Made by a program: the position numbers and the translations under genes. The notes under the pieces are model-generated. The model ran no database searches. It was given only the letters and a program-made list of their open reading frames with translations, and had not been told where the DNA came from. From the NCBI GenBank assembly GCA_017399305.1, contig JAFQDK010000038.1, positions 97-64,096 on the forward strand: 64,000 nucleotides of DNA. The letters are read 5' to 3'. This stretch comes from Clostridia bacterium. Lineage in GTDB: Bacteria > Bacillota > Clostridia > Oscillospirales > CAG-272. Below are positions 1 through 64,000 of this stretch, in pieces (the stretch's first letter is position 1; each line of letters opens with the position of its first letter).

Positions 1-627
1 AGAATGTTCGATGATATGGAAAAAGAAGGGCTGAAAGTGCCAACCGTGACAGATGCAATGCGTACATACGCAAAGCAGTATGCACTTTTCACCGGCTATC
101 TTGGCAGACTTCGCCGAACATTCGGATACACTTTTGAAGAGGCGCGCAGAGTTGTAATGCGTTCGTGTGCGGTACCCTGCTCTTCTGAGCATCAATGGGG
201 TGTTGCGGTTGATATGTACCACCTTGACATGACCGAATACGGCACAAAAAAGCACCACTACTTTGACATTACTCCCGAGTGGGCATGGGTGCATGAAAAC
301 GGCAAAAAATACGGCATTGTACTGCGTTACCCTGCAGACAAGACCGATCTGACAGGCTGTATATATGAGGCATGGCATTTCAGATACGTAGGCAAAACTG
401 TAGCGCACATACTCATGGCAAGAGGCATTACGCTTGAAGAATACATGGGAGCAAAGCTCGGACTTTTAAACCTTGATTCAAGCGTTACGGTGAAGAGCGG
501 AGCCTTCCATTCGATAACCGCATTTTCACGCGATACAGGACTGCTTCAGCTTACAGGCAAGCATTTTATATCTGTATCTGACAATGTGACGATTACCGAA
601 AAAAGTAACGAGTTATCCGAATGCTAA
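1..627 (+). CDS. D-Ala-D-Ala carboxypeptidase, M15B (VanY-like) family, 5'-truncated by the window edge
   Basis: SEHQWGVAVD (SxHxxGxAxD) and YEAWHFRYVG (ExWH) zinc-peptidase motifs; the frame is open from base 1. Confidence 0.85.
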   Translation, partial: RMFDDMEKEGLKVPTVTDAMRTYAKQYALFTGYLGRLRRTFGYTFEEARRVVMRSCAVPCSSEHQWGVAVDMYHLDMTEYGTKKHHYFDITPEWAWVHENGKKYGIVLRYPADKTDLTGCIYEAWHFRYVGKTVAHILMARGITLEEYMGAKLGLLNLDSSVTVKSGAFHSITAFSRDTGLLQLTGKHFISVSDNVTITEKSNELSEC

Positions 628-628
628 A

Positions 629-660
629 TAAAAAACACCGCCAAATGGCGGTGTTTTTTA
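629..660. terminator. Bidirectional intrinsic terminator
   Basis: TAAAAAACACCGCCA-AA-TGGCGGTGTTTTTTA between convergent genes. Confidence 0.9.
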
Positions 661-885
661 TAGAGTGTCTTCAAGAACATCAATCAGGTGTATGGGGTCA
701 AGCTGCGCCTCTGTGCAGAGATTTGCAAAATGCAATGCATCTTCGTACTTGGCAAAAGCATCTGACACGTGCGCTTTAACCGCATTTTGCTTTTTGTCTT
801 CACATATAACAAGAATACCGTACGAGCTATAGCGCCCGTTTTCTTTAGACACAAAAAACTCTTTAACGGGTAGATATCGGTACAA
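658..885 (-). CDS. Small conserved clostridial protein (DUF6514-like)
   Basis: YGI...VSD...A..F...C....LDPIHL.DVLED pattern; TTG start at 885 preceded by GGAGG, downstream of the ORF-track start at 918. Confidence 0.7.
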   Translation of the reverse strand: MYRYLPVKEFFVSKENGRYSSYGILVICEDKKQNAVKAHVSDAFAKYEDALHFANLCTEAQLDPIHLIDVLEDTL

Positions 886-1099
886 GCAGCCCAACCTCCT
901 CCCTGAATGTTTCAACATCTAATTTAAGAAATAATATCAAACGAAGCATTACTAAAGAACCTGGAAGTTTTTCGCCCTTTTCAACACGCTGATACCAGCG
1001 AACCGAAACTGAAACAGCCTCTGCCACTTGCCGTTGTGTATATCCCATAGCATCTCTGGCATGATACACTTCTGTGGAGAACTTTGAATTGATTGGCAT
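863..1099 (-). CDS. XRE/Cro-family HTH transcriptional regulator
   Basis: R..MGYTQRQVAEAVSVSVRWYQRVEKGEKLP helix-turn-helix; RBS AAGGAGGT. Confidence 0.9.
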   Translation of the reverse strand: MPINSKFSTEVYHARDAMGYTQRQVAEAVSVSVRWYQRVEKGEKLPGSLVMLRLILFLKLDVETFREEVGLLVPISTR

Positions 1100-1278
1100 A
1101 TTATACCACCTCCTTTTTGGGTAAGAGGAATAATATACCTATTCATGCGAGAGGCAAACGGCGCAGTAGTTCGCCTTGTGAAAAATGACGAAAAATTTCT
1201 TTTTCAGTCGATAAAAAATCAGCAGCAAAAGAGGGTTATTCCTCAAAAATTCAGCGGGTTTTTGTAGAGTTCCGCTAA

Positions 1279-1319
1279 AAAACAAATAGGCGTGGGACTT
1301 TCCCACGCCTATTTGTTTT
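1279..1319 (-). terminator. Intrinsic terminator downstream of the 139-aa secreted protein gene
   Basis: AAAACAAATAGGCGTGGGA...CCCACGCCTATTTGTTTT long inverted repeat. Confidence 0.85.
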
Positions 1320-1358
1320 GCTTGCTTAAATTTTGTCTTTGATGATTTTTAAAAAGGA

Positions 1359-1778
1359 TTAATAGATTGCGTCACACGCCTGACTTATGTAGTCACAAAC
1401 ACCGTTGCGCCATACCTCACACTGGAAAACAAGCTGATAACCGTTTCCGGGAACGATGTTTGGCACCGTTCCATGGAAAGAATACATATTAAATGAGTCA
1501 ACCGTCATGGTAGGATCGGTCCACTCTTTAACAATGCGCTGAGGATTCTCGTCCATCGCGATAAGGCGGATGGAGGTGTTCATCATTGTTGCGCCTGTGC
1601 GAATTGCAATATCAACATAGCAATGCGCGGTGGTACCGTCAGCATCATGTGACAATGTCACAGTTGATGTGTTGCTCCACTGTGGCTCAATAATATCGGG
1701 CAGAGCTGCAAAAGAATTGCAGGTAAAGCAAGAAAGCATCAGAAGACAAGCAAGCAATAAGCAGTTGATTTTTCTCAT
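1359..1778 (-). CDS. Secreted hypothetical protein, likely target of the upstream ECF sigma
   Basis: Signal peptide (MRKINCLLLACLLML...SFAA), beta-rich mature part; third gene of a sigma/anti-sigma/target triplet. Confidence 0.75.
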   Translation of the reverse strand: MRKINCLLLACLLMLSCFTCNSFAALPDIIEPQWSNTSTVTLSHDADGTTAHCYVDIAIRTGATMMNTSIRLIAMDENPQRIVKEWTDPTMTVDSFNMYSFHGTVPNIVPGNGYQLVFQCEVWRNGVCDYISQACDAIY

Positions 1779-1785
1779 AAAAAAA

Positions 1786-1842
1786 CCTCACTTTCGCTAT
1801 ATTCATTAATATATACGAAAGTGAGGCTCGAATTTTGACAGA
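1786..1842 (-). promoter_or_regulatory. Putative ECF promoter overlapping an RBS-sequestering hairpin
   Basis: Minus strand TGTCAA-N17-CGTATA; perfect 11-bp inverted repeat CCTCACTTTCG (1786-1796) / CGAAAGTGAGG (1816-1826), whose downstream arm is the RBS. Confidence 0.55.
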
Positions 1843-2523
1843 TTATTTGATATTTTTTGCTATTTTTGTAATTTCTTTTTCAGGAAGTGAAGCGGTTATG
1901 GTAAAAGTACGGTTATCATCACCATAAATCAGCTTAATATAATTCATTTCTTGCTCATTAAGAATATATCCACTCATACCGTCCACTTCAAAAGGTTTAG
2001 CCAACATATCCTCTGTATCAACGCTTGATTTACTGAAAGGGCTAAGATACAATAGTATTTTTATTTCTTTTTCCCCATTGCTAAACACCTTTTCGTTCCT
2101 AGAATAAGTTTCATTTTCACTTGATAAATAATACCCACTGGGGAGATATGTTATTGTGTAATCGCCAATCTTATACTCAAGGCTTGTTGTTTTATCATTG
2201 AAAGCGAAAAGTACATATTTTTCAAAGAACGAAACTACGGTTTCGATTACGGTTGCGCGAACGGTGGGCTGGAACATCAGCACTGCAAACGTTATGCTGA
2301 AAGCAATCGCTATCACTGCAACAGCACGGCTGATTCCTTTAAATGACGTTCCCTTTTTCTCGGCGCGGCGAATCTCGCGCGCAATCTCGCGGCGCTGTTT
2401 ATCGGTGGGAGGTATTACCTCAACGTCCATTGCCTCAAGCTCGGCAATATCCAGCTCGGCGGCTTCTTGAATAGCTCTTTTCAAAAACGCCTCTTGGAGA
2501 GCATCATCATATTTATTTTTCAT
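1843..2523 (-). CDS. Anti-sigma factor, single TM, DUF4367-like extracellular domain
   Basis: Overlaps the ECF sigma stop; one TM helix; YLPSGY and LPEKEITKIAKNIK C-terminal motifs typical of DUF4367 proteins. Confidence 0.8.
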   Translation of the reverse strand: MKNKYDDALQEAFLKRAIQEAAELDIAELEAMDVEVIPPTDKQRREIAREIRRAEKKGTSFKGISRAVAVIAIAFSITFAVLMFQPTVRATVIETVVSFFEKYVLFAFNDKTTSLEYKIGDYTITYLPSGYYLSSENETYSRNEKVFSNGEKEIKILLYLSPFSKSSVDTEDMLAKPFEVDGMSGYILNEQEMNYIKLIYGDDNRTFTITASLPEKEITKIAKNIK

Positions 2524-3077
2524 TTGTTATGCACCTCCATTTTCTTTTTCAAAAGTTTCTTTGCGCGGTATAACCTTGTTGCAACATTCTCATATGAGAT
2601 GTTCAACATTTTTGAAATCTCTTTTTCGTCAACTTCGCAAAGATATTTTAAATACAATATATTCTTATATGTATCGGGCAACGAATATATACACCGCACC
2701 AAATTTTTGTATCCCTCGTTGTTTATCACAACGTCAAGCGCGGATTCCTGCTTTTCGTCTATAGTTGAGGCATCAAAAACGCTTTCCATATCGACCGTCT
2801 GCTTGCCGCTTTGCGAACGGAGAAAATCAATTGCCATGTTCTTGGTAGCTACAGTAACATATGTTTTAACCGACTTTTCATTGTCAATCTGCAATTTACT
2901 GCTGCTTTTAATAAGCTTTAGCATAGTGTCATGCACTACATCTGCCGCGGTCTCCCTATTGCAGGTAACCTTATATGCCGCCGCAAACATGATATTATAA
3001 TACTTCTCATAAACATATTCAATTTTTCGCTTTTCTTCTGCAGAAGAACACAGGGACAAATATAATTGAATCATCAC
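2520..3077 (-). CDS. ECF RNA polymerase sigma factor
   Basis: Region 2 (ADVVHDTMLK, KNMAIDFLR) and region 4 (LPDTYKNILYLKY...EISKMLNIS...VATRLYRAKKLL). Confidence 0.92.
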   Translation of the reverse strand: MMIQLYLSLCSSAEEKRKIEYVYEKYYNIMFAAAYKVTCNRETAADVVHDTMLKLIKSSSKLQIDNEKSVKTYVTVATKNMAIDFLRSQSGKQTVDMESVFDASTIDEKQESALDVVINNEGYKNLVRCIYSLPDTYKNILYLKYLCEVDEKEISKMLNISYENVATRLYRAKKLLKKKMEVHNK

Positions 3078-3105
3078 GTGTTACCTCTCCTATTTCTTCA
3101 ATTAT

Positions 3106-3138
3106 ATTATACAATATTTGACACTTTTGTCAAATATT
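3106..3138 (-). promoter_or_regulatory. SigA-type promoter of the ECF operon with an overlapping 11-bp inverted repeat
   Basis: Minus strand TTGACA-N16-TATAAT; AATATTTGACA-CTTT-TGTCAAATATT at 3113-3138. Confidence 0.65.
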
Positions 3139-3167
3139 AAAGCACCGTATAACTTATACGGTGCTTT
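3139..3167 (-). terminator. Terminator-like inverted repeat at the end of the GRE operon
   Basis: AAAGCACCGTATAA-C-TTATACGGTGCTTT overlapping the activase stop codon. Confidence 0.7.
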
Positions 3168-4086
3168 TTACGTTTACCGGCACTGCATTTGAAAGAATCG
3201 GCATAAGTTCGTTTTTAATATATTCTTTAAATGTTTTAGCATCAAAGTCTTGTGGGATAAAAATATCGTCTTTGCCAATATCCCGCGCCTTTGCAAGTCC
3301 TGTCGTGTGGTATGGCTGTATATTGATTTCAAGCAGATTATCAAGAGAATTTGCAAGAGAGGCAATATACTTAAAATGCTCGGCTGTGTCATTGACACTT
3401 GGAATTATCGGGCAGCGCAAAATGATTTTTGCCCCACTTTTATCAAGCATCTTCAAGTTGGCATGAAGCTTTACGCCGTCGCTGCCGATATACTTTCTGT
3501 GTTTTTCGCCCGGCATCATTTTGCAATCAAACAAAAAGATATCGGTGTATTCCTTTGCACGAAGCATATCTTCAATGTCGGCCGCGCCTGATGTTTCAAC
3601 TGCGGTGTGCAGACCTGCCGCCTTTGCCGCTTTAAGCAGCTCTATCAAAAACGCGCTTTGTAAAAACGGTTCGCCGCCGCTTACCGTCATGCCACCGCCA
3701 TTTTTATAAAAATCTGCATCACGGAGTACCGCAGAGATTACCTCATCAACGCTTTTTTCTCCACCGGTGACCTCAAGCGCACCAGTGGGACAAGCATCGG
3801 CACAAGCAAGGCAACCAACGCATTTTGCGCGGTCTATGGTATGTTTTCCGCCGCTAATAATATGCGCGCCATGCTGACAAACGGTTGCACATTCGCCACA
3901 GCCAATGCAGCTGCCTGCGTGATAAAAAAGCTCTGATTCTTTTTTCCACGATTCGGGATTGTGGCACCACGCGCATTTCAAGGGGCATCCCTTTAAAAAC
4001 ACCGTTGTGCGTATACCGGGTCCGTCATGAAGGCTAAAGCGCTGAATGTCAAACACTCTGCCCATAATATCAGATACTGTGCTCAT
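3154..4086 (-). CDS. Glycyl-radical enzyme activating protein (radical SAM, with ferredoxin insert)
   Basis: HDGPGIRTTVFLKGCPLKCAWCHNPE; two CxxCxxCxxxC motifs; SGGEP. Confidence 0.95.
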   Translation of the reverse strand: MSTVSDIMGRVFDIQRFSLHDGPGIRTTVFLKGCPLKCAWCHNPESWKKESELFYHAGSCIGCGECATVCQHGAHIISGGKHTIDRAKCVGCLACADACPTGALEVTGGEKSVDEVISAVLRDADFYKNGGGMTVSGGEPFLQSAFLIELLKAAKAAGLHTAVETSGAADIEDMLRAKEYTDIFLFDCKMMPGEKHRKYIGSDGVKLHANLKMLDKSGAKIILRCPIIPSVNDTAEHFKYIASLANSLDNLLEINIQPYHTTGLAKARDIGKDDIFIPQDFDAKTFKEYIKNELMPILSNAVPVNVKSTV

Positions 4087-6196
4087 TTCGGTCTATAATC
4101 TCCTGCTGCATTTCCGGCGACAGCTTGGTGAAATATGCAGAAAATCCGCCAACGCGCACAAGCAGGTCACTGTGGTTCTCGGGATGCTCGCGTGCGTCAA
4201 GCAAGGTTTCTCTATCAACGGCGTTAAGCTGAAGCTGAAAACCGCCAAGTCGCATAAATGTACGCACAAACTCAAGCATTTTATCCTCGTTTTCGCCCTG
4301 CATACAGCTTGGCGTAAACTTCATATTAACGGCAATACCACCAAGGAAATTGCGATGATCCCAAGAAAGGGTTGATAGCATTGCGGCGGTCGGGCCTTTG
4401 GTTTCTCTGCCCTGCACCGGACTTGAGCCTGACGAAAGTGGATAGCCTGCGTGTCTGCCATCGGGCGTCGCTCCGGTTCTTCTACCAAAACGAGCATGCT
4501 CATAATACGAAAATGCGCCCGGTATCAATGTTGCGCCACGATAGGTATAAAGCCCCTTGCAGCCAGAAAGGATGCTGTCAGAGAGACGCTTTGCAAGAGA
4601 ATTTGTAAACTCGTCATCCGTTCCGTAATGCGGCAATTTATTGACAATGCGCAAACGCAATGCCTCGTTACCATCAAAATTATTCTTCAGGATTTCAAGC
4701 AGTGATTCAACTGTATATTCGCCGTTTTCATACACAAGTACATTTATCGCGGCAAGTGAGTCTACCACATTTGAAAATCCAAGGAAATTGGGTTCAACAA
4801 AATTATATATCGCGCCGCCTGCATCAACCGCTTTGCCAAGCTTAAGACAATCATCGGTAAGGCAGGAAACTCTCGCGCTCTCCTGACCGTTGCGTGCACG
4901 CTCCATCTGTGCACGGTTCATATCTATATTGCGGCGCGCAATCTCGCTGTGAAGCACACCTTCAAATACACGGTAAAAGTCATCAAACGACTTTGTCCCA
5001 CTTCCGTTTTCCATAGCGGTGAGCAACATTGCGGCAAGATTGTGATAAGGCGAGACAACGTGTATGCCCGACTTGCCCACAGGGGTTATCTCAACGCAAC
5101 CTGTGTTGCAATAATTATTTGCATCACTGCGCGGCATACCTGCACGCATAAGTCCCTCTATGATTATGCGGTCATTAAAAAGCGCCGGCTGTGCACAGCC
5201 AATGGCATTGAGTCTGATAGCCTTTTTAATCAGCTCATCACTCATATCATCAGTGACGGCAAGGCTGACCTTGCCATTTGCACTACGCGCATATTCGATA
5301 GCCTCGATTGCAATATGTGTGACCTCGTTCTCCACGGTTTTGCCGTCCTCGGTTGTACCGCCGACCATTGCATCAAGTGCAACATTTGGCAGTATGTATG
5401 CTTCAGGCATCAGCAAAAAGCACGCATATAGCTCAACAGCATCCTCATGCGTGAGCCTGCCTGCGGCAACATCGGCATTGTAAAGGTCAATGAGATAGCG
5501 GTCAACTCTGCCAAAGTAGTAAAGATCCCACATTGTAACATTGTAAAAATGTATTGCTTCAAGCCCCTCGCGGAAGGTGCGCGGCGGCTGTGCAGGAACT
5601 CTGTCCATCATCTCGGCGATATCAAGCAGTTCCTTTTTCTTTTCGCCATCGGCTTCTTCGGCAAGCGCTCTTGCCTTTTCAGCATAGCGATGCTGAAGGC
5701 GGATAAGTGCTTCAAGCTCTACCTTGCAACACTCGTAAAACTCACATTTTTCAATGTTTTCGGGAATGTTCATATCAAGCGCCGCCATGCGACAGTTTAC
5801 TTCGTCAAGCAAACCGTTTACGCCGACACGCACAAGCTTTGCATAGTCAAGTGCCATGTGCGCCGCGGTGATGTGCGCCCCTTGGGGTGAAAACTTCATG
5901 CCCTTGGCGAGCTCGTCATATTCCTTTTGTTCCTCATCAGTGAGCGGTGAAAGATCAGGAAGACCGACAATCAACTCGCCGTCATTGATGACAGGCTCCA
6001 TGTTGTCAAGCAAATATGCCTCGGCATGCGCACGGCGAAGTCGGTATGAATAAAGATTTCCGTTCTGCGACAGCGCGCGCATATAATTTAACCTCTGGCG
6101 GCGCTGGCGATTAAAGTTTACCCACTCTGTAAAGACAGGCCCTGTCTTATAAAAGGCGCGAAGCGAGTTTATTCTATCTATTGCAGACTGTTTCAT
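4070..6196 (-). CDS. Glycyl radical enzyme (PFL2/dehydratase-like superfamily), substrate unknown
   Basis: Cys loop NYCNTGCVEITP, Gly loop LLVRVGGFSAYF, GATPDGR; cognate activase adjacent; lacks the Cys-Cys pair of true PFL. Confidence 0.92.
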   Translation of the reverse strand: MKQSAIDRINSLRAFYKTGPVFTEWVNFNRQRRQRLNYMRALSQNGNLYSYRLRRAHAEAYLLDNMEPVINDGELIVGLPDLSPLTDEEQKEYDELAKGMKFSPQGAHITAAHMALDYAKLVRVGVNGLLDEVNCRMAALDMNIPENIEKCEFYECCKVELEALIRLQHRYAEKARALAEEADGEKKKELLDIAEMMDRVPAQPPRTFREGLEAIHFYNVTMWDLYYFGRVDRYLIDLYNADVAAGRLTHEDAVELYACFLLMPEAYILPNVALDAMVGGTTEDGKTVENEVTHIAIEAIEYARSANGKVSLAVTDDMSDELIKKAIRLNAIGCAQPALFNDRIIIEGLMRAGMPRSDANNYCNTGCVEITPVGKSGIHVVSPYHNLAAMLLTAMENGSGTKSFDDFYRVFEGVLHSEIARRNIDMNRAQMERARNGQESARVSCLTDDCLKLGKAVDAGGAIYNFVEPNFLGFSNVVDSLAAINVLVYENGEYTVESLLEILKNNFDGNEALRLRIVNKLPHYGTDDEFTNSLAKRLSDSILSGCKGLYTYRGATLIPGAFSYYEHARFGRRTGATPDGRHAGYPLSSGSSPVQGRETKGPTAAMLSTLSWDHRNFLGGIAVNMKFTPSCMQGENEDKMLEFVRTFMRLGGFQLQLNAVDRETLLDAREHPENHSDLLVRVGGFSAYFTKLSPEMQQEIIDRNEHSI

Positions 6197-6197
6197 A

Positions 6198-6932
6198 TTA
6201 ATAATTCAAGCCTCCGTTTATGTATATCGGCATACCTGCAATCCTATTGCTTTTATCCGATGCGAGAAATGCCGCAAGGTCGGCAATTTCGTCGGGATGC
6301 GCCATTCTGCCAAAAGCACTGTTCCATGCATCCGACTTGCCCTCTTCCCACAGCATCATCTCGGTGGTGACGGGACCGGGGGCGATATTCTGGAGTACCA
6401 CGCCGTGCTTGAACAGTACCTTGGCAAGCCCAAGACACATACCGCGCACGCTCCATTTTGATATGCCATAAGGCGTGATATGCGGCTGATGTCCGCACTC
6501 GGAACCGATGACGATTATCTTACCCTTGAAATCGCCCTCGTTGTTTTCAAGATAGTAATTTGCGGCAGACTGACAGCAGAAATATGCACCTTTTACGTTT
6601 ACGGAGAAGATTCTGTCCCATTCTTCCTCGCGTACCTGCAAAAACTTTTCACGGTCAATAACGCCTGCATTGTTGACTACCACATTCAGGCCGCCCATGT
6701 ATTCGGCGGCTTTTTTCATTACGTCAGGACCTTTTGAAACGTCGGAAACATCCCACTCAATGGCATATGCATTTGCGCCAAGCGCCTTAAGTTTCTCTAA
6801 CACCGGCACAAGAGTTTGCATATTTCTGCCTGTGATTACAAGGTCTGCCCCCTCTTTTGCATAGCAAAGTGCTATTGCCTCGCCAATACCGCGGCTTGCG
6901 CCTACGATAAGCGCCTTTTTACCTTTCAGCAT
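6198..6932 (-). CDS. Short-chain dehydrogenase/reductase (SDR)
   Basis: GASRGIG, NNAG, YGISK (YxxxK), IAPG; 1 nt from the GRE start codon. Confidence 0.93.
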   Translation of the reverse strand: MLKGKKALIVGASRGIGEAIALCYAKEGADLVITGRNMQTLVPVLEKLKALGANAYAIEWDVSDVSKGPDVMKKAAEYMGGLNVVVNNAGVIDREKFLQVREEEWDRIFSVNVKGAYFCCQSAANYYLENNEGDFKGKIIVIGSECGHQPHITPYGISKWSVRGMCLGLAKVLFKHGVVLQNIAPGPVTTEMMLWEEGKSDAWNSAFGRMAHPDEIADLAAFLASDKSNRIAGMPIYINGGLNY

Positions 6933-7127
6933 ATCAAAACCTCCGAAAAGATATAATTATCCATATCTATTATACATTGAAAGTATAACACCGTAAATGC
7001 ATTTTTCGGTTATATTTGTAAAAAAAGGACCTTCATTTGAAAAATGAATTCTCAAAAAATGTTGCTTTTCTTTGCATTTTTTGCTTTAATTGTATATAAG
7101 ATATATTTGTTTAAAGGAACGTGAGAT

Positions 7128-7607
7128 ATGAAAAAACTCAACGAAAAACTTGTAGATTTGCTATGCGAAAAGGGCTGGCACATTTCATTTGCCGAATCTT
7201 GCACCGGCGGAAAAGCCGCCGCAGGCATTGTTGATGTCGCAAATGCATCGGCGGTTCTCGATGCCTCGTTTGTAACCTACTCAAACGAAGCGAAAATCAA
7301 GTATCTTGGCGTTTCTCCCGACACTATTGCAAAAAACGGTGTTGTCAGTGAAGAGGTAGCAATTGAAATGGCAAAAGGCACAGCAAAAGCAAACAATGCC
7401 GAAGTCGGTGTCGGCATTACAGGCATTGCAGGTCCTACAGGAGCTACTAAAAACAAGCCAATCGGCATGGTGTGTTTCGGGTTCTATATAAACGGAGAAT
7501 GCCATACTGCAACAAAGCAATTTGGCGCAATTGGCAGAAATACCGTTCGCGACGCAAGTGTAGACTTTGTATACGATACGCTGTGTGCAATACTCTCTGA
7601 AAACTAA
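7128..7607 (+). CDS. CinA C-terminal / nicotinamide-mononucleotide amidohydrolase (PncC family)
   Basis: AESCTGG, VTYSNEAK, GVVSEEVA, ITGIAGPTG, KPIGMV. Confidence 0.9.
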   Translation: MKKLNEKLVDLLCEKGWHISFAESCTGGKAAAGIVDVANASAVLDASFVTYSNEAKIKYLGVSPDTIAKNGVVSEEVAIEMAKGTAKANNAEVGVGITGIAGPTGATKNKPIGMVCFGFYINGECHTATKQFGAIGRNTVRDASVDFVYDTLCAILSEN

Positions 7608-7641
7608 AAAAACTGCAGCCCAAAGGCTGCAGTTTTTTTAG
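7604..7641. terminator. Bidirectional intrinsic terminator
   Basis: CTAAAAAAACTGCAGCC-CAAA-GGCTGCAGTTTTTTTAG. Confidence 0.9.
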
Positions 7642-10600
7642 TTATTTTATCGAAAGTTTGATAATACGTACAACGTCAATCATATTGACTTTGCCGTCGC
7701 CGTTTACATCGGCATCTACAGGCTTTTTATTCAAAATGGCATTGAGCGTAAGCAATGCATCACCAACAGTAATTACTTCATTGCCGTCAACATCGCCGAC
7801 AATGTTGGGGGTAAGCTCTTCTTCGCCGGTGGATACAACCACAACTTGCTCACGAGCCATATTTGCAGTAAATGTTATCTCATAAACATCGCTTTCAGGA
7901 GATGCGCCACTGTTAGCAAACGGAAGCGCGGATGCATCCTTAGCAATCTTTGTAACAGTGGCAAGCTTGCCATTTACAAGTGCTGATGTTACAGGCACAT
8001 CAGAGTGAACACGAACCGTAACACTGCGCTCGGTATAATCTGTTGCAAATTCACCGTCTGTCACGCCGATATTTATGGTAGAAATTACACCCTCTGTAGT
8101 AACGCTTACATCCGTGGTGCGGAACTCGCCGTCAAGATAGCTTTCTGTTGCGCCGTCGTCCTCATAAAGAGTTGCACTTCCCTCTCCGAGACCGTAGACA
8201 TTGAGCGAAACATTCTGCCAATCTGCACCGGAAAGAGGAGATTCAACAGCGGATGAAAGGACTACAGCTCCGCTTCGAACATAGATAGGCGAAGAATATA
8301 CATCCTTTGTAACGGTAATTGTCTTAGGTCCTGTGATGACCTCGCCTGTGAACACGTCTATCCATTCGCCGTCAGGGATAAATACGCTTCTTGTGGATTC
8401 ATCAGCCTCGGTAACAGGGTCATACACAAAGTGAAGCTGTGCCTTGGCAGCCGCCTCATAATACTCTATGACGATATCATAGGTTACGCCTGCTTTAAGT
8501 ACATCTGTCGTATTCATATCAGAGTCGGCAAACAGATTTGACCACGAGCCGGCAAAAAGCTCACCGTTGATAAAGATTCGTCCGCCGTCGTCAACGATAA
8601 GTCCGATATAGCAATCTACCTCAGGGGTGATCGTGCCGGTGTAGCGTGCAGCAAAATAGTCTGCATCCACTCCGTTTGGCGACCACTGATCCCAGAAGTT
8701 GCTTATCTCTGAAACGGTTTCTGTATAAGCGGGAGTACCGTCAAAGTAGTTGTTCTTTGACAATCCCTCAATGTCATAATATGCGCCATCAAGTCCGTTT
8801 TCGCCCGCAGAATTCTTAAGCCATGATGACGGAACCACCGAAGTACCGTCACCGGGAGTGCCGTTAAACGGTGCAACAAGGATATCCTTACCCAGCAGAT
8901 ACTGAGTATTGTCCTTTGACTCCTCATATTCAGGATAGTGGAAATCAAGTCTGCGGATAAGCGGCATACCTGTCGCATGGTTTTCGTATGCAAGTGCGTA
9001 AGTATACGGCATAAGGTGATAACGCATATGAAAATAATTGCGTACCGCCGTTTCCGCTACCTCAGTATAGCTCCAAGGATAGTGGGGATTCTTGGGGTTG
9101 ATATCCGAATGAACGCGGAGTGACGATGCGAACGCGCCAAACTGCATCCAACGGATAAATGCGTTTTCTGAAACGGTATCGTTGTTTCTAAAGCCGCCAA
9201 GGTCAGCCGAGATATATGGGCTGCCACCGACCACACCGGAAACTACCGTATTCTCGATTTCTCTGCCGAGCTGCAAAACGTCGCCGTAAATGTCGCCCGA
9301 CCACTGCATACCGTAGCGATGACCGATTACCGACGGGTCGCCCTCGATAAATCCGTGGCGTAACCAATCGGCATTGGTGAGCATAAGCACACGCTGTCCG
9401 TATTCACCTTCGACGGCGGAATCTGCATTATATTTTGCCATGGTGTCATAGTAGAGTACCTGACCGAGTGTGGAATAAAGAACATTGGTATAAGGCGATT
9501 TTATTGTATACGACCAGTTGCGGTCATACCACCAGCCGTCAAGTCCCATTTCCATAAGCTTTGAAATGTTTGCACACTGCCACTTGAGTTCTGCCGGCGT
9601 GAGAATTGTCATTGAAGTGTTGTGAGTATGGTCATTGAAGAGGACAAACACGCCTGCCTCCTGAGCTTTTGCAAGGAAGCCCTCCATATCAGGATAAAGC
9701 TCGGTATTTGTTTCATATCCTGTACCGTCAGTATTTGAGCGCCACTCTGTGTCAATAACAATTACATCAAGCGGAACATCGCGGTCACGGTATTCCTCAA
9801 TCATTGCAAGCTTTTGCTCATCTGAGAATTTTGACCAGCGTGAATACCACGAACCATGGAATTTGATATCCGACATCATGGTACTGCCCGTAAGCGTTAC
9901 AAAATCCTGTCTGAGCTTTGCGCTGTCACCATTGGTTGCAACTACATAATAATCAATATTATCGCTGACTGTCCATCCGCTGTTTTCTGCTTCACTGCCA
10001 ACATATACCATGCCGCCCTCAGCAGGAACAACACCGTTGTCAACAAGTACATACACATCGGGAGTTTCGCTTGGAGCAGGAAGCGAAGAATAGAAGCCAT
10101 GCTGATATGAAGTGAAATAATCAAAGAGAATATTGCCCTCTTTGTCAAAAATCTTTACATCAGCAGCGGTTGCCCCCTCTAATGGAAGATTGATAACAAG
10201 CTTTGCAGTCTTGATTATTGCGGTTTCACCGTCATTGTCTACCGCCACTGCTGCACCGCCGAATTTTTCGCGATGAGGTACCATAAGAGTTTTTGAATCT
10301 ACAAAGCTACCATTTACAGCTTCTTCAACGCGCACAGCAGTGTCAGAAAGCACAGTGATGCGCACATCACCATAGGTATATGAATGAATACCTGCCTCGC
10401 CAAATGCCTTGTCAGTGTTCTTTGCAGTTACATTTTCCGCAATATATTTATCATTGTTGTAGCTTTCGATAGGATGAAGCTGCATTTCGCCCTGCATAAG
10501 GTCGGCAATAGTATTTGCGACATTGGGAATGGAGGTATCAACGTAGAGATCTGCGGTATATTTACCGTGGTATCTTACGCCGATGTAATTGGAAATACTG

Positions 10601-12882
10601 CCGCTAAAGATAATGTCCGCATCAAAATTACATCTTTCACCTCTCTGTGAACCGCTTAGTACATAGAGTGTACCTGTACCTGCAAAGTCAATCGCGCCGT
10701 CAATTGTAAGTGTAAGCTTTGCATCGGTTGCATAGTCATTGCCGAGGGATGCGGCGCAAAGTATCTTTGTAATGGTAAGAGTGTCATCTGCATCAGTTGC
10801 GCCGACGGTGATATTTATTTTTCCTCTGTACTCTGCCTTTAGGTCGCGATTACCGCCGCTTACATAATTGTACTTACCCGAACGGATAGTTACGTCAGTT
10901 GAATAACCGTGTGACGGCACGTCACCCGTAGAGGAAAAATGTGAATCCCAGCCGCCGACAACATACATGGGGGTACTGTTGCCCATGGTGATACCCTCGC
11001 CCATGACAAGCTTGTTTCCGCGTGCCTCAAATACCGTGGAAGCAGAAGGAACAATTGTGATATTCTCAACTGTAAATGCGCCGCCGAGCGAGAACTGATT
11101 TGCGGTGTTCAATGTGCCGCCACTGACTGTTATGTTGCCTTTATATTCTGGTGAAATATATCCACTTGGTACACTTGCACTGTCAACAATGTGAATATTA
11201 ACGGTCACACCGTCGCTCGCAACAGCTGCAGCGTGTATCATTGCATCGGTAAAGGTTGCAAAAGGAGTATCGGAAGTACCAACAGTAGCAATGTTATCCG
11301 TGGTGAAGCTTGTCACACCATTTGCAGAAACGTATACCTCGGTTTCGCTACGCGAAAGATAAACATATCCGCAACCGGAACATACATAGCTTGCCTTGGC
11401 ATTGACTGCTGTGGCTGAAAGAACAATGCTACCTTTGTGGTTGTCTGCATCCCTTTCACTTGCAACTTCAAAATCATGGCCGCATTTGCCGCAGGTATAT
11501 ATATCTGTACCGCCGGCAATACAGGTTGCCGCAACTTTCACGCTCTTGAAAGTCGCCTCTCCGTCATGCGCGCATGACGATGCACCGCAAACAGTGCAGA
11601 TCGTATTTTCAAATGTGTGCTCCTCGATTTCGGTTTCATATCCGCAATAGCAAGTCTTGTAGTGACCGTCACTGCTTGTTGAAACATATTCGCCGAGAGT
11701 GTGGGTGTGATAAACCGCAAGCTCGGGAACGCCGTTTCCGATTATCCAGCCTTCTTCTTTGGTGAGTCTTGATGCAAGGTCTGCTTCTTCGGTGATAAGA
11801 ATACCGTGCGTAGCAGTACCGCCGACTCCGCTTGCGTAAAAGCAATCAACAACCTCGCAACTGCGGATAACGCCGCCTATAGGTTCAACATAATTTGTTG
11901 CGGTTGTGACTATCTTGCCCGCGCTGTAGCAGTTTTCAAACGTGCCCTTATACGCGGTTGTGCCGCTATTGCCGCAGTAGGACATGATACCGCCTACATA
12001 GCCGCCGCTTACTGTAAGAGTACCGTTATTGATACAGTTTTTGAATACAAGCTTTTCTGCATCTGTTGAATAATTGCGGATAAAGCCGACAATGCCGCCT
12101 GTGCGACCGGGAGTTGTCATATCACCGTCATTCTGACAGTTTGTAAAGCTTACGGGAGAAGCATTTGAGGATGCAAGTGCTACGATACCACCGTAATAGT
12201 TGCCCGATGTAACGGTAGCGGTGATGTCGCCTGCGTTGTAAAGGTTTTCGTAGGTTATAGTGATATCCTGTGAAGAGGAAATTGCCCTTGCTACTACACC
12301 GCCAATCATAGTTTCACCGGTGATGTTGCCGTAGTTTTTCACATTGCGGACAACCTTTGTCTGGTCGCCTGTCGAGGTGTTGGAATGGACACCGCCGACA
12401 ATGCCGCCTACCTTGTTTACACCGCTTACCGTACAATAATTTGTAAGGTTTTCAAGCGTTGTATTTCCCCATGCACAGCCCACAATAGAGCCTGTGCCGG
12501 CTGTATCAACGCCAGAACCAGACGCCTCTGTTGAAGTAACAGAGCCATATGTTGCAAAATTTTTTATAGTTGCCGAATCCACATATCCGAAAAGTCCGAA
12601 CGCCGGAAGTGTGGAGTTTTCAAGCTTAATACCTTTAATGCTATAGCCTTTACCGTCAAAACTACCTGAAAAAGGAGTTTCTACAGTACCGATAGCGGTC
12701 TGCCCTGCACATGATGCAAGGTCTATATCCCCGGACAATATATAGTCTCCACTCCACGCTGACGGTGTGTTCATCAGCAAGAGAAATTCTTCTGCCGAGT
12801 CAATGCTCTCATCAAGCTCGACTGCATAAACAGAAAAAGCAAGGAGTAAAAGCATCAATAGAAATACTATTATTTTTTTCAT
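7642..12882 (-). CDS. Secreted multimodular GH31 glycoside hydrolase: GLUG-like repeat N-terminus, Cys/His linkers, GH31 barrel, PA14 insert, C-terminal dockerin
   Basis: Signal peptide from MKKIIVFLL (12882); PLDVIVIDTEW, GLDGWWYD (nucleophile), WSGD (acid/base), RWMQFGAF; PA14-like FAARYTGTI...DDGGRIFING; dockerin GDVDGNEVITVGDA...ADVNGDGKVNMID. Confidence 0.88.
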   Translation of the reverse strand: MKKIIVFLLMLLLLAFSVYAVELDESIDSAEEFLLLMNTPSAWSGDYILSGDIDLASCAGQTAIGTVETPFSGSFDGKGYSIKGIKLENSTLPAFGLFGYVDSATIKNFATYGSVTSTEASGSGVDTAGTGSIVGCAWGNTTLENLTNYCTVSGVNKVGGIVGGVHSNTSTGDQTKVVRNVKNYGNITGETMIGGVVARAISSSQDITITYENLYNAGDITATVTSGNYYGGIVALASSNASPVSFTNCQNDGDMTTPGRTGGIVGFIRNYSTDAEKLVFKNCINNGTLTVSGGYVGGIMSYCGNSGTTAYKGTFENCYSAGKIVTTATNYVEPIGGVIRSCEVVDCFYASGVGGTATHGILITEEADLASRLTKEEGWIIGNGVPELAVYHTHTLGEYVSTSSDGHYKTCYCGYETEIEEHTFENTICTVCGASSCAHDGEATFKSVKVAATCIAGGTDIYTCGKCGHDFEVASERDADNHKGSIVLSATAVNAKASYVCSGCGYVYLSRSETEVYVSANGVTSFTTDNIATVGTSDTPFATFTDAMIHAAAVASDGVTVNIHIVDSASVPSGYISPEYKGNITVSGGTLNTANQFSLGGAFTVENITIVPSASTVFEARGNKLVMGEGITMGNSTPMYVVGGWDSHFSSTGDVPSHGYSTDVTIRSGKYNYVSGGNRDLKAEYRGKINITVGATDADDTLTITKILCAASLGNDYATDAKLTLTIDGAIDFAGTGTLYVLSGSQRGERCNFDADIIFSGSISNYIGVRYHGKYTADLYVDTSIPNVANTIADLMQGEMQLHPIESYNNDKYIAENVTAKNTDKAFGEAGIHSYTYGDVRITVLSDTAVRVEEAVNGSFVDSKTLMVPHREKFGGAAVAVDNDGETAIIKTAKLVINLPLEGATAADVKIFDKEGNILFDYFTSYQHGFYSSLPAPSETPDVYVLVDNGVVPAEGGMVYVGSEAENSGWTVSDNIDYYVVATNGDSAKLRQDFVTLTGSTMMSDIKFHGSWYSRWSKFSDEQKLAMIEEYRDRDVPLDVIVIDTEWRSNTDGTGYETNTELYPDMEGFLAKAQEAGVFVLFNDHTHNTSMTILTPAELKWQCANISKLMEMGLDGWWYDRNWSYTIKSPYTNVLYSTLGQVLYYDTMAKYNADSAVEGEYGQRVLMLTNADWLRHGFIEGDPSVIGHRYGMQWSGDIYGDVLQLGREIENTVVSGVVGGSPYISADLGGFRNNDTVSENAFIRWMQFGAFASSLRVHSDINPKNPHYPWSYTEVAETAVRNYFHMRYHLMPYTYALAYENHATGMPLIRRLDFHYPEYEESKDNTQYLLGKDILVAPFNGTPGDGTSVVPSSWLKNSAGENGLDGAYYDIEGLSKNNYFDGTPAYTETVSEISNFWDQWSPNGVDADYFAARYTGTITPEVDCYIGLIVDDGGRIFINGELFAGSWSNLFADSDMNTTDVLKAGVTYDIVIEYYEAAAKAQLHFVYDPVTEADESTRSVFIPDGEWIDVFTGEVITGPKTITVTKDVYSSPIYVRSGAVVLSSAVESPLSGADWQNVSLNVYGLGEGSATLYEDDGATESYLDGEFRTTDVSVTTEGVISTINIGVTDGEFATDYTERSVTVRVHSDVPVTSALVNGKLATVTKIAKDASALPFANSGASPESDVYEITFTANMAREQVVVVSTGEEELTPNIVGDVDGNEVITVGDALLTLNAILNKKPVDADVNGDGKVNMIDVVRIIKLSIK

Positions 12883-12919
12883 TGTTATGACCATTCCTTT
12901 CTTAGAAGCACGTAACTTT

Positions 12920-15298
12920 TTAAATTGCAGATAAAATTTCAATAAGTGCGCCTTTGAGATATTCATTTTGGGCTACAGTGCAAACTTCCATTACACGTGA
13001 TGCCGCGCTATCGGTCTTATTGACGATTCGATTCAGTGCTTCAAGTGACATTGCCGGTAGACCTTTCATGCTAATCATCAAGTCGTACACGGTCTCCTTC
13101 ACCTCATTTTCAGGTAATACACCGCTTGTTTTTACTATAACGGTCATAGTTGAATCCTCGGTTACAGCAAAGCTGGATGTAGTGACAGTATGGCACTTGT
13201 CCGAATATACAAAATCAATCGGATCACCGTCTAAAGTAACCTCACTTGGCTTTTCAAAAGCAACAAAGCTAACCGCATACTCACGCTTTTTCGGTATTCC
13301 CTCGGTTGCTTTGGGCGCTTTGACAGTAAGAACAGAATTCTCGCCGTAAGCAAATGTATATTCGGTGCGACAAATAACATTGTTTTTCTTATTACCGCCG
13401 TTATCTTCAACCATTGTAAAGCTGCCGTCTGCACCGCCGAATACGCGAAGCTCGATTGCGTCAGGATTATCAGTACCATTTTTTACACCGTCGTTTGAGA
13501 GCGGTATTATCGAACCTGCCTTGGCAAACAGTGGGAATGTATCAAGAGTGCGATACGCCTTGAACTTCTTATTTCCGCTATATACTCTGCCGTTGAAAAA
13601 GTCAATATATATTCCCTCGGGAAGCCATACCTGGACACTTGCAAGTCCGCTTTCGGTATCGCGCTTTGAGGTGATGGGTGCGGCAATAAGCGATGAACCA
13701 TACCAATACTCATTCTTCACCTCTAAAACCTCACCTGCCAATGGGTGAGTGTGATACATCGGGCGTACGAGCGGTATGCCTTCCTCATGATTGCGATACA
13801 TCATGGTATAGATATAAGGTATGAGTCTATGGCGAAGTCGCATAAAATCGCCAACGATACTAAGGGCTTCATTACCCCATTTCCAAGGTTCTTTCGAAAC
13901 GAACTGATGGGGCGTTGAATGGAGACGCATTATCGGAGAAAATACACCGAGCTGTGCCCAGCGGGTATAGAGCTCGGCATCGCGGATACCCGGTTTAAAA
14001 CCTCCGATATCATGGCTCCACCAAGAAAATCCAACATTTGATGCGGTGGCTGTGAAATACGGCTGGAACTGCAAGCTCTCCCACGAAATAACAGTATCAC
14101 CGGAAAAACCTATCGGATAGCGATGCGATCCAACCTCGGCATAACGCGAAAAATTCAGCGCGCGCTTCTCGCCGCGAGCCCCATCAAGATAGTGACAATG
14201 ATTGAGCATCCAAAGTGCATCATAGCCCGCAATTTTTGAACCGCCCGGCTGCTGCCAGTCTACCCACCAAAAGTCTACACCGTCATCCTCATATGGATGA
14301 AGTACCTTGTCAAAATAGCTTTGCATAAATGCTCGGTCAGACACATCAAACTCAACGGGCTTGCCGTTTTTCTCCTTGCCAAGAGTTTCGCACATATCAT
14401 CATACTGCGCCTCGTCTGACAGAATTCCGTCACGCGGATGAAGATTGAGTGCAGTCTTTATGCCTCGGTCGTGAAGAGATGTGAGGAACTTCTTATAGTC
14501 AGGGAAAAGTTCCTTGTTCCAGGTAAAGCCTGTCCACTTTCTTACGCCGTCTGCCGCTTTTGTAATATGCCAATCCATATCAACGATGCCAACCGCAAGA
14601 GGAATATTCTCCTCAGCGAATTTATCCATAAGCTCGAGGTACTCTTTGTCAGAATATCTGTAATAACGGCTCCACCAGTTACCAAGCGCATAACGAGGGA
14701 GTAACGGTACAGGTGCGGACAGCTTATAGAAATCCTTGATGCACGCTTCGGGGAACTGTGCATTGCCAAAGAAATACAAGTCTATACGGCCGTTACCTCC
14801 AACGGGGACAGGCCAGCCGTCCTCACCTATTGCAATAGTATTGCTGTCATCAAGCAAGCTGAACGCTCTTGTTCTTCCTACAAGTCCGTCAGGCAGAGGA
14901 ATAGCACCGTTTACACCGTCGAGCGTGCGTACTGTTCCGCCATAGTTGTGCGGCAATTCCCTGCCATAAAACCAGTACTGCGCCTGATAACGTTTTGTAG
15001 CTTTGACCGAAATCTGAAGTCCTGTCTTTGAAAAAGGTTTTTCATCATATGTAAGATGCAGGTATTCGGTAACGATATGCAAATACCCGTCTTCAAAATA
15101 GCTTTCGTACTTCGGCTCAGCAAACGCACGGTTGAAGGCAATACGGGTAGCCCTATCCTCAAACACACCATCGGGACTGTATTCAAGGCGAAGAAGCTGC
15201 TCGGTAAGCACGGTAAAGCGGTATTTATCGCCCTTTACAACAAAGCGCTCATCCGCTTTAGGGTGCATTTCAAATATAGAGGTATCGCAGATTGACAT
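12920..15298 (-). CDS. Cytoplasmic GH31 alpha-glycosidase (GH31_u1-like)
   Basis: LGNWWSRY, IVDMDWH, GVDFWWVDWQQ, GFSGDT, WSHDIGG; no signal peptide; start moved to the ATG after GGAGG. Confidence 0.9.
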   Translation of the reverse strand: MSICDTSIFEMHPKADERFVVKGDKYRFTVLTEQLLRLEYSPDGVFEDRATRIAFNRAFAEPKYESYFEDGYLHIVTEYLHLTYDEKPFSKTGLQISVKATKRYQAQYWFYGRELPHNYGGTVRTLDGVNGAIPLPDGLVGRTRAFSLLDDSNTIAIGEDGWPVPVGGNGRIDLYFFGNAQFPEACIKDFYKLSAPVPLLPRYALGNWWSRYYRYSDKEYLELMDKFAEENIPLAVGIVDMDWHITKAADGVRKWTGFTWNKELFPDYKKFLTSLHDRGIKTALNLHPRDGILSDEAQYDDMCETLGKEKNGKPVEFDVSDRAFMQSYFDKVLHPYEDDGVDFWWVDWQQPGGSKIAGYDALWMLNHCHYLDGARGEKRALNFSRYAEVGSHRYPIGFSGDTVISWESLQFQPYFTATASNVGFSWWSHDIGGFKPGIRDAELYTRWAQLGVFSPIMRLHSTPHQFVSKEPWKWGNEALSIVGDFMRLRHRLIPYIYTMMYRNHEEGIPLVRPMYHTHPLAGEVLEVKNEYWYGSSLIAAPITSKRDTESGLASVQVWLPEGIYIDFFNGRVYSGNKKFKAYRTLDTFPLFAKAGSIIPLSNDGVKNGTDNPDAIELRVFGGADGSFTMVEDNGGNKKNNVICRTEYTFAYGENSVLTVKAPKATEGIPKKREYAVSFVAFEKPSEVTLDGDPIDFVYSDKCHTVTTSSFAVTEDSTMTVIVKTSGVLPENEVKETVYDLMISMKGLPAMSLEALNRIVNKTDSAASRVMEVCTVAQNEYLKGALIEILSAI

Positions 15299-15475
15299 AT
15301 CCTTTCCTCCCATAATATCATTTTCTAGTTTAATAGTAACATGAAAAAGCACTTTTGAAAATCAATAACATTTGCCTGTTATTAAAAAACATTTGGATTT
15401 TTCAAACAAAAAAAGCCGCCACTTCCTCTTGCAATTCAAAAACATTTCGGTTAAAATAGATGTGAGGTGATAGTG

Positions 15476-16243
15476 ATGGTTTATCAATTACATCGCGACA
15501 ACGAAGAATACTTTTGCTACGGAAGATGCCTGTCAAATCTGCATTTTCACCGTGCGATAGAACTTATCTACTGCATCACAAATCAAAAACCTATAATAAT
15601 AAGCGGAAAAGAAATGACTCTTGAAGAAGGTGAACTGCTATTTGTCCCTCCGCTTGTGCCACACCTGTATGTGCCTGTAAAAACACACCGCTCACTATGC
15701 GTTGTAATGCCTGTATCATACAGTGATATACTTGAAGAGCATATCAAAGGAAAAAGCTTTAGCGAATACATCGTACATGACAAAGCACTTGCAAAAGATA
15801 TATTTGACCATATGTGCATGCTTGAAAACTGCACAGAGCCGCTACTTAAGCAAGGTATATATACTTACATCATTGCGCGTATTATTTCTCATCTTCCGCT
15901 CTCAGAATCAGAGGACAAGCGCAAAGCCGATTTCTCTGTCAATGTGCTAATTTATATTGAAAAGCACTATGCAGAAAAGCTATCGTCCAAAACAGTAGCC
16001 AAAGCTCTCGGCTACAATCACTGCTATTTCTCTTCGCTGTTCAACCAGGCTTTTCGCAGTAATTTTACATACTATCTCAACATGGTACGCATCAACAAAG
16101 CATTACCTCTTTTAAAAAAACATACTGTTTCGCATACAGCAGAAGCAGTCGGATTTAACAATCTGCAGTCCTTTTACTCTAATTTCAAAAAGGTAACAGG
16201 AAAAACACCGTCTGAATACTTGCATGGCATAAATAAAAAATAA
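15476..16243 (+). CDS. AraC-family transcriptional regulator, divergent from the GH31 pair
   Basis: Cupin HFHRAIEL...PH; C-terminal YFSSLF...YLNMVRINKA...AVGFNN...F...FKKVTGKTPSEY. Confidence 0.92.
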   Translation: MVYQLHRDNEEYFCYGRCLSNLHFHRAIELIYCITNQKPIIISGKEMTLEEGELLFVPPLVPHLYVPVKTHRSLCVVMPVSYSDILEEHIKGKSFSEYIVHDKALAKDIFDHMCMLENCTEPLLKQGIYTYIIARIISHLPLSESEDKRKADFSVNVLIYIEKHYAEKLSSKTVAKALGYNHCYFSSLFNQAFRSNFTYYLNMVRINKALPLLKKHTVSHTAEAVGFNNLQSFYSNFKKVTGKTPSEYLHGINKK

Positions 16244-16269
16244 GACCACGGCCGTGGTCTTATTTTTTA
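16234..16269. terminator. Bidirectional terminator, perfect 36-bp palindrome
   Basis: TAAAAAATAAGACCACGG|CCGTGGTCTTATTTTTTA between convergent genes. Confidence 0.85.
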
Positions 16270-16788
16270 AACATAGAATATACGCTGTCCCTTACGCGGA
16301 GGTGCATCTGGGGTTTCAATATCGGCATAACCTATAATACAGTTTCCAATGCCCTCATAGTCGCCCTCAATGCCGCACTCACGTAAAATCGCCTTGCCCT
16401 CATCACACTCAAACACTTCTTTTGCACGATGGATCCAACAGCTTCCAAGCCCAAGCTCATATGCGGCAAGCATCATATTGCCCATTGTAAGACTTCCGTC
16501 ATAAAGATATGTTGGATACTGCTTATCGGCAAGCACCACAAGCACGACCGGCGCACCGTAAAACGGGTCAAAGTCTTCTTTGCCGAGGAACTTTGCATTG
16601 AGCGCCGACAGCCTATCACGAAGTGCTTTATCTGTAACCGCAAGCACTATAGGCGACTGAAAGTTGCGCCCATTTGCCGCATAAATTCCGGCAGTGCAGA
16701 TTCGCTTGATGAGTTCAATATCAACAGCATCGGGCTTATATTTTTTTATACTGCGGCGTTTAAGTGCCGCTTCATAGATCTCATTCAT
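16267..16788 (-). CDS. Nitroreductase family protein
   Basis: RRSIKKY, FYGAPVV, NMMLAAYELGLGSCWI. Confidence 0.92.
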   Translation of the reverse strand: MNEIYEAALKRRSIKKYKPDAVDIELIKRICTAGIYAANGRNFQSPIVLAVTDKALRDRLSALNAKFLGKEDFDPFYGAPVVLVVLADKQYPTYLYDGSLTMGNMMLAAYELGLGSCWIHRAKEVFECDEGKAILRECGIEGDYEGIGNCIIGYADIETPDAPPRKGQRIFYV

Positions 16789-16943
16789 CAGTATCACTCC
16801 TTTTAGTTTATTTTAGCATCTGTGTAGCACTCATGTCAACCTCGACTTATTGTCGATTTTTTTCGACACCTTGCCAAAACTGTATGGAAATAGTAATAAT
16901 TATATGCTATAATCGATACAAAGAAAATACACAAGGAGAAATC

Positions 16944-17921
16944 ATGGAAAACGAAGGCAAATTCAGATTACTGTATATATGCAAAATACTATACGAACTG
17001 ACAGATGAGAACAATCCCCTCTCCACAGTGCAGATAATGGATATACTTAAAAACAAATATGGCATATCATCGCACCGCATCACTGTTGGCAATGATATCG
17101 AAATCCTGAGAGAATTCGGAATTGACATATACAAAATAGAATCAACACAGAATAAATACTTTATTTCGTCACGAGCCTTTGAATTGCCGGAGCTTAAGCT
17201 GATGATTGACGCAATAGAGTCATCAAGACTTATTACAAAAAGCAAAACAAAAAAGCTTATCGACAAAATATCAGAGCTTTCAAGCATCAATCAGGCAAAA
17301 ACGCTGAAGAGAAATACGCATACCGATGATCGCCTTAAGCCCAAGAACGAAAAAATATATTACATAATTGATACTATAAATGAAGCGATAAACACCAATC
17401 ACCAGATATCGTTCAAATACTTTAAGCACGATGTAAATATGCAAAAACAACTTCGCCACGGCGGCGAAACATACACGTTCAGCCCATATTCGCTTGTCTG
17501 GAGCGATGACTATTATTACATGGTCGGATACTCACACAAGTATGAAAGCATAGGTTGCTTCAGGATTGACCGCATTGCAGGAACTCCGCAAATACTGCCA
17601 AACATATCCGAACCGATGCCAAAAGGTTTTTCTGTATCCGAACACCTGAAAGCCGCTTTCAGAATGTTTGGCGGCGAATACACCAGGGTGGAGCTTCTTT
17701 GTGAGAATGACATGATGGATGCCCTTATAGATAAGTTTGGAGAAAACATCCACACAAGCAATCACTGTACTAATACCTTTAAAGCAAGAGTTGAGGTATG
17801 CGTCAATCCGATATTCTTCCGTTGGGTATTCGGCTTTGGCGGAAAAATCAAAATACTATCACCGCAGAGCGTGAAGGAAAAATACGCCGATATGGTAAAA
17901 AAAGCATACGAAAACATATAA
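16944..17921 (+). CDS. wHTH-WYL-WCX transcriptional regulator
   Basis: N-terminal wHTH (TDENNPLS...DIEILR.FG.DI), WYL core SPYSLVW...YYYMVG...FRIDRI, WCX FFRWVFGFG..IKILSP; start at MENEGK after AAGGAG. Confidence 0.9.
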   Translation: MENEGKFRLLYICKILYELTDENNPLSTVQIMDILKNKYGISSHRITVGNDIEILREFGIDIYKIESTQNKYFISSRAFELPELKLMIDAIESSRLITKSKTKKLIDKISELSSINQAKTLKRNTHTDDRLKPKNEKIYYIIDTINEAINTNHQISFKYFKHDVNMQKQLRHGGETYTFSPYSLVWSDDYYYMVGYSHKYESIGCFRIDRIAGTPQILPNISEPMPKGFSVSEHLKAAFRMFGGEYTRVELLCENDMMDALIDKFGENIHTSNHCTNTFKARVEVCVNPIFFRWVFGFGGKIKILSPQSVKEKYADMVKKAYENI

Positions 17922-17949
17922 AAAAATCCCGCCAAAAGGCGGGATTTTT
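17922..17949. terminator. Bidirectional intrinsic terminator
   Basis: AAAAATCCCGCC-AAAA-GGCGGGATTTTT. Confidence 0.88.
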
Positions 17950-17956
17950 ACTTTTA

Positions 17957-18745
17957 TTACTGAGCTGCTGCTACAGCAGTGATGTGAGTGTTAACACCCT
18001 CATACCAATAAAGGAAGCCATCAATGTCTACAACGTCGCCAGCAGTGAGTGCCTGAACCGCCTTGTATACATCGGTATCTGTACCGGTGAGATAATACTC
18101 AACGCAGAAGCTGTAATTGTTGCCGTCCTTAGAAACGGTAACATAGATATCATCGCCAGGCTCGCCATTCTTGTACTCAAGAGACTCGAATGTCATACCC
18201 TTGAAAGAAACGAGCTTGTTCTGGTGAGCGATAAGCTCATCAGTGCCGAGAAGAGCGGTAACATCAGTAGGCTCTGCAACAAAGTTGCCTTCGAGGATCT
18301 CAAATGTTGCATCAACGATCTCGAGCTCACCTGACCACTCTGCCTTAAAGCCGGTTACTCTGATCTTTGTACCGGGAACGAGCTTTGCAGCATCCTCCTC
18401 GGAGCAAGCCATCTCATAAAGGAAGTATGCGCCTTCCTCGTTCTGAGTGTAAGCGGTGATCTTGTTGTCCCACCAGGACTGAGTAGCCTGAATGTAGGTT
18501 TCAACGGTAACCTCGGTGTCAAGGTCAGCTGCTACGAACTCTTCGTAGGTCATAACCTTAACCTCTGCAGGAGCCTCTGTAGTTTCAACAGGAGCCTCTG
18601 TAGTCTCAACAGGAACTTCAGTTGTTTCAACGGGAGCTTCGGTTGTTGTAACTGCATCATCTGTAGTTACTGCGGTCTCGCCCTGGCATGCTGCGAAAGC
18701 AAATACCAGTGTAAGTGCCATAAGCATAGCAATAATCTTTTTCAT
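17957..18745 (-). CDS. Lipoprotein with Thr/Glu/Pro stalk and putative tandem OB-fold domains
   Basis: Lipobox FAAC; TTEAPVE repeats; LVPGTKIRVTG and LTAGDVVDIDG are OB-fold-like strands. Confidence 0.7.
   Translation of the reverse strand: MKKIIAMLMALTLVFAFAACQGETAVTTDDAVTTTEAPVETTEVPVETTEAPVETTEAPAEVKVMTYEEFVAADLDTEVTVETYIQATQSWWDNKITAYTQNEEGAYFLYEMACSEEDAAKLVPGTKIRVTGFKAEWSGELEIVDATFEILEGNFVAEPTDVTALLGTDELIAHQNKLVSFKGMTFESLEYKNGEPGDDIYVTVSKDGNNYSFCVEYYLTGTDTDVYKAVQALTAGDVVDIDGFLYWYEGVNTHITAVAAAQ
18569..18650 (-). repeat. About four 21-bp coding tandem repeats (TTE[A/V]PVE)
   Basis: Visible AGGAGCCTCTGTAGT.TCAAC units. Confidence 0.85.
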
Positions 18746-18819
18746 TTTTTGTTCTCCTTATGTAAAAAATTACATTGTAATAATTATACAACTTTTTATC
18801 CGCAAGTCAATACGTAAAA

Positions 18820-20412
18820 CTATTTTTTTCGTTTTTTTATTACGTCAACCAGAACTGCCGAGATTATAAGGACCCAAGCCGCCCCCAATGATGCAATGAG
18901 AACAACTGCTGTCCTTGGGAGAGGGCCAAGAGCGGTCTTTACTCCGGCGCCACCAGCGGCTGCAGATATCTGATCAAGTCGGTACAAAGACATCATATCG
19001 CTGTATAGGTTCTCGATGTATGCATCATCAACATTTTCTTTACGGCGAACCGACTTTGTAACATTTTCAATCATCTGTCCTGCCGCATCGCGAAGCGAAG
19101 CCGAACCGTTAAACACCGGCGTTACAAAGGTATCATCCGTATGCTCGATCAGCATCTTTGTTGTATCAATCTTTACATCATAGTAAAGCTGATTGTCCTC
19201 GCCGCTACGTGACAAATAATCCCTGTACTCATCCGACTCCTGAGCCATTTTGGTAACGGGAACATATCCTTCTGTTGACGAATATGATATCTGTACATCA
19301 TTGGTCAGAAGATACTGCACAAACAGCCATGACGCAAGCACTTCTCCGCTGTCTTCCTTATTAAATACGCAAACAGACGGTCCCTGTGAAATCATCTGCA
19401 CATTCTCAGGATCGAATTGAGGTATCGGCATTACTGCGGTTTCAAACTCGACAAGGTTATCCTCGCTGATATCACAAAGAGGAGCATTTGTACCCATCCA
19501 TGTTGCTCCGGCTGTAGAGTCAATCGCAAATATACACTGCCCTGCATTTAAAAAGTTTGCAGGATAACTCGATATCTTAAAAGTCGAAAAAGCGCGTGTA
19601 TTTGCGTGAGAAGCTATAGTGAAAAGCAACTCCTTTGCCGTATCATTAAACATAAGAATATCGCCGTTTTCGGTAGAATAGTCTGCGCCTTTCTGCTTTA
19701 ACATTGATATCATCATATTATCTGTAGACTTGTAGATAAACGGAATCATTGTCTTTTGACCGTTAATCTTATAATTGCCGCTTTCATCCTTGGCAATCGC
19801 CGCCTCGGATACCTCCCACACAAAATCCCACGTCAGTACATCAGGAAGTGTGTATCCAAGTGCTTCAACATAAGTCTTGTTTACATAGCATGCCTCTGTA
19901 GAACGCATAAACGGCAATGCATAATAAGAACCGTCTATTATACATTCGGCAAGAAACTTATCGATAATATCATCTCTACCGGGTGCATCAAAACGCACAT
20001 CGCTGCCGCCAAGCCCGTATTTTGGATCTACCATGAGTGAATCAAGCGGTACAATTACATTATCGCCCTGCATATACTCAGCAACGTGGTCCGGATACGT
20101 AATACAGACATTCGGTGTGGTATTGGTTGCAAGGTTTGTAAGCACGTCATTTCTTATTTGACCGTAATCGGTATATGAAGAAAGCGTAACATTGATGTTT
20201 GGATAAATCTCCTCAAATCCTGCAACAGCCTGTGCATAAATGTCGCGCTGAGTCTGATTATTCTCATTCTTAGCCCAGAAAGTTATCTCATACTGCTTTT
20301 CTGTATCAAAGCTCTCGGGCAGCTCAAATATGGCATGTTCTACCTTGCCGTGACATCCCACAAGTGATACAGCGAACAATAATGCAAGCATGATACAAAT
20401 AACTTTTCTCAT
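18820..20412 (-). CDS. ABC transporter extracellular solute-binding lipoprotein with an extra C-terminal anchor
   Basis: Lipobox LVGC; ITFWAK, YPDHV, YYALPFMRSTE, QGPSVCVF; C-terminal LPRTA + hydrophobic segment + KKRKK. Confidence 0.88.
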   Translation of the reverse strand: MRKVICIMLALLFAVSLVGCHGKVEHAIFELPESFDTEKQYEITFWAKNENNQTQRDIYAQAVAGFEEIYPNINVTLSSYTDYGQIRNDVLTNLATNTTPNVCITYPDHVAEYMQGDNVIVPLDSLMVDPKYGLGGSDVRFDAPGRDDIIDKFLAECIIDGSYYALPFMRSTEACYVNKTYVEALGYTLPDVLTWDFVWEVSEAAIAKDESGNYKINGQKTMIPFIYKSTDNMMISMLKQKGADYSTENGDILMFNDTAKELLFTIASHANTRAFSTFKISSYPANFLNAGQCIFAIDSTAGATWMGTNAPLCDISEDNLVEFETAVMPIPQFDPENVQMISQGPSVCVFNKEDSGEVLASWLFVQYLLTNDVQISYSSTEGYVPVTKMAQESDEYRDYLSRSGEDNQLYYDVKIDTTKMLIEHTDDTFVTPVFNGSASLRDAAGQMIENVTKSVRRKENVDDAYIENLYSDMMSLYRLDQISAAAGGAGVKTALGPLPRTAVVLIASLGAAWVLIISAVLVDVIKKRKK

Positions 20413-21242
20413 CCCTTTGTACCTCCTCTCGCAACGCCTGCCATTATCTTTTTGCGGAAGATGAGGAACAGCACAATAAGCGGAACAGATATAACAACTA
20501 CCGCCGCCATCATTGCTGGAACATTTTCGCGACCGAAGCCGTTTTCTCTAATTTCCTGTATTCCGTTTGAAACAAGGTAGTACGCCGCATTATCGGTGAT
20601 AAGGCGCGGCCACACATATGAGTTCCAGCACTCGATTACCTTGAGTATCGTAACTGTAACTATTGTCGGACGACAGATCGGTATCATGACGCGCATAAGA
20701 TATCTAAAGTCTGACGTGCCATCAACCTTAGCCGCATAATAAAGATTATCCGGTATCTGAGAAAAATTCTCTTTCAGCAGATAAATGTAGAATACAGAGG
20801 TCACCGAAGGGAGAATAAGTCCTGTGAAAGTATTTCTGAGTTCAAGATTTGTAACGGTGACATAATTTGTGATTATCACAAGCTCATTGGGTATCATCAT
20901 AAGTGACAAAAAAAGTGTGAACAGAATGTTTTTACCCTTGAAATTGAGTCTTGCAAAAGCAAACGCCGCAGGAATTATTACTACAAGCATTATTGCAGTG
21001 GTTGCAACTGTAAAAATAATAGTATTTGTAAAATACTTTGCAAGCGGAACTGCGGTGAATGCATCTATATAGTTTTGCACTGTTGGCGACAACGTAATAA
21101 ACTGCGGAATATACTCGGTATTATAAGCACCGTAACTCTTGAATGAAGTAAGTACCATCCAATAAAACGGGAACAGGACTATAAGTGCCCATACCGAAAG
21201 CAAGGTATAGACAATTGCCTTTGAAACAATATTCTTTCTCAT
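20409..21242 (-). CDS. CUT1-family ABC permease (UgpE/MalG-like)
   Basis: LFPFYWMVLTSFK, AAKVDG EAA-loop, WNSYVWP. Confidence 0.92.
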   Translation of the reverse strand: MRKNIVSKAIVYTLLSVWALIVLFPFYWMVLTSFKSYGAYNTEYIPQFITLSPTVQNYIDAFTAVPLAKYFTNTIIFTVATTAIMLVVIIPAAFAFARLNFKGKNILFTLFLSLMMIPNELVIITNYVTVTNLELRNTFTGLILPSVTSVFYIYLLKENFSQIPDNLYYAAKVDGTSDFRYLMRVMIPICRPTIVTVTILKVIECWNSYVWPRLITDNAAYYLVSNGIQEIRENGFGRENVPAMMAAVVVISVPLIVLFLIFRKKIMAGVARGGTKG

Positions 21243-21247
21243 AGTCA

Positions 21248-22144
21248 TCACCTCGAGTAGTGAACATGCTTCTTGCTGACAATAAGGTTTATGCATGTTA
21301 TTGTCAACACTATAGCAAACAGAATTATAGCTGCCGAAGAAGCATATGACGGATAGCCGCCGCCTGTACCGTAGAGCATATCATAAACATAACCTACGAT
21401 TGTATTCATCTCGGCTGCGTTAAGATTTGTGCCAAACAGTGCCACCGCATCGCTATACGCTTTGAATGCACCGATAAAGCCCGTTATAATAAGATAAAAC
21501 AGCATCGGAGATATCATCGGCAATGTTATCTTTGTAAATATTCTCAACTTTGATGTGCCGTCGACACGGGCTGCATTGTAGTAGTCCTGATTTACCGAGG
21601 CAAGCGCACTTGTGAGAATAAGTATTTTAAACGGCATTACCACCCACACTGTGTAAACGCACAGTACAAGCATCTTTGCCCAATACGGACCGTCAATAAA
21701 ATCTATCGATGAACCGCCAAAAAAGTTGATAATAAGATTTATCAGTCCGTCTGTATATGGTGTCTTTTTAAACAGTATCATAAAGACAAGTCCAACCGCG
21801 AGTGTGTTAGTCACGTATGGCAAAAAGAAGACCGTCTGATATAGTTCTCTCAGTGGCTTTATTGATGCAAGCCCCACTGAGATGAGAAGGGCAAGACCTG
21901 TGGACACAGGCACAGTAATAATTACAAGAATAAAAGTATTCTTTACCGCCTGCAAAAAATACGGATCGTGCAACACATATGAAAAATTATATGCGCCCAC
22001 ACCAAATGAAGTCTGCGAGGCTGAGTTATACCCTTCTTCAAGTGAATAAATAAACACATCTATAAGCGGATATACCATGAATACACCGAGAAACAATATC
22101 GCCGGCATAAGGTATAGCCATGCTTTGTTGCTTTGCTTATCCAT
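21248..22144 (-). CDS. CUT1-family ABC permease (UgpA/MalF-like)
   Basis: WLYLMPA, FFLPYVT, YNAARVDG..FTKITLPMISP. Confidence 0.92.
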   Translation of the reverse strand: MDKQSNKAWLYLMPAILFLGVFMVYPLIDVFIYSLEEGYNSASQTSFGVGAYNFSYVLHDPYFLQAVKNTFILVIITVPVSTGLALLISVGLASIKPLRELYQTVFFLPYVTNTLAVGLVFMILFKKTPYTDGLINLIINFFGGSSIDFIDGPYWAKMLVLCVYTVWVVMPFKILILTSALASVNQDYYNAARVDGTSKLRIFTKITLPMISPMLFYLIITGFIGAFKAYSDAVALFGTNLNAAEMNTIVGYVYDMLYGTGGGYPSYASSAAIILFAIVLTITCINLIVSKKHVHYSR

Positions 22145-23237
22145 TTGCGCCTCCTAAGTGAATACGCATCTCGGTTTCTTTGTCAAAAACATCAACCTTG
22201 AACGGTTTTACCGAGAATCTGACCTCATCGGATGCAAGATCAAGTTTATTCTCTGCGCTGATAATTGAGCGAACAACCGCATGTGCATGCTCATTTTCGC
22301 TGACAACGCTGATATCACGTCCCATAACCTCAACACGACCAAGCTTGCAATGGAGAGGGCCGTTTGCATCAAGAACAAAACCTTCGGGACGTATGCCGAC
22401 ATACACTTTTCTGTCGTATGTATCTGCATCCATGATACAATCGTTACCAACATAAAGTTTGCCGCCACGAACTTCACCGTCAAATACATTTATCGGAGGT
22501 GTGCCGAGGAATTTTGCAACAAAAAGATTTATCGGATCATCATAAACATCCTGAGGCTTACCTATCTGCTGAAGCACACCGTCTTTCATGACAACTATCA
22601 TGTCGGAGATGCTCATTGCCTCCTCTTGGTCATGCGTTACAAATACGGTTGTAATGCCTGTCTTTTGCTGAATACGTTTAATCTCCTCACGAGTCTGAAG
22701 TCTGAGGCGCGCATCAAGGTTTGAAAGCGGCTCGTCAAGAAGCAATACGCGCGGCATTTTGACAAGTGCACGTGCAATAGCAACTCTCTGCTGCTGACCG
22801 CCGGAAAGCTCGCTCGGCTTACGATCCATAAGCTGATCTATCTGCACAAGCTTTGCTATCTCAAGCGCCTTTTCATTCATCTGCGCTTTTGAAAGTTTGT
22901 CTTTTCCTTTAAGATTTTCAAGTGGGAAAATAATATTCTGACGTACGGTGAGGTGCGGGTAAAGTGCATAGTTCTGGAACACAAGCCCAACTCCGCGCTT
23001 TTCGGGTGCAAGGTCGGTGACATCATCATCGCCAAAATATATCTTGCCGCTTGTGGGCTTTTGAAGTCCGCAAATAAGATTAAGCGCGGTACTCTTACCG
23101 CATCCCGAAGGACCGAGAAGTCCTATCAGTTTGCCGTCTGGAATCTCAAAAGTAAAGTCATTAACAGCAATAACTTCTTTGCTTTTCTTATCGCGTGAAG
23201 GAAACTTCTTTGTAAGATTTTCTAAATAAACTTTCAT
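22137..23237 (-). CDS. ABC transporter ATP-binding protein (UgpC/MalK-like)
   Basis: GPSGCGKS, VFQNYALYPH, LSGGQQQR, LLLDEPLSNLD. Confidence 0.95.
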   Translation of the reverse strand: MKVYLENLTKKFPSRDKKSKEVIAVNDFTFEIPDGKLIGLLGPSGCGKSTALNLICGLQKPTSGKIYFGDDDVTDLAPEKRGVGLVFQNYALYPHLTVRQNIIFPLENLKGKDKLSKAQMNEKALEIAKLVQIDQLMDRKPSELSGGQQQRVAIARALVKMPRVLLLDEPLSNLDARLRLQTREEIKRIQQKTGITTVFVTHDQEEAMSISDMIVVMKDGVLQQIGKPQDVYDDPINLFVAKFLGTPPINVFDGEVRGGKLYVGNDCIMDADTYDRKVYVGIRPEGFVLDANGPLHCKLGRVEVMGRDISVVSENEHAHAVVRSIISAENKLDLASDEVRFSVKPFKVDVFDKETEMRIHLGGANG

Positions 23238-23305
23238 AGCCTCTTCCTCTGAATGCTAAAGTTGTTAAATTATAGTATATCATACCATTTTACAAAAATA
23301 AATAT

Positions 23306-23330
23306 CCCACGGCAAAAAACTGCCGTGGGA
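23306..23330 (-). terminator. Terminator-like hairpin
   Basis: TCCCACGGCA-AAAAAC-TGCCGTGGGA downstream of the 219-aa lipoprotein gene. Confidence 0.65.
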
Positions 23331-23335
23331 GTTCT

Positions 23336-23995
23336 CTATTTATGCTCAAAAACTTCTATCTGCGGAGAAGACTTGCTTCCGTCAGGATATTTCTCAACCG
23401 ATGTCATAACGATACTCGGATACTCAAATTTAAACTCCAGAAGTATATCTATTCCCATCATGGGGTCATAGTATATACAACTATAGGTATCGTTTACAAG
23501 TTCGGATACATTAAACTCCTCTTCCAGTTCAAAGAACTGCCCCGTACATGAAAACTCACAGTTCCCGGTGTCACCGTTGGAAAAGATAATCTTATAGCCC
23601 GTTGCATACCAAATTCCTTCATATACAGAAAAATCGGGCAGCGGTGGCTCTGTAGTGGTTGCCTCCGTTGTAGTAATTTCGGGTGTTGTGATTTCAGTCG
23701 TAACCACCTCAGTCGTTTCAGGCACAGTAGTTTCGGGAACGGTAGTTGTTTCAACTGCTATTGTGGTTTCAACCTGATGTGCCGCGGTTAGTCCTTCAAG
23801 CATTGCTTTCATCTCTGCATTGTCGGTTTCACCGATACCCTTTTCAAGCACATCTATCGCCGCGTCTATATCGCCTTTTTCGATAAAGTCACGTGCCATA
23901 CCAAGATAGGTATCAGCATTGTCATTGGTTTCACCCGAACAGCCTGCAAAACAAAAAATTAATGCCGCAAGAAGTATCGCTATGTACTTTTTCAT
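23336..23995 (-). CDS. Lipoprotein with a TPR-like helix pair, Thr-rich linker and small C-terminal domain
   Basis: Lipobox FAGC; YLGMARDFIEKGDIDAAIDVLEKG; TTVPE/TTE repeats. Confidence 0.7.
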   Translation of the reverse strand: MKKYIAILLAALIFCFAGCSGETNDNADTYLGMARDFIEKGDIDAAIDVLEKGIGETDNAEMKAMLEGLTAAHQVETTIAVETTTVPETTVPETTEVVTTEITTPEITTTEATTTEPPLPDFSVYEGIWYATGYKIIFSNGDTGNCEFSCTGQFFELEEEFNVSELVNDTYSCIYYDPMMGIDILLEFKFEYPSIVMTSVEKYPDGSKSSPQIEVFEHK

Positions 23996-24153
23996 TATAC
24001 TTTCTCCATATAAGAATTAATTCACTTTGATTATACCACCATGGTTTTAACAAAACAAGTACATTTTTATTTATGTTTCGCTACTCTTGACAAAACAGCA
24101 CAAAATCTGTTATCTTTTAAGAAAAGCATTTTATTCCGAAAGGACTTGATATA

Positions 24154-25530
24154 ATGGAATTCCGTATTGAGCATGACTCAATGGGCGAAGTGAAAGTCCC
24201 TGCAGACAAGCTGTGGGGCGCACAGACAGAGCGTAGTCGCATGAACTTTGAAATCGGTGCAGGAATAGAAACTATGCCGCGCGAAATAACTCATGCATTC
24301 GGCATACTTAAAAAGGCGGCAGCAATAACAAATAACGCTTTTCGTCCCGAAAAGATGACCGACAAAAAGCTCGGTGCAATAATCAGTGCTTGTGACGAGG
24401 TAATATCAGGAGAGCTTTCAGATCACTTTCCTCTTGTTGTATGGCAGACAGGCTCAGGCACGCAGTCAAATATGAATGCAAACGAAGTCATTGCCAACCG
24501 AGCAAATGAAATTCTCGGTGAAAAATTGTTGCACCCAAATGACGATGTAAACATGAGTCAATCTTCAAACGATACTTTCCCCACCGCAATGCATATCGCG
24601 GCGGTGCTCGCAGTTGAAAACAAGCTTATCCCCGCGGCAAAAGAGCTTATCGCAACATTTATCCGCCTTGAAAAAGAGAATGACGGCGTTGTAAAAAGCG
24701 GTAGAACACATCTTCAGGATGCAACTCCGATAACATTTCCGCAGGAGATAAGCGGCTGGCGTTCAAGCCTTGAAAAAGATATCGAATTGCTTAGCCGCGC
24801 TGTAGAGCCGCTTTACGAGCTTGCGCTCGGCGGTACAGCCGTGGGCACCGGGCTGAATGCCCCCGATGGTTTTGCCGAAAAAGTAGCAGAAGAAACCGCA
24901 AAACTTACAGGCAAACCGTTTGTCACTGCACAAAACAAATTTCACGCTCTCACTTCAAAAGACGAACTTGTATTTGCACACGGCGCGATAAAAGCCCTTG
25001 CTTGCGATATGATGAAGATAGCAAACGATATCCGCTGGCTTGCAAGCGGTCCGCGTGACGGCCTTGGTGAAATCTTTATCCCCGAAAACGAGCCCGGCTC
25101 ATCAATAATGCCCGGCAAAGTCAATCCCACACAGTGCGAAGCTGTTACTATGGTAGCCGTACAGGTAATAGGTAACGATGTTGCTGTAGGCATGGCGGCT
25201 TCACAGGGCAACTTTGAACTTAATGTATTTATGCCTGTATGCATATACAACTTTCTGCAGTCGGCGCGCCTGCTTTCTGAGGCGATTGTATCTTTCAACA
25301 AAAACTGCGCGGTAGGTATTAAAGCAAACCGCGAAAAGATGCATCACAATCTTCACAACTCGCTGATGCTTGTCACCGCACTCAATCCGTACATCGGATA
25401 CGAAAACGCCGCAAAGACAGTTAAAAAAGCCTTTGCCGATAACATTTCGCTGAAAGAAGCTTGCATTGCACTCGGTTTTCTCACCGAAGAAGAGTTTGAC
25501 AAAGTATTTAAACCTGAACAAATGGTATAA
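24154..25530 (+). CDS. fumC: Class II fumarate hydratase
   Basis: [47 protein letters not shown]. Confidence 0.97.
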
Positions 25531-25531
25531 A

Positions 25532-25562
25532 AAAAGTCCATCGGTTTATCCGATGGACTTTT
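25532..25562. terminator. Bidirectional intrinsic terminator
   Basis: AAAAGTCCATCGG-TTTAT-CCGATGGACTTTT. Confidence 0.88.
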
Positions 25563-25566
25563 CAAA

Positions 25567-26475
25567 TTACTTATTAAGCATACCTGCGGTTTCTGCCTGT
25601 CTGAGCTTTGCAACTCTCTGGCTGGTTTCAGGATGGCTTGCAGCAAGAGCTGCAAAGAGACCGGATTTACCAGAACCTGTGCCAAAGCTTTCAAGAACCT
25701 CACAAAGACCCACCGCATAACCGCGCTGTGCCGCATATGCATCTGCCTCAAACTCATTCTTTCTGCTGGAATGCATACAAAGAAGAACACCAATCTTGGT
25801 CCAGATCCACATAAGTGCTGCAAGAACAACATTTGCAAACACCTTGCCGATACCGGTGAAGAAATATGCAAAAGTTCCTCCGGCACTGTCGCTGAAAGCG
25901 GCAGAAATAATCTGTCCGATTGTAAACATAATGTTCGCAACAACTCTGATAACAACAAAGATCGCGCTGACGATAAGGTTGCCGACTGCTACAACAAGAA
26001 TAGTGTCGGTATCCTTGTGAGCAAGATGGCCGAACTCATGTGCAAGAACGCCCTTGATCTGCTCATCAGAATATGTAAGCAAGCCGCGTGTAACGCAAAC
26101 GGTCTTTCTGCCGGTTGCAAATGCGTTGGGATCTTCACTGTCAGAAATAAACATCTTGATATTGTCAGGAAGTTCGGGATTAGCTACCTTTGCCTTGGCA
26201 TACACTTCTTTGAAAAGCGCAGTAAGTCTTTCAAGCTCTGCGCCGTCTTTTATCTCTTTGCATCCGTTTTGCATACGAAGTATCCACTCACCGATAGGGG
26301 AAAGCGCAATCATAAGTGACACAACATAAATGCCAAGACCGAGGAAAATTCCGCTAATGCTCTGGAATCCGCCGCTGAACAGCGCAACAATCAAAAGAGT
26401 ATTGAGTATAAGATAAATAATTATACCGATATTACTCTTTTTCACAAGATTTTTGAAAAAGTCAAATAAGTACAT
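25567..26475 (-). CDS. M48 family (HtpX-like) membrane zinc metalloprotease
   Basis: PNAFATG, LAHEFGH (HExxH), SRKNEFEAD, SHP...RV. Confidence 0.9.
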   Translation of the reverse strand: MYLFDFFKNLVKKSNIGIIIYLILNTLLIVALFSGGFQSISGIFLGLGIYVVSLMIALSPIGEWILRMQNGCKEIKDGAELERLTALFKEVYAKAKVANPELPDNIKMFISDSEDPNAFATGRKTVCVTRGLLTYSDEQIKGVLAHEFGHLAHKDTDTILVVAVGNLIVSAIFVVIRVVANIMFTIGQIISAAFSDSAGGTFAYFFTGIGKVFANVVLAALMWIWTKIGVLLCMHSSRKNEFEADAYAAQRGYAVGLCEVLESFGTGSGKSGLFAALAASHPETSQRVAKLRQAETAGMLNK

Positions 26476-26662
26476 AAAAGCTCCTTTTGCTACGAATATT
26501 TATGTATAGACAGAGTCACACATATGCGTATATAATATCATTTATTGCCTATATTTGTCAACGCTAACATTCAATTACAGTAAAAATTTAACATAATATA
26601 TTGCATTGAGAAGCATTTTATTGTACAATAATAGCATAAACATCCCCTAAGGAGAAAAACAT

Positions 26663-27298
26663 ATGCCAACTACCAACACATTGAAACTCGGAACGAAACG
26701 CAAGAACCTCTTTCTTCGCGTTGTTAAAGGTCATTTTGCAACAAACAATGCACATTCCAACTATTATATAGATGTTGCTGCTCAGAAATCACGTCTCACT
26801 GAGGCACAGGCAGTAGCAGAAGAACTCAGCACATACTACCACACCACCATCGTTGATACAATCCTCTGCCTTGACGGTACCGAGGTTGTGGGAACATGCC
26901 TTGCTGACAAGCTTACCAAGGGCAGCTACATCAGCATGAATGCACACCAGACAATCTATATTGTCACTCCTGAAATGTCAAACGGACAGCTTCTTTTCAG
27001 AGATAACATTGTCCCCATGATTCAGGGCAAGCACGTGCTTGTGCTGGCTGTATCAGTTGCATCAGGCAACACTGTGCGCAATGCTATTGAAGCTATAAAA
27101 TATTATGGCGGTCAGCCGACAGGTGTCGCTTCTATCTTTGCAACAAAAGCCGAGATTGACGACCTTGCAGTTCACTCGGTATTCGACCCCAACGACCTTG
27201 ACGGATACGGTAGCTATGCTCCGCACGAGTGTCCCCTTTGTAAAAAAGGCGAAAAAATCGACGCGCTTATCAATTGCTACGGATTTTCAAAACTTTAA
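26663..27298 (+). CDS. PyrE-like phosphoribosyltransferase-fold protein with a degenerate PRPP loop
   Basis: GHF...HSNYYID, C-terminal CPLC; VLVLAVSVASG where VLVVEDVxTTG is expected. Confidence 0.7.
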   Translation: MPTTNTLKLGTKRKNLFLRVVKGHFATNNAHSNYYIDVAAQKSRLTEAQAVAEELSTYYHTTIVDTILCLDGTEVVGTCLADKLTKGSYISMNAHQTIYIVTPEMSNGQLLFRDNIVPMIQGKHVLVLAVSVASGNTVRNAIEAIKYYGGQPTGVASIFATKAEIDDLAVHSVFDPNDLDGYGSYAPHECPLCKKGEKIDALINCYGFSKL

Positions 27299-27307
27299 AC
27301 TAAATTG

Positions 27308-27336
27308 TTGACTTTAGCATATTGGTATGCTATAAT
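27308..27336 (+). promoter_or_regulatory. SigA promoter of scfA with an inverted repeat in the spacer
   Basis: TTGACT-N17-TATAAT with TG extension; TAGCATA-TTGG-TATGCTA at 27315-27332. Confidence 0.7.
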
Positions 27337-27367
27337 TTTCTTAATCATTTCTGTGGAGGTTACTACA

Positions 27368-27517
27368 ATGGAACATATCAAGACTATTGAAACCCGTAAT
27401 CTGTGCGACAGCGCAAAGAACGGCGGTTGCGGCGAGTGCCAGACTTCCTGCCAGTCTGCTTGCAAGACAAGTTGCGGTATTGCTAATCAGCAGTGCGAAA
27501 ACACTGAGAGCAAGTAA
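27368..27517 (+). CDS. scfA: SCIFF ranthipeptide precursor
   Basis: MEHIKTI...GGCGECQTSCQSACKTSC...NQQC; RBS GGAGG. Confidence 0.97.
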   Translation: MEHIKTIETRNLCDSAKNGGCGECQTSCQSACKTSCGIANQQCENTESK

Positions 27518-27528
27518 GTTTTAAAAAT

Positions 27529-27556
27529 AAAATGCCGCCGCATGGCGGCATTTTTT
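27529..27556 (+). terminator. Intergenic hairpin or partial terminator between scfA and scfB
   Basis: AAAATGCCGCC-GCAT-GGCGGCATTTTTT. Confidence 0.75.
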
Positions 27557-27567
27557 ATGGAGTAAAT

Positions 27568-28944
27568 ATGATACATCAATACAAACTCGGCGGCTATAAT
27601 ATCGTGCTTGACATATGCTCGGGTGCAGTGCATGCCGTTGACGAAGTTGCTTATGACATAATCGAAAGATTTGAAGCAAACGACCGCGGTACGGTCATAT
27701 CCGAAGTGCAAAAAATGCACCCTGAAATCACCGCAAGCGACATAGAAGAATGTTATGCACAGGTTGTATCGCTTAAAGAAAGCGGAAAGCTGTTTGCGCC
27801 CGACACCTTTGAGCCAATGGCCGGTACGCTTAAAGCAAAAACAGCAGGCGTTGTAAAAGCACTATGTCTACACATTGCACACACCTGCAATCTCAACTGC
27901 GAATACTGCTTTGCAAGTCAGGGCAACTATCACGGCGAGCGCGCTGTGATGAGCTTTGAAGTTGGCAAGGCTGCACTTGATTTTCTCGTTGAAAACTCCG
28001 GCACACGCCGCAACCTTGAGGTTGACTTTTTCGGCGGCGAACCGCTGATGAACTTTGACGTTGTAAAGCAGCTTGTTGCATACGCACGCTCAATTGAAAA
28101 AGAAAAGAACAAGAACTTCCGCTTCACTCTGACCACAAACGGCATCCTCATTGACGATGACGTTATCGACTTTGCGAACCGCGAGATGAGCAATGTTGTG
28201 CTCTCACTTGACGGACGCAAGGAGATTCACGACCGCTATCGCGTTGACTATGCCGGAAACGGAAGTAGGGAGCGCATCGTTCCCAAGTTCAAAAAGCTGG
28301 TTGACGCGCGCGGCGGCAAAAACTATTATATGCGCGGCACATTTACACACGCAAACCCGGATTTTCTTGAGGACATCAAGGTTATGCTCGACCTTGGCTT
28401 CACAGAACTCAGCATGGAGCCGGTTGTATGTGCTTCGGGCGACAAATCTGAGTTGACCGAGGAAGACAAACCCATCGTAATGGAGCAATATGAAAAGCTT
28501 GCAGAGCTTATGCTTAAGCGCGACAAAGAAGGCAAGCCTTTCACCTTCTACCACTATATGATAGACCTCACCGGCGGTCCTTGTATATACAAGCGTATCT
28601 CCGGTTGCGGAAGCGGAACAGAATACATGGCTGTTACCCCATGGGGCGACCTCTATCCCTGTCACCAGTTTGTCGGCGACGAAAAATTCAAGCTTGGCAA
28701 CGTATTTGACGGTGTTGACAACAAAGAAATTCAGGACGAGTTCATGTCCTGCAACGTATACTCGCGCCCCGAATGTCGCGATTGCTGGGCAAGACTTTAC
28801 TGCTCAGGCGGATGTGCGGCTAACGCATACCATGCCACAGGCTCGGTAAAAGGAATATACAAATACGGTTGCGACCTTTTCCGCAAGAGAATGGAATGTG
28901 CCATAATGGTTCAGGTTGCACGCATTTTTGAAGGTCAGAAGTAA
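27568..28944 (+). CDS. scfB: SCIFF radical SAM/SPASM maturase
   Basis: N-terminal RRE-like region, CNLNCEYC, FFGGEP, SPASM GCGSG...YPCHQF...CRDCWARLYCSGGC; directly after scfA. Confidence 0.96.
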   Translation: MIHQYKLGGYNIVLDICSGAVHAVDEVAYDIIERFEANDRGTVISEVQKMHPEITASDIEECYAQVVSLKESGKLFAPDTFEPMAGTLKAKTAGVVKALCLHIAHTCNLNCEYCFASQGNYHGERAVMSFEVGKAALDFLVENSGTRRNLEVDFFGGEPLMNFDVVKQLVAYARSIEKEKNKNFRFTLTTNGILIDDDVIDFANREMSNVVLSLDGRKEIHDRYRVDYAGNGSRERIVPKFKKLVDARGGKNYYMRGTFTHANPDFLEDIKVMLDLGFTELSMEPVVCASGDKSELTEEDKPIVMEQYEKLAELMLKRDKEGKPFTFYHYMIDLTGGPCIYKRISGCGSGTEYMAVTPWGDLYPCHQFVGDEKFKLGNVFDGVDNKEIQDEFMSCNVYSRPECRDCWARLYCSGGCAANAYHATGSVKGIYKYGCDLFRKRMECAIMVQVARIFEGQK

Positions 28945-30245
28945 TGAATACTCCGATTTTCGACTTTGTAAAACGGTACATAAAAAGCGATGCATTACGT
29001 ATGCATATGCCGGGACACAAGGGCGTTGGCAGTCTTGGAGCAGAACAGTTTGACATTACCGAAATTGGTGGCGCCGACAGTCTTTACGAGGCGAACGGAA
29101 TAATAAAGCAAAGTGAAGATAACGCATCGTCACTTTTCGGATGTGACACATTTTACTCAACCGAAGGATCATCGCAATGCATCCGCGCAATGCTATATCT
29201 TGTTGCCATAAATTCAGACAAGAAGCCACTTATCGCGGCGGCACGAAACGCGCACAAGACATTTATCAGTGCGGCGGCGCTGTGCGGATTTGATATCTGT
29301 TGGCTTTACGGAAATGACAGCTCATATCTCTCATGCGACATTGACGTTTGTGAACTTGAGTCTGTTTTGTCAGAACAGCAGCCGGCGGCGCTCTATATCA
29401 CAAGCCCGGATTATCTCGGCAAAACCGCAGATATAAAAGCTATTGCGGAAATCTGCCACCGCCACGGTGTGTTGCTGTTGGTTGACAATGCTCATGGCGC
29501 ATATCTTAGATTTCTGAACGAGTCAAAACATCCGATAGACCTCGGCGCTGATATATGCTGCGATTCTGCACACAAAACATTGCCTGTTCTGACAGGAGGT
29601 GCATATTTGCACATTGCTGACAATAGGCTCAGTGCCAATGCGAAGAACGCACTTGCAATGTTTGGCTCCACTTCCCCGTCATACCTGATTTTGGAGTCGC
29701 TTGATCTTGCAAACAAATACATCGCAGACGGATATCGCGAAAAGCTTGACGATTTTTGTAAAAAATCGAACGCGCTTAAAGCTCGCCTTGGCGAATACGG
29801 GTACACGCTTTACGGTGATGAGCCGATAAAAATTACCGTTTGCACAAAGCCTTTCGGATACATCGGCACTGACTTTGCCGCCTGCCTTGAAGACCGTGGC
29901 GTTGTCTGCGAATTTGCCGACAACGATTTTACAGTGATGATGCTGACACCGGAAAGCGATATTACAAAACTTGAGGTTGCTCTATGCAGCATAGAAAAAA
30001 AGCAAAAAATAAATACGGCTCCTCCTGTTTTAGCAAAATGCGAAAAGGTATTGACAGCACGCGAAGCAATGTTTTCACAGTGCGAAACGGTCAAAGCAAG
30101 CGCAAGCCTTGGCAGAATACTTGCCGCAACAACAGTTGGTTGCCCGCCTGCGGTACCGATAGTCGTATCAGGTGAACGCATAAACGAATCGGCAATCAAA
30201 TGCTTTGAATACTATAAAATAACAACCGTATCGGTTGTAAAATAA
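28944..30245 (+). CDS. PLP-dependent Lys/Arg/Orn decarboxylase family protein
   Basis: HMPGHKG, DNAHG, SAHKTLP (PLP lysine), STSPSY, PPAVP...GE. Confidence 0.9.
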   Translation: MNTPIFDFVKRYIKSDALRMHMPGHKGVGSLGAEQFDITEIGGADSLYEANGIIKQSEDNASSLFGCDTFYSTEGSSQCIRAMLYLVAINSDKKPLIAAARNAHKTFISAAALCGFDICWLYGNDSSYLSCDIDVCELESVLSEQQPAALYITSPDYLGKTADIKAIAEICHRHGVLLLVDNAHGAYLRFLNESKHPIDLGADICCDSAHKTLPVLTGGAYLHIADNRLSANAKNALAMFGSTSPSYLILESLDLANKYIADGYREKLDDFCKKSNALKARLGEYGYTLYGDEPIKITVCTKPFGYIGTDFAACLEDRGVVCEFADNDFTVMMLTPESDITKLEVALCSIEKKQKINTAPPVLAKCEKVLTAREAMFSQCETVKASASLGRILAATTVGCPPAVPIVVSGERINESAIKCFEYYKITTVSVVK

Positions 30246-30273
30246 AAGAAGCTGTCTTTCGACAGCTTCTTTT
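30244..30273. terminator. Bidirectional intrinsic terminator
   Basis: AAAAGAAGCTGTC-TTTC-GACAGCTTCTTTT. Confidence 0.88.
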
Positions 30274-31510
30274 ATTTTACAGGTGTATACCCTACTTTTT
30301 CGATTATACTTTGTCCCTCGGCAGAAAGAATCCACTCAAGCAGTAGTTTTGTATTCTCGCTTGCATCACTGCGCGTCACCGCGTAGAAATATGACGCTAT
30401 GGGATATGTACCGTTTTCTATATTCTCAAGTGTAGGTGCAACGCCATTAATACTGAGCAATTTGATCTGATTATTCTTCACCATCTCGGTTGAATAAAAA
30501 CGGAAAGAATATCCAATTGCATTTTTATAATTCTTGTAATCGGCAACACGGCGAATAATGCCTCCCATGCCATCAATCAACTCGTTACGCTCCGGCTCTA
30601 TAAGTTCCTTACCAGCCATAAGTTTTTGAAGTGAAGTCTGGCTTCCGCTTCCCTCATCACGCTGAAAAGGACGTATATCGCCAAGACCGGCTACACCAAG
30701 CTCACTCCATTTTGTTATCTCGCCGCTGTAAATTCCCTGAATATCGGCAAGGCTAATATTGTCAATAGGATTTTCGCTGTTCACAAAAAATACAAACGCT
30801 TCTTTGCCTATCGGAGTGTAGACAAGCTCAACTCCCTTTTTCTCGGCAAAAGCTTCTTGCTCCTCTGACGGGCCTGCGACAAAGATTATATCTGCCTCGC
30901 CTGTCACGATTCGCTCATACGCTTCGGTAGTGGTTCTGCAAACAACAGTTTCATCAATTATATTTTGCTCTGCCTCGTTTGACATAGGATATACCGCCTT
31001 GGCAAATGACGCATATATGGGATAAAGTGCTGTTGCACCATCCATCCGCGGAAGATTTTCAGCGATGGTAAAAGCAGAAGGAGCATCAAGCGACACCGCC
31101 ATTGTATCATCCAGATACGGGCGATATTTGTAAAGCAGATCCTCACTTTCGCCAACAGTAGGAATACTGTCATCATATACACGGTGCGCATACTTTACAC
31201 CGACGGCAGTAGCACATACAAGGATTCCCACAATAAGCGGAATAGCAAGAATCTTCTTTTTAAACTTTCCAAATATGGCAAGCGGTATAGCCGTCATCAA
31301 AAGTATTGTACCAATGAAAATAAATATTGAGTACCCCTCTGCATCGGGGGTAGAAAAAGCTATAAGCAATAAAGCGATTATCATTGAGATAAACAAAAAC
31401 ACGTCAATACTTATCGACACAAGCCATTTTCCAATTTTAACATCGTTTTTGGATATCAAAAAATAAAGACCAACTGCTAAAAACAACAGATCTAATAATA
31501 TAATAGCCAT
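30272..31510 (-). CDS. PstS-like (PBP) substrate-binding protein with N-terminal TM helices
   Basis: DGATALYP, IGKEAFVFFVN..NP, IYSGEITKW, QRDEGSGSQT, YP...YFYAV; 3-4 N-terminal hydrophobic helices. Confidence 0.82.
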   Translation of the reverse strand: MAIILLDLLFLAVGLYFLISKNDVKIGKWLVSISIDVFLFISMIIALLLIAFSTPDAEGYSIFIFIGTILLMTAIPLAIFGKFKKKILAIPLIVGILVCATAVGVKYAHRVYDDSIPTVGESEDLLYKYRPYLDDTMAVSLDAPSAFTIAENLPRMDGATALYPIYASFAKAVYPMSNEAEQNIIDETVVCRTTTEAYERIVTGEADIIFVAGPSEEQEAFAEKKGVELVYTPIGKEAFVFFVNSENPIDNISLADIQGIYSGEITKWSELGVAGLGDIRPFQRDEGSGSQTSLQKLMAGKELIEPERNELIDGMGGIIRRVADYKNYKNAIGYSFRFYSTEMVKNNQIKLLSINGVAPTLENIENGTYPIASYFYAVTRSDASENTKLLLEWILSAEGQSIIEKVGYTPVK

Positions 31511-31559
31511 GCAGTTTCCCCTTTTCCAATTTATATTTCAATTATAACATATAAAACAT

Positions 31560-31587
31560 AAAAAGAACCGCTTTCGCGGTTCTTTTT
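31560..31587 (-). terminator. Intrinsic terminator
   Basis: AAAAAGAACCGC-TTTC-GCGGTTCTTTTT. Confidence 0.88.
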
Positions 31588-31603
31588 AAACAAATCTTAA
31601 ATT

Positions 31604-33985
31604 TTACGGTTTTATATAATCCAATGTCGAAGGATCGGCAATACACATACAATTCTCTGTATACTCGTCATGCTTTTTAGCTATCGCATGGCATCTGTCT
31701 ATTTCCTCCCACGTTGCCTCCATGCCTTCTACCGAGCAGCTTTCCTCTCTGAGAATAATAGGAGCGCCGTCATCATCGAGATGATAAATCTTGTAAAAAT
31801 ACCAAGGGTAGCCATGTCTTTCAAAAAATGCCGCAGTAATAAGATATGCCATGCCGTTTTCATAATAAAGATGATGATAATACATATCAACATTTGCAGG
31901 ACCGGAACTGTCAGTATAAATGCTTTCTATACGTCCATCTTTGACCGTCAGAACTTCATATTGCGCCAAATAGTATTCAGTAGGATATGTAATAATCATT
32001 TCATTAACACCGTCATGTGTCAGGTCTGCACGTGTAACAAAATAGTTTCTGCCAATTACCTTGTCGGGGAAATGCTTGAAATGGTATTCCTCAAGCATTG
32101 CGTGTTCGCTCTTGTAAAGAGGTGCATCATTAAGCTGAACCAATTCAAAATTTGTACCATTTTCAGCAGTATAAAACATAGCTTTTTCCTTGCATATAAA
32201 AGTGGCATTGCTACTGCTATCCTGATGACGGATGGTGAAATCATTTTCGTTCATCATGTCATAAAGCTCAACCTTACAATTATAAAGCGTGTATCCGTCC
32301 GATTCCTCTTTTGTCCAAATACCGTTCAAATCAATAATAGTATAAAGAAAATTGGATCTGAAGATTATAGTACCGTCGCTATATAAGGTTACCTGTGGTA
32401 TATTCTCCTCGGGAAGGTCTATTACCCACGAATCATTTTGTCTGAATACAGCAACGACCTGCTTTTCTCCTTTAGTAACTACTGTTGTTTCTTCGGGAGT
32501 CTCGGTTTGCACAGGAGCTTCGGTTTCTATAGGAGCTTCGGTTTCCACAGGAGCTTCTGTTTCTATAGGAGCTTCGGTTTCCACAAGAGCTTCTGTAATA
32601 CTTTCTTCCATTTCATCTTCTACATCCATATAGTGCAACTCACTGGGGCTCAAAATATAATTAAAAACCAGCTCATCAGCTTCTTCATATGCCAAATGAA
32701 AGTCGACCTTTGAAGGATCATTGTGATACCAACTTTGTTCAAAAGTACCCGGATAAAATTCATTTTCATCAGCGTCTTCATGAGGCTGGTATCCGTTCTC
32801 TTTCAAAATCCTTCTTACTTCATCAACGTGCATTCCACGTTGTATGCCACAATAATCAAACAGCGTTCCTGTTGGCTGTACGTTGACAGGATAAGCTGTT
32901 CCATCGTTTGAAAATCGGATATAAACACATTCGTCATATTTATCATCGTTGTCGTTTATAAACTTATAAAAATATTCTATTGCATATCCGTCATTCCCAT
33001 ACACGTCTTTCTGATATACATCACCGAATTTTGCAATTATCTCAGCTTCGGTCATATCAAGAATCTGTTCGACATTAAACTCGCGGTATTCCTCAACCTG
33101 CTCCGGCGTGAGATAGTTGATATAATCTTCTCTCTTCTCAACTACTGTTGTATCATTGCCACCTATTGTAGTAGCAACTGCCGCTCCTGCACCGAACAAC
33201 ACTGCGACGCTGGCTATACCCGCGATAACCTTTGTAAGCACCGGCAAAGCCATAATCTTTGCAATGATGCCACCTGTTGCGGTAACTGTTGCTGCAGTTG
33301 CGGTTGCCGCGGTTGCTGTAGCAAACATACCGGCGATAGACGCTGCTGCACCTTTTGCAAGAGGATAATCCTTTGCAGCCTCTCTGAGTACAAGACCGAG
33401 GAAAGGAACAGCGGCATGAAGCTTGGTACCCTTCTTTTCCAATTCTTCCACCTGCTCTTTTATCTGCGCTCTGGCATAATTCAAGCGGCTTTTGACGGTA
33501 TTTTCGCTTACACCCATTATTTTTGCAATGTCGGCAACAGGTATCTCATTATAATAATACATAATAACTGCCAGACGTTGCTTTTCGGGCAATGAATCTA
33601 TAATGCGCATGATAATGCGGCATGTTTCGCGGCGCGATGCATAATCCTCGGGTAGGAAGCCCTCTTCAACCTCTGGCATGTTTTCAATCAACGCGTCGGT
33701 TTCATCACTGCCAAAGATTTCCGGCTTGCGCTTTGCAAGGTAGTTGCGGCTGACATTGACAGCAATCTGACGCATCCATACAACAAATGCTTCAGGTGAG
33801 CGCAAAGCACCAAGATTCTCCATGGCCTTTACATATGCTTCCTGTGTCAAATCCTCAGCTACTGTAGAATCTCCGCACAGCTTCAATATTGTAAAATATA
33901 CCATGTCTTTTGTCTGCTCAAAAAGCACTGTCCATGCTTTGGTATCACCTTTTTGAGCAAGCTCTACTGCATTTTTAAGTTCCAT
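31604..33985 (-). CDS. ECF sigma factor fused to a TM segment and a large extracellular C-terminal region
   Basis: Sigma region 2 (AEDLTQEAY, WMRQIAVN) and region 4 (LPEKQR...IAKIMGVSENTVKSRLNYAR), Ala/Thr linker, TM, ~500-aa acidic extension with ETEAP repeats. Confidence 0.88.
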   Translation of the reverse strand: MELKNAVELAQKGDTKAWTVLFEQTKDMVYFTILKLCGDSTVAEDLTQEAYVKAMENLGALRSPEAFVVWMRQIAVNVSRNYLAKRKPEIFGSDETDALIENMPEVEEGFLPEDYASRRETCRIIMRIIDSLPEKQRLAVIMYYYNEIPVADIAKIMGVSENTVKSRLNYARAQIKEQVEELEKKGTKLHAAVPFLGLVLREAAKDYPLAKGAAASIAGMFATATAATATAATVTATGGIIAKIMALPVLTKVIAGIASVAVLFGAGAAVATTIGGNDTTVVEKREDYINYLTPEQVEEYREFNVEQILDMTEAEIIAKFGDVYQKDVYGNDGYAIEYFYKFINDNDDKYDECVYIRFSNDGTAYPVNVQPTGTLFDYCGIQRGMHVDEVRRILKENGYQPHEDADENEFYPGTFEQSWYHNDPSKVDFHLAYEEADELVFNYILSPSELHYMDVEDEMEESITEALVETEAPIETEAPVETEAPIETEAPVQTETPEETTVVTKGEKQVVAVFRQNDSWVIDLPEENIPQVTLYSDGTIIFRSNFLYTIIDLNGIWTKEESDGYTLYNCKVELYDMMNENDFTIRHQDSSSNATFICKEKAMFYTAENGTNFELVQLNDAPLYKSEHAMLEEYHFKHFPDKVIGRNYFVTRADLTHDGVNEMIITYPTEYYLAQYEVLTVKDGRIESIYTDSSGPANVDMYYHHLYYENGMAYLITAAFFERHGYPWYFYKIYHLDDDGAPIILREESCSVEGMEATWEEIDRCHAIAKKHDEYTENCMCIADPSTLDYIKP
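32503..32596 (-). repeat. About five 18-bp coding tandem repeats (ETEAP[I/V])
   Basis: Repeated AGGAGCTTCGGTTTC units. Confidence 0.85.
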
Positions 33986-34011
33986 TGCGAAATCCTCCAA
34001 AAGTCGTTTCT

Positions 34012-34047
34012 ACTAATAAAGACAAGTCTGACATGAGAAAGGTTTTA
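34012..34047 (-). promoter_or_regulatory. Putative ECF autoregulated promoter
   Basis: Minus strand AAAACC-N17-GTCT, the AAC/GTC pattern typical of ECF promoters, directly upstream of the ECF fusion gene. Confidence 0.55.
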
Positions 34048-34060
34048 TTATTTTGCAAAA

Positions 34061-34092
34061 AATTTATCTGCATGATAGCATGCAGATAAATT
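34061..34092 (-). terminator. Terminator-like inverted repeat
   Basis: AATTTATCTGCATG-ATAG-CATGCAGATAAATT after the oxidoreductase stop. Confidence 0.75.
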
Positions 34093-34093
34093 C

Positions 34094-35275
34094 TTAAATT
34101 TTATCTTCAAAGTGGATTCTATGGCCGTTTTTGCGCAATATACTTTGCAACTCAGAAACGTCAACTTTACGTGCAGGGACATTATTATCAATCGCAATTA
34201 CCGCAGCTCTTGCCGCAATTTCGGCGGTCTGACATGCAACAGGAATAACTCGTGTTGCATCCCAAGCATCGCCGTGGGCGGAGATGATTCTGCCTGCGGC
34301 AAACATATTGGGATATTCGGGCGAATAGAGCGTGCCGTATGGAATTTCAAACCAATATCCCTTATGACCGAAATACGGACAGGTGCCGACAGAATCGGCA
34401 TGAGATTTATACAGATCGTCCATGGTCATCTCATAGTCACCGACAATATGGCGGATCATGCGGAACTGCGGCATCATCGGCAAAGCCACAATCTCCTGTG
34501 CCAACGGATCCTTTGCTTTTATTTCATCAAGAAGCATTGACTGCCCCTTGATAATATAATTATTGACCTCATCCCCTGTTACACCAGCATAATATGGGAA
34601 TCCCTCGGGATGTCCTTTACCGGTCATACCTGAGCCTGTAATATGCCATCCGCGCACTTTAAGCATATTATACTCCTTGCCTGGGGCAAAATCGGTTATG
34701 TGAGAATAATATGACATATAGTTCTCACCGTTTTTGCAAAGTGCACCTGCACGGTCAAACATGAGACATGTTCCGCTTGCGTCAATCAATGCACGGCATG
34801 AATAATACTCTGTTCCGCCAACTGTTTCAACAGCAATTCCCTTGACAGTTTTACCATCCATATCGGGATATGTAACAAGCGCATCATAACGGAGATCAGC
34901 ACCTGCTTCGAGTAACATATCCTGCAAAACAAGTGACATAACCGTGGGCGAAAAGTGTGTGACATAGCGGCTTTCGGTATCCTGTTCCCACACATTTTCC
35001 TTTTGCCAGCACTCAGGTAAACGGTGCATACAATACTTTATCGTACGACGAAGTATCTCCTCTGAAACTCCGCCGATAAGCTTTTTGCCCTCGGCATTGC
35101 AAAGCGGCTCCCACCAGTTAATAAGCCCGATAGTGGCAAGACCGCCGAGTGCTGCCGTCTTTTCGAGAAGCAACACCTTTTTGCCAAGTCGCGCCGCCGT
35201 AACCGCAGACGCCACACCGGCTACACCGCCACCGACAACAACTATATCATAATCTTTTTTTAATATATAATTCAT
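34094..35275 (-). CDS. FAD-dependent oxidoreductase
   Basis: YDIVVVGGGVAG, LGGLAT.G, IDASG, IPYGTL...NMFAAGRIIS...TRV. Confidence 0.88.
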   Translation of the reverse strand: MNYILKKDYDIVVVGGGVAGVASAVTAARLGKKVLLLEKTAALGGLATIGLINWWEPLCNAEGKKLIGGVSEEILRRTIKYCMHRLPECWQKENVWEQDTESRYVTHFSPTVMSLVLQDMLLEAGADLRYDALVTYPDMDGKTVKGIAVETVGGTEYYSCRALIDASGTCLMFDRAGALCKNGENYMSYYSHITDFAPGKEYNMLKVRGWHITGSGMTGKGHPEGFPYYAGVTGDEVNNYIIKGQSMLLDEIKAKDPLAQEIVALPMMPQFRMIRHIVGDYEMTMDDLYKSHADSVGTCPYFGHKGYWFEIPYGTLYSPEYPNMFAAGRIISAHGDAWDATRVIPVACQTAEIAARAAVIAIDNNVPARKVDVSELQSILRKNGHRIHFEDKI

Positions 35276-35276
35276 A

Positions 35277-36278
35277 TCAGCTCTCCGGAACAATATCAAT
35301 TACTATCATACACGTCATACTTGCAAAGCGATAACCGAGCGAAGCGTAGGAAATCGACTGCTCAAATGTGACATAGTCACCCTGCGAACGGCGAAGCCCG
35401 GCAGAATCATACATCATAAATCTATAATCGCTGGGGGCGGCTTCGGGATTTAAGCACTCTGTAAAAACAATGTAATGCGATGCACCCGGCTTTCGCATAC
35501 CGACGATAACGCCTTCGGGATGTTTGTCAAGCTGCTCTTTTATCGCCTGCTTTGTAACATAATTATACTGTGTCACCTTGATTGGGCGACCGTGAAGTGT
35601 AAAGTTTGCGGAAACAGCACTGTTGACAAGTGAAATCGGATTTCCGTAAATAGTGCCGCTTGATGTAGTCAAGCCGTAGTTATTGCTGTTGCCGAGCGAT
35701 GCAACATATGGGTCAACCTCAAGATTGCCTTCTTTCTCAAATCTGAAGTCGTAGCCCTCGGTCAGGCGCGCGCCCATGTTGTAAAGCACCATCGCCACAG
35801 ATGTAACGGCGCATCCTTCGTCCATCCAGTCAATGTTGCGATTATATCCGTTTATGATATAACGCTCATGTACGCCCGAATAGAAATAAACATCTTTAAG
35901 ATCATCGCCGCGCCAACCGCCGTCAGCAGTCAGATGCTGGCTAAACCATGCAATGCCGTCCTTATCAATAACATTTATGTCAATGCTTTCGGTAAGCCCA
36001 CCAACGCTTGCGGTAACGGTTGCGGTTCCCTCTGAAAGTGCACAAAAACTACCGTCATCATCAATAAGAACGATGCTTTCATCGCTTGATGACCACTCTA
36101 TCTGCTCTTTCAAATGCGACGGAGTCACAATCGCATACACATTTCTCACGCTGTTGACATTGACACGCTCACCAACCGTTTTAAGAGTAAGCGATGTTGC
36201 AACCTCAGTTTCATCGGCAAAAGCACTGAAACATAATATAGAGGCTATAATAAATGCTAAAATACTGTATTTTTTCAA
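35277..36278 (-). CDS. Secreted Ig-like (Big_2) + C39-like cysteine peptidase domain protein
   Basis: Signal peptide (TTG start); IEWSSSDESIV...GTATVTA; GCAVTSVAMV, HYIV, MYDS (Cys-His-Asp). Confidence 0.7.
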   Translation of the reverse strand: MKKYSILAFIIASILCFSAFADETEVATSLTLKTVGERVNVNSVRNVYAIVTPSHLKEQIEWSSSDESIVLIDDDGSFCALSEGTATVTASVGGLTESIDINVIDKDGIAWFSQHLTADGGWRGDDLKDVYFYSGVHERYIINGYNRNIDWMDEGCAVTSVAMVLYNMGARLTEGYDFRFEKEGNLEVDPYVASLGNSNNYGLTTSSGTIYGNPISLVNSAVSANFTLHGRPIKVTQYNYVTKQAIKEQLDKHPEGVIVGMRKPGASHYIVFTECLNPEAAPSDYRFMMYDSAGLRRSQGDYVTFEQSISYASLGYRFASMTCMIVIDIVPES

Positions 36279-36374
36279 AACATATCCTCACATTTTTAAA
36301 ATTACCCACAGATACCCATTATAATAGGTTATGTGTATTTTAGCACAAATATGTACCATTGTCAACTTAAGCAA

Positions 36375-36404
36375 AAAAGCCCAAGCCGTAAGGCTTGGGC
36401 TTTT
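36375..36404 (-). terminator. Intrinsic terminator
   Basis: AAAAGCCCAAGCC-GTAA-GGCTTGGGCTTTT. Confidence 0.88.
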
Positions 36405-36410
36405 AATCAA

Positions 36411-38801
36411 TTACTCATATAAGCTGAGTGACTCTTTTAGTGAAACAAATCCGAGATCGGAAATATCAAAACCGGGTACAAGAATCGGGAATATATCTTC
36501 ACCCATGCTGACAAGATATCCTGCGATAAAACCTGCAAGAAGATCGCTGACTTCTTCTTTATATATTTCTGGGCACTCAAGAGTTTCATGCTTCATATTT
36601 TCAAGGTTTTTACCAAAATTCTTGAAATCTGTAATCTTTCCTGTACACTTCATATCAATGCCAAACAGGAGAAGTGCAATATCATATGAAAGCTTTTTAC
36701 CCTTGGTGAGTGTGAAGTTTATCGAACCTGAAACATCCCCACCGGCAATATCAGATGAAACAACATCATAGTTAAAAAGAATATCCTCGCTGTTTGGGTC
36801 TACATACAGATTAACCGACTCGTCTTCATATTCGGGAACTGCCACTTTATAGAAATAGAATCCGTTGTACTTGTCATCAGCGTTATCTATAATCTCGCCT
36901 TTTTCCTTAATGGCAGTGACTATATTGGAATATGTATCATCATACTTTTCACGAACAGTGACATTGATGACGAGAGTATCCTTTGTCTTTTTATTTGAAA
37001 GTGTCACTGTACCTGTTGCAGCTCTTTCGCCTGTAATTTTCAGCGTAATATATGGCAAATTATGAAGATCAAACGAAAGTGATGCCTTGATTTTAGTTGT
37101 AGAGCTCTTGACAGTGTATTCTCCGGCAAGGTTGCCGTCGGGCGCATCCGTAATACCGTATTCAAAAACTTCAACATCTACCGTTTTTGTTGCACCTATC
37201 TGAATATCAAGTTCGGTTGCACTCGCGGTATATTTAACCGATGGCGCTGTGAGCTCGGGATTTTCCTCAACAGTTACTGATATTTTATGAGTATCTTCGG
37301 TAAGGTTATTGCTAAACACGATTTCGGTTGTACCTGCCTTGTGTCCAGCTATACGAAGCTCACGATAATTATTTGATTTTGTAACAGTTGCAACAGTATT
37401 ATCGCCCGATTTAAATGAAACAGTCGGGAATGAATACTCAACTGTATCGTAATCATAACCGTACTTAAGATTTACAACTTCGCCTGCTTTCAAGGTAACT
37501 TCATCTGTATCGGTAGTATACCAGACGGTATTCCACTTATACTCTGCAACAGGAGTAACCTCTGAGAGATCAGCTATTGCAATGACAGATATCGGTATTA
37601 CAAAATTGATATTCTGCCCCTCGTAATAAGTATCGTAAACAATACCGATAACCTCGCCGTATCTGTTTACAAGTGCGCCGCCATAACTTCCTTCAGAAAC
37701 AGCCGCAGTTGTCTGGATATAAGAGTAGCCGTACATAAAGCGACGTGAATTTGAAACGATGCCCTCAGAAACTGTGTTCTGCAGTCCGGCAGGGCTACCT
37801 ATAGCATACACACTTGATGCTCCTTTTACAGGCAGGGGATTTGTTTTAATTGCATCAAAACCAGTGCCGTCAATCTTCAGTATCGCCCACTGATAATCCC
37901 TCGACATATCGTAAATGCCGCTTACCTCATGCTTTGCACCGGTTGAAGGAATGGTTACTTCAATCTTTGCAGCACCGTCGATAATATGTGTGGCTGTAAC
38001 ACCTATACCGCTTTCATCAATAAAAAATCCGCTTCCTATATTCTCAACCTTGCCATCCTTATCATATGCGGTGATATAGAACACAGCATTCGCAGCATCA
38101 GAGTAGATCTGCTCTGCTGTAAGCTTGGTCTTGCCCTCATTTTCTTTATCGGTTATCTTGGTGCCGAGGTAGTTTTTACCGTAAACCTCCGCAGTAAATG
38201 CACCTTGTTCGACGAGTTTTTCAGCAAGGATATCCGTAGAATCCTTAATATTGACAGAAAGCGCGGCATACGAAACGGTAACTATATCAGCGCGAAGAAA
38301 ATTCTCGGTATCTACAATTGACGGAAGTAGTCCAAGTCCCTTTGCAAGCGCATGCGGTGCATCCCACTTGAAGTCGCCGTCTGCATCGGAATAGCCAAGT
38401 GCGCGGAGCATGAATGTAATATATGTGGCAGAATTTGCATTGTCGGTGCCGAACTTTGTATCAGACACTCCCTTGGTAAGCGTCTTTTCATAAGCATATC
38501 CCACATATTTATCTGCCCATGCAGGAACATCTGTGAAAGGATGCTTCCACTCGCCCTCAAGTGCGGTTTTCTCTTCGCCAAGCACGCGAATAAGCATAAC
38601 CAATACTTCAAGTCGTGTGGGTACACGCTCAAGATCAAAGTCTGTATCTGACACGCCTGAGAAAAGCCCCAGCGCTTTGAGGTCTGCGGCAAGCTCGGTT
38701 TCAAAAGTGAAATCACGAGTTTCGCTATCTGCCGCAAAGGCGATAATGCTAAATGCAAATACAAGTGCCAATGTAAAAAACAAGAATCTTAGTTTTTTCA
38801 T
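36411..38801 (-). CDS. SLH-anchored surface protein with a trypsin-like (HtrA-type) domain, probably inactive, and Ig-like repeats
   Basis: SLH motifs (LKALGLFSG..TRLE, HPFTDVPAWADKYVGYAY..GVS); GSGFFI, THII, AIGSP.G..NTVSEGIVS, GSYGGAL. Confidence 0.85.
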   Translation of the reverse strand: MKKLRFLFFTLALVFAFSIIAFAADSETRDFTFETELAADLKALGLFSGVSDTDFDLERVPTRLEVLVMLIRVLGEEKTALEGEWKHPFTDVPAWADKYVGYAYEKTLTKGVSDTKFGTDNANSATYITFMLRALGYSDADGDFKWDAPHALAKGLGLLPSIVDTENFLRADIVTVSYAALSVNIKDSTDILAEKLVEQGAFTAEVYGKNYLGTKITDKENEGKTKLTAEQIYSDAANAVFYITAYDKDGKVENIGSGFFIDESGIGVTATHIIDGAAKIEVTIPSTGAKHEVSGIYDMSRDYQWAILKIDGTGFDAIKTNPLPVKGASSVYAIGSPAGLQNTVSEGIVSNSRRFMYGYSYIQTTAAVSEGSYGGALVNRYGEVIGIVYDTYYEGQNINFVIPISVIAIADLSEVTPVAEYKWNTVWYTTDTDEVTLKAGEVVNLKYGYDYDTVEYSFPTVSFKSGDNTVATVTKSNNYRELRIAGHKAGTTEIVFSNNLTEDTHKISVTVEENPELTAPSVKYTASATELDIQIGATKTVDVEVFEYGITDAPDGNLAGEYTVKSSTTKIKASLSFDLHNLPYITLKITGERAATGTVTLSNKKTKDTLVINVTVREKYDDTYSNIVTAIKEKGEIIDNADDKYNGFYFYKVAVPEYEDESVNLYVDPNSEDILFNYDVVSSDIAGGDVSGSINFTLTKGKKLSYDIALLLFGIDMKCTGKITDFKNFGKNLENMKHETLECPEIYKEEVSDLLAGFIAGYLVSMGEDIFPILVPGFDISDLGFVSLKESLSLYE

Positions 38802-38944
38802 TCTATCCTCCACTATAATTTATAATTATATATTACCATTTTAGATATACACAGTCAATGCATTTGAAAATATAATACTTTAACATTGACATCGTATTAT
38901 TTTTTTGGTATATTACTTTTATATTTCAAAAAGAAGGCACAATT

Positions 38945-39838
38945 ATGGAAACACGCGAAAACAAAAAAGCAATGCTCGGTGTCATTATACCAATGCTTAT
39001 TTTCGGCACCATCGGAATCTTCAGAGAATATACTCCCCTGCCATCAGGTCTGCTTTCCATGGCGCGAGGTCTTATTGGTGCGGCATTTCTCTTTTTGGTA
39101 ATGATTATCTCGCGCGCAAAGATAAACGGCGCAGCAGTAAAGAAAAACTTTTTGCTGTTGTTTGTTTCAGGCGCAATGATTGGTGTAAACTGGATACTGC
39201 TCTTTGAAGCCTACAAATACACCACAGTACCTGTAGCAACTCTCAGCTACTATATGGCTCCGATTTTTGTAATTTTGGGCGCGGCAGTTTTGCTTAAAGA
39301 AAAGCTCACACCGCTTAAAGCAATATGTGCACTCGTTGCTTTCGTAGGTATCGTGCTTGTCGCATTCGGCAGTGATGCCGGAGGCGAAAGCGTTGAGGGC
39401 AAAAATCATCTGCTTGGCATACTGCTTGGTCTTGGTGCCGCGGCACTTTATGCAAGCGATATCCTGATAAACAAGGTTGTTGACGGTGTAAGTGCACAAG
39501 AACGCACATTGGTACAGCTTGCAACAGCAGGTGCTGTTTGTATTCCATATACATTCCTTGCAGAAAACCTTGACAAGGTAACTTTCACCGCGACAAGTGT
39601 GATAATGCTTATCATCATGGGCGTTGTGCACACCGGTATTGCATATACACTCTACTTCGGTTCGATGAAACAATTAAAAGCGCAGACCGTTGCACTGCTC
39701 AGCTACATAGATCCTGTTGCATCTGTGATACTTGCCGTTATGCTCATCCCCGGCTCGGTGCTCAGCGCCATGGGCTGGATCGGCGCTGTCCTCGTTCTCG
39801 GTGCCGCTGTTGTAAGTGAGCTCCCCAGTAAAAAATAG
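38945..39838 (+). CDS. DMT/EamA family transporter
   Basis: About 10 TM helices, two EamA repeats, LSYYMAPIFV, LLSYIDPV. Confidence 0.9.
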   Translation: METRENKKAMLGVIIPMLIFGTIGIFREYTPLPSGLLSMARGLIGAAFLFLVMIISRAKINGAAVKKNFLLLFVSGAMIGVNWILLFEAYKYTTVPVATLSYYMAPIFVILGAAVLLKEKLTPLKAICALVAFVGIVLVAFGSDAGGESVEGKNHLLGILLGLGAAALYASDILINKVVDGVSAQERTLVQLATAGAVCIPYTFLAENLDKVTFTATSVIMLIIMGVVHTGIAYTLYFGSMKQLKAQTVALLSYIDPVASVILAVMLIPGSVLSAMGWIGAVLVLGAAVVSELPSKK

Positions 39839-39843
39839 TTTTT

Positions 39844-39872
39844 AAAAACCAACCGTTATTCGGTTGGTTTTT
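39844..39872 (+). terminator. Intrinsic terminator
   Basis: AAAAACCAACCG-TTATT-CGGTTGGTTTTT. Confidence 0.85.
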
Positions 39873-39974
39873 TTGTTGCGTAGATTGAAATTCTTATCTT
39901 TAACACAATAATACCGCAAATATATGTTAATGTCAAGAAAAATTCTTGTCTTTTGCGCTTTTTGCGGAGGAATT

Positions 39975-40217
39975 ATGAAAATCTATGACTATAACGGAAA
40001 GAAAAATATTTGCGGCGAAAGAATACATGAAGCGCGATGCAAACTGCGCATGACTCAAAGCGATCTTGCGGCACAGCTTCAGGTTGCCAATATCATCATT
40101 GAACGCGACAGCATCTCACGCATTGAGATAGGCACTCGATTTGTCGCAGACTATGAACTGCGCGAAATTGCAAAAATACTTAAAGTCAGCGTAAGTTGGT
40201 TGCTTGGAATTGAATAG
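39975..40217 (+). CDS. XRE-family HTH regulator
   Basis: NICGERI..AR....MTQSDLAAQLQ...ISRIEIGTRFVADYEL; RBS GGAGG. Confidence 0.9.
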   Translation: MKIYDYNGKKNICGERIHEARCKLRMTQSDLAAQLQVANIIIERDSISRIEIGTRFVADYELREIAKILKVSVSWLLGIE

Positions 40218-40222
40218 CAAAT

Positions 40223-40261
40223 AAAAAATGCTTCCCATGTGGGAAGCATTTTTTATTATAC
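40223..40261. repeat. 39-bp direct repeat, copy 1 (palindromic terminator plus the topoisomerase 3' end sequence)
   Basis: AAAAAATGCTTCCCATGTGGGAAGCATTTTTTATTATAC, identical to 41469-41507. Confidence 0.95.
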
Positions 40262-40381
40262 CCTCATTAAATTAGTTTGCTATCACTTGATGGTAGCAAA
40301 GCTTTTTCACATAAACCAACCCAAACAACTTAAAATGTAACATGAAGATTCTAAAATTATATTGTTACTACCATGCTTATA

Positions 40382-40909
40382 CTACTGTTGTGGCGCTTTT
40401 GTAATTTTTTCAACTTTCAATGACAAAACCTTTTCTGCTGTAATAGTCCACTCGGGAAGTTTTACCCATTCAAACGAATTACACCACGGTCCTCTGTACC
40501 ATAGCTTACCCGAATCTACAAGTCTACTGAAAGTCATATCCTTGGCAGAAGGGCAAACAATTATTTCATACGTTTTATTGGCAGAAAGGTTTATTGTTGC
40601 AGATTTTTTCATGTAACAATTGTACATTTTCGAACGTTCTTTCCCGCTCATATCTTTAACATAAATAAAGAAATCGCCATATGTATTGAGATAGCTTGTT
40701 CCCATCGCGGCGTTTGAATACGATATTTTCCCTTTAATCTGCGAGAACTTCAATTTGGTTGCCTTTTTTGTTTTTACAACCATAACTTTTGATACATTAC
40801 CATAACCGCCTGTAGTATAATTCTTAGCAGTTGCTGCAGAAACAGGTAATAACAATGAAAAAACCAATGCCAACAAGGTAAAAATTGATGCGACTCTGTT
40901 TTTTATCAT
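40382..40909 (-). CDS. Secreted basic hypothetical protein
   Basis: Signal peptide (MIKNRVASIFTLLALVFSLLLPVSAA), Lys-rich beta-type mature part; RBS AAAGGAG. Confidence 0.75.
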   Translation of the reverse strand: MIKNRVASIFTLLALVFSLLLPVSAATAKNYTTGGYGNVSKVMVVKTKKATKLKFSQIKGKISYSNAAMGTSYLNTYGDFFIYVKDMSGKERSKMYNCYMKKSATINLSANKTYEIIVCPSAKDMTFSRLVDSGKLWYRGPWCNSFEWVKLPEWTITAEKVLSLKVEKITKAPQQ

Positions 40910-41056
40910 GATTTAAGTCTCCTTTCTAAAACTACATTTCCATTTTACACCACAAGTTGCAATTTTTCAACACTAAAAGTTATTTTTATATCACCCTGAG
41001 AGTTCCTTTAAAAAAATAATTGGCTACACTAAAATAATAATAAGGGATGTGAAAAA

Positions 41057-41371
41057 ATGATAAACAAAGAAATTGGGCTACGTATTCGAAAACAACGTGA
41101 ACTTTTAGGGTACACTAGAGAAGAACTCGCCGAAAAACTAAACGTTTCTCCTAAATTCTGTGCAGATATTGAGCACGGCACAAAAGGTATGAGCACTGAT
41201 ACATTATGCAAATTATCTAAAGAATTATTAATGTCAACCGACTATATTCTTTTTGGACTCTGTAACGATGATAAAAATTCCGAAATAGAGAATCTTATTA
41301 ATTTATGTAGTTCGGACAAAAAAGACTACCTCAAGAATATAATATTCAATTTTATAAAAGCTTCACAATAA
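41057..41371 (+). CDS. XRE-family HTH regulator
   Basis: IGLRIRKQR...YTREELAEKLNVS..F.ADIEHG.KGMS...STDYILFG. Confidence 0.9.
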   Translation: MINKEIGLRIRKQRELLGYTREELAEKLNVSPKFCADIEHGTKGMSTDTLCKLSKELLMSTDYILFGLCNDDKNSEIENLINLCSSDKKDYLKNIIFNFIKASQ

Positions 41372-41400
41372 CCTTGCATATTTGTGAAGCTTTTATTTTT
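41354..41400 (+). terminator. Terminator of the island XRE gene
   Basis: 15-bp inverted repeat ATAAAAGCTTCACAA / TTGTGAAGCTTTTAT followed by a T run. Confidence 0.7.
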
Positions 41401-41468
41401 TTACACTATTAAATTGAATAGTTAAGACAATTGATAAATCATCAGCGGCTTCCGCACGTCTATAGAAC

Positions 41469-41507
41469 AAAAAATGCTTCCCATGTGGGAAGCATTTTTT
41501 ATTATAC
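41469..41507. repeat. 39-bp direct repeat, copy 2 (last codon, stop and terminator of the topoisomerase B gene)
   Basis: Identical to 40223-40261. Confidence 0.95.
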
Positions 41508-43508
41508 ATCTGCCATCGCGATATACTTTGCACCGTTGTCAGCGATATACTGGCGGCGGCGGGCGACATTGTCGCCGAGCATAAGCTCAAACATATCATC
41601 TGTTGCCGCGGCATCGGTAGCAGTTACCGAGATAAGGCGGCGTGTTTCAGGATTCATGGTGGTCTTGGACATCATCTCTGCCTCATTTTCACCAAGTCCC
41701 TTTGAACGCTGGAGCTTATATTTTATCTTCTCTGCATCAAGCTTTGCAAGGATATCCGCCTTTTCAAACTCATTATACGCAAAGTAGGTATCATTCTTTG
41801 TGGTTATCTCGAACAGAGGCGACTCTGCGATAAACACTTTTCCCTTTTCGATAAGCGTGGGCAGTAACTGATAAAACAGTGTAAGAAGCAAAGTTCTTAT
41901 CTGGAATCCGTCCTCATCGGCATCGGTACAAATGATTATCTTATTCCAGCGAAGCGCATCGTAATTGAACATTGCAAGGTCGCCACGCTCTTTGCCTTTA
42001 AACTCAACGCCACAACCGATAACGCGAAGAAGGTCTGTGATAATCTCACTTTCAAAAATACGCTTTGTCGAAGCCTTAAGGCAATTGAGAGTTTTACCTC
42101 TTACAGGGATTATCGCCTGAAACTCCGCATTGCGCGCCTGCTTACATGAGGACATAGCACTGTCACCCTCAACTATATAAAGCTCACGCACTGCAGGGTC
42201 TTTTGAGCGGCAACCGACAAACTTTTCAACGCGGTTAGAAAAATCAGTTGTTGCTTGAAGCTTCTTTTTAATATCACTTCTCGTCTGCTCTGCACTTTCA
42301 CGTGCGCGCTTATTGGTCATAACCTGCTTTGCAAACACCTCTGCATCTGCAGGATGCTCAGCAAAATAAACCTCAAGATTATGCTTGATAAACTCGGTCA
42401 GCGCATCCTTGATAAAGACATTGGTTATTGCTTTTTTCGTCTGATTCTCATAGGAAACTTGAGTAGACATACTGTTTATAATCAGAATAAGACTGTCCTC
42501 AATATCGGCAAAGCCAATCTTGCTCTCATTCTTTTTATAGTGACCGTTTGCTTTCAAATACTTATCAAGCGCATACACAAATCCAAGGCGCACCGCTTTA
42601 TCCGGGGAGCCACCATGCTCCAGAAAACTTGAGTTGTGATAATACTCAAGTCGGCTTGCGGTCTTTGACAGACAGAATACGATATCTGCTTCAAGCTTAT
42701 AGTCTTCTTTGTCCTCGCGGTCACGTCCGCTTGTTTCAAGATGCCAGCGTGTCGGCTCGGTAAGTGCAGTTTCACCTGCAAGCTCCCTGATATAATCCGA
42801 AATACCGTTTTCGTATACGAATTCCTCTGTATCAAACTTTCCGTCCTCATTCTCGGTTTTCAGAATGAATTTCAATCCGGCATTTGCAACAGACTGCTGC
42901 TGAAGCACGCCGCGGAAAGAATCATAAGGTATTGCAATATCGGTGAAAACCTCAAGGTCTGGACGCCAACGTATAATGGTGCCGTGCTTTTTTTCACGCT
43001 TTTCTATCGGGCGACTTTTGAGTTTTGACGACGGAGAACCCTTTTTAAAACTAATAGTGTGAACCTCTGTACCGTCATACGAAGCTACCTCCATGAACTC
43101 AGACGAATACTGAGTTGCGCATGCGCCAAGACCGTTGAGTCCAAGCGAATAGCTGTATGCCGAGTTGTCATCATTATTGGAATACTTGCCGCCTGCATAA
43201 AGCTCACAGAAAACAAGCTCCCAGTTAAAGCGCTTTTCCTTTTCATTATATCCAAGCGGAACACCGCGGCCAAAGTCCTCAACTTCAATTGTATGGTCAC
43301 GCCATACAGTAATAATTATCTCACTGCCGTGTCCTTCTTTTGCCTCATCGACCGAGTTTGAAAGTATCTCAAAGAAGGAATGCTCACATCCCTCAAGTCC
43401 GTCAGAACCAAATATTACCGCGGGGCGTTTACGCACGCGGTCAGCACCCTTAAGCATTGAAATACTTTGGTTATTATACTGTGCTGTATTCTTGTCACTC
43501 TGCGCCAT
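41502..43508 (-). CDS. Type II DNA topoisomerase subunit B (GyrB/ParE family, divergent clostridial paralog)
   Basis: VRKRP, EILSNSVDE, DFGRGVP, GLNGLG, VEGDSA, PVRGK, TDADEDG, SKGLGE. Confidence 0.92.
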   Translation of the reverse strand: MAQSDKNTAQYNNQSISMLKGADRVRKRPAVIFGSDGLEGCEHSFFEILSNSVDEAKEGHGSEIIITVWRDHTIEVEDFGRGVPLGYNEKEKRFNWELVFCELYAGGKYSNNDDNSAYSYSLGLNGLGACATQYSSEFMEVASYDGTEVHTISFKKGSPSSKLKSRPIEKREKKHGTIIRWRPDLEVFTDIAIPYDSFRGVLQQQSVANAGLKFILKTENEDGKFDTEEFVYENGISDYIRELAGETALTEPTRWHLETSGRDREDKEDYKLEADIVFCLSKTASRLEYYHNSSFLEHGGSPDKAVRLGFVYALDKYLKANGHYKKNESKIGFADIEDSLILIINSMSTQVSYENQTKKAITNVFIKDALTEFIKHNLEVYFAEHPADAEVFAKQVMTNKRARESAEQTRSDIKKKLQATTDFSNRVEKFVGCRSKDPAVRELYIVEGDSAMSSCKQARNAEFQAIIPVRGKTLNCLKASTKRIFESEIITDLLRVIGCGVEFKGKERGDLAMFNYDALRWNKIIICTDADEDGFQIRTLLLTLFYQLLPTLIEKGKVFIAESPLFEITTKNDTYFAYNEFEKADILAKLDAEKIKYKLQRSKGLGENEAEMMSKTTMNPETRRLISVTATDAAATDDMFELMLGDNVARRRQYIADNGAKYIAMADV

Positions 43509-43666
43509 GTGCATCTCCTGCAAATGTATTTTTTCTTATCTTATATTATACAATATCTATGAATTTTTGTCAATCGGCAATCAATATGTAGTTTTTGTCG
43601 CAATCGGTTGCTAATGATAGTATTTTTTGATATACTATATATAGTATATCAATAGGAGGTTAGAGA

Positions 43667-44359
43667 ATGATAGACCGCGACGAAGTCAAACGTCTTAAAA
43701 AAGAGAATCACGACCTCAAAAAGAAACTGTACAAACTTGAAATGGAATCTCATGCAGAAGATGAGTCAGGCGACGGCATGAAGGATTGCTTCGGCGCAAC
43801 AAATTATTTTTCATATCTACTTGCGAAAATGCGCCGTAAAAACGGTTTTTCAACCTTTGAAAAATACTTTAAAAACTCTTTATGGATAACAAGCATTCTC
43901 CGCTGGGGAGTTCTCATATACCAGTATTTACAGGCAGGTGCATTTATGATCCTTTACACTGCCGCGTTCATTCTTGTTATTCCCGTTATTTTAGTGATAT
44001 CTGCGCTCACACTTGCGCTCACACTGATTTTGAGAAGTCACAATGCATCCTTACTCTTAAAAGAAGCAAAGCGAAACATTCTGTTTATCATACCCAACAG
44101 CAAAGAAAACTTTAACAGAATGTTTTTACGACAAATTGCGGAAGAACACAAAACTTCCACTGTACTGATAGTTTCGCCTTTCTTTTTAAAACGGCATGGT
44201 ATTGGTGAAAGCAATAAAATGTACGTCTGTTTCAGGAAAGAGAGCGACAATGTTTTTATTCTGAGAAACTATTTTTTCTTCTATTTCCGCAAGCGTTTAA
44301 AGAAAGAACAAAGGTTTGAAATAAAAGAAATTCACACTTTAGGAAGAAAGAAAATATAA
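43667..44359 (+). CDS. Hypothetical membrane protein, first gene of the addBA operon
   Basis: RBS AGGAGG; coiled-coil N-terminus, central hydrophobic helices; stop overlaps the addB start (TAATG). Confidence 0.7.
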   Translation: MIDRDEVKRLKKENHDLKKKLYKLEMESHAEDESGDGMKDCFGATNYFSYLLAKMRRKNGFSTFEKYFKNSLWITSILRWGVLIYQYLQAGAFMILYTAAFILVIPVILVISALTLALTLILRSHNASLLLKEAKRNILFIIPNSKENFNRMFLRQIAEEHKTSTVLIVSPFFLKRHGIGESNKMYVCFRKESDNVFILRNYFFFYFRKRLKKEQRFEIKEIHTLGRKKI

Positions 44360-47300
44360 TGCTGACATTACTCTATGGAACACGCGCCGCGCGTGATGAA
44401 ATATTCTCCCTCATTGCAAAAGATGTTGCCGACGGACGCAGAGCATATCTCATCGTACCTGATCAGAAAGCGCTGCTCGCAGAAAACGCTCTTATGAATT
44501 ATCTGCCCAAAAGTGCTGCACTGCTTGTCGATGCGGTTGGTTTTTCACGCCTTGCAAACCTCGTTTCAAGGCGGTACGGCGCGCTGACATACCAATATGC
44601 AAACGACGGTGCAAAGTCGCTGACAATGTACCGCGCCATAAAAAAGCTTACGCCATATCTACACGTATTCGGCGGAGAAATGCAAAGCGGCACTCTTGAT
44701 GCTCTTTGCTCGCTGATGGGCGAATTTCGCGCATGTTCGATAAAATCAAATGACCTTGACCTTGCCGCAAACGCTCTTGGTGATTCTCCGCTTGCAGAGA
44801 AGCTTCGCGACCTTGCGCTTATTTATACAGAATACGAAACGATTTTGCATGAGCGTTTCTGCGAACAGGCGGACGACATTGATACGCTTTGCGACTTACT
44901 TGCAGAAAATGACTTTTTCGGCGACTCGCACGTATATATCGACTCATTTATCAGCTTTACAAAGCAAGAAACAACCGTCCTTTCTCATATTCTCTCACGA
45001 GGAAGTAATGTTACACTGGCACTGCCATTCAGCCGCGTTGGTGCTCATATGGCGGAGTGTGCCGATACCAGAAAAAAACTGCTGTCGCTATGCGCCAAGC
45101 TTTCTGTTGAGGTTGAAGAAAAGTATACATACTCAAACGATCCTGAACCGCTTGAATTCGCAAAAGAGAATCTGTGGGATCTTTCGTGTGAAGACAAGTT
45201 TGAAGGTTCTACAAAAGGTTGTCTTGAACTTTATAAATGCGCTGACAAAAACGAAGAAGTTTCTCTTTGCCTTGGCGAAATATTCAAAGCTTTGCAAAAC
45301 GGCAATTCTTATTCCGATATTGCGATAATAGCGCGCAATGCTGAAAACTACTCCGGCACGCTTGACAGAGCATTAGATAGATGCGGTATTCCATTTTTCT
45401 TTTCCAAAAAATCAAGTGCAGAGCTTCTGCCACTGACACGTCTTATTCTTTCCGCACTCTCACTCTATGTATACAACTTTAAGCAAAGTGATGTTGCAGC
45501 GTATATCAAAACAGGTCTTGTCGGTCTATCTGACGATGAGTGCGACGTATTTGAAGAATACACAGATCGCTGGAATATTTGCGGCAGGCACAGATATCTC
45601 GACGGAGATGACTTTACCATGTCAGGACAAGGCTACACCGCAGAAGTGACCGACATGGCTACGCTTGAAGAAATCAACGAAATTAAACGGAAGATCGCTT
45701 CCCCACTCTCTCGCCTGTGCGACTCGCTCGACGGTGCGCGCACTGTGCGCGACTTTTCTACAGCGATATATGAATACTTAAGTGAAACAGAAATACGTGA
45801 AAAATCTGCCGATGCCAATTTCGTAAAGTTTTTCGGTACTGACAAAAGTGCAGATGCAATCCGCCTTTGGAACATGACGATGGAGGCACTCGATACAATG
45901 GTAGAAGCGGCTGGCGACGAAGAAACAACCGCATCCGACTTTTGCACGCTTGTTCGCCTTTTGTTTTCATCCATTGACATTGCAGAAATTCCTTCTTCAA
46001 AAGACCAGATCATTATCGGCAGTGCGGATACTATCCGCATTGATGAAAGAAAAATAGTTTTAATAATCGGTGCAAACGAAGGCATTTTCCCCGCACCGGT
46101 ATCCGAAAGTCCCACGCTTTGCGAAAGTGAACGCAATGCACTCAAAGAGGTTGGCGTTACCCTGTCACAAAATCTGCGTTTAAGAAGTGCACGTGAACTC
46201 TACCACTTTGTGCGCTCAATTGATTTTGCAACTGACAAAGCTGTGATTTCTTACTACCTTTCCGACATTGACGGCAGCAAGCGTGAGCCGTCCTTCGCGA
46301 TATCTCGCCTTAAAAAATTGTTCCCGGCGCTTGAAAAGTGTTCGTACACCGCGCTTGCACTGACCGACAGAGTGTTTTACCCCACATCTGCCGCAGACGC
46401 AATCGGTGTTTACGGAGACGAGGCTGAAAAAGTGCTGAAAGCAACACTGTCCGAAAAAGGTATGTATACGCCGCCAATCAAAGACGTAACTGCGCTTGGC
46501 AATGCGTATTCCGCAATATCAAGTGACATAGCAAAAGACATATACGGCGACAGTATGCGACTTTCACAAAGCAAGATAGATACCTACAGCGATTGCCGTC
46601 TTCGCCACTTCATGCAATACATCATCAATCTTGAAGACACTGCCCCATTTGAGTTTAATCCGGCAAACACCGGTACATTTGTTCACAGCGTGCTTGAAAA
46701 CTTTCTCGGCGCGGTAAAGTCTGGCGGCAAGAGAATCGCAGATCTTGAAGAAGACGAAATAGAAATGCTTGCATCAACTCTATGCGCCGCGGAAACAGAA
46801 AAAATAATGCGTTCTGCCGCAGGCAAAAATGCACGTATGCTATGTTTTTTCGACCGTATGAAGCGCAGCATTATCCTGATACTGCGAAGCCTTGTAAATG
46901 AGTTTAAAAACAGCTCATTTGAACCGTTTTTGCTTGAATACCGAATTGGTTCTGGCGGACACAAACCTCTTTCGGTTACACTGCCAGACGGAGCCGAAGT
47001 CAGCCTTAACGGTATTGCCGACCGAATTGACATATGCAAACAGGACGGGAAAGTTTTTTTGCGAGTTTCCGACTACAAGACCGGCAAAAAGCCTTTCTCA
47101 GAAGCCGACCTGAAAAAAGGCAAGAATCTGCAATTGCTCATTTATCTTTTTTCACTCTGCTATGTTGCAGACAAGCATTTCTTTGATCTTGTCGGAGTAG
47201 ACAAAACAGACGACATTGTTCCGGCAAGCGTAACGTACTTTGTTGTAAAGCCGCCAAAGATATCGCTTGACACTCCTCCTACCGAGGATATCACTCCCGA

Positions 47301-47598
47301 TGCTGAAAGTGCGCTTGAGCGCAAGGGCTTTATCTTTGATGCTGAAGCTATCGCCGGCATGATAGACCGCACTGCAGACAAAAAATTCATAAAAAAACTT
47401 ATTGAGAAAAGCGGCGATGAAGTTTCTGCCCTTTTTGACACTGTAAAAGAAAGCATTACAAACGTTGCATGCGACATGCGCGCCGGCAAAATTGATACAT
47501 ATGACACGGCGACAGGGCCTATGGCTCCTTGCCGTTACTGCGCTTACGCACGCATATGCCGTAAAGAAGATTTGAAAGGAGAGGATGGCAATGGCTAA
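44359..47598 (+). CDS. addB: ATP-dependent helicase/nuclease subunit B
   Basis: IVPDQ, C-terminal PD-(D/E)xK GIADRID...DYKTG, QL..Y, Fe-S cysteines DC...PCRYC....IC; precedes addA. Confidence 0.9.
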   Translation: MLTLLYGTRAARDEIFSLIAKDVADGRRAYLIVPDQKALLAENALMNYLPKSAALLVDAVGFSRLANLVSRRYGALTYQYANDGAKSLTMYRAIKKLTPYLHVFGGEMQSGTLDALCSLMGEFRACSIKSNDLDLAANALGDSPLAEKLRDLALIYTEYETILHERFCEQADDIDTLCDLLAENDFFGDSHVYIDSFISFTKQETTVLSHILSRGSNVTLALPFSRVGAHMAECADTRKKLLSLCAKLSVEVEEKYTYSNDPEPLEFAKENLWDLSCEDKFEGSTKGCLELYKCADKNEEVSLCLGEIFKALQNGNSYSDIAIIARNAENYSGTLDRALDRCGIPFFFSKKSSAELLPLTRLILSALSLYVYNFKQSDVAAYIKTGLVGLSDDECDVFEEYTDRWNICGRHRYLDGDDFTMSGQGYTAEVTDMATLEEINEIKRKIASPLSRLCDSLDGARTVRDFSTAIYEYLSETEIREKSADANFVKFFGTDKSADAIRLWNMTMEALDTMVEAAGDEETTASDFCTLVRLLFSSIDIAEIPSSKDQIIIGSADTIRIDERKIVLIIGANEGIFPAPVSESPTLCESERNALKEVGVTLSQNLRLRSARELYHFVRSIDFATDKAVISYYLSDIDGSKREPSFAISRLKKLFPALEKCSYTALALTDRVFYPTSAADAIGVYGDEAEKVLKATLSEKGMYTPPIKDVTALGNAYSAISSDIAKDIYGDSMRLSQSKIDTYSDCRLRHFMQYIINLEDTAPFEFNPANTGTFVHSVLENFLGAVKSGGKRIADLEEDEIEMLASTLCAAETEKIMRSAAGKNARMLCFFDRMKRSIILILRSLVNEFKNSSFEPFLLEYRIGSGGHKPLSVTLPDGAEVSLNGIADRIDICKQDGKVFLRVSDYKTGKKPFSEADLKKGKNLQLLIYLFSLCYVADKHFFDLVGVDKTDDIVPASVTYFVVKPPKISLDTPPTEDITPDAESALERKGFIFDAEAIAGMIDRTADKKFIKKLIEKSGDEVSALFDTVKESITNVACDMRAGKIDTYDTATGPMAPCRYCAYARICRKEDLKGEDGNG

Positions 47599-50500
47599 TT
47601 TTACCAAAGCGCAAGAAAAAGCCATATCAGAACAATCAAAAACTCTCCTTGTTTCTGCCGCAGCAGGCAGTGGTAAAACCACAACTCTCATTGAACGAAT
47701 AATCCGTTCTGTCGCACGCGATGAAAACCCAATCATGCTTGACCGCTTGCTTGTGGTCACTTTCACAAAAGCTGCTGCAAGTGAGCTTCGCCTACGTATA
47801 TCCGCCACCCTCTCCGATGCTATCGCAAAAAACGGTGGCAGTGAAGTTCTTGCAAAGCAATTTACTTTACTGAGTTCGGCAAAAATATCAACTATTGACA
47901 GCTTTTGCCTTGACCTTGTTCGCACAAACTATGCAACGCTTGGGCTCTCTCCATCATTCAGAATTGCTGATGACGGTGAATCTACTTTGCTTGCAAACGA
48001 AACCATGGACATGCTCATAAATGAGTGCTATGACGATCCGAATAGCAAGCTCTGCGGCGGCGCAGAGGGATTTGCCGCTCTTGTCGACCTGATTGTCGGA
48101 TCTGCAGACGATTCCCGTCTTTGCGACACTCTGCTATCCCTTTATGAAACTCTTTCATCATATCCTGAAGGAGCATCTGCACTCTATGATTGCGAAGCAC
48201 TTCTACGCGAATATGCCAAGCGCGATTTCTTTGAGTGCCCTCACGGAAAAAGAATCGAAAAGCATCTATCAGATGTATTCGAATACTTCAAAAAGGGATA
48301 TATCCGCGCCCTTGATATAATACAAAGCGATGCCGCACTTGCAAAAGCATATGAAGTGGCATTTGCAGCCGATCTGCACGGTATTATCGAGGCGGAATCC
48401 GCGCTGAAATCAGGATATGCCGAAGGACGTGAAGCCATAAGCAAAATCGCCTTTGCACGACTTGGTTCTTTCCGCGGTGAGAAAACAGATGAGATTGAAT
48501 TCGTTAAGGAACTGCGCACAAAATACAAAGATCAGATACAAAAAAGCATAAGCGGATACATAGCGTCCGATGCAAAAACCATCAGCAAATGCCTTATCGA
48601 AACTGCAGATGTCTGCCACTCGCTTGCCGAATTTCTCTGCGAATACGAGCGTCGCGCAGAAGCCGAAAAAAAGCGCCTTGGTGTTTGCGATTTTGACGAC
48701 CTCAGTCGCTATACGCTAAGACTGCTTGTTGATGAAAACGGCAATGACACCCCTTTTGCCATATCACAAAAAGAGCTTTACGATGCAGTTTATATTGACG
48801 AATATCAGGATGTAAACGCCGTGCAGGACCGCATATTTTCTGCTATTTCAAAGACAACCAACCGCTTTATGGTTGGTGATATCAAACAGAGCATATATGC
48901 TTTCCGCGGTGCTGAACCCACTATCTTTGCAAATCTCAGAAGTGAGTACCCGAATATCGAAAATGCAGGAAACAGCGACAATGCCACTATTTTCATGAGT
49001 GAAAACTTTCGCTGTAGCAAAGAGGTGATCAACTTCACCAACATGATATTCGACAAACTGATGCCACTCGTTTCGCCTGACATGAACTACAAGGAAAGCG
49101 ATTCGCTGGTTTTTCGCAAGAAATGCGAAACCGACCGCGCTATCCCTGCTGAAATCGTAATAACAGAAAAGCCGCCCAAGGGCTCGCCCGATGAAAACAT
49201 GAACACCGAGGCTGACTTTATCGCGCGTGAAATATGCCGCCTTGTAAACAATGAAGTCAAGGACAACGGGGATAAGATCAGTTATGGTGACATAGCTATT
49301 CTGATGCGTTCACCACGCGCAAAGATGGACATTTTTGCCGGCACGCTAAATGCGTACGGAATTCCCGTATACACTGAAACCAACGAAAATCTACTGCATC
49401 AAAGTGAGGTTGAGATAATCATTTGTCTGCTTGAGGCAATTGACAATCCTCGCCGCGATATTGCACTATGCGGAACACTGCTCTCCCCTATTTGCGGATT
49501 TGACTGTAACTTTGTTGCCGCTCTTCGCAAAAACATACATGGAGAAAGATTATACACCACGCTGAAAAACTACATATCAAGCGATACACCGGACAGCGAA
49601 GAAAAGAGAAAGGCAACTTTCTTTGTAAATCAGCTTTCCGATTTTCGCCGTATGGCACGCTTCATGAGTGCAGGCGAAATGATTGACGAGGTTTATAACC
49701 GATATGCTGCATATGCAAGGCTTGGTGCTTCGTCACCGCTCCGCCGTGCTAACCTTGAAAGATTGCGCCATGTTGCTTACTCTTTTTCGGGCGGTGCGCC
49801 ACGCAGTCTTTCAGAATTCCTTCGATACATAAGAAATATCGAAAACAACGGCAAGACCCAACTTGCCGCCGCGCGTCCCGGTCTTGATACGCCTGATGCG
49901 GTACGCATAATGAGTGTGCATCAATCAAAAGGTCTTGAATTTCCCGTTGTATTCTTTGCAGATACTGTTAAAGACTACAATCTGCAGGATGCCGCCGCAT
50001 CACCGCTGTATTCAGGCAGTGCGGGATTTGGCGCAAAACTGCGCGATGACAGCGGATTTTGCGTATACGATACGCTTCTTAGAAAATCCATTGCGTTACA
50101 CATCACGCGTGCCACCAAAGAAGAGGAACTGCGACTGCTATACGTTGCACTGACACGTGCGCGCGAACGGCTTTACATGACAGCAATGCATCAAACCCCC
50201 GGCAAACTTATATCTGCCGCAAAAACAGAAAGCGAATTCTTAACCGAATACTCTGCTGTAAAGCTGACCAATCATATGTCGCTGGCACTGCTTGCGGCAT
50301 GCGGAGAGGAAACTGAGTATCTAAAAATCCGAACAGTGCCATACGCACCTGCCAAGATAAATGAAAAAACCCAAGAAGAGCTATCAGTTGAAGAAACAGT
50401 ATCGGTTGACATGGATGCAGTGAAGTTGCTGAGCGAACGTTTTGAATATCACTATCCGCACACAGCACGCTCGAAAATTCCCGCAAAACTTGCGATATCG

Positions 50501-51145
50501 CGCCTTTATCCTGATATCCTCGATGACACTATCTTAAGTGACACCATTGAGCAAAAAAAGCTTCCTAAAGCGGTTATAGCGCCAAAGTTTATTGAAAACA
50601 CAGAAAACAGCGCGGCAAAGCGCGGCACTGCCACGCATTTGTTTATGCAATTCTTTGATTTTGACAATGCGGCAAAAAGCGGGGCGCGTGCTGAACTTGA
50701 ACGGCTGACTAAAAAACACTTTATCACACCGGATGACTCTGCACTTGTCAACCTTGACGAAGTAGAAGTCTTCTTAAAATCAAAGCTGTTTTCCGACATG
50801 CGTGAAGCAAAAACCATATACCGTGAGCAACGTTTCAACTTGAATCTCGATGCTTCTGACTTTGCAAATGACGAAGGATTAAAAGCTGAGCTTTCGGGTG
50901 AAAATGTTCTTGTGCAAGGTGTTATCGACTGCTTTTTCTATGATCAAAACGGCGATATTATCCTTGTCGACTATAAGACAGACCGCGTGTCAAAGTCTAA
51001 CCGAGCCGAAGCTGAAGCCAAACTAAAAGAAGCGCACAGCGAACAGCTTGGCTACTATGCCCGTGCCATTGAAGAAATCTGCGGCAAAGCGCCAAAATCC
51101 ACGCTTATATACTCACTTTGTCTTGGCGACACAGTTGAGATATAA
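47591..51145 (+). CDS. addA: ATP-dependent helicase/nuclease subunit A
   Basis: SAAAGSGKT, TFTKAAA, IDEYQD, VGDIKQSIY.FR, SVHQSKGLEF, YVALTRA, QGVID...DYKTD. Confidence 0.96.
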   Translation: MANFTKAQEKAISEQSKTLLVSAAAGSGKTTTLIERIIRSVARDENPIMLDRLLVVTFTKAAASELRLRISATLSDAIAKNGGSEVLAKQFTLLSSAKISTIDSFCLDLVRTNYATLGLSPSFRIADDGESTLLANETMDMLINECYDDPNSKLCGGAEGFAALVDLIVGSADDSRLCDTLLSLYETLSSYPEGASALYDCEALLREYAKRDFFECPHGKRIEKHLSDVFEYFKKGYIRALDIIQSDAALAKAYEVAFAADLHGIIEAESALKSGYAEGREAISKIAFARLGSFRGEKTDEIEFVKELRTKYKDQIQKSISGYIASDAKTISKCLIETADVCHSLAEFLCEYERRAEAEKKRLGVCDFDDLSRYTLRLLVDENGNDTPFAISQKELYDAVYIDEYQDVNAVQDRIFSAISKTTNRFMVGDIKQSIYAFRGAEPTIFANLRSEYPNIENAGNSDNATIFMSENFRCSKEVINFTNMIFDKLMPLVSPDMNYKESDSLVFRKKCETDRAIPAEIVITEKPPKGSPDENMNTEADFIAREICRLVNNEVKDNGDKISYGDIAILMRSPRAKMDIFAGTLNAYGIPVYTETNENLLHQSEVEIIICLLEAIDNPRRDIALCGTLLSPICGFDCNFVAALRKNIHGERLYTTLKNYISSDTPDSEEKRKATFFVNQLSDFRRMARFMSAGEMIDEVYNRYAAYARLGASSPLRRANLERLRHVAYSFSGGAPRSLSEFLRYIRNIENNGKTQLAAARPGLDTPDAVRIMSVHQSKGLEFPVVFFADTVKDYNLQDAAASPLYSGSAGFGAKLRDDSGFCVYDTLLRKSIALHITRATKEEELRLLYVALTRARERLYMTAMHQTPGKLISAAKTESEFLTEYSAVKLTNHMSLALLAACGEETEYLKIRTVPYAPAKINEKTQEELSVEETVSVDMDAVKLLSERFEYHYPHTARSKIPAKLAISRLYPDILDDTILSDTIEQKKLPKAVIAPKFIENTENSAAKRGTATHLFMQFFDFDNAAKSGARAELERLTKKHFITPDDSALVNLDEVEVFLKSKLFSDMREAKTIYREQRFNLNLDASDFANDEGLKAELSGENVLVQGVIDCFFYDQNGDIILVDYKTDRVSKSNRAEAEAKLKEAHSEQLGYYARAIEEICGKAPKSTLIYSLCLGDTVEI

Positions 51146-51195
51146 AAACAACCTATATCTTTGTTAAAAAATCGCATATTTTGTCAAATTAACAA

Positions 51196-51224
51196 TTGCA
51201 TTTAATTGAATTGTAAAGTATAAT
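51196..51224 (+). promoter_or_regulatory. SigA promoter of the transketolase operon
   Basis: TTGCAT-N17-TATAAT. Confidence 0.65.
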
Positions 51225-51264
51225 AGTTTTGTAGTGATTTTAAACCCTACTAAAAGAGGTAATT

Positions 51265-52086
51265 ATGAACAACGAAAAACTTGCTATGCTTAAAGAAAAA
51301 GCCACTCTTGTCCGCAAGGGCATAATTGAGGGAACCCACGCTGCTGGCTGTGGTCATCCCGGCGGCTCACTTTCTATCACAGATATTGTCACATATCTCT
51401 ACTTTGCCGAGATGAATATTGACGTGAAAAACCCAAAAATGGCTAATCGCGACCGCTTTGTTATGTCCAAAGGACATGCGGCGCCCGCGCTCTACTCCGT
51501 TTTGGCTAATCGCGGTTTCTTCCCTGTAGAAGATCTTAAGACACTGCGCAAAACAAACAGCTATCTTCAGGGTCACCCCGATATGAAGGGCATCCCCGGT
51601 GTTGATATGTCTACCGGTTCGCTTGGCCTTGGTATCTCTGCTGCATGCGGTATGGCTCTCGCGGCAAAAATCAATGACGAAAGCTACCGTGTATACTGTG
51701 CAGTTGGCGATGGCGAAAGCGAAGAAGGTCAGGTCTGGGAAGCAGCTATGTTTGCGGCTCATTACAAACTCGACAATCTAACTGTATTTATCGACTTTAA
51801 CGGTCTTCAGATCGACGGTAAAGTAACAGACGTCATGAACCCCACTCCTCACGACACCAAATTTGAAGCATTTGGCTGGAATGTCATCACAATTGACGGT
51901 CACAACTTTGAAGAGATCGAAAATGCTGTAAACGCCGCTAAGGCATGCAAGGGTAAGCCTACAGCCATTATTGCAAACACCGTTAAAGGTAAGGGTGTTT
52001 CATTTATGGAAGGCAAAGCTTCTTGGCATGGCAAGGCCCCCAATGATGACGAATATGCTATAGCTTTAACTGATCTTGATAAATAA
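51265..52086 (+). CDS. Transketolase, N-terminal (TPP-binding) subunit
   Basis: GHPGGSLS, RDRFVMSKGH, STGSLG, GDGE...WEA. Confidence 0.95.
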   Translation: MNNEKLAMLKEKATLVRKGIIEGTHAAGCGHPGGSLSITDIVTYLYFAEMNIDVKNPKMANRDRFVMSKGHAAPALYSVLANRGFFPVEDLKTLRKTNSYLQGHPDMKGIPGVDMSTGSLGLGISAACGMALAAKINDESYRVYCAVGDGESEEGQVWEAAMFAAHYKLDNLTVFIDFNGLQIDGKVTDVMNPTPHDTKFEAFGWNVITIDGHNFEEIENAVNAAKACKGKPTAIIANTVKGKGVSFMEGKASWHGKAPNDDEYAIALTDLDK

Positions 52087-52100
52087 GGAGGACAAAAACA

Positions 52101-53045
52101 ATGGCTGAAAAGAAAGCAACCAGAGAAGCCTACGGCGATGCACTCGTCGAATTTGGCGCTACTAATAAAAACCTTGTTGTCCTCGACGCAGACCTTGCAG
52201 AGGCTACAAAAACATGCAAGTTTAAGGCTGCATACCCTGAACGTTTCTTCGACTGCGGTATCGCAGAGGGTAATATGATGGCTGTTGCAGCAGGTCTTGC
52301 CGCATCGGGCATGGTTCCATTTGCTTCCAGCTTTGCAATGTTTGCAAGCGGCAGAGCATTTGAACAGGTTCGTAACACTATCGGTTATCCGCACCTCAAT
52401 GTTAAAATAGGTGCTACACACGCAGGAATCACCGTCGGCGAAGACGGCGCAACCCATCAGTGCAACGAAGATATCGCTCTTATGCGTACTATCCCCGGTA
52501 TGACCATTATCAATCCTGCAGACGCAGTTGAGGCAAGAGCCGCTGTTAAAGCTGCAATTGACTTCAAGGGTCCTGTATATATGCGCTTTGGCAGATACGC
52601 TGTCCCCACTTTCAACAATGACAGCTATGAATTCGAAATTGGCAAAGGCATTGAGCTTTGCGACGGTAAAGACGTAGCAATTATTGCAACCGGCCTTATG
52701 GTAAGCATGGCAATGGAAGCGGCTGAAATGCTCAAGGAAGACGGCATCAATGCTCGCGTTATTAACATTCACACCATCAAACCAATTGATGCCGAGATCA
52801 TCGTTAAAGCGGCAAGAGAAACCGGTGCTATAGTAACTGCCGAGGAACACAGCATTATCGGCGGTCTTGGAAGTGCAGTTGCAGAAGTGCTTTGCGAAAA
52901 ATGTCCTGTTCCCATGCTTCGTGTAGGCGTTGAAGATAAATTTGGCAAGAGCGGTCAGGTTCCCGAACTGCTTAAAGAATACGGTCTCACTGCTGAGAAC
53001 ATTGCAAAAAAAGCAAAAGAAGCTATCAGCTTAAAGCTTAACTAA
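52101..53045 (+). CDS. Transketolase, C-terminal subunit
   Basis: GIAEGNM, GEDGATHQ, GPVYMR, TAEEHSIIGGLGSAV. Confidence 0.95.
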   Translation: MAEKKATREAYGDALVEFGATNKNLVVLDADLAEATKTCKFKAAYPERFFDCGIAEGNMMAVAAGLAASGMVPFASSFAMFASGRAFEQVRNTIGYPHLNVKIGATHAGITVGEDGATHQCNEDIALMRTIPGMTIINPADAVEARAAVKAAIDFKGPVYMRFGRYAVPTFNNDSYEFEIGKGIELCDGKDVAIIATGLMVSMAMEAAEMLKEDGINARVINIHTIKPIDAEIIVKAARETGAIVTAEEHSIIGGLGSAVAEVLCEKCPVPMLRVGVEDKFGKSGQVPELLKEYGLTAENIAKKAKEAISLKLN

Positions 53046-53052
53046 TTAACAT

Positions 53053-53088
53053 AAAAAAAGTCGTACTCTTTCGAGTACGACTTTTTTT
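53053..53088. terminator. Bidirectional terminator shared by tkt and the giant-protein/peptide operon
   Basis: AAAAAAAGTCGTACTC-TTTC-GAGTACGACTTTTTTT. Confidence 0.9.
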
Positions 53089-53094
53089 GTTGCT

Positions 53095-53253
53095 TTACTT
53101 AAAGAAATTTGGCAATACGTCAGCGTTTCTCTTCTTCTCTTCCTCCTCGATAAGCCGGAGTAACTCCGGCGTATCGGGAAGGCTGTCACTAACAAGAAGA
53201 ATTGACTCTGCCTCAAAATTAATTATTCGCGCCTCAGGGCTTATGTATTTCAT
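53095..53253 (-). CDS. 52-aa peptide with a YxxP leader-like N-terminus (not in the ORF track)
   Basis: MKYISPEARIINFEAESILLVSDSLPDTPELLRLIEEEEKKRNADVLPNFFK*; SD TAAGGAG is formed by the giant gene's stop codon, 8 nt before the ATG; terminator follows. Confidence 0.8.
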   Translation of the reverse strand: MKYISPEARIINFEAESILLVSDSLPDTPELLRLIEEEEKKRNADVLPNFFK

Positions 53254-53265
53254 TTTATCGACTCC

Positions 53266-56200
53266 TTAATCTACCTTTTTGAGATATTCTGCAGCAGCAT
53301 CACTGTATGCAAGAGTAGCACGGCACACAGCCTTGAGTGCTGCGGGATTCGATATTCCCATAGCAAGAATTGTTTCGTCGTCTGCCGCAAGTACTGTTGC
53401 AGCATAGGACTCGAAGCTTGTGGTAACAGTGGGGGATACCTGAGTATCGCCAATGTAAAGTGCACCGGTGAATTCCTGTCTGAGATCCTTGGCTGAAACT
53501 GTATCAATATCTACGCAAAGACGTGTCTTGCCATCTTCGGTTACTGTATACATATTCTCACCGGAAATGTCAATAAATATCTTTGCTCCATTGATGTTTC
53601 TGTAATTTCCTTTGAAGACAAGATTGCTTGTGTCAATATCTCCAGTTGCATCAAATACAAGTGTCATAAGTATGCGCTGTTCAAGCACTGCAAACTGGTT
53701 GTAAGGTGTATAAAGCTGACCTTCTACCGCCTCACCTATAACGCTTGAATTATCAGCATCAACATCTGTAACGGTATAATCTATAATCGCATCTGCAGGA
53801 ATATGCTCTGTTACGAGATTGTCCGCATTGTAATTGAAGTATGTCTGTGCGGCTGCACCGTAATTGAACATAGCATCAAGAACTTTCTTGAGTGCTGCAT
53901 CACTGTTTGCCATTACATTATAGTAAGTTACAAGATTGTACTGCTTAGTGGGAGACTTGTAGCATACGCCGTCCTTGACATAATAATATGTGCCGGAAAT
54001 AGTATCATTCATTTCCTTGCCTGCAATACCGGGAACTTCAAAGCGCCACTTTCCGTCAACCTCTACAGGCTCAACGGTTACAGGCTCTTCTCCACTCTTT
54101 TCAAATACCATCCAGCATTCGGAAACAGCAGAATCAACCTTTACTACATACTCAAGAACATACTCACTGAGAAGCGTTACGCCAAGAGAGAATCCCTGTT
54201 TAGCTTCAATAAATTCGATTTCTTCGGTCTTTGTACCGCTACATATCGAACATGTGTAAGTAACAATGCCCTTAGCATTAGGAGTAGGATTAGTGGTTAC
54301 TACACCCTCATCCCATTCACAGTTGCCGTCCTCAGTAGCACCGCAAACTGTACATGTGTGGGTGTGGGTTTCATCACCGTTGTATGCATAGTCGCCGTAT
54401 GAGTGGTTGCCTGTTGCGGGAACCACCTCGGCGGTCTGGGTATAGTCACAGTGCATGCACTTGTATACCGCAGTGGAACCGTCCTTGCCGCAGGTAGGAG
54501 CAACCGCTTCCGCAATAAGAACAGTCACAGTGTGGTTTCTCGTCTGTACATATCCGCAGGTCTTACATGTGCGTGAATGCTGGGTGTCGCTTACAGATGC
54601 CCAGTTTGTAAAGCCGTGCGATGCAGTAGAGGTTCTGCCGCATGTACATGTAGAGATATGAGTGCTGTCGTCATTCTCATCCCATGTTGTAAATGTACAC
54701 TCGTTTGTAACATTCTCGGTAATGGTAAGATTTGTAGCTGTTGCCCCCTGGTTAACAGGATCAGTCAAGGTATATACAAATCCGTGAGTACCGTAGGAAA
54801 CAGTTGCTTTTGTTTCCTCTTCCTGAACAGTACCGTTCATATAGAATGTAATATCTGTTGTAAGAGGAGTTGTTCTGCCATCCTTCTCAAGCGAAACATT
54901 TACAGTTGTATCGAGAACATTTGTAATGTCGATAGTTCCGCCTGTGGTATGAGAATTAGCATTGAGATTGAGAACAAGAGAAGCAAGGCTGTCAGTAACA
55001 TCCGTTGTATCTTTGTTATAGCCGTTAACATTGGATGAACCTGTACGGAGCTGATAAAGCTCTGTATTGTCACTTAGATTTATGGTTGTATGACAATTTT
55101 CGGTAGTAACTCCGGTGACATTTGCATTGGTAGAACGTGACATTGCATTAAGCGTTCTGATGCTTGTTGCCACTTCACCGTTGTCGACAGTTTCAAGCTC
55201 TATTGTCTTATTCTCAACAGTAAACGGTCCTGTGTCATCCTTGATCCAGCTTCCGAGAACAACATTATAATAGAAGCTATCGGTAATATTTTCACCGTTG
55301 GTTACACCGTACAGCTTAATCTTTGAAGTTGTAGCAGTGGTGTTGCTTGCATTGGGATAATACTCACCTGCGCAAATTATTGCACGTGCATAAGTATTAG
55401 CGGAGATATTCTGCATTGTAAGGTTGTGATAATTTGCTTCAAAGATAATATCTGAGCTTCCGCTTGTCGTTCCGACAAAGGTTACACCGTTATACTTGAG
55501 ATTACCGCGCTGAGTAATTCTTACGCCGTCTTTTGCGATATTGATTGTGCCGCCTTCAATGTAGATAGTATTTACCCAATCCTCAGCAAAGCTTACACTT
55601 GCAGAAAGATTATAGTCACCGACAATTTTAATATGTCCTGCAACCTTATGCAAACGGTGAACGGCTTCTTTAAGTGTCTTTACGGGAGTATCTGTAGTGA
55701 TACCATCATTTGCATCGCTGCCGTTATCATCGTCTACATACACGGTCGGCAACGAACCTGTATGCTCAACATAATGTTCACCGCAGGTAAGACAGGGGAT
55801 GTAATATGTGCTGCCCGACTTTTCCCATACGTAGTCATACTCATGAGGTACAGAAACTTCTGCAGAAACTGCTGTAGTTTCTATCTCATCCTCTGCAATA
55901 TTGTAGCTCTGCGCATCATAAACCTCAATAATATGAACAGTATCGTGGTCAATATCGCTCACATCAAATGTGAGAGTAATAACCACAGTCTTTGTAACCT
56001 TTGCATCTGCTGCAGGATTATTGAGAAGTGCAACTGTATAAGGCAGTGTGAGACCGCTTGTAACAGTAGCAGTGAGACCTGTGCCAGACTCTACAGTAGG
56101 AAGTTTGACCTCCGCCTTGGTAAGTTTGAATCCGTCAGGAGCGTTAATCTTGAAGGTAGCACCTGCAATAGCAGTAGTTGACTTATATGTAAAGTCTACG

Positions 56201-59200
56201 CTGAGAGTGCCGTCCTTCGATGTTGCAGGAACCGCTGCCGCAACTGCGGGAGTTGTGGGAGCACTGAGAGTGCATCCGTCTGCACAGTAATATGTGCCGT
56301 CAGCCTTTACAACATATGCATGCTCATGATATACCGCTTCTGTTCTGGTTCTGCCGCATTCAACACAGGTATATGTGATTACGCCTGCCTTACTTACTGT
56401 AGGCTTTGTGGTAATAACACCTTCGTCCCAATCACATTCGGGGTCGACATTCTCGGTAACAATGTAATTTGTCTTATTGATATTGCCTGTATTACCTTGC
56501 TCAAAGATAATATCATCACCAAACGAAGCAAGGAAGCCGTGTCTACCGTAGTTGAGAGTAACATTTGCGGTTGTGTTGGTGTCATTGAACGTACCGTTCT
56601 TGAAGAAGAACAGTCTGTGAATGAGAGGCTCTGTACGTGTGCCCTCGCCCTCGTAATCGTCAATGCCATCCTCGTCGGAAACGTTGATTACAGTGTTTTC
56701 AACGTTTCTGATATAGAATCTGCCGCTGTTTTCGAAAGTAATATCATCGGATGTACCTGCAGTAGCATTTGTACTTCCGTCAACGATATTGGAGTTGTCG
56801 TTGAAGTTGATATAGAGATTGTCGAGATGTGCATTACCGTCGGTAAATGTCATTTCAACTTTATTGCCGCTTGCATCTATAACAGTATCCGTGCCTGCTT
56901 CGCCTACGTTACGGAAACCGGAGCCAAATGCATGTACGCCTGTGTTATCATTAAGATTAACAATAGAAGTACAATTATCGGTGTATACATCCTCAAGTAT
57001 CTCAGAGGTGGACATTGTATACAGGAAGTAAATCACAGCATCAAGTGTACGTGTGGTAGCATTTTTACCTGCATAACCGTCTTGAACATTAAGAGTAACC
57101 GTCTTGCTTGAGATTGTTGTTCCGTCAGGACAATCAACCGCAAATGCACTTCCGAGATAAACTCTCTCATAGAAGTAGCCGCGGAACTTGGAGGAACTTG
57201 TAATAGCAGGACCGTCGATATTAACAGTAGTAGATATTTTAGTGCTGAGAGTTGCAGAATCTGCTTCCTCACCGTAAAGTCCAGCAAGAAGATAACATGT
57301 TGCGCCATTCTGTGAACGGATATATCCCATGTCAATATCGTTCCAGTTTGCAGAGATTATTACGCGGTAGTTTTCTTCGTCACCAGCCTTGAAGAGAAGG
57401 TCGTCAAATACTGCCTTACCGCCCATAACAAGCTGAACATCCATGGTCTTTATAAGGAAGCCTGTAGTTACTGAGCCGTATGAATCGTGGTATGAATCCC
57501 CTGCAGTAAATGTGATTGTATTGTCACCCCAGTCAGGAAGAATAACATCGTCATCGAGTACAATACCGCCGCAGATTGCAACAGTACCGCCAACATCTGC
57601 AATGCGGTTAACTGCCTCGTAAAGTGTACGAACCTTCTTTTCAGGTGACATACCTGTATTTACATCAATACCTACTTCTGAGCTGTTGCCGACATATACT
57701 GTGGGCTTGCTTGCCTGATGCGCATATGTCTCACCGCACTTAGAACAGGTGAGGTAATACTGCTTAGCAGATGAATCATATGCCCACTTATAGGTTTCAT
57801 TTGAGCTATGCTCATCGTTGCAAGTATTTGTATACTGAGTAAGTACAGGTGTATTGAGTCCCATATACCATGCACTGGTCTTTACCATCGTTTCAACGCC
57901 AATAGCAATATCAGTGTTTGTGAGGTTAGGAACATCCAAAAGCTGAGCCTTGGTATCGCCGTTATCCTTAGCGGCTGTACCGTAATAGTTGCGAGTAAAT
58001 GTATGCTGTGTATTGTTTGCGCCTACCGCTACTCTACCAAAGGATGCGCGGATATAGTTTGTATCGCTGGAAGCGCTTCCGCTGACCTTGCTGGTAGACA
58101 TGGTATTGATAATGGAGATAGGTCCTTCGAAGCTTACACGTCCGGCAATACCGCCGACGTCAGTACCGCTGCCGGTTACCGAAATCGCGCCCTTGCTGTA
58201 TGCATCCTTAAGAGTGAGAGATGCTTTTTCGTTTGCGTAGCTACGGAGATAACCTGCGATACCGCCGGCATATGCATAGCCTGCAACTACCTTGTTTGTG
58301 TTATAAAGTTCGGATACAGTAACAGGAACGGAAGTGGTAGATACAAGGCCGAAGATACCGCCGGCATTCTGTCCTGCAACCTCGCCAGCATACTCATCTG
58401 TTGCTGATGCGGTTATAACACCGGTGTTAGAGCACTTGGATACTGTCTGCTTACCGGTTGCGGTAAAGTAACCACGATTGTAGTAAGAACCGATGATACC
58501 GCCGGCATATGCACCGGTAGTAACATTTCCGGTATTCTTACATGTAGAAAGTGTAAGCGTTGTATCTTCCTGATTGCTTACAACACCGATAATACCGCCT
58601 GCAAAGTCATATATACCGGAAATAGCACCGCTATTGGTATTGCCGGTAATAGTAATCTTGTTGCCTGTGAGGGTACTTGTTGCATCGTTATTATCAACCT
58701 GCAGTCTGCCGATGATACCACCGATACAAGTCTGACCGTTTATTGCACCGCTATTTGTACAGTTTGTAACCTTTAATACATTGTTGTTAGAAAGTATTGC
58801 TACGCGGCCAATGATACCGCCGGTATCTGTTTCTTCATAGTGGTCACCGTAAAGTGTTGCTGATGATGTACATTTATCAACAGTAACAGTTGTGCCTGTA
58901 ACCGGCGACGTTGCAAAAGGAAGTCTGTCGGCAGTTGTACGGATACGGCCGATGATACCGCCGACATGGCCATTGCCGGAAATTGTTCCGTCAACTTTAC
59001 AGCTTGAAATGGTTGCAGCCTTGCTGTTTGCGCTGAACAAAAGATCACCGATGATGCCGCCAGCGCGTGCGCCTGTAGATCCAACAGTTGCATTTGTTAC
59101 AGTGCAACCGCTGACGGTAACAGGAGCATATGCAATACCGATAAGAGCGGCGGATGCGTCCTTACCGCTGACATATGCATCTTTGATATTAACATTCTTC

Positions 59201-62200
59201 ACAGTTGCATTCTTGACAACTCCAAAGAGACCTGCACCTGCCTCGGTTGTCTGAACGATATTAAGGCCGGTAACAGTATAACCCTGACCGTCAAATACAC
59301 CTGTATAAGGTGTATCATTGTTACCGATAGGCTGCTGACCTAAAACACCTGTAAGGTCGATGTTTGCATCAATAACGCAATCATGGTCCCAAAGATTTTC
59401 CTGAGTCATGAAGATAAGCATTTCTTCTACGTTTGAGATAGCGTAGTCGAATTCGTTGCTACATGCACATACGCCGTCAACATATACATGCTCATGGAAT
59501 GCCTTAAGCATAGGAGCAGGTGCTTCGGATGTGCCTTCATTTACCCAGTTGGTCTTGCCACAAAGTCCTAAAAGACCGCCTGCGGTATTACCTGTGTTGC
59601 GGTAATACTTATGGTTTTCGGTGATATATGAAGGAACGCTTGTGACATACTTGGTTCCTACTGCATTGTAGATATTGTTGGTAACAAGTGTTACAGCAGT
59701 ACCGGTTGTAGTGGAATTACCTACTCTACCGATGAGACCTGCGTTGGTAGAAGCACCTGCACATACAGTAGCGCCTGCATGCATACAGTCCTCAAAGGTT
59801 ACAGGGGCATTGCCGCTTGCATCTGCCTCCTGAATTCCGAGATAACCGATAATACCGCCGAGTCTGCCTGAAGCAGAAGAACTTTGGGTGGTAATGATAC
59901 CCTTATTGAGAAGTTCGGTGAATACCGCTGTAGCATGGAAAGGAGTTTCCTGCTGACCGACATAGTTGAAATATGCACCGAGTATACCGCCGGTAAATGC
60001 GTTTGATGTAACATTACCGTAGTTTGCACACTTGCTGATGGTGAACGTATTGGTGCCGGTTGTTCCAGAATAGTTGAGGAAGCCGTAAATACCGCCCGCA
60101 ACGTTATTGGAAGTGGTAACATTACCGTAGTTCTTACAGTTTGTAATGCTCATGGTAACGCCTACAGAAGATCCGCTTGTACCGCCTGCAATACCGCCGG
60201 CAGAGTGTTTTGCCGTGATGTCGCCGTAGTTAATACAGTTGTCAATTGTGTTAGTAACACCGTCTACGAATGCAGTGTAACCCACAAAGCCGCCGACAAA
60301 CTGTGAAGATGTACATGTAACATCAACATAAGATACACAATTTGTAATAGTGAAATCTCTACCGTATCCGATAAGGGCAGCAACATTATTGCCGCCGGAG
60401 GTAGCAGTAGAGGTAACCTTACCCTTGATGGTAAGATTCTTGATTTCTGCGCTTACAGCGTGACCGAAAAGAGCAATGTTAGCAGTATCGCCCGAAATAT
60501 TGATACCGCTGATGGTAAATCCGTTACCGTCAAGACTACCGCTGAAGGTTTTGGTGGAATTACCGATAGTAGTCTGCGTATAGCCTGTGAGGTCGATATT
60601 TGCAACAAGCTTGTAATCCTTAGCCCACAGATTAGTGCTTCCTACAGCCTGATTGTTCATGAGGAAGATGATTTCTTCCGCTGTAGCGATTTCTTCATCA
60701 AAGATAGAAACTCCGCACGCACAGATACCTGTTGTTCCAAGATCATGGTCGTGAATAAAATCAAGCTCGGGCTTGCCGCTTGCATCGGTTACCCAGGATG
60801 TCGCCGCCGCAAGAAGTGCAAGACTGTCATCTGAGGAAGCGCTATTGCAATTGTATGCAAGATTTACAACATTGCCGTTTTTATCGGTAATCTTGCTGGT
60901 AGTGGTATTATTTATTATGCTTGCAAAATTGCTGATAATAGCAGTTCCGGTCTCATTGTACATGCGCACAATTGAGAACATGCCCATTACATCAGAGCTT
61001 CCGCCAAGAGTGCCAATCATTCCGTCTGTACCGGAAGCTGTGTTCTGCCAGTCGGACATAGTAACAGGAGCCTTGCCATTATCGCCGAGTAGCGGTACAC
61101 GGAAAATACCGATGATTGCGCCATCATATGCAGAATCGGTTGTGACAGTAATCTTTCCGCTATTATAAAGCTCGGTCATAGATGTTGTAATGTCGTAAGC
61201 ATTACGGCTACCGAGATATGTACTGATGATACCTGCAGCGCAGTCGCCGGCTGAAGTAATAGCCGCATAGTTTGCACACTCATTGATTGTGAACTTGCCG
61301 CCTGCAGGACAGTTATAGCCAATAGTACCGAGAATACCTGCTGCAGAGTTGGTAGTAGCGTTTACTGTGCCGTAGTTGCTGTCACGAAGGAGACTTATAG
61401 TACCGTTTACGGGGTAAGCATCAGTACCGGAAACCTTGCCGCTGTAAATGTAACCGACAATACCTGCAACTCGCTGAACACCCTCGATTGCACCGTGGTT
61501 TATGCAGTCATTTATCGAAATTGACTGACCGTCATGCTGAACCTTGGATGCACCGACAATACCGCCGACAGCACCAACTGTGGCTGTAACATCCACGTAT
61601 GAAACAACGTCTTCAATAACGAGTGAGGGGCCGATATCCCAACCAACGAGACCGCCGGTATAGTTTCCGGAACCTGTAACCGTACCGTCAATAGTCAGGT
61701 TCTTGATAGTCGCACCTGAAACGACGCCGAAAAGGCCGGTATATGATGAGGTCGAAATATTAATACCGCTGATAGTGTGGCCGGCACCGTTAAACGTACC
61801 GGTAAAAGCATTTGCTCCTGCACCTGTACCTATAGGCTTCTGAGTGTAGCCTGTAAGGTCGATGTCTGCAGTGAGTGTATACTTTCCACCCCAGAGAGAG
61901 GAGTCATTCATAAGTGCAACAAGCTCGGACGCGGTGCCGATTTTACCGTCTGCAACTGACATACCGCAGCTACATACGCCGCTTACAAATGTATGAGAAT
62001 CATGGGGCGCGATAGCAAGAGTAACAACTCCGTCAACGCCAGTTTCCCAGAGTGAATTTGCAGCAAGAGAAGAAAGCTCTGCATCGCTCGAATTTACATT
62101 ACAGCTATCTGTAATAGTAACTGTATTGCCGTTGATAGTTGCCTTCGTGCTATTTACTGTGCCCAAGGCTGAACGGATTATCTTTGCGCCGACCGCGTTA

Positions 62201-63309
62201 TAAAGACGGGTTGCAGTGATAACTGCCGCAGGCTGAGCCTCAGTAGTATCTGTCGCCGCTGCAGGAGCACCAAAACAGCCGAGGAGCGCCTCAGAAGTAT
62301 CTGTACCTGCATGCATCCAGTCGGAAATAGTAATAGGTGCTACATTATTTGTACCAAGCACGGGAATTCTGATGATACCCGCTATACCGCCAGAGCGAGT
62401 TACAACAGTAGCGTTGATATTTCCCTCGTTATAAAGGCCTGTGAGTGTTACGCTTGATACTCGGCTATGGTTTGCCTGAAGATATCCGCCGATAATACCT
62501 GCAACGTAGTCAGGACCGGTAATATCTCCGTAGTTTGCACAATTTTTGATATTGAGAACACCCTCATCGGTGGTGTTTGCATAGTCGTAGTAGCCAAGGA
62601 TACCTGCAACAACATTACCTGTTGATGTAACGTTTCCGTTATTGATACAACCTGTAACGGTAAGTGTACTTGCCTGGTTCGCGCCTGAGACACCTCCGAC
62701 ACGTCCGATAAGACCGCCGACATACTTAAAGCCGCTTACAGTGCCGTTGTTTACACAGTTTGTAACAGTAACAACATCACCTGCGGAAATAAACGCAATA
62801 TGTCCGATAAGACCACCGACGTCACTTCCGTCTGCGGTTACGTTGATGCTGGATTTGACATTTGTAAGAGTAAGGCTGTTTCTCGAACGACCAATAAGAC
62901 CGCCGACAAAAGCATCATTATTACCGGAACCCGGATAATATGTACTCTTAACAGCACCGCTTACTGTGAGGTCCTTGATAGTTGCGTTTTTAGTCGCGCC
63001 AAAAAGACCTGCATAAGCAGTCGTAGCCGAAATGTTGATACCCTTAATGGTTTTATTATTACCGTTAAAGGTACCGACAAAAGGAGTCGAGTTACTACCG
63101 ATAGGCGTTTGAGTCTGTCCGCTCATATCAATAGTAGCCGAAAGAGTATAGGTGTTACCTGCGCCCCACTGAGATGAATCCTCCATAAGTGCGACAAGGT
63201 CCGCTGCTGTGGCAATAGTGTACTCAGCCGCGCCTGCATATACTGCAAGTGCAAGTGTGAGTGCTGCTATCATCATAGCAACAAGAAGTATACGTAACTT
63301 CTTTTTCAT
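53266..63309 (-). CDS. Giant (~3,347 aa) secreted modular surface protein: four GLUG-like repeat modules, two further beta-rich modules, a cohesin-like domain, Cys/His linkers and a duplicated C-terminal domain
   Basis: Start moved to MKKKLRILL after AAGGAG; signal peptide ending AVYAGA; repeated I.TA.EL..LM...W...Y.L..DIDL.G..Q.PIG...F.G.F.G and N.G.V...GGI.G motifs. Confidence 0.9.
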   Translation of the reverse strand: MKKKLRILLVAMMIAALTLALAVYAGAAEYTIATAADLVALMEDSSQWGAGNTYTLSATIDMSGQTQTPIGSNSTPFVGTFNGNNKTIKGINISATTAYAGLFGATKNATIKDLTVSGAVKSTYYPGSGNNDAFVGGLIGRSRNSLTLTNVKSSINVTADGSDVGGLIGHIAFISAGDVVTVTNCVNNGTVSGFKYVGGLIGRVGGVSGANQASTLTVTGCINNGNVTSTGNVVAGILGYYDYANTTDEGVLNIKNCANYGDITGPDYVAGIIGGYLQANHSRVSSVTLTGLYNEGNINATVVTRSGGIAGIIRIPVLGTNNVAPITISDWMHAGTDTSEALLGCFGAPAAATDTTEAQPAAVITATRLYNAVGAKIIRSALGTVNSTKATINGNTVTITDSCNVNSSDAELSSLAANSLWETGVDGVVTLAIAPHDSHTFVSGVCSCGMSVADGKIGTASELVALMNDSSLWGGKYTLTADIDLTGYTQKPIGTGAGANAFTGTFNGAGHTISGINISTSSYTGLFGVVSGATIKNLTIDGTVTGSGNYTGGLVGWDIGPSLVIEDVVSYVDVTATVGAVGGIVGASKVQHDGQSISINDCINHGAIEGVQRVAGIVGYIYSGKVSGTDAYPVNGTISLLRDSNYGTVNATTNSAAGILGTIGYNCPAGGKFTINECANYAAITSAGDCAAGIISTYLGSRNAYDITTSMTELYNSGKITVTTDSAYDGAIIGIFRVPLLGDNGKAPVTMSDWQNTASGTDGMIGTLGGSSDVMGMFSIVRMYNETGTAIISNFASIINNTTTSKITDKNGNVVNLAYNCNSASSDDSLALLAAATSWVTDASGKPELDFIHDHDLGTTGICACGVSIFDEEIATAEEIIFLMNNQAVGSTNLWAKDYKLVANIDLTGYTQTTIGNSTKTFSGSLDGNGFTISGINISGDTANIALFGHAVSAEIKNLTIKGKVTSTATSGGNNVAALIGYGRDFTITNCVSYVDVTCTSSQFVGGFVGYTAFVDGVTNTIDNCINYGDITAKHSAGGIAGGTSGSSVGVTMSITNCKNYGNVTTSNNVAGGIYGFLNYSGTTGTNTFTISKCANYGNVTSNAFTGGILGAYFNYVGQQETPFHATAVFTELLNKGIITTQSSSASGRLGGIIGYLGIQEADASGNAPVTFEDCMHAGATVCAGASTNAGLIGRVGNSTTTGTAVTLVTNNIYNAVGTKYVTSVPSYITENHKYYRNTGNTAGGLLGLCGKTNWVNEGTSEAPAPMLKAFHEHVYVDGVCACSNEFDYAISNVEEMLIFMTQENLWDHDCVIDANIDLTGVLGQQPIGNNDTPYTGVFDGQGYTVTGLNIVQTTEAGAGLFGVVKNATVKNVNIKDAYVSGKDASAALIGIAYAPVTVSGCTVTNATVGSTGARAGGIIGDLLFSANSKAATISSCKVDGTISGNGHVGGIIGRIRTTADRLPFATSPVTGTTVTVDKCTSSATLYGDHYEETDTGGIIGRVAILSNNNVLKVTNCTNSGAINGQTCIGGIIGRLQVDNNDATSTLTGNKITITGNTNSGAISGIYDFAGGIIGVVSNQEDTTLTLSTCKNTGNVTTGAYAGGIIGSYYNRGYFTATGKQTVSKCSNTGVITASATDEYAGEVAGQNAGGIFGLVSTTSVPVTVSELYNTNKVVAGYAYAGGIAGYLRSYANEKASLTLKDAYSKGAISVTGSGTDVGGIAGRVSFEGPISIINTMSTSKVSGSASSDTNYIRASFGRVAVGANNTQHTFTRNYYGTAAKDNGDTKAQLLDVPNLTNTDIAIGVETMVKTSAWYMGLNTPVLTQYTNTCNDEHSSNETYKWAYDSSAKQYYLTCSKCGETYAHQASKPTVYVGNSSEVGIDVNTGMSPEKKVRTLYEAVNRIADVGGTVAICGGIVLDDDVILPDWGDNTITFTAGDSYHDSYGSVTTGFLIKTMDVQLVMGGKAVFDDLLFKAGDEENYRVIISANWNDIDMGYIRSQNGATCYLLAGLYGEEADSATLSTKISTTVNIDGPAITSSSKFRGYFYERVYLGSAFAVDCPDGTTISSKTVTLNVQDGYAGKNATTRTLDAVIYFLYTMSTSEILEDVYTDNCTSIVNLNDNTGVHAFGSGFRNVGEAGTDTVIDASGNKVEMTFTDGNAHLDNLYINFNDNSNIVDGSTNATAGTSDDITFENSGRFYIRNVENTVINVSDEDGIDDYEGEGTRTEPLIHRLFFFKNGTFNDTNTTANVTLNYGRHGFLASFGDDIIFEQGNTGNINKTNYIVTENVDPECDWDEGVITTKPTVSKAGVITYTCVECGRTRTEAVYHEHAYVVKADGTYYCADGCTLSAPTTPAVAAAVPATSKDGTLSVDFTYKSTTAIAGATFKINAPDGFKLTKAEVKLPTVESGTGLTATVTSGLTLPYTVALLNNPAADAKVTKTVVITLTFDVSDIDHDTVHIIEVYDAQSYNIAEDEIETTAVSAEVSVPHEYDYVWEKSGSTYYIPCLTCGEHYVEHTGSLPTVYVDDDNGSDANDGITTDTPVKTLKEAVHRLHKVAGHIKIVGDYNLSASVSFAEDWVNTIYIEGGTINIAKDGVRITQRGNLKYNGVTFVGTTSGSSDIIFEANYHNLTMQNISANTYARAIICAGEYYPNASNTTATTSKIKLYGVTNGENITDSFYYNVVLGSWIKDDTGPFTVENKTIELETVDNGEVATSIRTLNAMSRSTNANVTGVTTENCHTTINLSDNTELYQLRTGSSNVNGYNKDTTDVTDSLASLVLNLNANSHTTGGTIDITNVLDTTVNVSLEKDGRTTPLTTDITFYMNGTVQEEETKATVSYGTHGFVYTLTDPVNQGATATNLTITENVTNECTFTTWDENDDSTHISTCTCGRTSTASHGFTNWASVSDTQHSRTCKTCGYVQTRNHTVTVLIAEAVAPTCGKDGSTAVYKCMHCDYTQTAEVVPATGNHSYGDYAYNGDETHTHTCTVCGATEDGNCEWDEGVVTTNPTPNAKGIVTYTCSICSGTKTEEIEFIEAKQGFSLGVTLLSEYVLEYVVKVDSAVSECWMVFEKSGEEPVTVEPVEVDGKWRFEVPGIAGKEMNDTISGTYYYVKDGVCYKSPTKQYNLVTYYNVMANSDAALKKVLDAMFNYGAAAQTYFNYNADNLVTEHIPADAIIDYTVTDVDADNSSVIGEAVEGQLYTPYNQFAVLEQRILMTLVFDATGDIDTSNLVFKGNYRNINGAKIFIDISGENMYTVTEDGKTRLCVDIDTVSAKDLRQEFTGALYIGDTQVSPTVTTSFESYAATVLAADDETILAMGISNPAALKAVCRATLAYSDAAAEYLKKVD

Positions 63310-63487
63310 AGTGCATTTCTCCTTCAAATATATTAATTTTTTGTTATAATTATCTAAAGAATATATTTCATCCACTATACTTTTTATATTAATTTTACAC
63401 CATTTTATCACCAAAATCAATGCAAAATATGCGTTATTTGTTCTTCTTTTTTTATAATATTATATTTTTTACATTCACTAAAGTAGC

Positions 63488-63527
63488 AAATAAAAAACGC
63501 ATCGGAAAACCGATGCGTTTTTTATTT
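63488..63527 (-). terminator. Terminator of the rpoA-rplQ operon
   Basis: AAATAAAAAACGCATCGG-AAAA-CCGATGCGTTTTTTATTT. Confidence 0.92.
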
Positions 63528-63535
63528 AAACCGAC

Positions 63536-63913
63536 TTATTTGTCAGCTTTCTCCTCAGTAGCGGGAGCGTTTGCAATCAGACGGATGATTGCCATCTCTG
63601 CTGCGTCACCGCGGCGGGGACCGATCTTGTAGATCTGAGTATAACCACCGTTACGATCAGCATACTCGGGAGCGATAGTGTCGAAAAGCTTCTTAACAAC
63701 GCTCTCCTTTGTGATAAAAGCAAGTGCCTGACGGCGGGAAGCGAGAGTGTTCTTCTTGCCGAGAGTAATCATCTTCTCAGCGAGAGGTCTTACTTCCTTT
63801 GCTCTGGTGAGAGTAGTCTCAACAGAACCGTTCTCAAGCAAATATGTTACCATACCTCTGAGCATAGCTTTTCTATGATCAGAAGTTCTGCCAAGTTTTC
63901 TTGTTCCGGGCAT
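63536..63913 (-). CDS. rplQ: 50S ribosomal protein L17
   Basis: [15 protein letters not shown]...TTLTRAKE...RNGGYT...RRGDAA. Confidence 0.98.
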
Positions 63914-63952
63914 TGTAATTCCCTCCTTGTAGTATTTAACCAGCTATGGTTA

Positions 63953-64000
63953 TTAGTCGTCCTCGCGCTTAAGCTCGAGGCCGAGTCCCTGAAGTTTGTG
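63953..64000 (-). CDS. rpoA: RNA polymerase alpha subunit, 3' end (partial)
   Basis: Minus frame HKLQGLGLELKREDD* matches the alpha-CTD tail and lies directly upstream of rplQ. Confidence 0.85.
   Translation of the reverse strand, partial: HKLQGLGLELKREDD

Follow-up and report, generated by a model that had tools for sequence, protein, structure and literature searches.

In a Clostridia bacterium, a gene for a giant secreted protein is followed by an open reading frame for only 52 amino acids, here named P0001. The locus raises two questions: is this small frame a gene and, if so, what is its product for? The window, i.e. the whole stretch of DNA analysed (64,000 nt), contains the following features at this site, listed in the direction of transcription:

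63310..63420, minus strand: AT-rich region upstream of the giant gene, with the giant's Shine-Dalgarno (SD) site and two weak promoter-like matches
53266..63309, minus strand: gene for the giant secreted protein (3347 aa), with an ATG start and a signal-peptide-like N-terminus, MKKKLRILLVAMMIAALTLALAVYAGA
53269..54198, minus strand: the C-terminal 310 aa of the giant, modelled as two beta-sandwich plus helical-hairpin modules (pLDDT 90.1, pTM 0.85)
53262..53268, minus strand: TAAGGAG, read from the sequence, in which the giant's stop codon overlaps the SD site of the peptide gene
53095..53253, minus strand: P0001, predicted LppA-type precursor peptide gene (52 aa; the coordinates include the stop codon), of a conserved family with ATG and SD site
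53188..53253, minus strand: P0001 leader, residues 1-22, MKYISPEARIINFEAESILLVS; Y3 and P6 invariant in the family, S22 conserved in at least 90%
53098..53187, minus strand: P0001 acidic variable core or tail, residues 23-52, with a D-x-LPD motif, an LPNFF-type C-terminus and no Cys
53053..53088, minus strand: intrinsic-terminator-like hairpin (stem of 16-18 bp) and T run ending the two-gene unit, readable on both strands

The giant's TAA (53268-53266) forms the first three bases of TAAGGAG, and the ATG of P0001 (53253) opens eight bases further on. This is the arrangement described in a first-pass annotation of the locus, whose translation of the small frame was reproduced letter for letter; the terminator it placed after the frame corresponds to the hairpin and T run at 53053-53088. 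No terminator-like site was found between the giant gene and P0001. The small frame is thus probably co-transcribed with, and translationally coupled to, the giant gene. The two promoter-like matches in the region 63310..63420 are weak and no more numerous than in shuffled sequence. The two genes are flanked by the gene for ribosomal protein L17 and by convergent genes for transketolase subunits, in keeping with the earlier remark that no RRE, peptidase or cyclase gene adjoins them; the only PqqD match of the assembly lies on another contig (C43). The sole radical SAM gene of the window (27532-28944) follows a SCIFF-type peptide some 24 kb from P0001. The giant contains beta-helix-like repeat modules and Cys-pair motifs, but searches of Pfam and NCBIfam with the giant and with the peptide returned nothing above threshold or noise.

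The 52-aa frame is indeed a gene, and the conserved family to which it belongs has a YxxP...Ser leader. A word-indexed homolog search with P0001 retrieved a single protein, 98% identical, so that six-frame searches were needed to see the family. These identified homologous small frames in 14 of 18 genomes of the same genus, and homologs of the leader in 12 of 398 other genomes of the class. Within its own genome, which is 64% complete, a search with P0001 gave five matches; an HMM of four copies added members on contigs C22 (E 1.8e-5), C2 (0.033) and C24 (0.12), for a total of seven. The paralogs that the first-pass annotation proposed to look for with an HMM of residues 1-22 do exist, and the leader motif is conserved: all 33 of 33 leaders have Y3 and P6, A8 and S22 reach at least 90% conservation, and the cores are highly variable. 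The single sequence variant detected in P0001 (53191 A>G, on one contig of run X5, the only run covering the frame) is synonymous (Val21) in our reading of the frame. Searches of the ESM Atlas with P0001 returned only unnamed clusters, with scores below 0.9, and the leader profile matched no PDB chain. That the frame is a chance opening in a 3′ untranslated region could be argued from its shortness, from its being missed by ordinary gene calling and from the lack of a Pfam or NCBIfam match; given conservation at the protein level across genera and an ATG and SD site of its own, the probability of this is negligible. Among the 53 non-identical members, 49 have ATG at the aligned start position and 42 an SD 4-mer 3-12 nt upstream. 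Extension of the giant by read-through or frameshifting was also considered and discarded, as the members have an ATG and generally an SD site of their own, at a gap that varies from -1 to 134 nt.

Most copies of the family lie directly 3′ of a gene for a large secreted protein. In the own genome, five of the seven members come after a giant secreted protein gene, and the same link shows up within the genus, across the class and when the search starts, in reverse, from the giant protein. The physical tie between this peptide family and large secreted proteins is real and strong, and the recurrence beside giant proteins for which the first-pass annotation had proposed a test is seen. The C-terminal 310-aa part of the giant is conserved among giants with a trailing peptide (25-69% identity to the first sequence of the alignment), and the core motifs of the peptides go with the type of this C-terminus. 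Fold searches with the model retrieved only generic FN3, cytokine-receptor and CBM56-like sandwiches (Z of at most 8.7 over about 85 residues), from which no function can be drawn. A small gene placed directly after a giant secreted protein gene, and varying in type with the C-terminus of that protein, might also suggest a polymorphic toxin and its immunity protein or antitoxin. Such a pair is highly improbable here. The giant ends in a conserved tandem beta-sandwich (25-69% identity; model), not in a variable toxin tip; the peptides are conserved N-terminally and variable C-terminally, the opposite of immunity proteins; and they co-occur with RiPP enzymes.

The first-pass annotation had taken P0001 for a leader-type precursor whose YxxP is of the kind read by PqqD-type RREs, a view that the invariant Y3 and P6 support. 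The closest known counterpart is the class of linear polyphosphorylated peptides (LPPs), first described in May 2026 (Popov et al., Nat Commun 2026, PMC13381572). Its set comprises a precursor (LppA), an HprK-like kinase (LppK), an RRE (LppB) and an archaeal-type SpI-like leader peptidase (LppS), together with an NTP-transferase (LppN) and an MsbA-like exporter (LppD); each cluster has one to three precursor ORFs (PMC13381572). The published leader is YxxPxVLxHQxIxFETxxS, followed by a variable C-terminus; the cut falls after T-1, and the phosphorylated Ser occupies position 3 of the core (PMC13381572). The P0001 family likewise consists of small precursors in which a YxxP...F-E...Ser leader at the N-terminus precedes a variable C-terminal part, and the same enzyme families are present in the own genome or in cassettes of its relatives.

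P0001 itself lies outside any enzyme cluster. The enzymes are located on contigs C37, C22 and C43, and a paralog lies within the C37 cassette; processing of P0001 in trans, as proposed earlier, is thus plausible and the natural reading. On C37 the order is a 2231-aa giant, two peptides, an SLH protein, a radical SAM/SPASM enzyme, an HprK-like protein and a peptide 61% identical to P0001; this terminal paralog is Cys-free and is followed by the same terminator hairpin as P0001. The HprK-like kinases of C37 and C22 (240 and 252 aa) carry a Walker A motif (GVGKTT on C37) and match the catalytic part of true HprK in other genomes with about 35% identity; a search of the HprK-like protein against the PDB gave no match at E<=0.01. 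The PqqD-type RRE (C43:26277-26567) matches PF05402 above the cut-off (65.4 bits). Its top PDB match, and thus its best solved relative, is LppB (9x8z_B), although the match is weak (E 0.02); the lasso proteins TbiB1 and TfuB1 come next, and in NCBIfam its best matches are lasso-type PqqD chaperones, below cut-off. Overlapping the RRE gene is one for an SpI-like peptidase (C43:26560-27024; TIGR02228, E 4.5e-7, and PF00717, E 0.0017, both below cut-off). This peptidase is 40% identical to that of a cassette in another genome (G335), and the spacing of Ser32 (in GTSMEP) and His70, by reading of the sequence, resembles that of S29 and H68 in LppS. No PF14907 match was found in the own genome, 64% complete.

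In other Clostridia, the cassettes include PqqD (PF05402), Peptidase_S24/TIGR02228 archaeal-type SpI, NTP_transf_5 (PF14907) and an ABC exporter, the last adjoining the kinase of genome G097. Of 29 kinase loci examined, five have a family peptide next to the cassette (E 2.7e-5, 5.2e-4, 1.4e-3, 0.083 and 0.28). According to ORF coordinates rather than a printed gene map, four loci (L104, L119, L096 and L114) have the order big protein-peptide-kinase, and there are loci in other Clostridia, again by ORF coordinates, in which big protein, peptide, kinase, RRE, peptidase and nucleotidyltransferase occur together. The association with PqqD, S24/S26-like peptidase, PF14907 nucleotidyltransferase and radical SAM genes for which the first-pass annotation had suggested looking does exist, as co-occurrence.

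The peptide family co-occurs with the kinase and the peptidase genome by genome. Among the 18 genomes of the genus, the peptide was found in 14, the kinase in 15 and the peptidase in 15, with all three present in 14; the same three genomes (96-98% complete) lack peptide, kinase and peptidase alike, and one genome (84% complete) has kinase and peptidase with no peptide at E<=0.01. The only peptide-positive genome outside the genus in that set (G039) has the kinase and the peptidase side by side. In the class, a kinase match was present in all 12 leader-bearing genomes and was full-length in 11; that of G365 is partial (query residues 80-237, in a 230-aa frame) and shares a contig with the peptide, some 1.1 kb away from it. 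By hand count, the short kinase type occurs in about 68 of the 398 class genomes. All these counts come from related genomes, which are non-independent samples.

These results bear on another explanation, in which no modification takes place and the peptide serves the giant as a small chaperone, plug or assembly partner, its N-terminus being a binding strand and not an RRE tag. The tight coupling of peptide genes to the 3′ ends of genes for large secreted proteins fits this, as does the way in which core motifs follow the giant's C-terminal type. Yet the peptide co-occurs with a kinase and a peptidase, loci uniting big protein, peptide and enzymes exist, and YxxP is invariant, as in RRE-bound leaders; moreover, the peptide lacks a signal peptide, while the giant is of the Sec type. 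An unmodified partner is thus decidedly unlikely.

Taken together, P0001 is probably a precursor of the LPP kind, handled by RRE binding, Ser phosphorylation and leader removal. This assignment rests on paralogy and co-occurrence, there being no enzyme near P0001. In the proposed pathway, the YxxP leader would be bound by the discrete PqqD-type RRE of C43, and the HprK-like kinase (C37, C22) would phosphorylate a conserved Ser, most likely Ser22, which by analogy with LppA may be the phospho-acceptor. The archaeal-type signal-peptidase-like protease encoded beside the RRE on C43 would then cut off the leader, releasing the acidic core with its D-x-LPD and LPNFF motifs. Export and a role for the product are what we infer beyond this.

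The leader differs in its spacing from the published LPP motif (PMC13381572): F-E lies at Y+10/11 instead of Y+13/14 (three residues closer), and the conserved Ser at Y+19 instead of Y+18, so that counting residues does not give the sites of cleavage and phosphorylation. The hosts are Clostridia here and Bacilli for the published LPPs (PMC13381572). The organization also differs from the LPP clusters: precursor genes are scattered and mostly appended to large secreted protein genes, the kinase of this genus has radical SAM/SPASM maturases and an SLH protein as neighbours, and the RRE and peptidase genes are paired elsewhere. The first-pass annotation had proposed an undescribed system. This holds only in part: the enzyme set and leader type match those of LPPs (PMC13381572), while three features lie outside the main text of that paper, namely the habitual coupling of precursors to giant surface-protein genes, the joining of radical SAM/SPASM maturases to the kinase in this genus, and the copying of peptide tails by SLH proteins (below). 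The terms radical SAM, SLH, S-layer, surface and Clostridi do not occur in that main text.

Two other RiPP classes deserve comparison. In paeninodin-type phosphorylated lasso peptides, a discrete PqqD-type B1 protein recognizes the [Y/W]xxP leader, and an HprK-like kinase and a nucleotidyltransferase do the tailoring (PMC13381572, PMC7533575); the system described here shares the YxxP leader, the discrete PqqD-type RRE and the HprK-like kinase. No B2 transglutaminase-like protease (PF13471) was found in the own genome (64% complete), and the only strong Asn-synthase match (PF00733; a 635-aa frame on C24) is about 21 kb from the nearest family peptide and not on the RRE contig; a lasso fold thus seems unlikely.

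The second comparison is with radical SAM/SPASM thioether RiPPs. The cassette radical SAM enzymes have CxxxCxxC, by reading of the sequence, and match Radical_SAM/Fer4_12 and NCBIfam SPASM-maturase models, and the paralogs beside them have cores that contain Cys and are rich in Asp/Glu. P0001 might accordingly be chiefly a substrate of the C37 radical SAM/SPASM enzyme, i.e. a cross-linked peptide in which phosphorylation is secondary or absent. All 11 genus genomes with this enzyme have a family peptide no more than about 2 kb from one or more of its copies, the C37 cassette closes with the Cys-free relative of P0001, and the enzyme resembles RiPP maturases (TIGR04463, with E 6e-37 for that of C37, and the Clo7bot, geopeptide, CefB and PapB models), although all matches are below cut-off, and those to TIGR04463, Clo7bot, CefB and the PapB ranthipeptide maturase model far below it. 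Coupling to an HprK-like kinase or SLH protein is absent from the names and descriptions of the matched models, which were compared by description only. Against P0001 as a substrate, the three radical SAM genes of C37 and C22 lie beside paralogs and none beside P0001, which has no Cys, while paralogs on C37 and C22 have two and the radical SAM-adjacent peptides of relatives carry Cys in acidic cores. In addition, five peptide-bearing genomes of other families lack a close homolog of the enzyme (three have only partial matches, E 1e-11 to 1e-12), and its N-terminal 115 aa show no similarity to PqqD (hhalign probability 0.6%). We regard a radical SAM product as unlikely for P0001 and retain the LPP-kind precursor; the radical SAM/SPASM enzymes of the genus probably act on the Cys-bearing paralogs.

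The authors of the LPP description call the biological role of the class unknown (PMC13381572, Discussion), and the habitual attachment of these peptide genes to the ends of giant surface-protein genes hints at what they are for. In six of six cassettes, the C-terminal tail of the SLH wall-anchor protein copies that of the neighbouring peptide. The codons of the two tails differ at synonymous positions, and the DNA downstream of the tails shows no relationship; gene conversion was therefore rejected as the source of the likeness. By-eye inspection of the copper-amine-oxidase-N proteins of distant cassettes did not reveal such mimicry. It is conceivable, though doubtful, that large surface proteins of gut Clostridia have dedicated partners in LPP-type peptides: the phosphorylated, leaderless, exported core would dock via its short C-terminal tail, and cassette anchors of the SLH (or copper-amine-oxidase-N-like) type would display the same tail, so that peptide and anchor would compete for, or bridge, one site on the giant or on a wall polymer, controlling the giant's attachment or release. 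If true, this would be the first biological role for the LPP class. The reproducible link between LPP-type precursors and large secreted proteins turns the question of what LPPs are for into one of surface anchoring. It also shows that cluster-based mining misses many substrates of such systems, since these are micro-ORFs that lie scattered and fall below the cut-offs of gene calling. Radical SAM maturases have joined the enzyme set in this genus, along with wall-anchor proteins that imitate peptide tails. In the co-occurrence table of PMC13381572, SLH is listed in nine neighbourhoods and Cu_amine_oxidN1 in three, without comment.

The 52-aa peptide gene P0001 lies directly behind the gene for a giant secreted protein, in the following arrangement:

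63309 (ATG) to 53268-53266 (TAA), minus strand: giant gene, 3347 aa, signal-peptide-like N-terminus
53253 (ATG, 8 bases past GGAG), minus strand: translation start of P0001, 52 aa
53053-53088, 3′ of P0001: hairpin of 16-18 bp with a T run

As read from the sequence, the TAAGGAG motif begins with the giant gene's own stop codon, and no terminator-like site was found between the giant ORF and P0001. The first-pass annotation had described a stop codon forming the Shine-Dalgarno site of a 52-aa ORF, followed by a terminator; this description was correct and its ORF sequence was identical to ours. The neighbours are housekeeping genes, with ribosomal protein L17 on the upstream side and transketolase subunits, in convergent orientation, on the downstream side. 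The terminator stem-loop, GTCGTACTCGAAAGAGTACGAC, has the same sequence after P0001 (window 53053-53088) and after a Cys-free paralog with 61% identity (contig C37 of the same genome, G000, 3560-3620). This common hairpin suggests that the peptide gene was duplicated, fairly recently, together with its 3′ end.

Neither the giant nor P0001 matched in the curated family libraries (Pfam, NCBIfam). A word-indexed protein search with P0001 returned a single homolog, 98% identical; so sparse a result is what an ORF under the gene-calling cut-offs should give. The assembly containing P0001, which comprises 2.13 Mb in 57 contigs and is 64% complete, was searched in six frames with a profile that detected four clear family copies, at E-values between 2e-31 and 3e-25. 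Three weaker copies (E 1.8e-5, 0.033 and 0.12 with the first model, built from four sequences) were accepted on their context and on closer homologs of them in relatives, giving seven members in this genome. The alignment of these seven members, used as the query against relatives, found matches in 14 of the genus's 18 other genomes (as many as 13 in a single one), in none of six genomes of the family's other genera, and in one of 16 from the order's other families. In a class-wide sample of 398 other genomes, a 26-position leader profile made from 33 leaders had matches (E ≤ 1e-3) in 12. Y3 and P6 of the YxxP motif were invariant in all 33 leaders, and A8 and S22 were at least 90% conserved; beyond the conserved positions the peptides were highly variable. 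ATG stood at the aligned start position in 49 of 53 non-identical members, and 42 of the 53 had a Shine-Dalgarno 4-mer 3-12 nt before the start; several of the remaining members carried AAAGGAG slightly farther off, or had a start wrongly set by the script. The sole natural variant seen in the P0001 ORF, from one contig at low depth, was synonymous by frame reading. P0001 is a genuine gene.

Five of the seven members in this genome lie downstream of a large secreted protein gene:

P0001: behind the gene for a 3347-aa protein
C37 peptide: 15-nt gap behind the gene for a 2231-aa protein
C2 peptide: behind the gene for a 2717-aa protein
C24 peptide: behind the gene for a 1388-aa protein
C22 peptide: giant about 130 nt upstream, truncated by the contig end

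Around family peptides in relatives within the genus, 28 loci were fetched. A long frame preceded the peptide in 20, at a spacing of -1 to 134 nt; 19 of these frames are cut off where the locus or contig ends, leaving 79-499 aa in view, and one is complete (485 aa). Three loci, all within enzyme cassettes, had no preceding long frame, and in five the contig end was too near for this to be judged. The peptide also followed such a frame in 15 of 19 loci from the class's other families. Fully fetched upstream proteins were 595-1880 aa long, with N-termini that were signal-peptide-like by eye and otherwise heterogeneous. To avoid peptide-side bias, the C-terminal 310 aa of the giant were searched against a species-level genome collection, yielding 79 loci; their source MAGs, of gut and rumen origin, bear the labels Eubacteriales, Clostridia, Oscillospiraceae, Ruminococcus, Faecousia or Lachnospiraceae. 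In 69 of them the largest frame terminates within the locus, and these were assessed: in 22 the leader profile matched no more than 300 nt downstream, in a further seven there was a divergent micro-ORF of the [Y/W/F]xxP kind that had an ATG and a Shine-Dalgarno site, and in the other 40 no trailing leader match or micro-ORF was found. The coupling of giant and peptide is thus frequent (29/69), not obligatory.

D-x-LPD occurred in 11 of the 12 peptides trailing giants of the ...AVCRAALAYSDAA... C-terminal type, while ...KTWG... peptides trailed giants of the ...INKWLG... type. Since such pairs are inherited together, this matching of types shows stable linkage, not interaction. The predicted structure of the giant's C-terminal domain was confident (two modules of β-sandwich plus helical hairpin), and fold searches with it returned generic folds only. 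A GEWD C-terminal motif was common to peptides trailing ...YSDSAK.YF...-ending giants (loci L134, L136, L137, L142-L144, L146 and L149), in some of which W or F replaces the leader Y (WxxP, FxxP).

A study of Bacilli defined the linear polyphosphorylated peptides (LPPs; Popov et al., Nat Commun 2026, PMC13381572). In its account the precursors are 35-200 aa long and share the leader YxxPxVLxHQxIxFETxxS, while their C-termini vary; core Ser3 is polyphosphorylated by an HprK-like kinase. The set also includes a discrete PqqD-type leader-binding protein (RRE; LppB, PDB 9x8z) and an archaeal-type SpI-like leader peptidase that is RRE-dependent. P0001 is a real, conserved precursor gene of this just-described RiPP class; on the published component set, and with LppB as the best solved relative of its genome's RRE, we file it with reservations as an LppA-type precursor. 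Unlike the LPPs as published, the P0001 family has its F-E pair and conserved Ser spaced differently from the leader motif, and P0001 is encoded outside any enzyme cluster.

Each of the 12 class-sample genomes with a peptide also had an HprK-like kinase match. Eleven of these matches were full-length; the one in G365 was partial, covering query positions 80-237 in a frame of 230 aa, and shares a contig with the peptide at a distance of about 1.1 kb. As background, this 230-290-aa kinase type occurred in roughly 68 of 398 genomes, a hand count among the matches listed, which include true HprK matches. Kinase neighbours in other Clostridia were a PqqD protein (PF05402), a PF14907 nucleotidyltransferase and a Peptidase_S24/archaeal-type signal-peptidase-I-like protein. 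They were often joined by a small secreted protein with a copper-amine-oxidase-N domain, and one genus had an ABC exporter there too. A family peptide adjoined the cassette in five of 29 kinase loci (E 2.7e-5 to 0.28). By ORF coordinates, the order in loci L104, L119, L096 and L114 was big protein, peptide, (small secreted protein), kinase, RRE, peptidase, nucleotidyltransferase. Among 41 genomes of relatives, which are kin and hence not independent samples, peptide, kinase and peptidase were all present in 14 genus genomes and all missing in three (96-98% complete); one genus genome (84% complete) had both enzymes and no peptide at E ≤ 0.01. The sole peptide-positive genome outside the genus had kinase and peptidase adjacent to each other.

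In the P0001 genome, the genes lying together on one strand of C37 encode a paralog of the giant, two Cys-bearing peptides that are nearly identical, an SLH protein, a radical SAM/SPASM maturase (rSAM), a 240-aa HprK-like protein and the Cys-free peptide. C22 holds a family peptide, an SLH protein, an HprK-like protein and two rSAMs. The C37 rSAM matched NCBIfam TIGR04463 best (6e-37), with Clo7bot, geopeptide, CefB and PapB ranking next; every one of these matches fell far short of the cut-off. On C43, a PqqD gene (65.4 bits) overlaps an SpI-like peptidase gene; the best solved relative of this RRE was LppB (E 0.02), and next came TbiB1 and TfuB1, which are lasso B1 proteins. Neither a PF14907 nucleotidyltransferase nor a lasso B2 protease was found in this 64% complete genome, and its only strong Asn-synthase match is not near any RRE or family peptide. 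The rSAM occurred in 11 of the 18 genus genomes, and each of the 11 had a family peptide no more than about 2 kb from one or more of its rSAM copies; a close homolog was absent from five peptide-bearing genomes of other families. The first-pass annotation had proposed a candidate undescribed system and, as a check on it, a scan for paralogs sharing the leader motif and sitting beside giant surface proteins or PqqD, S24/S26 peptidase, nucleotidyltransferase or radical SAM genes. The paralogs, the conserved leader and both associations were all found; the RiPP class itself has just been described, while the genomic guise is new relative to the main text of PMC13381572.

The SLH-domain proteins of C37 and C22 are encoded as follows:

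G000 contig C37 (L006), 5977-6759, minus strand: SLH-domain protein, long Thr/Pro-rich linker
G000 contig C22 (L007), 554-1363, plus strand: SLH-domain protein, long Thr/Pro-rich linker

In all six genus cassettes holding both genes, the final 6-10 SLH residues copy the C-terminus of the neighbouring peptide (SLH versus peptide: NNSMGDVEL and NNSMGDEEL; QWETPDL and EWETPDL). The own peptide was the best-scoring partner for 6/6 SLH tails, and among 720 permutations of the tail pairs only the true pairing reached the observed score sum. The likeness is at the protein level: codons differ synonymously and the downstream DNA is unrelated, which argues against recent gene conversion and makes selection the likely cause. 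The P0001 tail (...DVLPNFFK) is of the C37 type (peptide ...EDKLPDFYE, SLH ...EDALPGFGFGN). In kinase cassettes L096, L099, L105, L107, L109 and L119, which belong to other Clostridia, small secreted copper-amine-oxidase-N proteins occupy the SLH position; no obvious copying of the peptides was found in their C-termini.

The terms surface, SLH, S-layer, radical SAM and Clostridi are all absent from the main text of PMC13381572; the paper's co-occurrence table lists, undiscussed, SLH in nine and Cu_amine_oxidN1 in three neighbourhoods of the main cluster. Against that text, three features seem new: that these precursors habitually trail genes for giant secreted proteins, that the kinase in this genus has recruited one or two rSAM/SPASM maturases beside Cys-rich acidic paralogs, and that SLH tails mimic peptide tails. 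P0001 would be bound by the RRE via YxxP and may be phosphorylated, the conserved Ser22 being the candidate site; the C43 peptidase would cleave off the leader, and the product might be exported and act at the cell surface. The biological role of LPPs is unknown according to the Discussion of PMC13381572, and the new genomic guise of P0001-type precursors points to a surface-protein-linked function.

Elsewhere in the window (27305-28944, plus strand), ORF 27305-27517 contains a Cys-rich peptide of SCIFF type, ending ...GGCGECQTSCQSACKTSCGIANQQCENTESK, which directly precedes a radical SAM gene (27532-28944, plus strand; Pfam Radical_SAM, Fer4_12); the two look like an ordinary SCIFF/ScfB pair unrelated to P0001. 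Two GH31 glycoside hydrolase genes lie at 7642-15352 (minus strand); the larger (1774 aa) has a type I dockerin along with PA14, which makes it probable that this organism assembles complexes resembling cellulosomes.
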